Shown: positions 1-64,000, numbered from the stretch's first letter. The stretch: 64,000 nt of DNA from Setoptus koraiensis (GCA_048013815.1 CM106585.1:5084001-5148000), one strand, 5' to 3'. The notes: a model not told the origin generated them from the letters alone. A program made the numbers and translations.

Positions 1-986
1 ATGTCGAGCTCGTGCAACGTCTCTATGTGTTCATTCACGAATGCAACCGGAACGCACATGAAATGTTTGTGGCCGCTTTGGACATAGCCCCTCAGAGCGA
101 GCTCTATCTGTGGCCCCTGCCAAGCTACAGGTCCTACTTTTGATTGCCACACAAGGCTATAAGGGTATTTCCGTTTCAGTTTGTGCATTATCGCTTGTAC
201 AGTTGCACCAACTTCACCGGTATAATCGTCACCCCTTTCTACCATCCAAATAGGTATAGAATGGGCGCTGAATAGGATGATAATTTGATCCCTGATATCG
301 TCTGTCAGATTTGCCATTTCTTTTTCGATTCTCTCGGCAAAAACATCAACTATAGCGTCAGCTACGGGCCATCTATCAATAAGAGACCATCTCTGAGTGG
401 GTACGTCATTTCGAGGAATGTCTTTCTCTATACAATATCGAGCTATCTCATTTAAGCTGCTGCCTGTGGTGCTGCAACTGTATTGGGGATATTTAGATAA
501 AAGAACAACATTTTCTACTTTATCTTGTTCCAAGCTTGCTACGGCACACTCAATATCTGGACGCGAGTAACGAAAACAGGTGTAGGCTTTGTGTGGACCA
601 GTCGATGGACTTATTTTGTCTAAATGTTCTACCAGACCTTTACCTTGCTTTTCAGTCCATTCTTTCAGGGGGTCTCCTCCAATTTCATCGAACTTGGCCT
701 TCAACTTGGGTGCTCTAAACTTGGAGATCAATGGACCAAGCATTGACTGCATAGGCATCTTTATTATGTCTCTATCATTAAAAAGGGCAGACAAAAACTT
801 TCGGACATCATCAACGTGTTCAGACTCTGGCCCACCCATGTTTAGCATGAGTACTGCAGTTTTTATTTTCGGAGAGTTGCCATTGTCATTGGTTGTAGAG
901 GCCATGGATAATTGTTGGATCTTGATCTTGAAAAATTTCCGTTGAACACCCTTCTCGAATATAGTGCGAGTGAACCTAAGAATCAT
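1..986 (-). CDS. FECH: Ferrochelatase, mitochondrial (3' end runs off the window; no intron in the visible part)
   Basis: Manual translation from ATG at 986: MILRFTRTIFEKGVQRKFFKIKIQQLSM (basic presequence-like), KTAVLMLNMGGPES, YPQYSCSTTGSSLN, ILFSAHSIP, LVWQSKVGPVAWQGP, FVNEHIETLHELD. These are the canonical animal ferrochelatase motifs. The frame is consistent from 986 to 1. Confidence 0.96.
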   Translation of the reverse strand, partial: MILRFTRTIFEKGVQRKFFKIKIQQLSMASTTNDNGNSPKIKTAVLMLNMGGPESEHVDDVRKFLSALFNDRDIIKMPMQSMLGPLISKFRAPKLKAKFDEIGGDPLKEWTEKQGKGLVEHLDKISPSTGPHKAYTCFRYSRPDIECAVASLEQDKVENVVLLSKYPQYSCSTTGSSLNEIARYCIEKDIPRNDVPTQRWSLIDRWPVADAIVDVFAERIEKEMANLTDDIRDQIIILFSAHSIPIWMVERGDDYTGEVGATVQAIMHKLKRKYPYSLVWQSKVGPVAWQGPQIELALRGYVQSGHKHFMCVPVAFVNEHIETLHELD

Positions 987-1744
987 AGTTGTATTATAAG
1001 GCACTTCAAATAAAGATACCTACCTACGGGGGGTGTTGAATATACCAATTCATCCAATTGATAATCTAGCTTGATAATCGCATTGCCTTAAGTGACCATT
1101 GCATTAAGCAGTTACAGGATGTCCCTTAGCACTTCCATGTAGCACTTGTGGCAAACTAGTTGAACGGCCAAACGAAGAACGGCCAAAAATGTCTCTATGA
1201 GCATGAGCAGCTGTTGATTTCGCGGCGAATTCGATCCACATGTGATCATCTATTGTTGTTATTTGTTAAATGTGATCAAGATATTTATAAGATTTATAGA
1301 TTTTAAGATATATAATTCCCTCGTTATTTGTTTATTGTGGGTCGTATAGCAATGAACTTATGACAACTACACCCATAGACGTATACATCTATATATGTAC
1401 AGATGTATACCTATAGAGATATTTATTGTGGACATATTGAGTCATCATGAAAGCACAAAACGATTCTATTGACGGGAGCTGAGATTTTTATTATCATGGA
1501 ATCACTGTTATTTTACACAATTCAATCAAAAGAAAAAAAGAAGCGAAATCCATTGGTAACATCATACAGACTAGATTATTAATTGATTCTATGGGTACAA
1601 ACTAGAGCATGCTATAGAATAGTCTCCCTCTACTGGAAGAATTTTCACTGCATCAAAAATTAGACGTCCTCTAATTCATTGATGTTGTGATTATTACAAC
1701 AAGTAGTTTTTGGATTTGGCGACAAAACAATCAGCTAAGCAAAC
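987..1744. promoter_or_regulatory. Head-to-head (bidirectional) promoter region, FECH / golgin-245
   Basis: 758 bp between divergent start codons; AT-rich; no specific element verified. Confidence 0.5.
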
Positions 1745-4700
1745 ATGTCTATGTTCAAAAAGATGAAAGAACGAATAACGGACGAGGTCAATTCTGCGAC
1801 CAACAAACTCCAAAGCATGCAACTCATTGACAACCTCGCGTTAAGCCTTGGCCAAACAGGCAGAACTGACCATCTAGTTAGTTTGCCACACATTAATACT
1901 CACCAGCAGCCCTCATCTTCTACTAACTCCACCACCGCCACTACCGCCATCAATAACAAAACCCATCAACCTTTTAGCCTATTAGACGACAATCCGATGG
2001 ATGATGAAGAGTTGAACTCGGAACTATCATCACCACAACAACTATTTAATGAATTTACAATACCACGAAAATCAAATTTACAAACTACTAATAACGATTT
2101 GCTGTTCGAACAATCAAACCCCCTCAATGCCGGAACTAAAGCAATACTAGAGAAGCCTCTAGCTCCGCTCAAAACTGATTCGTCACTCTTAGATTCATCG
2201 GGCAGTCTAAAGTCAGATATAGAGAGTGAGGAATCGGGCGATGACGAGCTAATCAATGACACCAGTTTGGATGGTGTCTCAACTGAGATCGACCTTTCTT
2301 CAGACACCAACAATAGGGATTTCACCAACCATTTTACTAGAGATCCCAAAGTAGAAAAATATCGCTCGAAATATAGAGATCTGGTGCATCTCGTTAGACA
2401 ACTATTGGTCAAGCGTGATGAATTGAATCGTGTGATATTGGATACTAATAACAGATCACCTGAAAAGACTATAGAACTAAAAAATCAGATCAAGAATTTG
2501 TCGATGCAGCTACAAACATTACAACAATGCCATGAGAGCTCCAAAACTCAGACTGCATCCCAGACTTCTCCCAACATTGATAATAACAAAACTACTGGTC
2601 AAGTCCTTCCGGCTCATAATGATAAAGAATCCACTGGATATGTCAACTCTAGTGCCAATGAAAAATCGAACAAAATTCGCGACCTCGAACAGTTACTCGC
2701 GAAATGCAAGGAATCCTTGAAAGCCAAAAATGGAAGAATTGAGCAACTAGAGCAAAATTTGAAATATCTCGACTCTCTTAAAGAAGAAAACATAAGTCTA
2801 AAATCGGATATAACTAAACTGAGACAGCAGCATGAGGATTGGACTGTTTCAATTGCCGAAAGTAAGAGGAGTGTACACGAAGAATTGGAAACTAGAACTG
2901 CCCAATTAAACACTCTTAAGACAGAGTATAATGATTTATCTAGACGATCACAGGATAGTTCAGCTATATTGAAGCAGCAATCCTACAAAATAACTGACCT
3001 TGAAGGACAGATTGTCCGAATGAACAGTGTTCACGAGCAGGAGAAAGTAAACTTGAAAAAAGAGCACGAAAAAAATGAGCGTACTGCCGTGATGCAAATC
3101 AATCAAGAACACGAGCGTAAGCTTGCGAATCAAAAGCAGGAATTTCAAAAGATCATTGACTCTTTGAAGAATGATCTAACAAAGAGAGACGAAGGTTTGC
3201 TCAAATCTTCAAGTCAGATCAAACTTCTTGAGGAAGAGGTCAAATCATCCAAAACGCGATATGAGGAGCTTTCTTGTGCCGACAAACAAAGGAGTGAAGA
3301 ATATTCAAAGTTGCAGGCTAACTTCGAAAAATGCGATCAAGAATCACGACAAAAAATTATCGAACTCCAAAAGAGGATTGATGACAGTCGCATCGAGCTA
3401 GAGACAGCTAACGATGAATTGAAAGCTACAGAGATTAAGAATCGAGAATTGGTAGATAAGCTGGAGTCTCTCGAAAGCTCTGATAGAACTAAAGTTGAAT
3501 GTCAGACTTGTCCGCAGATAAAGCTCGATGCCCAGAAGTTAACGGAAGCATCTCAGCAAGAAATTTACGAACTCAATTCTAAAGTGACTGTACTCTCTTC
3601 TGCCATTGAGGACCAAGAGAAAGAAATCAGACAGCTACGTCTTGAACGTGATTCTATCAGCAGTGAAAATCAAAAACTTAGCATTGAGTTTGATGAGCTG
3701 ACGAAGAAGAACGATTCGCTGAGTCGCGTTATACAAGACACAGAGACTGACATTCAAAATCAGCAAGAGCAACTCGATGAACTAGTCAATTGCAAACAAG
3801 AGCTTGCAAATTTGAAAAAATCACACAACAGTCAAATTAAAGATCTAGAGAAAGTCAACTCTATGCTGGGCGACAAAAATGAACAGATTAATACTTTGGT
3901 GGAAAGAAAAGAGGCCATATTAAATGATCTAAAAGATGCCAAATTAGAAAACGAAAAGCTAGTCAAGCTCATAAACTCACTAGAAAATGAAAAAAACATA
4001 CTCAAAAGTAATCACGACAAGCTATCTAAGGAGTTTTCTTACAATAACCAGACGATGGTAGCATGTATTATTAACACTATGAAAAATCTGGAATCACCTG
4101 GTGTATCGCCAAGTAGTGATGAAGCCAATTGTCCAAGTGACGAACAGTCGTCTTGTTCAGAGGATATACCCAAGTCGTCCATCCTCATGGAGCAGCTCTC
4201 TAGATTGGCTATAGAAAGAAGTAATGCATACATGACGGCCACCCAAAGATTAGAGGCGTCCATTTTGGAAAATAAGGCTCTCTTGTCTGAAACCGATCAT
4301 CTTAAAGAGGAACTCGACAGACTCAATTCCGAGAGGAAGGAATATCTAGCCAGTAGCACCCAAGAAGCTGAAAACTTGAGGGAAGAAAATCAAATATTGA
4401 CTAATGAATGCCAAACGATGTCGGAGAACATTGTTCAATGTGAGGAAGAGATTTCGTATCTAAAATCAGAGTTGCAGTTATTCAAGGAAAACACCGAAAA
4501 AACAGAAGCCGCTATTAAGCTCTATAAAGAAAAACTTCTCGAGCTAGAAGAAAACCAAGTGACTACCGAAGAAAGAATAAAAGAATATATTGAGGAATTA
4601 AACTCATTACGACAACTCAGAGACACCTACGAAAAACAACTCTCAGAAACATCTAACAATCACGCCATTCATATCGAAAGAGTCAAACAACTTGAGCGTA

Positions 4701-5487
4701 AATTTGCAGTTCTGGTCTCTGATTACGAAACAAAATGTCAGAATTTGTCTCAAAGAATTAGTGAGGACGAATCGACGATTGCCAAACTGAAAAACAATGC
4801 TACTAAAGACAAACCGTCCAGTTCAATTACTGACAACAAAGTTCAGCCTGAGATATTAGAGGAGATGGAGCACAAGCTAGGAGAACTCCAGATGGATTTG
4901 TTGGACAAGACGGAAGCCTTCGACGCCGAGAAAAAGTACTATATGGACACAATAAAAAGTTTGAAAGAAGAGCTTACTACTGAGAGAAACCGAACGATGT
5001 CAAACGATCATAACTATCAGATAGGGGCTCTGCAACGCGTGATACAACAATATCAGTAAGTTAAGCTCGAATATTCCTATCTTAACTTCACATGCTTTGA
5101 TACTAATTTTGTTTTTGTACATTCGAAGGGAGGAAAATCAGCGTTTGAAGGAATTGTCTCGAGCCTCCAATCAACAAAACTCTTCACAACTGCCTGACGC
5201 AACTGAGTATGAATACTTGAAAAACATAGGTAAGTATAAAAAAACAAGAAAAGAAAATCTTCGCTAATTAGAGTGAAACATTAATCTCGATTTTCCATCA
5301 ATTCAACCACCTGTACACAGTCCTTCAATTTATGTTAGGCAAAGAGCCACTAGTGTTGGCAAAAGTCATATCAGCCGTCTTTCGATTCAGTCAAGATCAG
5401 ATCGACCAGGTAGTCAAAACTCAGGAGAGTTTGCAGTCTATATTAAACTCGAATAAGGTCCCAAATTCCATTGAGAGGAGGCGATGA
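1745..5487 (+). CDS. GOLGA4: Golgin-245/GOLGA4-like coiled-coil GRIP-domain golgin; exons 1745-5055, 5129-5229, 5321-5487
   Basis: N-terminal MFKKMKERITDE resembles golgin-245 MFKKLKQKI, followed by a long coiled coil. Two GT-AG introns join in frame to give the GRIP domain TEYEYLKNIVLQFMLGKEPLVLAKVISAVFRFSQDQIDQV. Stop TGA at 5485-5487. Confidence 0.88.
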
Positions 5488-6302
5488 CAATTCACGAGAG
5501 CATCCCTAAGCTAATCCCTAAGTCATGCCTCTTCTCCGTAGGTCATACCCAGGACGTGCCATTGGATGGTTTGAGTTTCCCCCATCTCAATTTGTTTTTA
5601 AACTCAATTCCAGGATCTTCAAGTTGAGAGAATTGTAGATTTGAAGTGCCAGAATATTAGTGATTGCGCAGATACTTAAATAACTTGGTACTTTCAGTAT
5701 CAAATCGCCAGTTTACAACATGCTTTGAAGTCTATACAAAATTATCTATTTTACTGCGCTAAAACATGAGAAAGTCGCATTACAATTTTAGCATCTGGTT
5801 ATCTAGACTGCGAATTCTCAGCAAGATAGGTCGAAGAGATACTACTTCCGTTTAGCTAAGAGGACCTATTTTAGACTCCATCAAAATACTCAAATCCGAT
5901 ATGATTTCATAGTGGATTTTTAAGAACGACAAGAAGATTGTTAGTCGATATTTATATGTAACAGAAAACAAAAGTCAGAGAGGTTTTTCAGATGATAAAT
6001 GGAAATTTCGACGTAAAGCATGTAAATAAAATGAACTGTTAGTTTTTTCTCATCAAATAAAAACTGAAACTCTAACTCGACATTGTGTTGAACAATTCTG
6101 ATTGATTTATCTCATAAAAACGTAGTTATACTGAACTACTTAGCACTCTGTACTGGTAGTGAGAGTTTTTTAATTAATTAATTTGCTTGATCTAGTCTGT
6201 ATACAGGTCACTCATACCTTAAAATATTCATTCACAATTGTCAGTTGAATGTAAATAATAATACTTATGCTATTACGATATGATATCTGTTGATTTGAAG
6301 TT

Positions 6303-8500
6303 TCATTTGGACCTCCGTTCGCCTGTATCATTTGAAAATTCTGGATCTCGGATCAATTGACATACGCAACAGCTCGGAATAAAGAAGGTGTCAACTTCTA
6401 GTCGTCCATTGTCTCCATTAACAGCCAGAAGTTTCTTTTTCAAGTATCTCTGCTTGCTGTTCAGTATAGAATAATCATCGAAAATAATCAATTGAGATAA
6501 TTGTAAATTGTGTGGCCTCTTCTTTCTGATGAGTTGTTAACTATTAAGATGAGAAGTTTAGAAAGTGCCTAGAATTTTCGACGATTACTCACCATTGGCT
6601 AGAAAATCCGAATGGCAGAGAAATTTGATCCGAACAAGGTCCCAGTGGATCCCTAAATATTTTCAGAAATATATTTTGAGGCCAGAGGATTAGTTTGAAA
6701 ACACATATAGGAATTGCTTAGTTTTGAAGTGATTTACTCACAAGCAAATATCAACTCGTATAATTTGTCTGACTTGCGGATCCTTTTCTGGCGTGTTCAC
6801 TATATACTTCCATTCTCGTTTATCATTAAGCTATTAGTTGGAGTGTATTTCGAATGAAGTGGTTCAATTTTGGTAATAATGGTGCCAACAGCGAAATTTA
6901 TGTCATAATAGGAACATCAATCACGGGAAATTTCGCATAGAAACACAATTAGAATTTACTGTCGTATACTTACAGCTGCTCTCGGTGTGATATACATTGA
7001 TTTGACCAAACACAATGGACTTATTTGTATTGATTTCGGCAGATCAATCGACTCTGGATCATTCAAAAGCTCGCCACTTGCTTGCCTCTTTGATAGTCTG
7101 ACCGATGAGCCCTGGCGCGCATCTGATCTTCTATGGGCGGATCTGATTTCGTCGCCTTCTTTTATATTGCCACTATTTTCACTTCTTTTAGTTCTAAAAT
7201 TCTTGTAATTATCCATTTCGGCTAAAATTGTGTCCTCTCTGTGTCTTCTTATGGACAATAGTCTTCTCGAATCGGGTGAATCATTACCGTATCCTATTGG
7301 TTTCTCCTCTTTTGTTGTTGAGTATGTTTCATCATCCCTGCTATAGTCTTGCTGCTCATCTTCGTCATAAGAAGAATTCAATTTTCTTTGGTAATCTATT
7401 GGAGAGTAATGCTGGCGATCAGATTTGATCTTCGGATGCGCCTGATCTTCTACGAGGTATTTAACTTTTGTCTCGTAAACAACAACGCCTGTGCCCAATT
7501 TGTTATTTGCATGATCACTTGTCCGTCTGGCGTGTCTGAGAACCGGTTCTGGATCATTTTCTCTTTCGTCTGAGAACAGACTGTCCAATGTGAAGCCGAC
7601 AGCGATGCTGGCGAAAGACTTTTTAGCTGCTGTTACAGCACGATAAATCTCATCACTGGGATATGAGTGAATTTGATCACAGACAGTTCTTCCCGTTCGT
7701 GGACAGTCTTGATTTTGATTGGGTTTGAAAATCTTTCTTTCAGATGTTATTGGAGCACTTGGAATTATTGGCTGACCAACAATTAGTATAGTGTCGGGCT
7801 CTGGCTCAGCCTCATAAGTTGGCTTGGAGTAATAAGGATTGTTCATCAATGAAGGAATAGCTTGTTGTTTGTATCGTCTATGATAATGTTGTTGCTTGAG
7901 ATTGTCATCAATTAAAGTTCTTAACGGACTCGAATAATTGATGAAAGGACTGATGTTAACCCTTGATTTTTGTTGTTCATTTAAGCTGTTCGTCGTTGAA
8001 CAATCGGGGCAATCTTTATTGATATAATCACTATTATTTGGAGGAGCAACTCTTCGATGGTTGTTGTTATGATGTACTGATGATGGATGTATAAAAGTCT
8101 GATGACCCATGACTATGTTATTGACGGGACTAAGTGTTTCAGCCGACGAATAGATGATTATAGTAGAAAAAATTAACATCGTAATTACGGAGGAGATTTT
8201 TCTGATGAAAAACAATTTCTTATTAACACTATTATGTGATGACGACGGTGATATTCTTTTGCAAATCGATTCGATCAATTGAGATAGCTCGCTAGTGTCG
8301 CCGAGTGAAATTACAACACGAGAAAGTTCTCTTAAAGCTTGTCGATTATCATATTGAACATTGGATAATGATGACATGGTCATAAATTGCGTCTTCTTCT
8401 TATGATTTTCAGATATTGTTGACATTTTTCTTATAGAAGTAATTGATACAATAGATCCATAGTAATGATATCCACCTGATGCTTCTTTTAATTTTTCCAT
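6303..8500 (-). CDS. Spaetzle/neurotrophin-family Toll ligand (spz5-like); exons 8500-6974, 6830-6742, 6652-6593, 6456-6303
   Basis: Spliced cystine knot PLCLVKSMYITPRAA|LNDKREWKYIVNTPEKDPQVRQIIRVDICL|DPLGPCSDQISLPFGFSSQC|KQRYLKKKLLAV...DTFFIPSCCVCQL with 7 Cys. Prodomain motif CPRTGRTVCDQIHSYPSDEI; basic cleavage sites RTKR and RLSKR. All splice phases are consistent. Confidence 0.9.
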
Positions 8501-9879
8501 TGGAAAACTTTCGCTTGGTGCATCATCATCATCTCCACATCGTCATTGTCAACACATTCAAGAAATCGTTCTTAAGGTGGACACATTATATCTCAGGGTA
8601 TCATAGAAAGGAATGGATTGTTTGTGCAAAGTGTTAACCATTACTAGTGTTTGTTGAGTTTTTGTTGTCGCCACAAAACTAAAGAGAAGAGACTAATTTT
8701 GAGTCTAATTACAACTAAATATTGCCCTCGCGATCAAAACAAGAGTACATTTTATATTTCTAAATGGTAAAACCGTGCTTAACTAATCAAAGTGATAAGT
8801 CACGCAACCAAACGCAACACCAGGCGAGCATTTTGAATTTAAACTTGTTAGCCAAGTATATTGATAGAAACAACAACAACAACAAGACAAACAACGACTT
8901 GAACAGTCATCAACAATTCTGTTACATTATGACATTTAGTTTACCTTCCTCGTTCTCTAACGAACTCACTAACTGACTTATTTCTAACAGAAAAGACACT
9001 GATACACTAGCACAACAAGGTGCTTCAGGTGTCATATCATCGTTTTGAATGTCTTTAAAAGCATAACAAAGTTGACCACCTTAGACGGCTAACACGATAC
9101 AAGGTCAATAACATGAATGGTTGGTAAAAAGAAGGGCCAACCACAAACGAACCATTAAGTGGTGAGTGTACTAGAAAGTGAAAGGAATCAAAAAGGTGGT
9201 ATCACTCGAATGAGAGGGGCACGCCAAACATATTGCCAAATAAGCACTATCGGACTAATTATTTATATCTATAACTAATTGTCGTTGCACACTTGTACAT
9301 CCATTAATTAATTCCACTTGACCAGCTGATTCCAGAGCGTGCAAGAGCCAAACAAACAGAAAATACTGAAACTGTCATTCATTCAGTCGGCCATAACTCT
9401 TGAGCTCAGTGACAGTCTGATAAGTCGATTGCATCAAATAGACTATTTAAATTTATGTCTTCTCCGTCGTCTGAGCGTCCGTAGTCGTGTTTGCCATTGT
9501 CATCTTCGTTGACGTTGACTGCAATCATTCTCAGATTGCAAAACAAAATTTAGAGAAAATTCTATCAACTACTCAACATCATCTATTATGTCGATGTCGC
9601 TCTTTTCTATCATTTTGCCAATATTGAATTCACTTTTTTTTTTCTGTCATGATTCCTGATTTTTCCGTGCAACAAATCGCTACCCATCATAGCCTCGATC
9701 ATCAGGACCAAATTCGCTCCGCTGCGAGTTTCTACTAGACCAAACCAAATTGCCCTGTCGTAATCAGCGTATTTCTAATGGGAACAATAGAGAGAAAAAT
9801 AAATCCAAATTGTATCTGAATGTTGCAAAGCTGTTGTAAATTACGATTTTGTTGTTCACTTCTTTGTTGCCTGTAGTGG

Positions 9880-10860
9880 ACACGAGCTCCGCGATTCAAC
9901 AGATGGTTTGATGGTCGCGGTCAGTTTGCAGTGCATTTGTCCATTTGGTGAGATAGAATATGAAACAAGCCTCTCGCACTACCTACTAATCGCATGTAAG
10001 CGATTGGAGGCACGTAGCGGTATCATTGCTGATCTAGGCGCCAGTTAGACCATCAGTGGTCAGTGGCGCAGATTAACGGTGTGCCCGTGGTGTCAACATG
10101 GCGCTTGCGTCCGTCAAATCGTTTGACTCAAATGGCTGGGCGCCAGTTGCTCGTGGCAATCAGTAAATATCAATATATATGAATGTGTATCAATATACAT
10201 CAATATATATCAATGTATATCGGCCATAAGCGACCCGTAACGGCGTGTTTGTGATTGCCCGTCGGGGGCCCCACAAGCAGCGACAATTTCTCGGCTTTTT
10301 GAGCAAAAGTGTGTCGCGTTTGCGATTGCGTTGCCAGGCGCGTTGTCGCATTTACTTGTTTGCGCTTGCGTAACTTGCGCCACTTGGATGCACTTGTAGT
10401 TGTGGGCCTCAGATTTGCGCGCTGTAATATATTTATCTATATAGATTGGACTTGTTTGTGCGAGGCTAGGTTTGAATTATGGCTGCCAGCTCATATGAAA
10501 GATGACGCAAATTGCGGGCCCAACAAGCGCCCCAAAATTGCGCCTAGTCCGGCGATAGCCAAACAAGTGCACTGTTCGAGAATTGGCGCAACCGGAGGGG
10601 CTCAATTCGAAAGTGGGCACCAGCAACGACAGCCAGAACATGTCAAGAATATCTTGCGGAATAGTCCAAGGCTCAACGAACACACACACTATTGGAAAGC
10701 GTAAAACGCAAGGCAAAATGACAAGTGGGTCTGGAAGGCAAGTTACACATTTAGTTAGACACAGCGAAGAAGCGCTTTTATAGCGATGGACACAGTTGAG
10801 TTTTGGCCCCACAACGAGCAACCAGTTTTAGTGTCACGAACAACAGTAAGTAGCACATCA
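9880..10860 (+). repeat. Non-coding module copy A (homologous to copy B at ~22050-23990)
   Basis: At least 7 collinear shared blocks, e.g. GGAGGCACGTAGC 10006/22491, TTGTTTGCGCTTGCG 10356/22990, GGCTAGGTTT[G/A]AATTATGGC 10464/23156, AAACAAGTGCAC 10561/23293. Boundaries approximate. Confidence 0.8.
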
Positions 10861-11926
10861 TGTAATTTATTAAATTATTTATTTAATTTGTCATCTTGTA
10901 ATTTATTGACCGTTTGAGTCGGCACCGACAGGCTGCCGACGAAAAAACAAATGCCCAAATTATGCTGTTTGCACGTCCAGTAGCCATTGCGAGCTTGTGG
11001 CGATTGAGGACAGTTTTGACGGATTGGCGATCGCCAATCTTTGCTCGGCTTGGTGCGCTTGACACAATTCAATTGACACAATTCAATTGACACAATTCAA
11101 TCGACACAATTGAATAGTGTGACTAGCGCCGCAGTCACCTGTTGACATGGTAGCGGCCTCACGCGTCCGTTGAGCGCATTTCGCGCAATCTCACCAAAAT
11201 CAGCTCGCACAATTCCATGACGATTCCATGTAACCAAACGGCAAGCTCGTGTCTCATGCCCGTGCCACATCAATGATATGATGCTGGCATAAAATGCCCG
11301 AAATCGTATCACAAATCAGCGAAAAGCGATTTGATCTGAATTTGGGCCATCGCTCCACTGACCGGTTGTGCATTGACCGACATTGATGCAGCGGTGCCCA
11401 ATTCAGTGGGCCTTCACCAGCTACGATGACTTGGTGAAGGTGTCGCCGGGCCGGACGGATCGCACTTGCGATGGCGAGCGACTGTTCGAACGACAATCAA
11501 GCTGGTTCGAACCAAGATTTGATTGCAGTTGCAGCGATAATTTCGCTGCGAAATAACAAGCGCCAACCACGAGCAACAAAACCATTGCCTACTGCGCTGG
11601 CTGTATTACTCGAACGGATGGCACGAATTATACCGTGCCATGTGGTATAAACATGTATTGCATGGCTTGGGCAACAATCCGGGCATAATCCGTGGATAAA
11701 TGGCCAGTTATCCACGGCCATCTCGCGCACGAGCGTGCACACGAGCAACGATGTCATTGCTCGTGTGCACACTGAACAATGACAATGTATGATAACGATA
11801 AAACTTTTTGTGCCCGTTTAATATTTTGGCCCCACAAAAACTGTCGCTGTTGTGCGCTCGCTGTTGTGTGAGTGGCGTCGCTTAACCGCGTTTAGCCGTC
11901 TGAGGGACCGAGGGACCTTCAACCGA

Positions 11927-13654
11927 TGACAACAATAGACAACATAACGGCCCCACTAACGGCGATCAGCTTGTGTCAAAAGCCCAGCCACAAGCTCGCC
12001 CCCAATAATGTGCGCACGAATGGAATGTGCACAGTGTCTCGGTAGTCATAACATGACAAATAATTAATTTCCATTCTATATCTCTATAACTGAGGCCAGC
12101 AGCACCTTTTCTCTATACAATCTTAACGGACCGTGTAGAGTCTTGAGTCGCAAGGCACGGCACGCGAGCTTGCCGACAATGAGTGTTGGCAATATTATGA
12201 GCGTTATTTGGTCGCCATAACGATCAATCAAACAAAGTCTAAATTTAGTTTATTAGTTTGCCTATTATTAGTTCGGATGCTTGCTAGTCAACTGCTAGCT
12301 GACTCTGCTAACTGACTCTGCTCACTGACTCTGCTCACTGACTCTGCTGGCTCAACTCGCCACACGGGCCACCAGTGACCAGTTTGACCAGAACGGGGCA
12401 CCAAGAATCCGCTGCTTCACAAATCGTTGGCCAGCGAGAGTCACGTGAGTTTTTATTGATTTTGATTGAGATTTCACCAGCAGGCTGCATTGTCACGCGA
12501 CTCGCATCGCGCGCGACAACGCAAATCGACCATATGAGCATATGAGCTCCGTGAGCTCTGTGAGCTCTGCTAGAGGCCAAAAGATATGCTCACCTCGATC
12601 GGCCTCTATCACACCTAGATGCTCAGCAGCATCGATTGGTGGTGTCACAATAAGCGGCACTGTAATGCCATTTGCAATGGGTCGACTGTCGAAACTCGAC
12701 TGTCAACCAACGAAATTCGCAAGTCCGCTCGGCTCGACCGGATATACTATACGGATATATTTCGTTGGATTTAGATAAAAAATGGAGTAACTGGTGTGTG
12801 CTCATGTGCGCACAAATATTGTGCAAAACATTCGAGAAAAATACAACCAAAATACAATACCGCACACAAATACCGGTATTAGAGACGAGCAAAAAGTTGC
12901 TCGGCAATCATTTTCTCTCTCTGTCAATTACGGCCCGACAGGGGACAGTTTACCGGTTGAATAAGCGTTCTTTCTGGCTGCTGTGGCTGCTCTGGCTGCT
13001 GTGGCGAGATGGCCAAGATCAATTGGACAACAAACAATCGCTGCTGTGGTCCGTCCATAAACTGCCGCGCTCTCTATATTACGACACCAATTTGATGACA
13101 AAGTGCCAAATTGTCTGCACCATTCACCGCCGAGCACCATTCACTGCCAAGCACCAACCAACGACGAGCACCAACCAACGACGAGCAACAACCAACGACG
13201 AGCAACAACAACAATAATAATGGCGATAGCGTTTTGTTTGCCAGTGTTTAATGGTGTCACACAAACACAAACTCCCGTAGACCATCCCTCATGAGCGATG
13301 GTGTCAACTGAGGAGCGTGCAAACCGATTTGTTGACGCCAGAGTCAGTGACAACAATAGACGTCATACATTACATAATGGCGATGATCAATAACAACCAT
13401 CAACCCATGTTAACTGACAACGAGCTGAGCCGCCGAGGGCGAGCAATAAAAATTGCCAGCAGCCCGAGAAAAGAATGTCTCTCGGTCGGCCTCTCGGTCG
13501 GTAGTGATAACATCGGCAAATAATTAATTTCTATTCTATATCTCTAAAACTAACCTATATATTATCTATATGACAAGCACGCATGGCTCGTATGGCGAGC
13601 CAAAATGAGCCTGTCTGCCGTACCCTCAACATCCGACGTGACGATCAATCAAAC
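11927..13654 (+). repeat. Diverged direct duplication, ~11927-12233 vs ~13348-13654 (offset ~1.42-1.46 kb)
   Basis: TGACAACAATAGAC 11927/13348; CAAATAATTAATTTC[C/T]ATTCTATATCTCTA 12057/13517 (30 bp, 1 mismatch); ACGATCAATCAAAC 12220/13641. Confidence 0.85.
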
Positions 13655-14556
13655 TAGGAGCAAACTAAGTTTACTCTACTATTCGGTTCAGTACTCGCTT
13701 ATTAGTTAACTGACGATTTTTGTTCACCCCACAAACAACAAATATTGATGCAGACATTTCGGCACGCCTAGAACTTCTAGGCTAGAAGGTAAACTCACAG
13801 TGTCTTCTCGCAGTGACATCGATTTCAAAAAAACTCTTCACTAAATTGATTGTTCCGATCGAGTTGGCCGACAAATTCGAGCCTCTTTGCATAAACCCGC
13901 AAAACGAACAGTTTATGCAAAAATGGCAATCTTCTGGAATTATTTGCAGAAATTCATGCCTGTCCTATGCCTGTTAGACACCCACCCCGAACATCCGGAT
14001 ACGGCCGAATTTCAATTTCCTATTTAATGCGCTTGCTTGACACACGATGGGACTAAATTTTCCACTCTGGGACTGGATAACCCAACTTTCCCATTCCAGT
14101 TAGTTCTCTTGTTAATACATTGGCAATGTTTTTTCTCTTTGCCTCACTCGACCAATCTTTTTTCCCTGATCCCTGATTTTTCCACGAAGGTCTCTACTTC
14201 TTAGTGAACGGTATTTATCCATCCCATAGGAACATCTCGGAGTCAGTGTGTACCAAGATGTGTATTATCATAGTTGCAGCGGTCCTATTTTCGGCCCTAG
14301 AGTCAAGTCGAAATCTTTTCTTGCAGTGCAATCTATTCTTAGCGACATCAGTGACATCGTTTAGCATATAAACAAAAACGTCACACTGAATTAGTAGGAT
14401 AAACAAATTATCTGTAAAAACAATTAGAAATTCAGTGAAAACATGACAAAACAACAGCAACAGCAACAAAAAGAGCAGCAATAACATAACAACAAGTCAT
14501 ATGAACATTCGCTCTCATGTTTTTGTCGCTCAACTAACTAAAGAACTCTGCACACT

Positions 14557-17500
14557 ATGACCACCACCATAGAAAAGAAATCATTACAATCTAGCGGTAA
14601 TGGTATGGCTAGAACAACAACAACAGTAACAACCACCACCACTACGGGAGCACCAAAAACAACAGCCAGATTGTCGCGGAGCAATCATCAGCGAAACAAA
14701 TATTTTTCGTATTTGAAGCATCGCCCCAACAACGCAATAGATAAAAGCAATAAAACTAACACAGAAACAGAAGAATTTGATCATGATAAAGACGATGATC
14801 AAATGGGCCGTCAGGTAGACGCTGCACAACAAGAGCAAGAGCGAAAAGAGGAGCAAACGGCGCCGACTGGCCATCAGCAACCAGTGCAACCTCATTTTGG
14901 TCCCATGAAACAATTTTTGGCCACCTATTTCAATCTTTCATCAACAAACAACAAAAGTATTACCACAAACAACACCCCGATTCATCGTAATGTAGATCAA
15001 AATTTAGATAGAGCGACCACTGCAACAGCAACAAAGAACAGCAGCAATTCAAAGAAGAAAAAGTGCATTAGTGTTCCGGCGACCCCAGTTAAAAGTTTGA
15101 TATGCAACAATAATGATGGTGCCGCTGTTCGATTCACTTCTCAATCACCACCGAAGGTGCTAGAGCAACAACATCAGCAACGGAAACAGAGAAAATATTT
15201 TTCTTGGTTGAATATATTCAACAACAATGGCAGCGATTCGGGTTGCAAGTTGGCCGCGAAACAATCAACATCCGAGAAAATTTCAAACAAGATCTTGTCC
15301 AACAACATAAGCATCAACAACAACAGCAATAGCAGCGATCACAACAATGCTAGTGATGTTGCCGCAATTAATTCAAATAATAAATCAAATCACGATGAAC
15401 CAGCAAAGGAATCAGTGAAAAATAGTGATAGTGGCAAGCAGCTTGCGAAGAGAACCGCCAAAAGAAGCAATGTCAAAATAATAGTCGATACCCTAAGCAA
15501 AGAAGTACAAACAGAGGAGGCCAGCCAAAACAATAGCACCTGTAATAATTTACTCAAGACTACATTCCAAAATTTAAGCTATGACTCAAGTGCCCAAAGA
15601 GAATGTCCCATGTCAACGGAGAAATTTCGTGAGCATGGTAGAAATCTGATAGATTATATCAGCAATTATCTCGACACCATTGATAAAAGACGCGTGACAC
15701 CGTTGAATATCGAGCCTGGCTATCTTAGGTCCCTATTGGATGTTGATGCGCCTAAGGAGGGTGAAAAATTCGAGGATATAATGAAAGATTTTGAGAATCA
15801 TATAATGTGCGGAATAACCCATTGGCAGCACCCCAGATTTCACGCTTATTTTCCAGCAGGCAACGCGTACGCGTCCATATTGGCAGATATGCTGTCGGAC
15901 GCCATCGGATGCGTCGGTTTCTCCTGGGTAAGTTGCTCTGTAATCGAGCCTCTTGACTCGAAATTAATTCAACAATTAATTTAATTGATTTAATGTTCTC
16001 ATTAAATTTGTATATATTGTTTTGCTTTGAATGAAAGGCGGCCAGCCCCGCGTGCACCGAACTGGAGATTATCATGCTAGATTGGATGGGAAAAATGATA
16101 GGATTGCCGGAGGAGTTTTTGTGTTTGTCGGGCGCCCAAAGCAAGGGAGGCGGCGTAATACAGGGCTCAGCTAGCGAATGTGTTCTAGTTAATTTATTAG
16201 CGGCTCGGCATGTCGCCATAGACAAATTGCGCAAAAAGTATCCACAAACGCCCGACGGTGTCCTATTGTCTAAATTAATTGGCTACTGTTCCAAGGAGGC
16301 GCATAGTTGCGTCGAGAAGGCGGCCATGATTGGTTTCATAAAAATGCGAGCTCTCGAAACGGACGAAAAATACTCATTGAGGGGCGAAATCTTGAGCAAG
16401 GCCATCAAACAGGACAAGGCCAACGGTTTGGAGCCGTTTCTGGTGAGCGCGACCCTAGGTACAACGTCATGTTGCTCATTTGACAATCTAGAGGAAGTGG
16501 GCCGCGTGTGTCAGGAGCACGATATTTGGTTGCACGTGGACGCTGCTTACGCGGGCAGTGCCCTCATTTGTCCGGAATTCAAATATCTGATGAAGGGCAT
16601 CGAGCTGGCCACCTCTTTCAATATGAACCCCAACAAATGGATGCTGATCAATTTCGACTGCTCCCTCATGTGGTGAGTGCCTCAGCTACACTGTCAATCA
16701 ATGACACGATAATGATTACATCCCACTGTGATGATCACACTGTGTCGTATCATATCGATAGAAAACCATCATGACGATTAACTTAATTTGCTCACTGCTT
16801 GAAATTGTTTTGCCTCATATCATGCCATCCAGGGTGAAGGATAGATTTCAATTAACTAGGGCATTCGTTGTTGATCCACTCTATCTGCAACACAGTTTCT
16901 CTGACAAGGCCATCGATTACAGGGTGAGTGCATTATCCCTAAACACCCAATTATTGCATCAGTGAATGTGTACAGTTACAATAATAACAATTTTGTATCT
17001 TGTCAACTGAACTAACACCAACTTTTCCAACCAACATACTTAGCATTGGGGCATTCCTTTGAGCAGAAGATTCCGAGCTCTAAAATTGTGGTTTGTCATT
17101 AGAAACTACGGCGTCGAGGGCCTGCAGCGATACATTCGCAACGTAAGTAACCAGCGGAAACGGCCAATTGAAATTGCCGATATCGTGTTCGACAGACATT
17201 CCACTCACCAGTGTCTATTTCATCTTCTCGTCTTCTCTCACAGCACGTTGCTTTGGCCAAGAAATTCGAGTCACTCATCAGGGCCGATTCTCGTTTTGAG
17301 ATAATTACTCAAGTGGTGCTGGGCCTGGTGTGCTTCCGTTTAGTGGTGAGTACACAGAGTGCAAATATGTAAAATACCAAATATCAAATATATGTGGCGA
17401 TACGATCAACTTATTAAATGAAACGCAAACGTTACTAGCAAAACTAACTGACTCTACTCGACTTTTTCAAAAAACCGATGCCTCGATGCGAACAGGGCTC

Positions 17501-18518
17501 CAATGCTCTCAATCAGCGCCTTCTGTCAAATATTAACGCCTCCGGCAAGTTGCACATGGTGCCGGCCTCATTGAATGGCCGCTACATAATTAGATTTTGT
17601 GTTTGCTCGCAAGAGGCATGCGACAAGGATGTTATATTTGCCTATCAATGTATATCTGAGTTTGCAAGCGATTTATTTGAGTCCATACGAGCCGGAAGAG
17701 AGAGAATTAGAGCTGTCAGTCAACAAAACACAATAGACGTATCGGACATATCGTTGCATACGCAACAATCGGCCTCGGCAGATCTGGGATTGGCTGGCTC
17801 TGCCAATCATCATCATAATATGCTAATTTCTGCACATTCTGCCTCAACAAGTGCCAGTGCAACCAGCGCAACGGGTCCAATTAGAGGTGCCCAGACACCA
17901 ACAACGATAACAGGTAAAGTGGCCCCCATAGCGGCAGCGAGTGCAAACAGTGGAGTTACCGCGACGACTAACGAAGAATCGCCAGGCATGAGAGCAAAGT
18001 CTGCACTAAGTGCCGGAAATACTTCGGTCACAACAACAACCTGTTCACCTAACTCAGTTAGAACGTCTCCCATGATGTTGATGCACAACCAACAACAACA
18101 AGATCATCAGAGCACCAGCCACTTGGTTCGTGGTGCCTCGAGTAAGCTATTGAAACAGCGCCAACAGCAACAACCAGCGACCAATTCAAACAATGACGCC
18201 AGTCCAAATATCAGTGAAGTAGACGAGGATCTCGAAGAGGAACTGATACTTGACAACTCGTCGTGTTTGCACGATGACATTGACGACGACGAAGACTTGG
18301 GTGCCCTGTTGTTGTCGGACGAAGAATCAAAATCTGGTGCCAACGAGGCAGGTGAGGCCGTTGACGAAGTTTTTACATTAGAGAAAAAGAACAAAATGAG
18401 CCTGAGATACAAGCGTGGCTTTTTTGTCAGAGTTGTGTCAGACCCCAAAATGTACAGGGTTTCCATTTCCGGTGACATAGGACACTCGTCCGGTTCCATT
18501 GGATCAGCGGGCTCATGA
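14557..18518 (+). CDS. Tdc2: Tyrosine decarboxylase (PLP-dependent group II, Tdc2-like); exons 14557-15927, 16038-16672, 16833-16923, 17044-17142, 17244-17345, 17496-18518
   Basis: [21 protein letters not shown]|[24 protein letters not shown]-lysine motif [17 protein letters not shown] (NPNK as in Tdc rather than NPHK of Ddc), IDYR|[16 protein letters not shown], and the Tdc2-type C-terminal [10 protein letters not shown]. Five GT-AG introns are in phase. The exact start codon is uncertain. Confidence 0.93.
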
Positions 18519-19089
18519 ATCACAATAAACGGATCAATTTATACGGATCAATTTATATGCCAATCAATCAATGGGGCAACAGCAAGACTACTATTACTAC
18601 CGCTTATCATGTTCACCCGATATTGTATGAGCAATGACACTGTTCTCTAGGTTTTACTATTATGAATAAAATTGCTCACTCTGCTGACCGAACGAAATGT
18701 TCAAACTTCTTCGCACCGTCTCACTGCGTCGAAATAGATCTTGTTAGTCGTTGTTATGAATTTCATAGAACGAAACGACACAATTATTTCTGTTTGTTGT
18801 TGTTTTTATTCTTAGATGCGGATGCGAAAATTCCGAGTTGGAGCTCCGAAAATTCAGAATCAGATAGATGACGCCTGGCGGAGCATGATAATGCGCATCC
18901 AAGGTCGCGAGTTTACCGGAAACTATAACAGAGACTATTGGTTGTGACAAGCACGATGCAGTTAACAACGGTCTAATAGGCATCCTCCGAAATACGACAC
19001 CGTCTTGCTGATTGTATAGTGGATTATAACCGAAATCTGTTGTGCTACGACCGCCTAACGAAGATGGGCCGGGCGAGCTCGCTCAAGTG

Positions 19090-19690
19090 TTTTTTTTTTT
19101 ATTAATAGTAATGATAATAACAATAATAATAGTGATAATAGTAATAGTATTAGTGGTAGTGAAGGTGATGCTACTGCTGTTGCTGTTGCTCCGGGACTCC
19201 TATCTCCATAGGAGTCTCCGTTGCTGTTGCTGTTTCTATTGCTGATTCTGCTGTTGTTACTGCTGTTGTTACTGCTGTTGTTACTGCTGTTTCTGCTGCT
19301 GCTGCCGCATGAGAGGCGTTGGTGGCTACTATGCCTAGACCGTCGCATCTCTCATAGAGAGATTGCGACGGCCTGTTGGCATAGTAGTCCGCCAGAACGT
19401 GCATGACCGGTTGGAATCGCGGGTGGGGTCCAACCGGTCTGCTGGGTTGCTGCGGTTGTCGCTGCTGTTGGTGCTGTCGGTGGCGCTGGCGCGCATTGCG
19501 CGGCTGGTTCTGGTTCTGGTCCTAGTTCTGGTGCTGTTGTTGTTGTTGTTGTTGCAGTTGGAGCCGCCGGTTGGCCCGCTGTCGCTGCCGTTGTTGTTGC
19601 CGCGGTTGTTGTAGCCGTGGTTGTTGTCGCCGTGGTTGTTGCTGCCGTGGTTGTCGCTGCCGTGGCTGTTGCTGCTGCTGTTGTGGTTGC
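19090..19690. repeat. Low-complexity simple-repeat tract ((CTGCTGTTGTTA)n, (GTT)n, GCCGTGGTTGTT-like units)
   Basis: Read directly; it produces the poly-L/Q/N ORFs seen on both strands. Confidence 0.8.
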
Positions 19691-19792
19691 GGGGCCGCAA
19701 TGTCATAAATATTGCAGTGGGGAGCTATGTTCCAACTCATTTTTCCCCACTGCAATATTGATGATGCTGATGATGATGATGATAATTCTAAT

Positions 19793-20452
19793 AAGATTCT
19801 AGATTTGATACTCTTTGATTTTTTGAAGAAAAACAATGATTGATGATTTTCACAAGAAGAAAAAGAAGAAACGAAGACCCAAACCAAGAATAACTAGTCG
19901 CCAGAGGACCTCAATCAAACGAGTCGTGGAGACTTTGAAAAGGACCGGCGAGAGAGTGACCTCAAGGAAAGTGCACAAAGAGTGCGATCTTCAGCACGTC
20001 ACTGAACGAACAGTGAGAAATCACATGAGGTCACTCAATTACACATACAAACAGGCCAAAATATTATTAAATTGACGCATCAACAGCGCACGAAACGCGT
20101 CGAATTGGCCAAGTCCTGGATCTCAAACTCGCACCCATGGTCGAGAGTGGTTTTCGCCGACGAAAAGCGGTTTAATCTGGACGGACCCGATTCCTGGAGC
20201 TCCTGGTGTAGAGAAGGAGGAGTTTCCACTCGCAACAAGGGCCAACAGGGCGGTGGCAATGTCCAGGTTTGGGGCATGTTAATGTCAGACCACTCGTTGT
20301 CGGTCTTCCGGTTGAACCAGAGATCCAACTCCAAAGATTATATTAATTTCTTGAAGAAGGATATCAAGTCTGTATTGGACGCGTTTCCAATCCGCACAGT
20401 TCAAAAGTTAGTTTTTCTTCAAAAAATCAGAAAGTATCAAACCTAGAATCTT
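19793..20452. repeat. 42-bp inverted repeat (19793-19834 / 20411-20452) bracketing the transposase fragment
   Basis: The reverse complement of the left arm matches the right arm at 39 of 42 positions. Confidence 0.92.
19836..20446 (+). mobile_element. Truncated, frameshifted Tc1/Tc3-like transposase remnant
   Basis: An HTH-like part (VTERTVRNHMRSLNYTYK) frameshifts near 20072 into WSRVVFADEKRFNLDGPDS...QQGGGNVQVWG...NSKDYINFL, matching Tc3 VVFSDEKKFNLDGPDG. It ends before the second catalytic Asp (QDNA). Confidence 0.85.
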
Positions 20453-21699
20453 CAAACTTCACCCGAAATCCCATCTATATGCAGGTAAGTATGTGTGAAA
20501 AAATGAACAAGAACGCTCAACCCAAACCCGAGATACTTACTGTTTCATTAATCTTTTCCAGCAGTGTATACGTTTGCGAACCGGCCGAAGAGGCGCGCGA
20601 CACGAGAGACCTCTTTCGTCAGCCAAACTCATCTCAAAGAGCACAGTTTTGGCCCCGAACAAAGCCGAACATTGTTGTTGGCTGAATTTGTTGGTTGCTA
20701 GAGACAAAAATCATTGTTGAAATCATTGTTGTCATTTGAAAGAGAGCCGGCGATGAAACTTGAGCGCATAAATTGTGCCTGTGGAAGATGAGTTTTGCGC
20801 AAAAATGTTCAAACAATCAAAAGATACAAGTTTGGCCTGATTGGCAAGCTAGTGAATTGGTGAAGCCAACAACAAGGTGAACCCTTTCTGCAAATGGCTC
20901 CAATTTCGATCTGACTCTGGCCCACGTGAACCACTCTGTTTCTGAGGCGCAAGAAAAGATTTGGCAAAAAGCCGGAAAACGGATATTGCACGAGATGAGA
21001 GAAAGTGAGCAGGAAATAGAATTGCATGATCAGTTTTGACGCATCGAGCCACGAATGAGGAATCGGAATTAGTTAGGGTTTGTTGTGGGCACTTTTGCGC
21101 CATCAATTGGTGAACGATTCGGTTCGGAGTGGGCACAGTCCGTCACGTCGGCTCGTGCAAGTTTGGCAACGGGCTGAAACGTGATTATTTTGGCTTGACA
21201 TCTCTGAATTGTAACGCTGATGATGAGTCACGTTGCCAGTTGGTGATTTTTTGAGCAGGGAAATTGATGAATCTTGACGATGGCGCTCGTGTTGTCGGCC
21301 GCCAGTCAGCTCGTCTGACCTTGGCCAATCCTCGCCGCTTGTGGTCTCGAGCGGGCGTTATGTCACGTTTGTCGCAACTCGTGCAGACAACTTTCGCAGA
21401 GTCAACTTGTGAAGCGATATGTTAATTTCGCAGGTATTTATAGAAAGAACAGTGCTGTTTTGTTCATCATTTGAGCGCTTTCGAGCAACATAGCGACAGT
21501 GATGACTTGTGCGGATTTGTGCGCGAGTATCATGTGACTGCCTCTTGCTAGATGCTGTCGGGGCCCGGCGAGACGGGCTCTCGGAACTGTTGGCTTCGCA
21601 TGCGAAATCCCACAGTTCCGAGCGAACGTGAGCGGCTGGCCAATTGGTGCAGAGGCAATTTTTTTGAGAAATAAAAACGTTACATAATGTACAACATGT

Positions 21700-23990
21700 G
21701 CAATTGCATACACGGCGAGTCCAATTCAACTAATTAGTTTGCTTGTTATCCGGCAACTTTAAACATTTTCACGCACGCCAGCTCTCGTTTCGGTGGCGCA
21801 AAATTGCCCGAAATTGCGCGAAATTGTGCGAAATTGTTCATTTCGCTACACATTCACCAACTTTAGACATGGCATATCTAGCTGTTCGCTATATGCTCAA
21901 TATGACGTTGGAAGTGGCTTCATTTTTCGCCCGATTTCCGCGGCTCACAGCCACGAGCCGTTCGCCTGCGGCTCGCCGCTGCAAATTAGACTCTCCTACC
22001 ATCACTCATGTTAATGATGTCCGCTCGTCACAGGCCACGGGGCACCCTAATAGAGCTCACATGACGGTCGTTACGTAACGGGGGGGGGGTGGCCCGTTGC
22101 GTAACAGTGGCAGAGGTGGCGCCACTTGTTTGCGCGCCCATGGCGGTCAGTTTCATCTTCTGTCCGTGTGTGTCGCTATAAATACATACCTGTGTATAGG
22201 TGAGTAGGTGGTAAAGTCGCCTTGCACATGCCAAGGCGACCTTAGTAAGGTCACCTAACAATTGTTATGTAACAATTGTCTCGTTAGAGGCGCACGAGCG
22301 CGCCCACCGGCCGTTGGCCGCTCCGATGGGCGGCCTTTGTTTTTCGTGGGGCCCGCATAATGGGCCGCGCCATTTGAATATGAAGCGGGCCGGGCCCCAC
22401 GATTTGAATATGAAGCGGGCCGGCGCCGCCAATCTAGCGCAATCCGGTGCAATCTAACGCAATCTGATGCAATCTGATCGGCGACCGATCGGAGGCACGT
22501 AGCCGGCACAGTAGCGGCCATTGGGTTGCTGATTGCGGGGCCCGCGCCGGCTTGTCGAGTGCGGCCCGCGCCGGCTTGTCGATTGTGGCGCCCGCTGGAT
22601 TGCCGATAATTCGGTGAGTCAGCGGGCGCCAGTGGGCGCCAGCTTGACCATCAATGGTCACCAGCGGCGCAGATTAGCGGCGTCCGCGCAACGTCAGCGC
22701 GCGCGCCCGAGCCCGTCAAATGGCCGGCTGATGGCGGCCATCGATCGGGGCACATATCGGCCACACGTAAGTTACGTAACGTGTGTGCGTGTGTGTGCGT
22801 GCGTGTGTGTGATTGCTTGTCGGGGGTCCGACGGCGTAACGAGCCGCGACACTGGCCCTCACCGAAAGTGTCTCGTGATTGCGATTGCGTTGGCCGCCAT
22901 TCGCCCGGTGCGACGGGCCGGGCGGCCCGTCGCACCGGATCTGCGGATTTAGCTGGTGGCGCGGGGTATTTATTTGTGCGGCACAACTCTTGTTTGCGCT
23001 TGCGCCGCTTGCGCCACTGTCAGCGCCGTTGCGGGAGCCCCAGATTGGTGCGCTCCAATACATACACTTATATGTATGTATGTATGTATATATTGGATTT
23101 GTTTGTGTTGTGACGCAACGCAAGAGGCGCGCGCTCGCTCGTGTATTGTAACGGGGGCTAGGTTTAAATTATGGCCGCGGGCGCACAGCGGCGGCGCTGT
23201 GCCGCTCTGTCGCCGTTGTCGATGCCAGATAAAGATAACGGGCCCAGCTAACAAGCGCCCGGCTTAAGATTGCGCTCAGTGTGATTGGCTGCAAACAAGT
23301 GCACACAACTCGGACAACAGCAACTTCAACTCCGACAACAACTGCAACTTCAACCACAACTGCCACTGCAACTGCGAAAGCGCCCCCTTCCAAAGTGAGC
23401 ATCGACAGCCAATATCGCGCCACTGGCACCCCGGCCAGTCGCAGCCCGAAGCCCGCAGCCCCAAGTTTGAATCCCGCAGCCCCAAGTCTGAATCTCGGAG
23501 CCCGCAGCCCGAAGCGGCCCAATCATTTCGGCCCGCTGACCAGCGCCGCACAGCGCCCCCACTGCGCCCCTGCTCACTGGTTGGAAGCTGCACACACACA
23601 CAAAATGGCGAGCAGACTGGCGAGCAGGTCACAAAGACAAGTTACACAATTGGTGGGCCGCGGCGCATGTTTAGCGAGCCAAGGTTACGCAACTGTCAGT
23701 GCGACATTGACATCGGCACAACGGCCGGCACAACAATAGCGCCCAACAATAACGCGCATATATCACCCAGACAGAACAGCAAAGTGCAGCAAAGTACAGC
23801 AAGGTATCGCATAGTATCGCACAGCGTGCGACGACAGTGGCACAACTCTTCGGCGCCCCGACCGTCGGCGCAGCCAGTTATTACGAGTGTCTACGAGTGC
23901 AAATTCGCAAGCAATGGAAGCGCGTTCCAGTGTCCCGAACGACAACTTCTAATTAGTGTCACACGTAAATGTAAGTAAATCACCAAGTGC
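21700..23990 (+). repeat. Non-coding module copy B, GC/CpG-rich and expanded by local tandem duplications
   Basis: Its 22050-23990 part is collinear with copy A; its 21700-22270 part is collinear with copy C. Boundaries approximate. Confidence 0.8.
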
Positions 23991-25879
23991 CGCAACAGTG
24001 CACACTGCTGCACAGTTTGTCGTTGGCCAGCGCCAACAACAAACTGTGCGGCGGCGCCCCGACCGCCAACGACCGCCAACGACAGCCACCGAGCGCGACG
24101 CCAAGCCGCGCAAAACCGCGCCAAACCGCGCAAAACCGCGCAAAACTAATTAAACAAATCGGCCCCACAAATGGCCAATATCCGACATTTGAGCCGATGC
24201 TCAAATGTCACGCGATCGAAAAATTGCACTGATTGCATTCGAATGGCACCGGGCACGTACGCTTGCGATGCGCCGGGCATCGGTACAAGCTGGGCATCGG
24301 AACAAGCTGAGCATCGGAACACATTGGGCACCCGAATACGTAGATTGGGCACCCGAATACGTAGCGAGCACGTAGCCTGCACACATGGAGTGAGCGGGCG
24401 AACCGGAAATTGTGTCATCGCTGTATCATCGTGGTGTGTCGTGTTTGGTTCAAGGCGACAACGGATAGCGGCAATAAGTTTTTGGCGCACTCGCCACCGA
24501 TTGTTTACCTCCCCTGACAAGCGGCTCGCTGCTACCATTTGCTCGCGAGTCGCCCGCTCGCTTTGTTTGCCGTTGCTGCCGGCTGCGAATATCGGCCCCA
24601 GCAAGCGGCCCCAGCGAGCGGCATGTGTCACGGCCGTGCGCGGCCAGTGCATGTCCGCCGCGCATTCAATTAGACAGTGGCTAGATTGTTGCGATTGGCC
24701 AATGGATGCGCCTTATCTCCGGCGTTTCCATCAGTGCTCGTGCCTGTCCAGCCAACTTGCATACGTCTTTGCCCTGGGCAATGCGCGCCCTCGCCGCCAC
24801 AAGAGAGCGCGCCAAGTGGCGCACACAAAACCGACCAAGGGGCCCTTCCACTCGGCTAGACGCTGTTGTCGGCCCGACGCTGTTGTCGGCCCGACAGCGT
24901 TGTCTCGCAACGAGAGCACTTCCACTAAAAGTAAATCCAAGTCTAATTGAACTTCCACCGGCTGCATATTGCTGCTCTGTCGCGGTGCTTGGCTCTCGGC
25001 GGCCCACACTAGCGAGCCATGAGCCAACAATATCGCAAGTGGACACATTCTTACATAATTCTTACATAATATTGTTACCAGTTAGCCAGTGCTATATTGG
25101 TACTGTACTGCAAAACAGCTGTACATATGCTCGTGTGCACCTGTACGTACCTGTGTACGTACACCTTTGAGCTGGGCGCGTGCAATATGCAAACCGGCGC
25201 CACCGGTATATTTGTGTTGTTGTGTTTGTTTACACGGACACAACACGACTCAAAATAGCAGTTTATTTGATGTTTGTTGTTGCAACAGCAAACCAATAAA
25301 CTCACCGTGCAAGCTATCGCCCACAAGCTGCTGCCAATGCCGCCGCAGTCGCTCAATCTGTCACTTGGCAACACGCCAGTCAAGTTGAACTGGCCTCAAC
25401 TGGCCCCAATCTCTCATCTATTCGACTCACGACTCACAATTTGAGAGTCACAAAAAATCACACTCGACAATACGGTCTCGGCCAGCTGATATATTTGTTT
25501 GCGCGCAGCCATTCTGCTGACAAACGCAATGTGTGACGAATGCAACGCTGATTGTCTTATTTATTCCGACCTGTCACTTTTGTGTCGGCAAATCAAAATT
25601 ATGTCACGCCGGCCCCATCAATCAGACATCGCGGGAAATATATTGCTAAGAACCGATACATGCATTGATGTGTCTGTATGATTTATTTGAGTGCATTCAA
25701 TATAAACTCACATTGTCAGCTATCGCGATATTGCAACGGCCATGTTGTGCAACAACAACGCAAAAACAATAATAGTGCCCCACTTAGTGCCCCACTTTTT
25801 TCGTCACGAACAAACTCGGCCCTATAAATCCTGGCGTATGTGGCAATAGTTTTGTGCATTATAAATCGAAAGATACAGC

Positions 25880-26440
25880 AACGTCAATTCAATTAGTCAC
25901 TGTTACTGGTCACTGTCGGCTTGCTGTCGGTTTGCTGTCCGTCTAATGTCCGTTCACTATCGGTTTGCCCTTAATTTCCTCTAATGTATCAATCAATGTA
26001 ATATTATCGTGAACGGCAGCGCCGTTCCAATTGCGCCACACCATTCAACGGTGCTGCTGTATACCATGATAGTGCATATATCATGTGGATATCATGCGGA
26101 TATCGTGTGGATATCGTGTGGATATATGAGCTAGTGGCAAGTTGATGTGTGTCATACTATGTAGTTGCACTCGGCTCACTTGGCATATTAGAATCCCCAC
26201 AAAACGATCACTCATGTTAATGATGTCCGGTCATCATAACGAGCCAGCTGGACACATACCGACCACAAACAGTGGCCGAGCCCGTTGGTGCCGGTGGATT
26301 AAATGTGGCCAGACACACTTGTTTCTGTTTTGCGGTCGTGTTGGTCATTTTTATCTTCTATGTCTGTGTTTGTGGCCCTCACACTGGCCACTATTGTTAC
26401 ATGACCATCATTATTATTATCATATATGCCAACAACAATT
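25880..26440 (+). repeat. Non-coding module copy C (partial direct repeat of ~21700-22270, offset ~4.2 kb)
   Basis: Exact 23-mer ATCACTCATGTTAATGATGTCCG at 22001 and 26207; a similar GGTCA.TTT.ATCTTCT..GTC.GTGT block at 22145 and 26343. Confidence 0.8.
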
Positions 26441-29400
26441 GAACAAGCACAAGTGTTGTGCAAAATAGTAGACTCTCTCGAGCCTATCTAATCTTTTGTT
26501 TTCCACCAGCAGCAGCATAATGGAGCATAATTTGCATATGACGCAACCACCGACGACGCACCACGACGATTCGAGCGTTATATAAGCGTGCTTATCTAAT
26601 AGTGAGAGCACGTATCGCTCGCTAATAATGGTGGCGCAACATTGGGGTGGCAATACTCAAATTGTATTTGTAATGGTCACTTATGTAGATTATAAAATGC
26701 CGAATGTCCTCCGAACCCGTCATAGTTGATCTGTCATATTGTAACAATGATGCAATGTGTGACAAGTGATAGTATAACCGACACCATGCAAATATCTCGA
26801 TTAAACCAAGCGTAAGTGCCAAGTTGCAGCTGATTATATTCCCTCCCTCGCAGCCTCTACTATTAAATATCTGATGTATCCAAAGCACATAAAATATCGT
26901 CTAGACTAGCTGCTGGCTCTCCTTTTTTTTCTTGTTCGCTATTCCGACTATGCCGCTGTTGCCTAGATATAATCAAACAGGATTGTCTTCTGCACCTCTC
27001 TATCCAGGGTGACCAAACGACGCCAGACGAAACGATTGAGAATCATCGATCAATTGATTATTCAAGCCGAGTAGCAGATGTCTAATGAAATCTGTGCCAT
27101 CCATTTTTGTTGTTGCTGCTGCTGCTGTTGGGATATTAGCATATTATCATGCCCAAACGAATGATCATTCACTCGCTTTTTTTGTACACATATTACATAT
27201 CATTAGTTTTCCATCTCATTCTTTGGGTGAATAACTTGAGTGAACCTCCTATATCTTGCTTATTATTCTTTGCCTGGCTCGATGGTGCCTTCTCGATTGC
27301 GCCAGTTAGAATTTTCTCGATAATAAACGCCGACCGCACAGTGCATCGGCGGCCGAGCCTAGCGCGCACTTGAATTAATCAATTAGTTGATTGGGGCCCA
27401 TGAATGATCGATATTTCTATGTTCTCATATACAGTTCAATTATAAATAGATACAAATCTACTCTACGAGACTACATCCGACGATTATCTAATCATTGACA
27501 GAGAATTGAATTTCTTCATTCCAATATCATATGAATGCTATTGGAATCGGGAAATATCTGCACAATTGAACAGATAGCATCTACTAATGTGTCCCGGGGT
27601 CATTGTAGTTTGGCGTTGAGCGATCTTGGATTTAGAGATTAATATTCACTCAGACATAGGAGCGTTCAGTCTAACGGAATGGATAAAGGCAACCCCATTA
27701 ATCTGAAATATCTAAATTTAGACTCACAAACGGGGAAGCTTAAAGAGGCCCGAATCTAAAAAGATTGTCTTTGCATTGGATACATTCAAAAAAGCTGATA
27801 GCTGCATTGAGAAACCAGACAAGCTGTTTGGCATATGTACAAGTAAAATTGGATTTGTTCTCCTGCCGATGTACCTCGCGAGAGGTCGATAACACAGAGA
27901 AATGGAGTATCGAATTTCGACGATGATTGTCAAATAGCATCAATGGAAATCATAAATCTCGACATTCCTACAGCAAGAGTGTCTGATTACATGTTTTGAT
28001 CAAGAACTGATAGCACCACACAAAGTAAGATGTCTGCTTGCAAGGAGAACAAGACAAGACATAATCGAAATTTATCTGGGTTCTCTTATCTTGGCTATCT
28101 GCTGAAAAGAGGTCTGCGAAACAGATAATTCTTCAACTCGTAGTCTCAACATGATGCAAACAGCGTCCTAGAAGCTCAAGTGTTCCCTTAGAGATACATC
28201 GCCAAATAACGCTCTTTATCCAGTTAGAAAATCCCCAACAGGGGGATTCTTCTTTGAAGGATTCAGTATCTTTTATTTTGCTGTTTTTGTTGTTATATGA
28301 CAAGATACATTTGAGAGGCGCCCTCGACACAACTGTTCAAAGGAGAGAGAAAAAAGACTTGAATGGATCCACAACAGGACTACAAATGAGTTGTTTTCTA
28401 TAAATTGACGGTACACGGAATAATTTATTAGTTTGTTCGCGACAGAATTGCGCATCATCTTACATTGTACAAAAGTACACACCTGAGAAAACTTTCTTTC
28501 GAAAAAAGTCGTGCACAACTCGACCGGTCTTAACGAGATTAAGCGTGACGTAGCTTATTTATTCGCTTGCTCGTATAAGAATTGGTGTCGGAGAGATTTC
28601 TTGCATGCGATTCGGGCCCTCCAATCCGGAAATGGCCTAGAAAGATGAAAGGAAATGAACGTTAGTCAACAGTTACTCTGTCGATCCGCAAATATCTTAC
28701 CTCCCTCCTAGGTTGTTTATTCATTATGAGTGGCACCAGCTAATCCATAATAAGCATAAACTATCTCCCACGACTGCTAAGCTCTTTCTTTCCCTTCACA
28801 CAACTGTGCAATCGGTAGCAATGGGTGTTATCATGGTTCACTTGACTTACCAACTGGAATTGCACTGTAACGGAAAAAGATTATCGAGGATATAGCGAGG
28901 CAACTTAATTAATTACTGAGCAACGTTTTTTTTTTGGCTGAGTTTCATTTCGATTTGATTTCGATCTGCCTCTACCAGGGAACTATTTGAAATGAGCCGG
29001 AAAAATTAATCAAGAATTGTCTAAGTCTTATCGGTTCGCCCTGGTATTAACTCGCTGATCAATCTCGTTGATAAACATTACGTTCGCATCATCAGTGGAA
29101 TAGTTAGTGATTCCAGGTGCTACAATGATTGTTTGATTTTCCCGATTTTCCGCCGGACTTTTTCTTCATATCTATTTATCAGACTGACCAATTAAGAAAT
29201 TGTCTTCAATGAACGAACTGTCCATCATATTCCAGATAAAAGTGGAAGCCCTTTGCTCGGCAACACATTCATACAAGCGAACTGAGTGTTGGTTGATACG
29301 GTCGACCGCATTCATCTGGCAATTAGTTAGTTTGACTTTTGCTGCTCCTACAGTGAACCTCACTGATACAATGCAGCAATCTTCGCCCACTTTGAGACAA

Positions 29401-29789
29401 ACCAATATGGTTTACGTTTTTGCCCAAACACTCGATATGCTGCTGCTATTGATTACCCATTCCTCATTACCGGCATATCGCATGATCACCGTCTATGTCT
29501 CAGGTAAAAATGTTGTTACATAACTACAGGGCCAGTTGCGGAACTCATGTGTATTCTCGTGTGATCCATGAGAGACTCGAAGTATCTTGTATCTCGTTTC
29601 ATTAAGGGTACCAAATTGTACTCTTTCTCCTTTCTGGTTTGTTTCCCCAAGTCGCTCGCGCATGATACGAGTCACAACTTCAGATTTGATCGTTCTTTAT
29701 AGACCCTCATTACATCACTATGGCTCCCTCTCTTTCTCTGACTCACTGCTTCCTTTGTGTCAAATCTTCGATTGTGTTTTTATCCGCAC

Positions 29790-29819
29790 CTCTCTTTCTC
29801 TCTCTCTCTCTCTCTCTCT
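29790..29819. repeat. (CT)n microsatellite
   Basis: Read directly. Confidence 0.9.
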
Positions 29820-32800
29820 GTGACAGTGAGTGTCATACTGTCCTGATATTGCTAACATTGCGGTTTTCCACTGCACTCGGGCTTAGGCCGAAGCGCTGTC
29901 GAGTGTGGAAGTATGTTTGAATGAGTTCATGAAATAAACTTCTACAATTCATAGCCGTCATTCATGGACTCATATTCTTATGATGTTTTCCCTTATTCCT
30001 TTGCTTTTCAGTTGTGAATTCTAACTCTACTGTTTTCCAAAGGGATTCTTTGCCGACTTTGTTTATCAAAATTGTAAACACGATCCAACTTGGCACTTGA
30101 TAACTAATGGCGCCACTTACACCTAAATCTAGCTAGGCTCTAGCCAAACAACGATGCCACTATAGTACATAACGAGGCTTGTTATATTACACTGGGTGGT
30201 GGCATTTCATCAGATACTTCTGTAGCTGTCGTTGTTATTATTATTATTGTAGTGATGTCCCCTTTAGTGGTGTTTTTGTTGTTGTTGATTTTTGCTACTA
30301 GTTCCACCAGTTTAATAAAAATACAGTGGGGGCACTAACGCAAAAACCAGACTCTACTTGCTGTATAGCTAGCTGTCAGCGAGAGCTAGCCTGGTTTCCC
30401 CACAATTTATTATTGCAATCATTATTGATATTGTTTTATCGAGAAACTGCATTATAAGGTGGCGCATTAAAGGACAATAAATTGACGAAACTCGACTATG
30501 TGAGGGAGGCGAGAGAAGAATAAGTTGAATTAAGTCTCTCGTATCAAAAGGGTGCCAGCTGTAAGTGCCAGCTCCGCATGTCCATGAACAGAATACATTG
30601 ATACTCAAAGTGTTTCCACTGTAGTGCTAAACCTCACTCGCCGGAATAAGAACACCGAAATTGCTCCAAGGCCATTGGGAGTGTGCCGACTTAAGACACA
30701 CACAGTACCCTCTCTTTTTCTTAAATTCGCAAGTTCAATAGCTGGGGGATTTCTATCGGGCTATCACATTGTACTGTGTGCACTTTTCTCATGCTGATGC
30801 AACTCTCTAAAGCTTGCACAAATATAAACTTCAGTCATAAACTATCAAGCTCGCCTTATCAACAGCAATACTCACGAGTAAAGCGCATACGCTTGCAAAA
30901 TATATTTATATAAATGGGGAGAGAAAGGGAGACCTAGCGAGAGATCTTCAAGATAGTGGTGCCAGTATTTTGTGACTTTAGCTGTCGATTTAGCTTGTTC
31001 TTTATAAATATATTAATGTCCAGTGTTAGCAGCTTACTACTTAGTAATGGAATTTCTATGATAATGGCCGCTGCTGTTGCGAAGCCTTCTTAAAAAACTA
31101 TTCTCCAGCAGCTTTTCATGTCTGCAGTTTAAGGGTTCCTTTTGTGCTATGGCAACAAAAGTTTATTGTTCGAAAGCAAGTGGAAATGTAGTTTTTATCT
31201 ATTCCCTCTTTCACTTGGAGCTCCTCTTTCTTGATTTTACTATATTAGCGCAATCCGCTGAGTTGTGGTGTTAAATGGTTGATAGATTGGTGCTTGTCTA
31301 GCAGCCAAATATTCTGAACGATGAGGAATTAGCATAATTTGTTATATCGACAACCACCATGAAATATGTCACCTCCGTCTCAATTATATACTTATCAATC
31401 GTCGATGATATTGAGCTCATTGAAAATATCCTTAGTGCAGATATTGTGATAGTCGAGCCTTTGGATGTTTGTGTGCACGTGTAAGGAGCGAAAAGGGAAC
31501 GGTGATGGCGCATTTCCGGACAACAGCTATCCAGTAATGTGATAGAGCTGCACCGTGCGATAGTCTACTCTCGGCTTGATTCACTGAAATCCAGAGCGGG
31601 TTATTGCCGGTTTATTTACACTTTTCCGTTTTGATAAACAATTTCTAGTTTTTTCCGGTCTTTCTAGAACAGCGAGAAAAAAAAATGAGCTGCAATATCA
31701 GAAGTTTTCACTGTTCCGAGCCCGCTCGTTTATGAATCTAGCTCATTTGGGGCAGTAAGTAGTTCAGAGGGCTGCTCGGTTATTTATGAATAGAAGAAAA
31801 CAGGAAAAACTGCAGTTGTTGTAGGAAAAATCGATTCAGCCGAGCCTGGGCTGTGTTAGGACACATACGTTAGAACTACATTCAGATAGCCGGTTCGTTT
31901 CTTCATACTGAACAATAAAAATTGAATCACGCTGCTAAGCTGTAGATAGTTGTATGTCTGTATATCTAGAGAAAAGTAGAAAATTCAGCAACTCAAGTCG
32001 CTCTGTTGCTTCCGGAGTTTCAGAGAATTATTGCATCATCCAAAATTGGGCCGGCTGGAATAATGGCGAGTTGAAAATTTTCTAGCTACATAAAACTCTG
32101 GCTACATGATTGATAAAAACAATTCTAGCAACCTCTTTCTCTTTTTCAGCTTATATGTGCGCACCAATGGATTCGCATTCTTGTGTTGAGCCTCTCACGA
32201 GCAGCATATAGCAACAAGACTGTTAACTTTAGTGACAGCAAAATAGATTGTTGTTGTTGATGTCTGAGTGAAATGTGTTCTGGCAAGCGAAAAACCAGAG
32301 CGTGCATTGAATGATTAGTGTTGGAAGGACGGATCAGCGGTGAGGAGCGATTGTAGCATGAATGGGTGCCATTTTGTCTAGACGTACGTTGAGGATGCAT
32401 GTGAATGTGTGTTTGTGTGTGTGTGTGAGTGTGTGTGCGTGTGTGTTTCATTTTCGTTGGCCAAGTCGAAATCTGTCTTGGGTCCGTGGCTCGACACCTA
32501 AATGAGTTTATGGTGTTATGTGTGTTTATTTTTTCTTCTTTTCTGTTGTTCGGGGCACATTTTTTCTCTTCTTATCACAACTTTTAGTGACTCAACCACA
32601 GCCACCGATGTAGGTCGTAGTGTTCGTTTGTGCGACGACGGGTGGACTTACGCTCTCTCGATGGCATGAGAAATTGGTGATGGGCCTCTCTCTGGTATCT
32701 AAACACATAAATGTACAAATAACTGTTCAGTGCACTTCCAGTGTTGCTGGCGGAATATGGTCCCCAAAACGCTTACGCACAGAGCGATGCATGTGCGTGC

Positions 32801-33299
32801 CTATCTTTCTCTCTGGCATCTCGTCTAATGGGCGCACATCTTGTCTTGACGCGCTTAGTCGGGCCTACAAAAAGATTTCAAACATACAGCCACTGTAGTG
32901 TTTGAACGAGTTGCACCTGTGTAGTTATCAAGTTGACTGTTGAAATTGGACAGGATTGTAGGTGAGGGGAGCAAAAAGGGCCCAGTTCTATCGATATCGA
33001 TGTGATTGAGTGAATGATTTAGATGTTGTTTTAACTGCTTTTATTGTGTCCCTTTGGAATGTTGGTTGGCGCTCTGGTTCGCTGGTAAAGCAAGCTGTCT
33101 GTTTATTGAGACAGCAAAGATATCGCCTTGAAGAGGGATGCCATTTGTTAGCGGGCGCGTCACAGATTGATTCATAGCCATGTGTGGACCATTAACAGTT
33201 AATAGTGCAATTGTTTTTGAGACTGACTGAGATCCACCAAAACAAAACAAAACGAAACAAAGCAAAAGCGGTGCATTTTGCATCGCCGGCACGTTTAAT

Positions 33300-36200
33300 G
33301 GTCCTCTTTAGCTAATGCGGTTGCAAGGCGGCGTCGTAGCCCGGCGAGTGTCTTGTTGTGCAGTCTGTCTGTCTGTCTGGCTGTCTGTCTGTCTGGCTGG
33401 ACGAGTGGCAAGTTATAAATGGCCGCCCCAATTGCCTATTCCAGGTCTATTTATAGCTCCGTCTGCAAGTGGTCCGCTCCGTTTATGCTGTGTGTGTGTG
33501 CGTGGCTCGAACCCGAATTCAGGTTTCACAATCGTCGGGCGAAATCGAGAATGCGAATTTGTCGTACACAAGATATTTGCATACGACAAATTGGGTATTT
33601 GTATTTTGTATTTGTGCATGCAAAATGATGATGATGATGATAATTAGACGCTTGCGTAACGATGATAAGTGGCGGCACAATTAACAATTGAATTGAATCA
33701 TTTACTCTCGCGTGTTTACAACCCAGCTCAAGGCCAGACACTAGATGAACTTGGATGGCGCTCGCGCAATGCACAGAGCCGGCCTCATTAGGCGCTTTGA
33801 TTGTAAATTGCCATTGTCTAAGCCGGCGCAAGTGTGGCGACTATAGCGACCATGGCACAACCGCAGCGAATCGTTGGACAGCGAATTGTCGTGCAGCGAA
33901 TTGTCGTGCAGCGAATTGTTGTGCGGCGAATTGTTGGACAGCAACTGGCTCAACTTGTGACCGGCAACTTGAGTCTAGACACTCGTGGCCGGACTCAAGT
34001 TGCCAGTCGACGACAATGTAGCGGCGAGCTGGGGGCAACAGGCGGCCCACAGAGCACGGCGGAGTCTCATCTCCTAATTGCGGCCCGTGCTCATGATGAC
34101 ACGCTTGTGTGAACCGTGCCTTCGCATAACGTACACATGAGCGCCACCATGCTCCATTTTGGCGGCCATATTTGTTTTGTTGGCTTATGATTGGTTGCAG
34201 CATGCACGGTTGGCGACAAGACGCACACACACACACAAACACAATTCGGTGCAGCAGTGCAGCGAATTGTGCACCGGACGCGCCGAATGCGCGCGTGTAT
34301 TCTATTTCTGACAACACGTTTGGCGTCCCTCGGCACCAGCTCGGCAGCCGACTCGGCACCAGGCCAGCAAGCGACCGGCAGGCACGGTTGCATATTTGTG
34401 CTGCAGCAACCAACCAACACACGATCTGAGGCACACGCACCACGGTGCTGCAGCAACGGGCACAGGTTCCACCGGCTGGGTGCCTTACAACGACGTTAGT
34501 GTACGGCGCATGGTGTATGCACGCCATGACAACTGTGGTACTGACAACGCTCGATAAATTGTCGCAAGACGAGTCGCACACAACAAAGCGATCACTGGCG
34601 CCGCCGCCGCTTGTTACATAGGCGCGCGCGTTGCGTTGGTTCGCTGTCGGCCGGCGCGCACGCTACACACCACGTTGCACACAACAAGCGGGCACCAATG
34701 CAACGAGCGGCCAGATCAGACTAGATCAGATCAAATTAAACACTCGCTCGCTCACAGTGGCGACCTTTTGGGACACGTTCGATTGGCTGCCAGCATGTCC
34801 AAACCATACGCGCGCAAATTCCCTGGCCTCAACCCCTGCCCACCCCCCACTGCACCCTTTCGCCCATTGGTATGCGCGCGGCGTGCAAGTGTCGCGATGC
34901 CGACGCCTATTGGTCGCACCAACAACAAGCAGCCAGGCGGTTGCGTGCTAACACAGGCACGCACACACGAGCCACTAGAGTGGCTGGTAACTAGAGCATA
35001 TTGAAATGGGTCGCTTCATTTCGGTTGTCGCAAGCCACGCTGACACTGGCGATGTGGCGGCCAAGGCCAACAGTCAGCCTGAGAGAGGTGCGCACCAGCG
35101 GTGGCACCAGCGGGAGGTCCGCGGGCATAGATAGGTGTCGTGTCATGTTTTGCCAACTTTTTTGCCGCCAATTGATCGAATCAATCACGATTAGGGCGCA
35201 GCGGTAGCGGCCGACAATGGCATTAATATTTAGCATAGAACGTTCGACGGTGCGCACAACAAGCTCCAATTAATCTCACTCCGGTTCCCGTGAAGCGGCC
35301 ATACTTGCGGCCAAACTGCCAAACTATACTGCATTATAGCCGCCATAGCATGGCGGCCATAGCATGGCTATGGGCGACACTCGCTCGTACTGGCTAGACA
35401 GCGGGCCTCTGGCCAATCGGCGCGCAGGCACACACACAGTTTCGTATGGGGGGGGGGGCACAATAATAGAATTATTAAAAGTACAATGCCGACCGCTGTG
35501 CAACTTGATTATGCCATTGCGCATCAATTCAATATTGCGTTCGATCGCACCGGCACACATTGGCGGCGGCCGCGGCGGCCATTTTGCGTGCCATCGAACC
35601 GGTGCTATCGGTGGCATTTGTTCGACACATTAATCGAATTTAAACCAACGATTCGCACAACGCAGTTCGTACGCAGCGGCTCCGGTGCGTTACGGCAGCG
35701 CGCTTTTCATTACGGCCCAATCACCGGCGATATTCATTTAGACGAGCGGCCAGAAATATTTCTCTCTCTATCTCGATGCCTCCCCCGCCAACTTGTCTGC
35801 TCTGGCCCGCGATCAGCCCCACGAGGCCCCAATTATTTTTTCTATCCGAAGGATCCGTTCGGCGCTGAAATTAACTGCCCCATCGCGCAATGATCAATCA
35901 CGCAGTCAGCGGGTGGGGCGCCCCCGCACCCGTCCAACGCCCGGCCAGCGCCACGCATCGGACCCGTCCAGGGAGACATGCGATCCAAATGACGCCGCCG
36001 ACACTTGCACACCAATCGTATCACACTAATAATATCACACAACAATATCGCACAATAATATCACCAGCACAACACTGTCACCGCTCGCTAAATTGTCTAG
36101 CCAATTGGGAGATATGCCAGATTTAATTGAAAGCAACACTGCCGACACTCAACGCCTTTAGCGCATTTGCATATTCATGGCCACATTTGGATGGCAAGAC
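33300..36200. other. GC-rich non-coding block with many short inverted and tandem repeats
   Basis: Hairpins at 33556-33592 and 33958-34009; ~4 copies of the 15-bp unit CAGCGAATTGTCGTG at ~33865-33940; no credible ORF. Confidence 0.55.
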
Positions 36201-39200
36201 CATGTTGGCGAGTTACAGTGGTAAATAGTGACGTGGCAGCCGCACAAAAATATTTCTACTCCAACAAATTTGAATGGATCAGCTCAACAGTGGTGGTGGC
36301 GCCCGTTCAAATGAATTCAATTTCATTTGATTGCGCCATTCCATTTTTCATCATCTACGGGCATTGCTCCTAGCCACGAGCTAACATCTACAAAGAAGGC
36401 TATAGTGAATTGATTTGTAACAATTGTGATGCCAACATGCACTATTTGTGTACTTGAACACAATCGAGTCGCCTCTCTGACCTTTCACTCTCAAATGTTT
36501 GCTCAATATTTCGATTGTGTTCATATGCAAACGAGATGGCACGAGTCGCACCAACTTGGCTAGCTATCTAGATTGTTACTGTGTCAATATATACGCAATA
36601 AGCAATAAGTAGAGAGTTGCCTTTGCGAATGGCAGCACCACTAGGTAAATTAGTTTGATGACTAACACAACACATTGGGCAACCACTCAGCAAACATCCT
36701 GTCGTACGTCCCAAAAAATCTCTCAAAATTACGTTTGTAGATACTCTCAGAGGTGCCCCTTTTGTGCACTGCATCTAAGCGAGTTTACTGGCGTAAACTC
36801 GAATAACTAAGTAGTATATAAATTGCAAACATTTCTTTGTCCAAGATTTTCGGGTTACCCCAACCTGTACACAAATAGAGTGATGTGTCTTGAGGGCCGG
36901 CGGAGGGGATAAAAATAGTGAGCATAATCACTAATAATCCCCTTGGAGTGGTGCTAACAATTGTGTCATTCTGTCGCTATTCCGATCAGCAACTAATCAT
37001 TGCTCGTCTCGTTTGCTTGCAAAGTTGCGACAACAGTGGTAGATTTCGTTCCGCCTATCGTCTTCTTCTAGCCTGTCGACAACTTATCAATACGATCAGT
37101 GCAACTATAGAACTCCGGTCTGTCTTGACCTATTGAATGAAAGCACCAAGACGCGGCTCTCGGCGGTTCGCTAAAATGTTTGCCTTTGCCAATGCTATAA
37201 TTTAATGTATCACAGCATCAATGCTCGAGACTGGATCAGAAATCAGGTGACAGGCAGATAATGCTGACAAGTGCAGGCACTTGAGAAGTTCAGCTCAATC
37301 TCGAGAGGCAACATATATAATATAACATATGAGCGACTTTAGTTCTGTTGGATCAATCAATTGCTTTTGTTTGCTTGATGCTTTCAAGCGTATCTATCCA
37401 ATAGATCTGTCATGATCTGATGATAATCGATCTTACGAGATTTGCCCACGAGATCAAATCTTTTCCACCGTTTTTCTCTCTCACCGTTTTCATCTAGCCT
37501 CATATGTCCACCACAACTTATGTATATCTGCCTATTTTGGTGCCACTTTATCACGATTAGCCGATCTTGTTATTCTTCGATCAGAGAGCAAAGCTTGGAG
37601 ATTACGCTTGAGTAGATTTCTCACTTAACTGCTGATTATTTAACTCGACATTCATGAAAAGACACGCGAACAGTCTAGTCTGAGATGAGCCATAAATAGA
37701 AATTCTATCACTTACAACACAATGCCAGATCATTGTCGAATCAAAGTGACACATCCGGACGCAATCATCAAGTTCGCCATAACATAAAATCGCCTAGTTC
37801 AAGTATTGACGCGATTGCCATGGCTTGATTGAGCGATAAGTGGTCCCACAAACCCCGGTGTTGACTTAATTCTAATTTGCTCTACGTTAATGAAGGCCGT
37901 ATCGAGCAATGGTTCAATGATGACGCTACGCATTCTTTGTAATTTCGATCCACATAGACGACACTATCGTGACTGTCCGCCACATTTGAGTTAACGTTAA
38001 AATATCTGTCTAGACCGGCGAGTTTTCCCGGAACGAACAAATCTAGAGTTTGCGAATGTGATTAGCTGCTTTCATACGAGGCTAAAATTACGTAAACAGT
38101 GGCGTGGATACTGCGCCCGTTAACTAGCCAACAAACAATCTGTGTTCTATCATTAGGCTATGGTCGCCAAATCGCGTGCTGCACATCATGATGTTTCATT
38201 GTATTCGCCACCGACAGAACTGACAATAAATGGTAGAAAAGTAGTCGGGTTCTTCTACACAACCGTATAGGGAAAAACTCGAAAATTGGTGGCAATCATA
38301 CTTACAGTTTTTATCCGAAATTTCTAGCTATCAAAGAGACGGACTTTTTCAACGTGTGGCGCCAGAATTGGAGTTGCTATAGCCGAGTAAATGACGTTTG
38401 GGCTTTTCGTTTGGTCGCATTCGTTCTGGCGAGGTAGGTCGTTGTCAACGGCGCAATTGTTAGAGCAATTGTTAGCTTCGTTGGAGAAAGAACAGGCCAG
38501 AAAAAGAGTCATATCACAGGCAGTTGGAGTGTTGGAATTTCTAATATTTAGCTCTAGCTCGTCTACTGGGAGCTAGAGCTTTAATTACTTCTGGGCTGCT
38601 GTTTGCTTTCCAAATTAACTAATCCACAACCAATCTAGAGTCTGTTGGATGGGCTCGTCCAGTTTTCTATAAATATTTCAAGTCATTTTGGCTGTGCGAC
38701 TCTCAACTGACTGTCACTACCGAATCAATTAACCGAATCAATGAGAGCGCCGCTATCTGTCTGCCGGCTTTATTTTCGAACCCCTAAAGTAACAATCCAA
38801 TTACGATCATGGATCATGTAACAACATTCCACGCTAGCAGCACCATGTTCTCGATTGCTTTTCTCGTTTCGCGTTGCTGTCAATGTTTTGTGTTGTCGCC
38901 AAAAACAGCTACGCCATCAATTTGCATCATCTTACGTTTGTTTCAGCATTGAATTAGTCGCTTCGCTGTCATCAGTGTGTCAGCTCAAAATTGAGACAAA
39001 TGTGGCTGATTGTTAGTTTTGACGTTTGACACTGACAGTGATGACACTTGAGACACAATCAACACACAGCAGCGACAATTCACCCGTCACAGCTGAAATT
39101 TATGCACCAAATGAAGCTTCATGACATGTCAGACAGACAGAATTCACTAACACAAATACACTTTTACTTAGCCTGACAGTTTATTGTCTGTTAAATTGCG

Positions 39201-41848
39201 TAACAAACTAATTTCGCTGAATAATAGATTCGCACACTGACGCATTGGCATTGGCATTGGCAATGGCATTGGCAATGGCATTGTAGTCCGAAATGATTCT
39301 TCCCACTACTAATAATATCACTACTGTTACTACTACTCTGTTTCTATGACCGACTAGGTGCCACTCGCTACTGTTTATAGTCTAAGCAAATGCACAGTGC
39401 TCAATGTAGGCAGGAATGCGAATACACTCAAAGAGTATCCATTAGACACAGGCCTGAGAGAGGGGGAGACAGAGAGCGAGAGACAAAGATATCCCACCAC
39501 CCACGCTGTGCAACATAAACCGAGGACCCAAGGACGTGAGACAACAGCATACCAACAACAAATATACCAGAGGACACAGTTGAGGCTCGAGGGCCATAGA
39601 GATTCAACTCTAATCGGATCGCTCAGAGTCGCGTCGAGTTGGCTCGGTCTAGATCCTATCCGATTCGATTCGATACAATTGAGACATACACTGAATCAAT
39701 CCGCAGCATTCACACATTAAGTACCCTGTTGTGGGCCCCTATCTTCAGCTGATGCCGGCCCCTTGTTATCGAATCAACTTACATATATACACATACATAT
39801 ACATACACATATACCAGCGGCGCATCGATCTGGCTGCATATAAATAGAGCTGTGGGCTTATTAACGACTTATCTAACTAATGAACAAACAATAGCTCATC
39901 TTCTCTGGCAATTGGCGCAAACATAATATGCAGCGGAAAAATCTACTACTACCACTACAAATAAGCGTCAGTCACATTGGGCCTGATATCGGCTCCTGTT
40001 GAGCAACATAGACATAGAGAAATATTTTGGCAGCGTCCCCCACTCGTTCCGATACGATTATATTACACCTCACAGTGCTGTATACGATAGTGATGATATG
40101 TGATCATCTGTTTAGGCCAGCACCACTACTAACTTGGTAGCACACTTTGTCGGCAGCAAGCTGCTTTTGTGTCGCGTTTGTAAATGCTGGCCACTGGTTG
40201 TTGTGACGACGGTTCGAATATGGAGTTGAGGACATTATATAACTAATAGGATACAACTAAAAGGATAAAACATTTTCTCTCTCGCTCTCTCTCTCTCTCA
40301 CTCAATGAAGCTGCGTCATTAGAGCGAGCGACTGGCTGTAGTTATTGTGAACGTTGGTCCAGTTATATAACCGATAGAGTTTCAAAGTGTGACAAGCACG
40401 CGTCACTGGTTCACTAAGATAGCCCATCGACACCCGACCAGCATCGAGCCAGTGCCATAGCGCACCACATTGGCGTCACACTGGACACAAGAGACAACCA
40501 CTGGCCACTAGAAGCAATCATTAATATATATACAACGGCAGCATAGTGCGCAACTTCCGATAAGTGATCTGTGAGTGGCAGTGAATAGACAAACAAATAT
40601 CCTTCTCTCTATCTCTCTCATGGTGTGCCCTAATCTAGATTGGTTTCGGGACTTGCTGGCAACAAACATACACACACCGTCTATGTGACAGGGGACAGTG
40701 AATATACATAAACAATAATATATACAGATTGGATTTATATTAGACTGGGCACGCACATACGCTAGATTCATATCGTGGTGGTGCGGCGTTTATCCTCGGA
40801 TATACGACGCGCGATATACGACGCGCGACATACGACGCGCGATATATCGACGCGGCGGGCACCTAGGTGCGTTTGCGCGCTCACAAACGCGCCCTCAAAT
40901 ATAGCACACACAATCTGTGGGCAATCATTAGGGGGCCCGGGATATATACATACATATATATATATATATATATTTACAGCGCATGTGCATTTGGCAAGAT
41001 TGATGGAATGGCAACGGCGCGCATTTCATCGTAAATTTATGTTTATGGTCATCATACTGGCGCTGTTAGTGGGCACTATTTGTTGAATCTTTCTTATTAT
41101 TCATTACATAACATACAACCGATGAAGACAGAGCTACTATTACAATCGACACGCGCACAAACACACAATCGCCAACACACCAAATACACGTTATACACGT
41201 GTGTATCATACATGTATACATGAACGATCGCCAAGACCACGACACCGACAACAACAACAACAGCAAGATCAACAGCAACAGCAACAACGACGATGACGAC
41301 GACACCGACAACAATACATGCGGTATTATGTGGCAGTGAACAGCAACAATGGCGACTGTGGTGATAAACAATCCCGATGCAATGTTATACAAGTTTTGAT
41401 ACCCTATCTTTGGCCACTTACACCGCTACTTCTAATGCTGTTAATATGATCGAATATATACAAACAAACAAATGATATTAGCCGAAGTTATCAGAGCATA
41501 ATAGCATTAATATAATGCATGTAATGTGTTGTTGCAATGGCGCAAAAGTTTCTAACTAAAAGCAATTTGATTTATATGTAGCCCGTGAACATACACACAC
41601 ACACATCTATTATACATCTATTGTACATCTATTGTATTACACACTTGGGCAATAGTAAGAAGAAGAAGAAGAGTTTTCTACTGTTTGGAGACACCGAGAT
41701 GCCGTCGCTGTTTTAAAAGTCGGCCATGTTGCGCAATAGCTAATGGTGCAGGCGGCGGCAAAATAGTAGTGAGATAAGATCAAATAAATACACGCGTAAC
41801 ATAACGAGCGAGTCAATCTGACGAATCTCTTTCCATCAATCCATCAAC

Positions 41849-44800
41849 ATGGACAATGTCAGCAAGCTAGATGCTGAAAATTTTGAGAATAATAATCTGA
41901 CGGCCAGCGGCAGGACCAGTGCGGCCGAACAGCAGCAGCAGCGTGCAATATCGCCCCTGTCTGCGGCTAGCCAACAACAAAGGCTCGCCAGTGATACGAC
42001 TACAATAGCGCCAGCGCCAGCAACAACCGCAACCGCAACCACGACGACGACGACGACGACGACGACAAGACAACACCAAAATCAAAAGAACGCAACACAA
42101 ACAGCAACGTCAAAAGACAGAATGCAGGTGAGAAAATCGCGCGTCAGAATTAATTCTACCAGCGAACAGATAACTGATCCCCTATGGTTGAAGGCCGCCA
42201 GCGCTGCCTACAAGCAAAGCCTTAAAGCCTCCTCCTCATCAAAAGAATCCAAGAAATTCACCTATCAGGAGTTCGTCGCGTCTACCTCGAACAGTCTAGA
42301 GCAGCAACAGCAAAAGATTCCCGTGTCCATTTTAAAACAAAAAGCGGATCAGACCGGCTCGACCAGCAACAATCACCTAAAAAAGGATCACCATCAGCAG
42401 CAGCAGCAGCAACGTCTCAGCCAGCAGCAGCAACAACAACAACAAAATCAAAATCAGCAGACCGGCTCCAGCGGCGGCTCCACGCCGCCACCCGGCCACA
42501 ACACAAAGCCCATTGCCATTAATAAGCCCGTTCCAATATGTGCCGACGGACAAGTTAAAGTTTCCGGTTGGAAACGAAACAATTTGTTGGCAAAGACTCT
42601 AAGCCATTTCGACGAGATTAGAGGCAACCAAAAGCCAATATTTGTGCCTACGAGAATCAAGGTGCCCCCGATGGCTCAACAGCAGCTCCAGATCAACAAA
42701 GAACAGCAGCTCCAATTCAACAAAGAACAGCAACAGCATTACCAGAAGAACAACAACAAGAACAACAGCAACAACAACAGCACCAATTCGACAGCAATCA
42801 ACAGCATCAATAATACTGCAACAACAACAGACAGCACAAGCGCCAACACAAACAAGAGGCACAGTTTGAATTCCAGCAAGGCCACCTTTGCCGACATTGT
42901 GTCAGCTGTCTTGAGCAGCAACAAACAAGGGGCCCCAAGGTCAGCAGGCACCGGCGGCAGTAATAACCAGAATAATAATAATGGTAATAACAATAACGGG
43001 GGCATGCTGCATGATCAGCATCATCGGGCACAATCAGAGCAGGTGACTTGCACGTTGTCGTCGCCATCACTAGACAACAGAAGGGAATCGGACAGATCTG
43101 TGCGATTGTCAAGAAAGAATTCCAGCGGCAACAACAGTGACGCCTCGTCGCCCTCTAATCATCCGTCAATCAGCGCAAATCATTTCGACGCGACCAACAA
43201 TCTGACCGGCAGTCCGACGCCCATATCGCCCTCGTCGCGCCAGTACAAATTTCAGCAGATCAACAATCTATTTAGTCAGCACAACAACAATAATAATAAT
43301 CATCATCTTCTTCATGGGACCCCATCGCTAATTAATCGTCGCAATTCGTCCAATGCCGACGATCAGGCCAACGCTGGCGACCGTCGTCGATCGGCCAGCG
43401 GCGGTGATGCTGACAATGTGAGAGAGGCCCACAATCGCCAGCAACACAGTCCGTCGCCGTCGTCATTTAGCAACGGCGCCGCGCACGACGACAGGCTCAA
43501 GGTGAACAGGCGCTCCAAAGAGTGGCGAAGAATAACGGGCAAATTGGCCCTGTTGACCACACTGAGATTGCACAACAAATTTGATCAGAATAATCCGTCA
43601 AATGTTCATAATCACAATTTTACATTGAAAATAAATGACGGCAGAGAAAAAAGTTGTTCTAGAACGCACCAGCAGCAACAAGCCAACACGTTCGGCTCAT
43701 TGGGCACGAGCATCATTGACAACGGCAACATATATGGCAATAGTGGCAATAGTGATACAAGCAACAAAACCAATTCGGCTAATAACACTGGTCAGTCGCT
43801 ATATAGGCGACATAGCGGAAATGGTTCGACGCAGCGCGCCTACGATGACCGCAACACAAATAGAGGGCGCTCTGTTTTGGATCACTTGAAATTGTTGGAT
43901 CATTCGGATTCCATTACATCGACCGTTAGTGCCCAAACGTGTAGCATGTCGCTTATGGCCGGCGACTCGGCCACCGTTCGTCGCTCCTCGGACTCTGGCT
44001 CTTATCACGGGGCCAAAGATAGCGGCGGCAATAATCGGGCCAACAATAGCAGTAACGTATCACAACAGCAGCGGCGTATTAGTCGTGATAGCAGCAACAG
44101 CAGCAGCGCCAGTGCAGTTGTCATCAATAATGACAATTCATGTCCAGATGATAATAATCAGAATAATACCCTCGGCAAGCTGCAGCAGCCAATTCCTATT
44201 AGAGCGCAACCACCGGTTATTGTGGGCAAAAAGGACCTCCTTCAATTGCTACAATATACCCACTCCTCGTCCGTATCATGTTCCGAATCGCCCCAGCAGC
44301 AGCAGCACCACCACCAACAACAACAAAAACAACAACACCAACAACTCCAGCAGCAACCACAACAACAACTCCAGCAGCAAGACCCGGGCAACGCCGACAA
44401 TAATGGCGGCCCTGACCAACAACAACAGCAACACCAGCATTCCCTTTCAGCGCAAACCTGTGAAAATGATTGTGGCGCGAAAAAGTGCGCCACTAGCGCC
44501 GACATGACATCATCAGCAGCGCCAGCGTCGCCCATCTTCGACACAATGGCCAACGAGGCGGTTGTCTTGGCGACCAGCGACATGTTTGATAGATCTGTCA
44601 ACTCAGATAAAATCCTTTCCAACGACAACACTGATGTTGCCTGTGATACGGCGGCGCTGGCGGCGCCCCAAGAGGCGACGGGCACCGCAAACAACAGTGG
44701 TCTGCTTGATTTTTCATTGACATCGCTGATTAAATTATCATCGTCCACCAACAATGCCACCAACAACAGAATAACAACATTGGCGGACGCTCAACAATCA

Positions 44801-45364
44801 GGCCACCAATTGACACCCAAAAAGAGCAAGGTGTCTTTTTTTCAGCAGAAACTACGCAAAATTGGCTGGTCCAACAAACAATCAGCGTCGCTTTCTATCA
44901 CCACAACCACGTCCACTGATTCAACCTCATCAACCCCAAACACGTCATCAGATGTCAACAAAAATATGTCGGTCGACATGCCCAACATTACCGACGACCA
45001 CTGCCGATCCTCGGGCGCGCACCACATGAAGCAAACAATGCCAAGAACAAATAGTGATGACATTGACGTATACGATCCAAATCTATTGGGTGATGCCATT
45101 GAGATATTCCTTAGAAATTCCATGTTCACCGATGACAGAATTGAAAAACAAGTTGAATCATCACTTGATCACGTGGATATGATGCCTACCACCGAGTCCC
45201 GCAAGGCAATCGACCCGTCAAACATCGATGCTGGCATCAGGGATTTGGCGTTATCGGAAACAAGCCGAGCCGATAGCAATAACAATCGTTTAGGGTCTCA
45301 ACAACAAACTAGTAGTAAGAATGTTATCAGCAATAATAGTGAAAAACATGTTTCCTTCTGTTAG
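41849..45364 (+). CDS. Large Q/N/S/T-rich intrinsically disordered protein of unknown family (1171 aa); possible extra 5' exon at 41220-41322
   Basis: 3.5-kb uninterrupted ORF with in-frame CAG/CAA/AAC repeats and short non-repetitive islands. A candidate upstream exon (MNDRQDHD...NTC, phase-1 GT at 41323) fits an AG at 41869-41870 in phase 1 (inference). Confidence 0.8.
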   Translation: MDNVSKLDAENFENNNLTASGRTSAAEQQQQRAISPLSAASQQQRLASDTTTIAPAPATTATATTTTTTTTTTRQHQNQKNATQTATSKDRMQVRKSRVRINSTSEQITDPLWLKAASAAYKQSLKASSSSKESKKFTYQEFVASTSNSLEQQQQKIPVSILKQKADQTGSTSNNHLKKDHHQQQQQQRLSQQQQQQQQNQNQQTGSSGGSTPPPGHNTKPIAINKPVPICADGQVKVSGWKRNNLLAKTLSHFDEIRGNQKPIFVPTRIKVPPMAQQQLQINKEQQLQFNKEQQQHYQKNNNKNNSNNNSTNSTAINSINNTATTTDSTSANTNKRHSLNSSKATFADIVSAVLSSNKQGAPRSAGTGGSNNQNNNNGNNNNGGMLHDQHHRAQSEQVTCTLSSPSLDNRRESDRSVRLSRKNSSGNNSDASSPSNHPSISANHFDATNNLTGSPTPISPSSRQYKFQQINNLFSQHNNNNNNHHLLHGTPSLINRRNSSNADDQANAGDRRRSASGGDADNVREAHNRQQHSPSPSSFSNGAAHDDRLKVNRRSKEWRRITGKLALLTTLRLHNKFDQNNPSNVHNHNFTLKINDGREKSCSRTHQQQQANTFGSLGTSIIDNGNIYGNSGNSDTSNKTNSANNTGQSLYRRHSGNGSTQRAYDDRNTNRGRSVLDHLKLLDHSDSITSTVSAQTCSMSLMAGDSATVRRSSDSGSYHGAKDSGGNNRANNSSNVSQQQRRISRDSSNSSSASAVVINNDNSCPDDNNQNNTLGKLQQPIPIRAQPPVIVGKKDLLQLLQYTHSSSVSCSESPQQQQHHHQQQQKQQHQQLQQQPQQQLQQQDPGNADNNGGPDQQQQQHQHSLSAQTCENDCGAKKCATSADMTSSAAPASPIFDTMANEAVVLATSDMFDRSVNSDKILSNDNTDVACDTAALAAPQEATGTANNSGLLDFSLTSLIKLSSSTNNATNNRITTLADAQQSGHQLTPKKSKVSFFQQKLRKIGWSNKQSASLSITTTTSTDSTSSTPNTSSDVNKNMSVDMPNITDDHCRSSGAHHMKQTMPRTNSDDIDVYDPNLLGDAIEIFLRNSMFTDDRIEKQVESSLDHVDMMPTTESRKAIDPSNIDAGIRDLALSETSRADSNNNRLGSQQQTSSKNVISNNSEKHVSFC

Positions 45365-47762
45365 AAACAATCCTTAATACACACCTTTAGCACAACCAAC
45401 ATAAATGTAAATGTTGTGCAAAATTGTTGCCAAATTGTAGCCACATTACACAAGATATAAAGTTGCATACAATAATAATTAATCACAGTTAGAGTGGATA
45501 AAACCAACGCTGATGATCAATCAATCAATTTCCGCTTCTACAAATGTATACCATTTTCGATTTAAACCATGATCAAAATGGGCATATTTTGATGATTCTT
45601 ATTTCTTCGTGCCTTCATTGAAATAGTTGTTCTAATTCATAATTTCCGGATTCACAAGTGGTTTCCATTAGCGGTAAAAACCATTTAGACCAACATTGAT
45701 TTAAATTAAGGTTTAAACCATCTTGAATAATTCGAGTGACAATGTGCATTGGCAAGGTTGCACTGTGGGTATCATCGTCATACTCGACTAGGATCGCAAG
45801 TCACAATTTTGCGTGCATTTCTATGCCAAATGATTTTAATCTTGTCCTAAATGGTTCTGATTAAGGTCTGTTTGTGACTTGGTTTCAATCAGACGACTTA
45901 AAAGTCATTTCGTCTAATATCGACTATTCAAGCCATAATTCAAATCAAAAAGCAAATAAATAAAATGATCTAATCATTTCGTCCATATAGAAGCCGATGG
46001 TTTAAACTTTTCGGAATGAACTACGATAACGTCTACGACGATAGAAACATAAGGAGCCCCTCTCTAGTCACAGAGTAGTATTTAAGGAGGGCATTTTTCG
46101 TCACCTTGCCAACATGTTTTCGTTTATTCCATGCTTGTCTCACATGGAGCGTGCCCACAAGCCAAAACTCGACGATAACGCTTGGCGGAAGCGAGGCAGG
46201 GATGCCCAATTAGGGTCGGTTAGGTTCCACGGTGAGGTTAATATCAGTGTAATGGGTGGCATGAATCGAGAGGTTGTTACGTGACAGATAATGGTCCTAT
46301 TTTACCACAGCTGACCCCCACCCTATGTCATGTCGCTCATGTATGTTTGGTTATGCAATAAACATGGTTACGTAACTATTGTGTTGCTAACTACAACAAG
46401 CCGCCATCCATTATGATGATAGGTTTTATGTCGTCTGGCGAGGCCGCTGTTGTGAGACATGACTAGTGTGCACTTTCACGCTCTCCTTTCTTCGCCGTGT
46501 GGACGAACGAGAGGAAACAAAACAACGAAACGAAATGACGGAAGCTCTAAGCTAAGAAAACAAACTTGTCTCCCACAAACAATTGACTAGTAATTTGGTA
46601 AATAAAGAGTTGAACTGTGAGAACTGACGGCCGCTCTCAAATGAATTGCTATTATCCGAGCATTGCATTGTTTACACATGGAATTGTTGATCTACAGCTT
46701 GTAAGTGTATTCCAAGTTGCGATATTATTGCCTTTAAGCACCTAGTCTTGTTGTCTCACCAGCAGTGTAAACGCGCCTTCTGTTGTCATATCGCTATACC
46801 CACAGAGACAATTAATTAATACAAATGAAGTGTCTTTAGCGATTTCGGCAGAAACCGTTATTCTGACAATTCATTTAGGCGTGCAATTGGGGGGTTGTGT
46901 GAAGCTTTCATTGGATAGGACCAATTCGACGCGCAACATGGCAAGTGTCGTATGCATGAAAGCCATGGACATTATTAGCGACCGAAACTGGATTAACATA
47001 AGTATAAGTCATAGTAGGACCTCTCAAATGAATGAAATGGTTGTGCTGCAACCGTTTTTGTTGTTGTTGCCATTCCTCTCGTCGAGCGGTAGCCTTCGAA
47101 CATGGCGATATGAAAGAATAAAATGTCACTCATTGGGGCCACTTTGTTTTTTCGTTTTGGGCCCTCATTTGTATGCGTTGTCATTGTCTGACCATTGAAG
47201 GGGCCGCTGAAAATGCTACACAACCAGTGATACGTGATACTGTAGTTGGATTAAACTAGGCGCCCCATATTTTCTTTTTTCTCTTTAGTTTTTTTCTCCT
47301 CTATGGCCGTGTCTGTTGTTGGCTCTCGATTGACCCTCAGTTCGCGAGCTAAATACGTTACAGAGCGACTCCGTGTATCTATACATTTTTTGTTCGACGT
47401 TTTATTGGTATGGTCAGACTCGAACGAGAGACCATGAGAGAGACCATGAGAGAGATATATGAGAGAGATATATGAGAGAGATATATGAGAGACAAGGGGA
47501 GAACAAGTATATTTGGGGCGCACAATTCCCATGATGGTGCTATATGGCCGTGCAGTTGGAAGTAAATTGGTTTCGTGGTCGGCATTAATGGAATTTTGAA
47601 AGAGGCAGAGAAAGTGGACGATTCTCTAAAGCCTAGGCGCGCATTGTTGCTAACAAGCCAGCTTCTCGCAACGTTATGTCTCTAAGTCGCGGTTGTGAAT
47701 TATGGCACGTAGCAACAACCGGCCAGCTACCACTCTTACCCAGAGTACTCGAGTTATCCAAA

Positions 47763-47786
47763 AGAGAGAGAGAGAGAGAGAGAGAG
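47763..47786. repeat. (GA)n microsatellite
   Basis: Read directly. Confidence 0.9.
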
Positions 47787-49061
47787 CCTTCTCTAGATCA
47801 AGTGCTTTCATTGCTGGGATCGACGAGAGAATTTTGTCTGATTGTTTCGGTGCTAATCGACCAGAGAACGAGGTAGGCAGGGAAGTCGATAGGAATCAGC
47901 AAACTAGGTTACAGTCTATTCACCATCAAGGCGCGCATCAAAATTTGTTCAAAGTCACACTATGATCATTATGAGCTAATGATCTCTAAAACTACCAACT
48001 CAAATCAATCTGAAGACGCTGATAGTGAGTACAAAAGTTATCGTTCCGTAATGACGCACCGCCACACGTCCTCCGCTAATGATCCGGTAGTGAAAAAAAA
48101 ATATCCATCTTCAGGTAACAAGCAATTTCGTTCGTGCAACCAATATCCTAACTGCATTGACAGGTGAATTATCTGTGATGCGTCAAATTAGATGATGAAA
48201 TGATGGCCTGTTTCATCCGATCAGCCCGGCTGTTCGCTTGAAGCAAGAAATGTTTCGTACCATTCAAATTGTTGCCAATCGTTAATCAATTGCGATTTTC
48301 TGCGTTTTTCTTACTATTTTTGAATCAGTTTTGCTATCACTTAGCTAGTTGCTATGAGATTTAATTACTAGTGCTTATGTATTGTCTAACTAATCCTCTC
48401 TCATATAATTCATATCTATTCGTCAAGCTGACTGAGTAATGATGGCGATACTAATAGAAATACATGTATATCTAGTGAGTCGATCATTGTCGTCATCAGA
48501 GGGGACTAACCAATATACAGTTCTCATGCTATGCAACCGTAAACAATGAATGACGTAATGCTGGAGATAGAAAGTGGATCATCGCTTGAAAACTAACTGA
48601 TTAGAATAGCTTACCACACATTTTATTAGTGAATTTTTTTTTTCACAAAGTGTCACAAATTATCATGGCGAAAATATATTAGTTATATCACCTATTTATC
48701 CTTAATGAGGTGCAAACGAACTGATGTTTTGAGGTAGTACAATTAATATAAATGAAGAGGAAAGGTGAGTATTACTGGCTTTTATTGCAAAACAAGAAGA
48801 CGCATCTCTTGGAGGAACATGCATAATAAAATGATCAATTAATGCCTAATGTATAGTATAGACAGATTTGAGGCGTAAAAGTTGATGATCTAATTATGTC
48901 TTTTTTATCTCTTGAATCATGACTTTGTTGTGAGATAAGCCCAATGAATTTAGACACAACTGTTGTGGTGTGTGGTTGGATCTTCAATATATCTAGTAAG
49001 ACTATTTTTATTATTCACCAGTATACTAGTATCATTTGATGATTGATTTGAAATTTGAAAC

Positions 49062-50168
49062 CTACAGAGCAGAAGAATCAAGGGTCCAAATGACTAACTT
49101 TCCATCTAGACCAACAGTGGCTAATCTTCCCTGAGAAATTGTCCTCACTTCTGTGATAGTATTCTGGTGTATTGTAGAAGTTGGATTCTGATAATCACCT
49201 CCATTATGTGCATCTATTGCTTTAGCGTCCATATCGCGAAATTTTCGCATAGCGCCTATACCGTCAGCTTCTCTTTTTTGTGTACTGTCTAATTTACCTT
49301 TAAATTTCAAACTTTGTATTGCATCGTAGGCAAATAACATGGGACAACAATCATGGCCGGCTGCTACTATTCTATTAGGAGATATCCAAAGTAGGCTTAA
49401 AAGAGGTAAATATCTAGTTTTCAATGTAATTACAGTTAGTCCTCTATTTGAATCTACCACAGATAAACTACTATCATGTGATAGCCATGCTAATATAGAA
49501 CCATCGGGAGAAAATGCAACATCATGTACCCAGGCACTAGAGCTTGAGAATTCGCCCACCATGACATTAGTTGTAATATCGTTATCATGGATCCAAGTAG
49601 ATGATTTTAAATACTGTTGATCTAGTTGTCTATCAACCTCCTTGATATGGGTGGAGAATATCCTAGCTCTGTAATCGGTGGAACCGCATGCTAATAGTAT
49701 ATTGTCTGGATGCCAATCTAGGCTAGTCACTGTGGATTTGATTGGCTTTTTAATATGTTTGCTAACCCACCAATCGTTGGCACTTTCAAAGTAACAAATG
49801 CAAACTAATTTGGCCGCTGTGGCTACAGCAAACTTCTCTTCATTTGGTGACCATTTAACGCACGTAGCCGCCCTATTTATTCTTAATAAAACAAGAGTTG
49901 GTTTCCATTGATTATCATGCAATGTCCAAACGTATGCGTTTCTATCTGCGGAACAAGTGACAATTCTATTTGTTTTGGCTGCCCAATCTATGCCAGTAAC
50001 TCTAAGATCGTGCTGATCTAGAATAGTTTCTTCTACCCATTTTGATGGGGGCGCTTGACGATAAATATGGACGAGATTGTTGTTGGGTGAAAGTGCTAAC
50101 CTGTCCATTGAACCAGAATAGGCATGACACGATATAGGATCTATACAAATTTGATTGATCTCAGCCAT
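49062..50168 (-). CDS. ARPC1A: Arp2/3 complex subunit 1 (ARPC1A/Sop2, WD40), intron-less
   Basis: HDLRVTGIDWAAKTNRIVTCSADRNAYVW, WKPTLVLLRINRAAT, YFESANDWWVSKHIKKPIKST, STIHQNTI: canonical ARPC1 motifs. Confidence 0.97.
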   Translation of the reverse strand: MAEINQICIDPISCHAYSGSMDRLALSPNNNLVHIYRQAPPSKWVEETILDQHDLRVTGIDWAAKTNRIVTCSADRNAYVWTLHDNQWKPTLVLLRINRAATCVKWSPNEEKFAVATAAKLVCICYFESANDWWVSKHIKKPIKSTVTSLDWHPDNILLACGSTDYRARIFSTHIKEVDRQLDQQYLKSSTWIHDNDITTNVMVGEFSSSSAWVHDVAFSPDGSILAWLSHDSSLSVVDSNRGLTVITLKTRYLPLLSLLWISPNRIVAAGHDCCPMLFAYDAIQSLKFKGKLDSTQKREADGIGAMRKFRDMDAKAIDAHNGGDYQNPTSTIHQNTITEVRTISQGRLATVGLDGKLVIWTLDSSAL

Positions 50169-51863
50169 TGTATAATAATTGGCTGGTAATGGTGGTGGTG
50201 GCGGTTATGGAGGTGGTGGTAATGGTAGTGGAGATAATAACAAACAGACAAGTTGATTGATGTTAGCTAATTTCGTTGTGGTTGTAACTATTGTTGTTGT
50301 TGATCACTTGCCGTTACAAATATAAAGTAATGAAAAAAATTATAAATAAATAAATACATGTATAGGAATAGGAATAATAGATATATATTTTGACCTGGCT
50401 CAATAAGTAAGAATGTGCGGTTTGTGCGCGGCTCACAGATAATCTGTCAATTGAAAAGTTAAGAAATTCTGCATGCGTGCTGCGCAATCATTTTAGAGGC
50501 GCACAGTGTGATTTGGCAAATATTCACCAGTAGACTATCTATATCTGTATATACATTTATTTATACATACATATCTATTCATGAATCTCGGCCGCATGCG
50601 GATCCAATGAGAATTTTTAAAGAACTAAAATATTTGAATTTGGCGCAAGCACAGGACAGGCGTTTTTATTTGATGGAATGGAACAATCAAGTCATGTGTA
50701 TGGTCATGGTACATGTGTATCGTGTGACGTTAATCCAAAACGTCTGAGCCTATCTGTGAAAAAGTCCACGAGAGGCGCTCGCATCGCTGTTGAAATGTAC
50801 GGCGAAATGCGCGCTGTCTATTGATGGATTCAGTTTGACGTGTTGATGCCGGGTTTGCTGTACCGATGCATGTCATCTTCCCATCAACACTGGCTATTCC
50901 AAGAAAGCAATGGAGCGCCGCCCTCGCGGATTTCTCCCAAAAACCGGTGAAGACGCATTGGAAAAACCTCACACCGTACATGTATTTTTGTTCACACACG
51001 GCGTCGCGCCGCGCCGCACCGCACTGTGTGCACTCCTTCAGATGAACCCCTACCAGGTTCTTAAAAAATCCGACAGGGCGACGCTGTTCGGCTTTCCGTA
51101 GGAGGTGTAAGCAGTCGATTATGCAAGTACAATATTCTGCTGCACAAGGCATGTAAGCAAGGCGCCCCATTGCACCGAACGCACATCGGTTCTAGAGCAC
51201 GCTGAAGGAAGCATTCAAAAAAAAGAAAATATTTGATGAAACAGTCTAGCCTCGGTTGTGTATTCTTGGGCGATGCGGGCGCCTCTGGCGGATTCTTTTC
51301 GAAGCCGGTGTGAGTTCATTGGAATATCCGCACATATCGGCTCCAATATACGAGGTATCTGCTTTGTGTGTGTGTGTGTGCGTGTGTGTGTGTGTGTGTG
51401 TGTTTGCCTGCGGTACAAGGTGTAGCAATCAACTAGTCCGGCAGAGCATTTTTCTGCGCCAAAACTGCATTGTGGAGGCCTGGCTAGCATCGGCAATGCA
51501 AACGGACCCGGTCGATTGTGACACCCCGTATATGTGCATGCACTAGTGTAGTGCTAGCGCTATCTATACAATCTGTACTGCCGTTCTGTGTGCGGCATGT
51601 ACATCTGCAAATGTTAAAATGAATTGTTCATTCCACAGCAAGCACAGACTGTACCTTTTCAACGCACATACCACTGTTGTGCCCGCTCAAACATCTACTG
51701 GTTTTGAGCGGTCGATGCGAATTAGTTGACTTCTGTGCGCGTTGCATTTTTGTTTTTGCACACCATGTCTAAGATTGCAATCACTCTATTTATATAAATG
51801 CTATAAAACAAATGGCAAGCTGACGGAAGAGAATCAAACTACGATCTAAAAAAACAACAAATT

Positions 51864-52427
51864 ATGCCGGCCAAACAAAGAAAAATAGCCATTATGGGCT
51901 TTAGATCAGTTGGTAAATCATCGTTGACCATTCAATTTGTTGAAAATACATTTGTAGATTCATATGATCCAACTATTGAGAATACATTCACTAAAACAGC
52001 AAAAATTAGAGGACAAGAATATTATCTGAAATTAGTTGATACAGCTGGACAGGATGAATACTCAATATTTCCACATTCATATGCCATTGATATACATGGA
52101 TATTGTCTAGTGTACAGTATTAACAGTCAAAAATCATTTGAAGTGATCAAAGTCATTTATGAAAAGTTGCTCGATATGACCAGCAAGGTGCACATACCAA
52201 TTGTTTTAGTAGGAAATAAAACTGATCTTCAAAAGGAACGTGTTATACCATACGAAGAGGGCAAAAAATTAGCAGATCAAATGAAAGCTGTTTTCATGGA
52301 AGTTAGCGCTAAACAAAATTCACTTGTCAATGAAATGTTTCAAAATCTTATAGTTCAAATTGAGCAAGTCAATAACGAACTTCATGACAATCCTTCAGAA
52401 AAATCATCGAAATGCAGCGTGATGTAA
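51864..52427 (+). CDS. Rheb: Rheb small GTPase, intron-less
   Basis: RKIAIMGFRSVGKSSLTIQFVE (Rheb-specific Arg in G1), YDPTIENTF, DTAGQDEYSIFP, NKTDL, and the CaaX motif CSVM. Confidence 0.97.
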   Translation: MPAKQRKIAIMGFRSVGKSSLTIQFVENTFVDSYDPTIENTFTKTAKIRGQEYYLKLVDTAGQDEYSIFPHSYAIDIHGYCLVYSINSQKSFEVIKVIYEKLLDMTSKVHIPIVLVGNKTDLQKERVIPYEEGKKLADQMKAVFMEVSAKQNSLVNEMFQNLIVQIEQVNNELHDNPSEKSSKCSVM

Positions 52428-52713
52428 CTGCATAAAATAAAACAAAAATAATCCCTGCAGTTGAAAAACCAAACAAAGCGTATATTTGTATTTCATGTAT
52501 CCGGTGTATTATCGAACACCAGGCCTGCTCAATGAAAACACTGTGCAGCATATAAACAGTGCATTTTCCTGTGCCAAAAGTGCATTGTAAAAGGCAACGG
52601 AACATCATTTACACAAATCGACTTGGTTACACCCCATGTTATTAAGTACATGTAATAATAATGTAATAATGCCAAACATAAAACAAATTGGAATATTAGA
52701 TCGTAGGTTCATC

Positions 52714-54224
52714 ATGGATAAAATCAACAAATTACGCAACTCAGCCTCAGCTCGGGATGTAGGTATAGCTATTTTCTCGCGCATGTACATAAATTTCAGA
52801 CAATGCGTACTGTTACTAACCCCCTCCACTTCGCATTCTTATGCATACGCATCTTAATGTAGATACTATCATGCTTGAAAGAGATCACTGATGATATATG
52901 CAGGAAGCAAGAAGTTTCCTTGGAGTCTATCGAATCATTGCACATCAAGGCTAAATTGGCCAATGTGGAACTGTCCAATCTAATAAATGAATTCCAAATG
53001 ATAGCAAATCAACAATTTGTGGAGAACAGAGTATATGAGGAAAACCTCACTGACCTAGCGAGAAGCAGGAAAGGCAGCGATCCGAGTGAAGAAGCAACGA
53101 AGATATCAGAAACTTTAAACCCAATTATAGAAAGAAGCCTTCAAACAATTCTACCCAAAGCAAACAGGTATTCCGCCAGGAGGCTACCATACTTGATAGG
53201 TTGTGAAGAATATATTGGCGATCATCTAGTCGGTTTAGGGCCCCCTGAAAATAAAGATATGTCGAGCGACAAACATGAAGACAAATTCCCCGAAAGCCCC
53301 CATGACTCTAAAGAGTATAACAGCGACGAAGATAAAGATAAACCCAACAGCCCTCGTGACTTGGGAGAGTATAACAGTGACGAGGAAGATAGCTTTAGTG
53401 ACGAATTTGCTAGTATGTCACCGAATGCCATTAAACCTTCAAAGGACATCCAAGAACAGGACCCCATAAAAAATGTTGTTAGTACGTCACCTAGTGTCAT
53501 CAAACCTTTAAGGGACACCCAAGAAACGGATCCCATGAAGAATTTTGTTAGTACGTTATCGAGTGTCATCAAACCTTTAAGGGACACCCAGGAACAGGAC
53601 CCCATAAAAAAATTTTTTAGCACGTCACCGAATGTGATCAAACCTTTAAGGGACACCCAAGAACAGGGCCCCATAAATTATCATGTTAGTACGTCTCCGA
53701 GTGTCATCGAAACTTTAAGGGACACCCAGGAACCAAACCCCATGGAAAGCTCTGCCAGTACATCATCGAATGTCGTCAAACCTTTAAGAGACACCAAGGA
53801 ACCAAACCCTATGGAAAGCTCTGCCAGTACATCATCGAATGTCGTCAAACCTTTAAGAGACACCAAGGAACCAACCCCCATAGAAAGCTCTGCTAGTGCA
53901 TCATCGAATGTCATCAAACCTTTAAGGGACACCAAGGAACCGAACCCCATGAAAAGGTCTGCTAGTACTTCATCGAATGTCGTCAAACCTTCAAAGGACT
54001 CTCAAGGACAGGGTCCCATAAAAAATCATCAAGAAAACAACGATAGAGTTTCCAGCATAATGAAAAAGTATTCTGAGCTTTTCGAAGATGACGATAGCAG
54101 CGACGACGCTAGCCCGATCCGAGCAGTCATGGCTCGGGGTATAGTTTCCCCCCGCAACACAATTGATATTCCTGATGATGATTCAGATGATAGTAGTGGT
54201 AGTGATTTGTTCGCGAGAAAATAG
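52714..54224 (+). CDS. WASHC2: WASH complex subunit 2 (FAM21)-like, short form; exons 52714-52758, 52863-54224
   Basis: NLINEFQMIANQQFVENRVYEE and RRLPYLIGCEEYIGDHLVGLG match the FAM21 head ([29 protein letters not shown]...VGLG). A GTAGGT...TACTAAC...AG phase-0 intron supplies an ATG. Confidence 0.82.
53433..54026 (+). repeat. Coding minisatellite: 69-bp (23-aa) unit, 8 full copies plus a partial one
   Basis: Units start exactly 69 bp apart (53433, 53502, 53571, 53640, 53709, 53778, 53847, 53916, 53985); approximate consensus KPLRDTQEPNPMxxxxSTSSNVV. Confidence 0.95.
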
Positions 54225-54570
54225 AGGGAATCGATTGGGCAAGCAATAATAATCGGTAACACGAATAAATTAAACGTATTAAATTCGGAACGTGAAGTTA
54301 TAAATACCGTTTTCTACAAGAACACAGTTTAGTACAAATGGTGCTTTTGTCCACTTTTGAAGTTTACAAGTATTGTGGAGGGCAGCGTAGCAATTTCAGT
54401 TCATCTTAAAGCTCTGAAATCGACACTCTCCATTACTCAACATACTACATAATACCGCTGAGATGGTTGAAGAAATACCCGAACCTGGATCGAATATAAA
54501 TTGTGATTAAAAAATTTCATGCTATTACATATCTTGTTTACATGTGTGATTTTATGGATGAATAAATTAA

Positions 54571-57500
54571 TCAACTCGGTAGAATTTCTTTAAGTTGTTT
54601 TGGTATGCTTGGTTGATGGTCATTGATTTGTTTGATAGAATCGACATTTATATTTGTAGATAGAGGTGACGGTAATTTGTTTATAATCTCTCTATTATTA
54701 CTTATAGCAACGCTGGCGATGGGTGCAGATTTTACCATCGGAGTAATAACGGGTTGCTGCTGCTCACTATTGGAAGGTGATTGTTGTGGAGCTTGTTGTT
54801 GTAGAGGCACAACTATCGAGCTATCAAATGTTGGTTGAACGACAGGTGTACCTGATGGCTGATTTGCATGTTCTGCTAGAGAATCGGAGAGGCTCAAAGC
54901 GGATTGCTGCTGGACTTGAATTACACCAGGCTGTTTGCCACTAATAACGGGCGATGCTTTTTGTTCATTGGCCTGATTAGATGGCTCATCTAATGTTGCT
55001 GTTGGTGGTATAGCAAATGGTGATGAGGGTGCCGACAAAAGATCGGCGAGATTGGCCCCAGTTGGCTGTTGTTGAGCTGAAATAAGTTGGCTCACTGGCA
55101 CCGGTATGGCAACACCTTCACCTAATACCTGTTGCTGGCTTGGCGCCGAGGACAATGACGACAAATTGCTGACAGTTGGCGCCATATCGATAGATGGCGA
55201 AGCGTTCCTTGTTGATGAATCTAAGTTTGCCGATTCGTGAGCTTGCTGTTTTTGCTGTTGATCCTGTCCTGGAATGACGACCACTGTCGAGGTGGCTGCT
55301 GGCGGACTGTTGCTATTGGCAGAATCGTTTCCAGTGACATTTGATTGCTGAACTGGCGAGGCGCTAGGGGCCTGATCAATTGTTGTTGTTGTTGCGTTAT
55401 TGGTGATGACATCCGACAATTGTGTGCTATTTGTCGACAATAGATGACTTGTTATGTTGTTTGTGGTGTTGGTTAACAGTGTCGCCGGTATCGGCGGCAC
55501 ACTAGCGGACGACGACGATGAGGTTGTGTTGCAAAGTATTGTGTCCTCGCAATTGTTATATATTTGACCGCCAATTGGCTTCATACCGGATGTAGGCATG
55601 TGTCTGCTACTCATTGTTTTTTCGCACAATACTGCTCGCTTTAAGCGACAATTTATGTCATTCCAGCGTCCATTTCTCCACGACATCTCAATACATTTCT
55701 CAGCAGGAAAATTGGGCTCACCGTGATCCCAATAAGAATAATTAAACATTGATCCGTCGCCCCAATTATAATTATGGAAATCCATTTGGCGTCCGCCCAA
55801 CCAAATCTCTGAGCCATTTTTAACATTGACACTGGCCAAAAATTGCGTAATCATATATTGTTCCTCTTGTGAGTGTATGGAGGGCAAATGGCCACCGTAC
55901 AAGTTGTTGCACAACGTTTCGGCATCGTCGAACGCCAGCCTAATATGAACAAATCTGTAACATTTGTCCTGTCGGAATTGAAGCCATCCCTGCTCGCAGG
56001 TGCTCTCGTCTGGAACCGCTAGTTGGGGTGACCGTCAAAATGATATCACGCAACAGCAGCATCATGATGGAAATGAAATCATTAGTATTGTTTTTTGATG
56101 TTTGTTACATCAATCGATGCATTTGCGTTGGGACAATACTCACACTTTTGGCACAGTATCAGCTTTTGTTCCTTGCAATCGTTGTCCGACCATTTGCCAC
56201 CCGAGGCGGCCATCGACAGACAGGCGTGATCCGGGTCGTTGGGTTCACCCTCGGCCCAGTTTGTGAACGTCACATCGCTCTTGTCTATCCAATTGAACGA
56301 CGAGAAATCGTTTTGAACTGCTCCCAGCCAGACTGGCAATTTAACATCTCTAAATTTGATCAGATTATGCAAGAATTCGCTCTCTCTATCGGATTTTATC
56401 GACAATAGCTTTGAGTTGTATTTTGATCTACACAATTCTTGCGACTCATAGAAATTCAACGCTTGCGAGCTTATGATGCGAACGCATTTCTCATCATTGA
56501 ACTGAAACCAGCCCTCCGAACAGAAGGCTATGTAGAAGGGCCACTGGGTAGTTGGAGCTGTGCGTTGTTGTTGTATTTGTCAAGCCAAACCGGAAGTAGC
56601 GCGATGATGGCGAGAGAGAGAGAGAGCGGAAGTTGGAGTGAGCACTGGTAGAGCGAGTACAATATACACGATAATATGCTCATTATAGTGACATGACGTG
56701 AATCCTGTCAACTACTTACCCCTCTCGCAAGCAGGAACATTAGCCTCTGTACACATAACGTCATGCCACATTCCATTTCTTGGATTAATGGCGATACATA
56801 TCTCGTCGGGATCTAGAAATAATAATAATCATCGTCATTATGATTATTGTCACACATTATTTGGCGCGTCACCATCATCGTCATCATCAATGAGTTGAGT
56901 GTGTTGAGTTTGAGTGATAGGGAAATAAGATATACGAGAGGATGGTATGCGAGTCAGAGAGAAGCGTGTCAGCGACAGAGTGAAAAATGTATGATAAACA
57001 CACTTACGGGACGGCTCAGATGGTGCCCAGTTTGTATAAGTGTTTTCGCTTTTATCCAGCCATAATATGCTCTCGAAGTCTATCTGCTAAAACGTCACAC
57101 ACGAAAGTTGATCATTGGGATGGAGATGGTGGCAACGTTCGCATGTTAGTTTATTATAATTATTATTATTATTACCATTATTATGCGATGATGTATTATC
57201 TATTATGCAAGTCATGTCATATTTGTGTGCCGTGTTTCGCCCTAATTAGTGGTATACGAGTTATTAATATCTTACCTGTTTTGCTCCAAGCCAAATAGGC
57301 GCGCTAGAAGCCGCTATTGAGTGAATGTAAGAGTAGACGAAGTTTTGTTCGTCCTGAGTGTGGACAGTGACTAAATTGCCGGCCTTGGATTTGCAAACGG
57401 CCTGAGCCCTATCATAATCGTGCAATTCGTTGACATATCTAAGACACTTCTTGGAGCCGTACCTCGTCCAGCCCACCGGGCATGAGTACTTGTCTTCGAC

Positions 57501-57827
57501 TGTGTGACATGGACATTGTTGGGCCGGTATTTGTAACGGATCGATCGTGATTAGTTGCTTTATTCTATTGGCCAACTACATATTTTAATTGTATATTTAT
57601 CTGTATGTTTTTGTCCATACAATTGTGTATAGTGAGAAACAAACATTATCATACATACCGGGTCCCGAGTAGCCAGACTCTATGGCGAACAAACTGATTA
57701 TTGTGGCAATTAGTGACCACCACACAATTATGTTATCACTGAAAGCGTTTGCCATTTCGCTGATTGTTGATTGTTGTTTCTTTGCCGATTTGTTGTGTGG
57801 TTTTGACGATGGATCTTGTACAGCCAC
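54571..57827 (-). CDS. Three-CTLD C-type lectin with C-terminal S/T/P/Q-rich tail; exons 57827-57659, 57499-57276, 57086-57008, 56812-56720, 56557-56144, 56018-54571
   Basis: Hydrophobic N-terminal segment. CTLD1 CPVGW..WLGAKQ..NWAPSEPS..WHDVMC; CTLD2 CSEGW..NWAEGEPND..WSDNDC; CTLD3 CEQGW..WDHGEPN..WNDINC. All five introns are phase-consistent. Confidence 0.88.
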
Positions 57828-58944
57828 TTATTACGATGCACTTATGACTACACTTATTGTATCTAATTATCTATGCTTAGCAGTATGTTTCGAACAGCAT
57901 GTTACTTATTTTGTGACGCGAGTTGACACTGAGGTTTTCGTTTTAACAAGCTAGATGATAATTAGCTATTTGTACGAGCGCATGCAGCCAGTCACATGTC
58001 ACTCGTTGGTTGGTTGGTTCACTCACTAAGTGATTTGTCGTGTATATTGATTCTGATTGAAATTATTCGTTTGACAATGAAATATCGACAATAGATGCTC
58101 CTAGCAGCATAAACATATATCATCTAGTTGTGGACGAAACATTCGGACAATCTCGTCGGCGATTCACTATCTATTGACAGAGTTTGGAGCGAAAGAAGTT
58201 GCCCAGTGTGCAATGTTGTTATTATGTAACCAACAAGCAGCCAGTTCATTTGAGAGTCGCAACATAGCTTGTGTCTCATGATGCCACATGATGCCACAAG
58301 GTCCAGTCCACAACATGACGGCTAGGCCATACACGATAAACGAGCTTAGGCGCATCTCAGGCCGGGCCATCAACAGTTTGTCGAATTGTCTAGCAATGGG
58401 TTAGTTTGAGCCGGCCACAAATTTCATCACTCTTACTGCATCATGTCTCTGCATAATGGTGCCGATGCAACAACAAGTATCTGGCAGAGTCCGGCAAGCA
58501 CCGGCGCAACATTGCTCAGTGGCTGGCATCCCTGAAGAAAGTTCCCTCTATGTGTACGTTTTTGCATCAGAGGTTTGTATCAATATGGCTGCAAACTATC
58601 GATGATAGTGGCAAGTCCGACGTGAGCGACTTAGCGCCGGCACAACAAGAGACAGCGGCGCAAGTTTTTGTAGCAGAACAGATATTTCAATGTAACCACT
58701 TTTGGTTGCCACCTCCAATTGCGTCGCTTCAAATCGATTCTATCTATTCGTTTGGCTTCACTATTTCGCTTGATGCTGTTCGGCGATAATTTCGCAAATG
58801 GTGTGCAAATGGCCCGCGAAATACGCAGAGAAAACTCATGGTGGTCCAGTTGCCTGTTGTATAGATCCTGCAGAGTTGCAAGCGATCAACAACAGACCCA
58901 ACAACAACAACAACTAGCACCACGTTCAATGTCAATAACCTTAT

Positions 58945-59012
58945 CGCTCACTCGAATGTTATCGCTCGCTCGAATAGTATCGCTCGCTCGAATGTTATCG
59001 CTCGCCGGATAG
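58945..59012. repeat. 18-bp tandem repeat, ~4 copies (CGCTCGCTCGAATGTTAT)
   Basis: Read directly. Confidence 0.85.
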
Positions 59013-59814
59013 CTTGCGCTTGTGGCGCTAAGACCAACAGCTTGCATTACTATTTGACTGTATTTGACTGAGAATGAAATGAATGCTAGCACAATTACAT
59101 CACTGTTGCACAAAAGTAGCCCTACCTTCCTGAATATGCTATTTAACTGATAGCTATCTTGTCCAGTAACTACTATTATTAGGACTACTTCCACTACTTG
59201 TTTGTTGGTTGTTGGCAGCCGGCAGCCGGCTGCCGGTTGCCTGTAGTGTTTGTGTCGAAGAGTAAAGTCAACAGCCAGAGCAAAGTCCGAAGCCAGAGCA
59301 AGCCGGCCAAGGCAGTAAACTGGCGAGCATCACTGTGAGTGCGCTCTTCACATTCGCGTCCAAAGTGACCGTCCTTGACCATTGCACTTGTCGTCTTTGC
59401 TCTGGCCGAAACTACTACAAATACTACAAACATTGTACTATAATCATGTGTGCCGCCTGTGTCTTCCTGTCTGCTGATGGCCGACGGCAGCTAAGAGTGC
59501 CGATTAGCAGTTTTGTGGTGTCCAATAGTTACGGGTAACACAGGTGAGTGATACAAGTAACATTGGAGCAGACATTATAAGAGCGAGCGAGTGAGCGATA
59601 GAGAGATTAGCAGAGATGATAATATAATAATAATAATAATAGTGATGATTATGATAGCTGACCAAGCAAACCTTTTATTGTTGTCATGACTCGCTGTCTA
59701 TCCGATGGCTAGTCGTTTAATTCATCACAATGCGACCGATCACAAACACCAATCACACTGTGATGATCGCATTTTTAGTGGTTACACTTTTTCACTAAAT
59801 TGACTTGCTTCAAT

Positions 59815-60022
59815 GGGCCACTTCCGGTCCCAGTAAGCGCGCCCAGACGCCAGGCTGCCGGTTTGATTGGCTCAATTCGGGACGAGCGAACGTCGATTTG
59901 TTTCATTCGGGACGCCGGCTCGTTCTATTCAGGACGACGGTTCGTTTTAGTCGAGAGGGCGCCCATTAGTGAATGACGGGCGAGTTGCAGTTTCAACATT
60001 GCAATTCAACGCAAAGGTAAGT
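59815..60022 (+). promoter_or_regulatory. CpG-rich promoter-like segment with a 5' splice donor
   Basis: ETS-type ACTTCCGG (~59820), CCAAT box (GATTGGCT ~59866), three ATTC[G/A]GGACG copies, and AAG|GTAAGT at 60017. The target transcript is unknown. Confidence 0.4.
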
Positions 60023-63000
60023 AAGTTTGTACAGTGTTTGGTCGCACAACATGCGGAGCTTGTTGTAAAATTGCGTGCCCTTTGTTGGCCCGTTAACAAA
60101 TTCAGCAACCTATTAACAGCAAACTAACAATATAAGTTGCACAATATTGTTATTATATAATAGTTATATAATGTGCATAACACCAGCTGGTTATTTAACC
60201 ACATTCGAGATGATGATAACCAGAGACATCCTTTAAGTGGTAACACCTAATTGATATAAAGTCACTTAACGCAATAAATTCATTCATTGTATGTTAATAA
60301 TAAAATAATTTGTCGCTCTTGGGCAACTATTTCTTCTTTGTGTATGTTTAATGTATAAAACTGCAGCCCATACAAGCCAAGTCGTTTACATATAGTTTAA
60401 GGTCCTCAATAAAAGCTCGCCAGCCCAACAATGACGAAACGCAATCAGAGAGATGGTCATGTTAAAAAGTGAGTGAGTATGTGTGTACAAAGGTTACGTC
60501 ATCGTCACTGGTTATCGTCGTTATAATAATCATACCCGGAAGTGTACAAGCCAGGCAAGTGTTGTAAGTGGGCTCTTTCGAAACGCTGCCTTGCGCCTTG
60601 ACTGATGGCGGCCGCTGCCATTATCTGGCTGACTAAATCAAAAGTCGCCCTAAGTGATTTGACATCGTTCACTCTCGTCTCTTCTATGAGGCGGCCGCCT
60701 TATGGTCATAAAATGATGACCAGATCGAGCGAGCGACAGAGACTAGATAAAGACAGTGAGAGAGCAAAATGAAAGATATTTCAACGCGGCTCACAGCGAC
60801 GGTCCGGCTGGCAAGGGTCACGCGCTTGGCCATTGTTGCTCGATTGCGCTGTTACTGGACATTGTTTCATATCCAGAGAATTGTCCAATTTTCTCTCGCT
60901 CGCTCTCTCTCTTTCGTCTTGTGTTTGTGATACAATTATCAGATTAGACCATTCTGTGCCCTCTGTGTTTTTGTCATCCAAGACACAGCCGGCCGGACAA
61001 AGCCAGCCAGTTCCGACAAACTCATCAGAGAGAAAGAAACAAACGGGCCAGTCCAATTGATGGAACAACTAGCCAGACGAGAACAACAGAGCGGCAATTC
61101 TTTTCTTCTGTCTCTCTGCTATTATCATTCACTCTCGATTCATCATAATCATACTTGTCCGCTTCTGCTAGCCTGGCTAATCTCTTAATCTTGCTCGAGC
61201 GCGCCCTCTTTTGTTTGTTGCTCGTTGTTTGCTGCTCGCCGTCGTTGTTGTTGTTGTTGTTGCTGTTGTTGTTGCTCAAACATGTCAAAACAAGTATAGC
61301 GGTCGGAAACTAATTAGCGCGCTCAGAAGAACAATCAAGCATTTGCGGCAACAGTCACAGCTCTTGTCGCCACTGCTGTGACCCCTGCTAAAGTCGACCT
61401 TAAAGTTTACAACTTTTGTCCACTTTTGTGCCCATTCAGACCACTGACCAGGCAACCCAGTGGCCGCAGCCAGTGTCATTAATGAGTGCAAGTGGAGCAG
61501 AAAATTGCTCACTCATGGAGCACCAATTAGTGCGATGCTCAACGTGCGCCGTTATTTGCATCCTTGATGGCCATGTAAATTAATGATTAAATCTAAACCA
61601 GTTGATATTTAATGATCGTGTCCAGACGCCACAGCTGTTACCTGTTGTTAATTTGAACCCAATTGGCTCGTGCCTGAATGTTGGCTAAACTTGATAACAA
61701 ACAAGCACACACACGAGCCGACAAAAAAAAATGTTGACTAACACGCAAACTAAATAGCCTGCTTATGTAACATAAGCAGGCTATTAGTTAACTAAGCAAA
61801 TGAAGAAATTAACTTGACTGACTGCCTCACTAACCCGACGGCTAAACAACTAAATAGCTGGCCCTGCACTCATGCAAGCTCATATTATTCTTAATATATA
61901 AATAATAATAATAATAATAATATTCTCACTTCAAGCTTATCTTCATCTTCAGCGGTGCACTGGCACAGCGTAGGAAATAAAATTAATCTGCACTCGTTAT
62001 ATAGTGTGTGTGTGCCAACTTCCGGGTTTGACCCACAGGCAAACAAATTATTAGCATGTATTCATCAACACACAACAAGCACGCAGACAAATAGGCAAGA
62101 CGAGACGACTAACGAATTAACGGAACCTACCTTGCGCATTCCCATCAGATTGGTCTTGTTGCACTTGTTGCTGTTGTTGTTGTTGTTGTTCTGGTAGCCG
62201 TGCTACTACATACTGCTAGAGACTACTAAAGGCATTGGGTAACAGTAACAACAACATACGTTACGTCACACACACACACACACTCTCACATGATAGCGGG
62301 CGAGAGATGTGGCAATAGTTGTGGCGCTTGTAGTTAGTACCATTATTGTTCAACATTTTTTTACACGTTGACCGCTAGCCAAGCTAGGCCACTCTCGCTC
62401 AATGGACAGGTTCGGCCCCCACACCTGCTCGTTGCTGTGTTGTAAGTGTCGATCATCATGTGACCAGATGGGTGGCAAACTATTATATAACATTTATAGT
62501 GCTCATCTGTCAAGTGGTCAGTTATCCCTCTATCAAAGGCTAACCGTTAAAACTGTTGCCGTTACTTTACTTACATAACCACTGCTGCTGTAGCTGTTCT
62601 AGCCACTTTCTACCGTTAGCCACACTACTCTCTACTTACGTACTTTATACACGATTATAACATAAGCTTGATAATAACTTAACCCACACCTTTTCAAGGC
62701 TCATCTCATCAGCTCCATTACTCCTAGTTTATGGCCGCCTCACACACACATTACAAAGTGGACGGTCTCACAATGGTCAGAGGTACAATGTTTAGCTGTT
62801 TCTTGGCTCGCTAAAAACCGGTGAGTAAGCTAGAGAGTTAGCTCGAAGCAAAAGTGAGAAAAAAAGAAGCGAGAGTGACGCCACTTAGCTAAAGACGGCC
62901 CATATTTGTTATTTAATGTACAAACAAGTTGTGAACATCCGTTAGTTTAATTGAGTGAGCTGTAATGGTCAATTCAACAGAAACTACAAATTGAAGGTCC

Positions 63001-63364
63001 ATATAACAGCAACGACAGCAATAGTTGAAAATTTTGTTTAAAGTGACCAGTGAATAATTGTCGGTCGAACCAAAAGCAAGTTCATTCGCAAATCAAACAA
63101 GCAACAGACAACTTTGTAAAATTTAATTCCGCGCACCAACTCTACAGACAAGATTCACAAATCGACACCCCAAACTGCAAACACACACATACACTTTACA
63201 AGCTGTAAGAATTAATCGTAAACTCAAACACTAATAACTGTATCCCTTAAAACTAAGGTAACTAGATAATCATCGATCTACTGTTCTGTTCTCCTCATAT
63301 CCAATTAATTCATATCGCCGGTACAGATTATTAGAAACCAGAACCAAACAAACAAACACACAAA

Positions 63365-63731
63365 ATGAAATTCTTCAGAGTTTTCTCCATGCTTATGGTG
63401 GTGGCCGTTGTTGTTGCAGTATTCACATCACATAATGTTGAGGCTGGCAAAAAGAAGATGCTCAAGAAGGCAGCATTGACCGCTATGCTCTTGAAGGGTG
63501 GCAAAAAGATCCTCTTGCCCCTACCAATACCCATTCCAATTCCGTAAGTTACACAACAATAACACCAACAAAAATTCTGCCACATCCTTCACATATGCTC
63601 AATTGACTCATCCATTGACTTCCTTTTTCCGGTTTCTCGTTACGTGCCATTTGTTTGACAGATTCTTGAAGCAAAAAGAGCCAGTCTACTACCCCCAACC
63701 ATCGTATTCTTCATCGTATTCCTCATACTGA
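63365..63731 (+). CDS. Small secreted cationic Pro-rich/Tyr-Ser-rich protein (82 aa); exons 63365-63543, 63662-63731; 5'UTR intron 63258-63326
   Basis: A phase-2 GTAAGT...GACAG intron joins two ORF-track fragments: MKFFRVFSMLMVVAVVVAVFTSHNVEA-GKKKMLKKAALTAMLLKGGKKILLPLPIPIPIPFLKQKEPVYYPQPSYSSSYSSY. Clear signal peptide. Confidence 0.85.
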
Positions 63732-64000
63732 AAGCATTATCATATAATCAATTGATTCATAAGTTTCATCATTCTATAGCCGATACCGACATGTTTAGCA
63801 CGCACACACAATATGGAAAGACAGAGGTTTGGCCGCAAATATTTATTTATGCAACAACTTGAATCGCCCAATTCACTCCGAACTATCAGACTTGCTGATA
63901 CTACATATCTAATCCCCATAAGGCTCCCGATCCCTCCTATTCCGTAAAACTGGGCACAGATTCCGATAAACTAGATAGATCTATCCTAGAATTAATCCAG

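What the first reader, a model, noticed from the sequence alone, without database searches (positions are those of the whole stretch)
9880..23990. Two collinear paralogous non-coding modules flank Tdc (A 9.9-10.9 kb, B 22.0-24.0 kb)
Ordered shared blocks (A/B): GCGGTCAGTTT 9917/22143; GGAGGCACGTAGC 10006/22491; GGCGCCAG..GACCATCA.TGGTC..AG.GGCGCAGATTA.CGG ~10038/22635 (keeps a GACCA/TGGTC mini-hairpin); TTGTTTGCGCTTGCG...CTTGCGCCACT 10356/22990; GGCTAGGTTT.AATTATGGC 10464/23156; AAACAAGTGCAC 10561/23293; CAAGTTACACA 10739/23638; TTAGTGTCAC 10828/23953. The spacers have diverged beyond alignment and B is about twice as long. Conserved islands in variable linkers suggest selection, as in a duplicated cis-regulatory module or a structured RNA with expansion segments. 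No shared continuous reading frame. Best candidate for an undescribed system in this window.
Basis: partly seen in the sequence, partly recalled or inferred. Interest (0 to 1): 0.75.

Follow-up and report, generated by a model that had tools for sequence, protein, structure and literature searches.

The report
Old duplicated regulatory DNA flanking Tdc
Two non-coding stretches, one before and one after a mite's tyramine-synthesis gene, are ancient copies of each other that still share about twenty short sequence islands; they are most likely a duplicated gene-control region, which is a known kind of thing and not a new system.

Summary
A (9917-10852) and B (22143-23977) share a collinear chain of 20 exact blocks of 9-16 nt. 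The chain scores 214 against 31±11 for shuffles and 69 or less for real control regions, and it is the top outlier among all 1-kb tile pairs in the window. Both flanks are significant on their own. Motif, BLAST and covariance-model searches find only these two copies in the 48.7-Mb genome, so this is not a transposon family. There is no Rfam match and no shared reading frame. Folding energy is no lower than in control DNA, which leaves the structured-RNA reading without support.

The conserved blocks are built from short words repeated in both orientations (TTGCG, TTGTTTG, GCGCCAC). These words are enriched in both modules but not in neighbouring DNA, as expected for a cluster of transcription-factor sites. 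Both copies end in TTAGTGTCAC-N8-GTAAGTA, a donor-like motif, and a rare strong acceptor lies 230 nt before the Tdc ATG.

My best reading is an old local duplication of a cis-regulatory module, possibly a promoter plus a non-coding first exon, kept under selection in both copies. A neutral relic is not excluded. No RNA data or sister-species DNA could be reached.

The parts
9917..10852 (+). Module A: the upstream copy, 936 nt, 48% GC. It ends 3.7 kb before the Tdc ATG.
   Evidence: Collinear chain with B; sequence.
22143..23977 (+). Module B: the downstream copy, 1835 nt, 59% GC. It starts 3.6 kb after the Tdc stop codon and is lengthened by short tandem repeats and B-specific palindromes.
10037..10573 (+). 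Alignable core of A, matching B 22625-23305. It contains the longest blocks: TTGCGATTGCGTTG, CTTGTTTGCGCTTGCG-N3-CTTGCGCCACT, GGCTAGGTTTRAATTATGGC and CAAACAAGTGCAC.
   Evidence: BLAST HSPs; spacer z-scores 2.3-5.8; alignment.
22625..23305 (+). Alignable core of B.
10038..10069 (+). Conserved interrupted palindrome or hairpin in A: GCGCC.GTT.GACCA-TCAG-TGGTC.AGT.GGCGC.
   Evidence: A covariance model built on it finds only A and B in the genome.
22636..22670 (+). The same palindrome or hairpin in B. Its two T-to-C differences turn G·U pairs into G-C pairs on the + strand.
10828..10852 (+). Terminal block of A: TTAGTGTCAC-N8-GTAAGTA, with a donor-like GTAAGTA at 10846. Homology with B stops here.
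   Evidence: The Tdc introns use GTAAGT/GTGAGT donors.
23953..23977 (+). Terminal block of B: the same 10-mer, the same 8-nt spacing and the same GTAAGTA (at 23971).
21975..22142 (+). 5' flank of B, shared with partial copy C but not detectably with A. It contains the invariant 23-mer ATCACTCATGTTAATGATGTCCG (22001-22023).
26165..26390 (+). Partial third copy C. It is homologous to B 21975-22185, including a diverged version of the first A/B block.
   Evidence: Alignment z 9.2. The 23-mer occurs only at these two places in the genome.
14557..18518 (+). Tdc-like PLP-decarboxylase gene between the modules. It has six exons, a 385-aa low-complexity N-terminal extension, and is the only Tdc in the genome.
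14314..14326 (+). Strong acceptor-like site (tcttttcttgcag) 230 nt before the Tdc ATG. It is a candidate partner for the donor at the end of A.
   Evidence: The pattern Y7NCAG occurs only 3 times in 28 kb upstream of 47 ORFs, and one of the three is a verified Tdc acceptor.

Best explanation
A and B are the two surviving copies of an old local duplication of a roughly 1-kb cis-regulatory module. The copies lie 12.2 kb apart, in the same orientation, and occur nowhere else in the genome. I propose that each copy works at the DNA level as a cluster of transcription-factor binding sites.

The conserved islands are made of a few short words repeated in both orientations: TTGCG, TTGTTTG/CAAACAA, GCGCCAC/GTGGCGC, plus one interrupted palindrome. 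Purifying selection would have kept these sites in both copies while the linkers decayed and, in B, expanded through short tandem repeats. The shared sites would give the same regulatory input at two places around Tdc.

Within this reading I favour, at about 40% conditional probability, that each copy is a promoter region plus a non-coding first exon ending at the conserved GTAAGTA donor. In that case A would supply a distal leader for Tdc, spliced to the acceptor at 14326 across a 3.48-kb intron. B would start a separate transcript running into the roughly 18-kb stretch downstream, up to the next ORF at 41849, where no convincing coding ORF was found.

Shown here: the homology, its uniqueness in the genome, the lack of coding potential, the lack of a known RNA family, and the motif composition. 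Inferred: selection, protein binding, transcription and splicing.
For: The homology is far beyond chance, and each flank is significant separately. Only two copies exist in 48.7 Mb by BLAST, three motif patterns and a covariance model.

Flank spacers are at the random level and differ 3- to 8-fold in length, yet perfect 10-13-mers persist in them. In the B/C pair a 23-nt run is invariant inside an alignment of about 65% identity, which I estimate at roughly p = 0.004 under uniform decay.

The conserved blocks are mutually complementary because the same words recur in both orientations. Against dinucleotide shuffles, TTGCG occurs 13 times against 4.2 expected in A and 17 against 10.3 in B. TTGTTTG occurs 3 and 4 times against 0.3. 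GCGCCAC occurs 2 and 6 times against 0.3 and 1.2. None of these words is enriched in four control regions.

The terminal block keeps TTAGTGTCAC, the 8-nt spacing and GTAAGTA, and homology stops there. GTAAGTA occurs only about once per 11-16 kb per strand. A rare strong acceptor lies 230 nt upstream of the Tdc ATG, and that ATG is conserved in a relative.
Against: No transcript, chromatin or binding data exist, and no orthologous DNA could be fetched, so selection is inferred from only two or three paralogous copies.

In the core, the run lengths (16, 13, 13, 11, 11, 10...) are roughly what uniform decay at about 70% identity would give. The motif enrichments were chosen after seeing the blocks, and A and B are not independent samples.

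No paralogous gene follows B. There is no Tdc relic downstream and only one Tdc in the genome.

For the promoter-plus-leader variant specifically: TCAGTY is not enriched upstream of 47 ORFs in 264 kb, 14 sense against 17 antisense, so the Inr-like first block carries little weight. A and B hold 14 and 19 ATGs on the + strand with no strand bias. Other donor-like sites (11868, 12445) could also serve the Tdc acceptor.
Confidence: 0.55

Rival explanations
1. Neutral relic. A and B are leftovers of an old local duplication in duplication-prone non-coding DNA, have no function, and their shared blocks are simply what has not yet mutated.
For: The locus holds other old local duplications: 21975-22185 with 26165-26390, and 11927-12260 with 13348-13710. 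It also has dozens of short tandem repeats. Core spacers keep residual similarity, and the core run lengths fit roughly uniform decay at about 70% identity. No functional data exist.
Against: The flank spacers are fully randomised and differ 3- to 8-fold in length, yet they carry perfect 10-13-mers in collinear order, with p no more than 0.004 for each flank. There is an invariant 23-mer in the B/C pair. The terminal 10-mer, its spacing and the GTAAGTA are all kept. The same short words are enriched in both copies but not in neighbouring DNA. Eriophyoid genomes are streamlined (PMC11879100, PMC7738191), which argues against long retention of 1-2 kb of useless DNA.
Confidence: 0.2
2. RNA-level element. 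A and B are exons of non-coding or leader RNAs, and their conserved blocks act in the RNA through the hairpin at 10038-10069 / 22636-22670 and long-range pairing between complementary blocks.
For: The two-stem hairpin is kept in both copies. All 7 substituted positions in the RNAalifold consensus keep pairing: 2 are compensatory and 5 are G·U to G-C changes that work only on the + strand. The + strand folds somewhat better than the - strand there, z -2.7 and -3.0 against -1.65 and -1.4. The blocks GGAYTTGTTTG and CAAACAAGTGC pair in the MFE structures of both copies. A donor-like end is conserved.
Against: Two sequences give no statistical power: 133 of 500 shuffles do as well. Sliding-window folding z-scores of A and B (-0.3 and -0.6) are no lower than control DNA. 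The B domain closed by the long-range pair has z -0.4. The pair TGGCGCAGATTA with CTTGCGCCACT degrades in B without compensation (derived). There is no Rfam match. Complementarity between blocks is equally explained by one binding word used in both orientations.
Confidence: 0.12
3. Paired boundary or tethering elements. The two homologous, same-orientation modules bracket Tdc and pair with each other to loop the gene out, as the nhomie and homie insulators do around eve in Drosophila.
For: Placement is symmetrical, 3.7 kb before the ATG and 3.6 kb after the stop, in the same orientation. GCGCCAC/GTGGCGC words are enriched, with one AGGTGGCGCC just upstream of B. The resemblance of that word to arthropod CTCF-type sites comes from memory only.
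Against: No insulator-protein motif library or chromatin-contact data were available. The partial third copy C does not fit a simple pair. Flanking placement could be coincidence, since any local duplication lands near something.
Confidence: 0.06
4. Decayed copies of a mobile element, for example a non-autonomous element with B0 and C as terminal direct repeats.
For: B is bracketed by a direct repeat of about 220 bp, 21975-22185 and 26165-26390, spaced 4.2 kb apart. A real Tc1/mariner remnant lies nearby at 19793-20452.
Against: Only two copies exist in 48.7 Mb at every sensitivity tried. No terminal inverted repeats were found at the ends of either module, and there is no coding remnant. The homology of A starts inside the supposed terminal repeat.
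Confidence: 0.04

Closest known systems
Duplicated conserved non-coding elements (dCNEs) retained near duplicated loci. Described in vertebrates, for example in the CONDOR database paper PMC2020477 and in the Fugu subfunctionalisation study PMC1896008, whose abstracts I read; the link to this case is my own.
   Same: These are paralogous non-coding sequences that keep short, highly conserved islands in collinear order while the surrounding DNA diverges. They are interpreted as cis-regulatory modules retained in both copies.
   Different: Vertebrate dCNEs accompany paralogous genes from whole-genome or gene duplication and are defined by cross-species conservation. Here no paralogous gene follows B, the copies are 12 kb apart around a single gene, and conservation across species could not be tested.
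Shadow (redundant) enhancers of arthropod developmental genes (from established knowledge; not tested here).
   Same: Two separate modules near one gene carry the same kinds of binding sites, and one may lie beyond the gene's 3' end.
   Different: Shadow enhancers are defined by overlapping activity and usually lack alignable sequence homology. A and B are demonstrably homologous, but their activity is unknown.
Tandemly duplicated alternative first exons, each with its own promoter (from established knowledge, for example clustered variable first exons).
   Same: The units are in the same orientation and both end at a conserved 5' splice-site motif. There is an additional partial 5' copy (C), and a strong acceptor lies upstream of the Tdc ATG.
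   Different: B lies downstream of the Tdc coding region, so it cannot be a Tdc first exon. No common acceptor exon or transcript is known. The units would be non-coding and unusually long (0.9-1.8 kb) if transcribed from the first block.
nhomie/homie paired insulators flanking eve in Drosophila (from established knowledge).
   Same: Two elements in a fixed relative orientation bracket a single transcription unit.
   Different: No evidence of insulator-protein sites, pairing or boundary activity exists here. This is a resemblance of layout only.

Membership tests
Dispersed transposable-element family | Many copies across the genome | tested here: not met
   BLAST of A and of B, three motif patterns allowing 1-3 mismatches, the 23-mer, and a covariance model all find only the A/B places (for the 23-mer, the B/C places) in 48.7 Mb.
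Dispersed transposable-element family | Terminal repeats or coding remnants of a transposase or reverse transcriptase | tested here: not met
   No inverted repeat joins the ends of A or of B. There are no coding ORFs by codon log-likelihood and no conserved frame.
Known structured RNA family (Rfam 15) | Match to a covariance model at or near the gathering score | tested here: not met
   There are no matches in A or B at E up to 1. The only window match at E up to 0.01 is a sub-threshold tmRNA-like hit at 11524-11784. No tRNAs were found.
Structured non-coding RNA (any) | Folding energy below shuffled controls, and covariation | tested here: inconclusive
   Mean z is -0.3 for A and -0.6 for B, against -1.4 and -0.2 in control regions. 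One hairpin region keeps all its pairs with 2 compensatory changes, but with only two sequences 133 of 500 shuffles do as well.
Paralogous protein-coding exons | A shared open reading frame with protein-level similarity exceeding DNA-level similarity | tested here: not met
   tblastx HSPs switch frames, include stops and score equally on both strands. An ORF of A (131 aa) has no relatives in the protein collection.
Duplicated cis-regulatory module / duplicated CNE | Homologous non-coding sequences with collinear conserved islands | tested here: met
Duplicated cis-regulatory module / duplicated CNE | Islands conserved in orthologous loci of other species | not testable with these tools
The window's genome has no relatives in the genome search. 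Exact-pattern scans of metagenome and genome collections were empty.
Duplicated cis-regulatory module / duplicated CNE | Association with paralogous target genes | tested here: not met
   There is no Tdc relic in 18.6-41.8 kb and only one Tdc in the genome. The Tdc N-terminus and the 1171-aa ORF at 41849 are unrelated.
Duplicated cis-regulatory module / duplicated CNE | Clusters of repeated short binding-type words | tested here: met
   TTGCG, TTGTTTG and GCGCCAC are enriched in A and B against shuffles and not in four control regions. The word choice was post hoc.
Promoter plus non-coding first exon | Conserved 5' splice site at the end of the unit and an acceptor downstream | tested here: inconclusive
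   GTAAGTA is kept at identical spacing in both copies. For A there is a strong acceptor at 14326. For B many acceptor-like sites exist but no identifiable exon.
Promoter plus non-coding first exon | Transcription start and transcript evidence | not testable with these tools
   No RNA data were available. TCAGTY, present in the first block, shows no sense-strand enrichment upstream of 47 ORFs.
Paired boundary elements (homie/nhomie type) | Insulator-protein binding and physical pairing | not testable with these tools
   Only the flanking layout is seen.

The most novel reading that the evidence does not exclude
A and B are a matched pair of architectural elements, created by duplication and kept alike by selection. 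They would pair with each other to loop out and insulate the single Tdc gene from the 20-kb regulatory desert next to it. That would make them a homologous boundary pair in a chelicerate with a miniature genome.
Probability: 0.06. Interest if true: 0.6.

Novelty: new member of a known kind. Interest (0 to 1): 0.3.

Why it matters
If the islands are functional, this locus gives a compact natural dissection of a regulatory module. Two copies have diverged to saturation everywhere except at about twenty short sites, which are therefore candidate binding sites around the only tyrosine-decarboxylase gene (tyramine and octopamine synthesis) of a gall-mite-type genome. That could guide reporter or footprinting work in a group with almost no regulatory annotation. 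It does not point to a new kind of genetic system.

Tried and rejected
- **Transposon family:** rejected on copy number.
- **Known RNA family or tRNA:** none found.
- **Coding exons or micropeptide:** a shared CAAAATG followed by M[T/A]S...RQVT[H/Q]LV looked interesting when read by eye. The tblastx score of that segment is matched by HSPs on the opposite strand, and the frames are not kept.
- **Globally structured RNA:** folding z-scores are no better than controls.
- **Lost second Tdc copy after B:** there is no relic and no second Tdc.
- **Modules as upstream regions of paralogous minus-strand genes:** the 514-aa ORF at 6956-8500 has no paralogue near 19-21 kb.
- **C as a full third copy:** only about 220 bp is shared, and only with B.
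- **Block 1 as a proven initiator:** TCAGTY is not enriched upstream of ORFs in 264 kb.
- **ATG depletion as a 5'UTR signature:** absent.
- **Third occurrences of single blocks within 264 kb:** they are scattered, so they are chance.
- **Identity of the 1171-aa ORF at 41849, a possible target of B:** Pfam and the protein atlas were uninformative.
- **Cross-species evidence:** Two metagenome scans and one genome-collection scan for conserved blocks were empty. The attempt to find relatives through a spurious ORF of A returned nothing, which says nothing either way.


Full report
**Setting.** The window is nuclear DNA of a compact arthropod genome. Coding regions are AT-rich and rich in N/Q/S/T, introns are short (about 100-160 nt) with GTAAGT or GTGAGT donors, and some non-coding islands are GC-rich. 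Earlier notes of this scan call it a gall-mite-type genome. The assembly has two contigs of 24.22 and 24.53 Mb. That fits the published Setoptus koraiensis assembly (47 Mb, N50 24.53 Mb, two chromosomes; PMC11920263), but the identity is not proven.

Between the two modules lies a Tdc-like PLP-decarboxylase gene on the + strand, from ATG 14557 to stop 18518, with PF00282 in exons 1 and 2. Its best named relatives are tyrosine decarboxylases. It is the only Tdc in the genome. I searched exon 1 by reference only.

**Observation.** A chain of collinear exact matches of at least 9 nt scores 214 (20 blocks). Dinucleotide shuffles give 31±11, the reverse complement gives 47, and eleven other regions give 69 or less. 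A/B is the strongest of all 15,750 tile pairs in the window. Each flank is significant separately. Homology runs from 9917 to 10852 and from 22143 to 23977 and then drops to background.

The picture is not uniform:
- In the core (10037-10573 / 22625-23305) most spacers between blocks keep residual similarity, and BLAST aligns pieces at 68-91% identity.
- In the flanks the spacers are random and differ 3- to 8-fold in length, yet they carry perfect 10-13-mers.
- B owes part of its extra length to short tandem repeats and B-specific palindromes.

**What it is not.**
- It is not a dispersed repeat. BLAST, three motif patterns with mismatches and a covariance model find only these two places in 48.7 Mb.
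- It is not coding.
- It is not a known RNA family.
- It is not a globally structured RNA by folding energy.
- There is no relic of a second Tdc behind B.
- The genes on the other strand next to A and B are not paralogous.

**A third, partial copy.** 26165-26390 aligns with 21975-22185, the 5' flank of B plus the first A/B block, at z 9.2. The alignment includes a 23-mer that is identical in both and occurs nowhere else in the genome. At about 65% overall identity, a 23-nt perfect run has a probability of roughly 0.004, so that element looks constrained. Nothing beyond it matches B or A.

**Anatomy that bears on function.**
1. Conserved blocks are complementary to one another because the same short words recur in both orientations. 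TTGCG, TTGTTTG/CAAACAA and GCGCCAC/GTGGCGC are enriched in A and B against dinucleotide shuffles and are not enriched in four control regions. This is what a homotypic cluster of binding sites looks like. The words were picked after seeing the blocks, so the p-values are optimistic. From memory, TGTTTGC resembles forkhead sites and TTGCGYAAC resembles bZIP sites. That is a lead, not a test.
2. A two-stem interrupted palindrome is kept in both copies (A 10038-10069, B 22636-22670). In the RNAalifold consensus of that region, every substituted paired position still pairs, but two sequences give no power.
3. Both modules end in TTAGTGTCAC-N8-GTAAGTA. GTAAGTA is a good donor in this genome and is rare, at about one per 11-16 kb per strand.
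4. A strong acceptor (tcttttcttgcag, ending at 14326) lies 230 nt before the Tdc ATG. This pattern is rare upstream of ORFs, and one of the three hits is a verified Tdc acceptor. The ATG itself is conserved in a relative.
5. The first block contains TCAGTT, but this hexamer shows no sense-strand enrichment upstream of 47 ORFs in 264 kb. I therefore give the initiator reading little weight.
6. A and B carry 14 and 19 ATGs on the + strand with no strand bias. That does not look like an efficiently scanned 5' UTR.

**Interpretation.** The best-supported reading is an old local duplication of a cis-regulatory module, with both copies kept under selection at short binding-type sites (confidence about 0.55). 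Within it, I give a promoter plus non-coding first exon ending at the conserved donor about 40% conditional probability. In that case A would serve Tdc through a 3.48-kb 5'UTR intron, and B would serve a separate transcript heading into the roughly 18-kb stretch up to the ORF at 41849 where no convincing coding ORF was found. The rest goes to an enhancer-type module without its own transcript.

The rivals are a neutral relic (0.20), an RNA-level element (0.12), a boundary pair bracketing Tdc (0.06) and a decayed mobile element (0.04).

**Limits.** The genome has no relatives in the genome search. Pattern scans of public collections were empty.

**Novelty.** Paralogous non-coding DNA with conserved islands is a known kind of thing: duplicated CNEs, redundant enhancers, duplicated first exons. 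This is a clean, statistically solid example in a little-studied mite genome, not an undescribed system.

Noticed in passing
window 19793-20452: A Tc1/mariner-type remnant with 42-bp terminal inverted repeats (19793-19834 / 20411-20452, 93% identical). Its broken ORFs give weak DDE_3 (E 3.9e-5, below the Pfam cut-off) and HTH matches.
   Followed up: partly
window 21975-22185 and 26165-26390: A direct repeat of about 220 bp, spaced 4.2 kb apart, with an invariant, partly palindromic 23-mer (ATCACTCATGTTAATGATGTCCG) found only at these two places in the genome. It is a candidate constrained binding site.
   Followed up: partly
window 11927-12260 and 13348-13710: Another old local duplication, inside the spacer between A and Tdc. 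It forms a collinear chain (z 5.2), and its core (12039-12091 / 13498-13551) is 91% identical.
   Followed up: partly
window 11000-12900: This spacer folds much better than shuffles, with mean z -1.4 and single windows down to -5.2. Read by eye, there are perfect hairpins such as GTGCACACGAGCA...TGCTCGTGTGCAC near 11735-11772 and CCGTGGATAA...TTATCCACGG near 11690-11718. A sub-threshold tmRNA-like Rfam hit at 11524-11784 is probably spurious.
   Followed up: no
window 22905-22938 and 24007-24052: B-specific GC-rich palindromes. The first has two 16-nt arms that are 100% complementary and 2 nt apart; the second has two 21-nt arms that are 90% complementary. A has nothing at the corresponding place.
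   Followed up: no
window 14557-15711: Tdc carries a low-complexity N-terminal extension of about 385 aa before the decarboxylase domain. The extension and its start codon are conserved in one unnamed relative (P0001, 62% identity over 97% of exon 1) but are absent in a more distant one (P0003).
   Followed up: partly
window 22001-25000 and 34001-36000: Non-coding islands of 55-65% GC with CpG observed/expected above 1 sit in a genome whose coding sequence is AT-rich. No convincing coding ORF is seen between about 21 and 41.8 kb, which is a long gene-free stretch for a miniature genome.
   Followed up: partly
window 53404-54029: The 449-aa ORF at 52875-54224 contains tandem repeats with a period of about 69 nt or multiples of it (74-82% identical at the DNA level). 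It has no Pfam family.
   Followed up: no
window 19058-19724 (- strand): Overlapping low-complexity ORFs built on CAG/CAA/AAC repeats have a modest coding score. This could be a small gene or only a repeat.
   Followed up: no
Species identity was not otherwise checked.
   Followed up: partly
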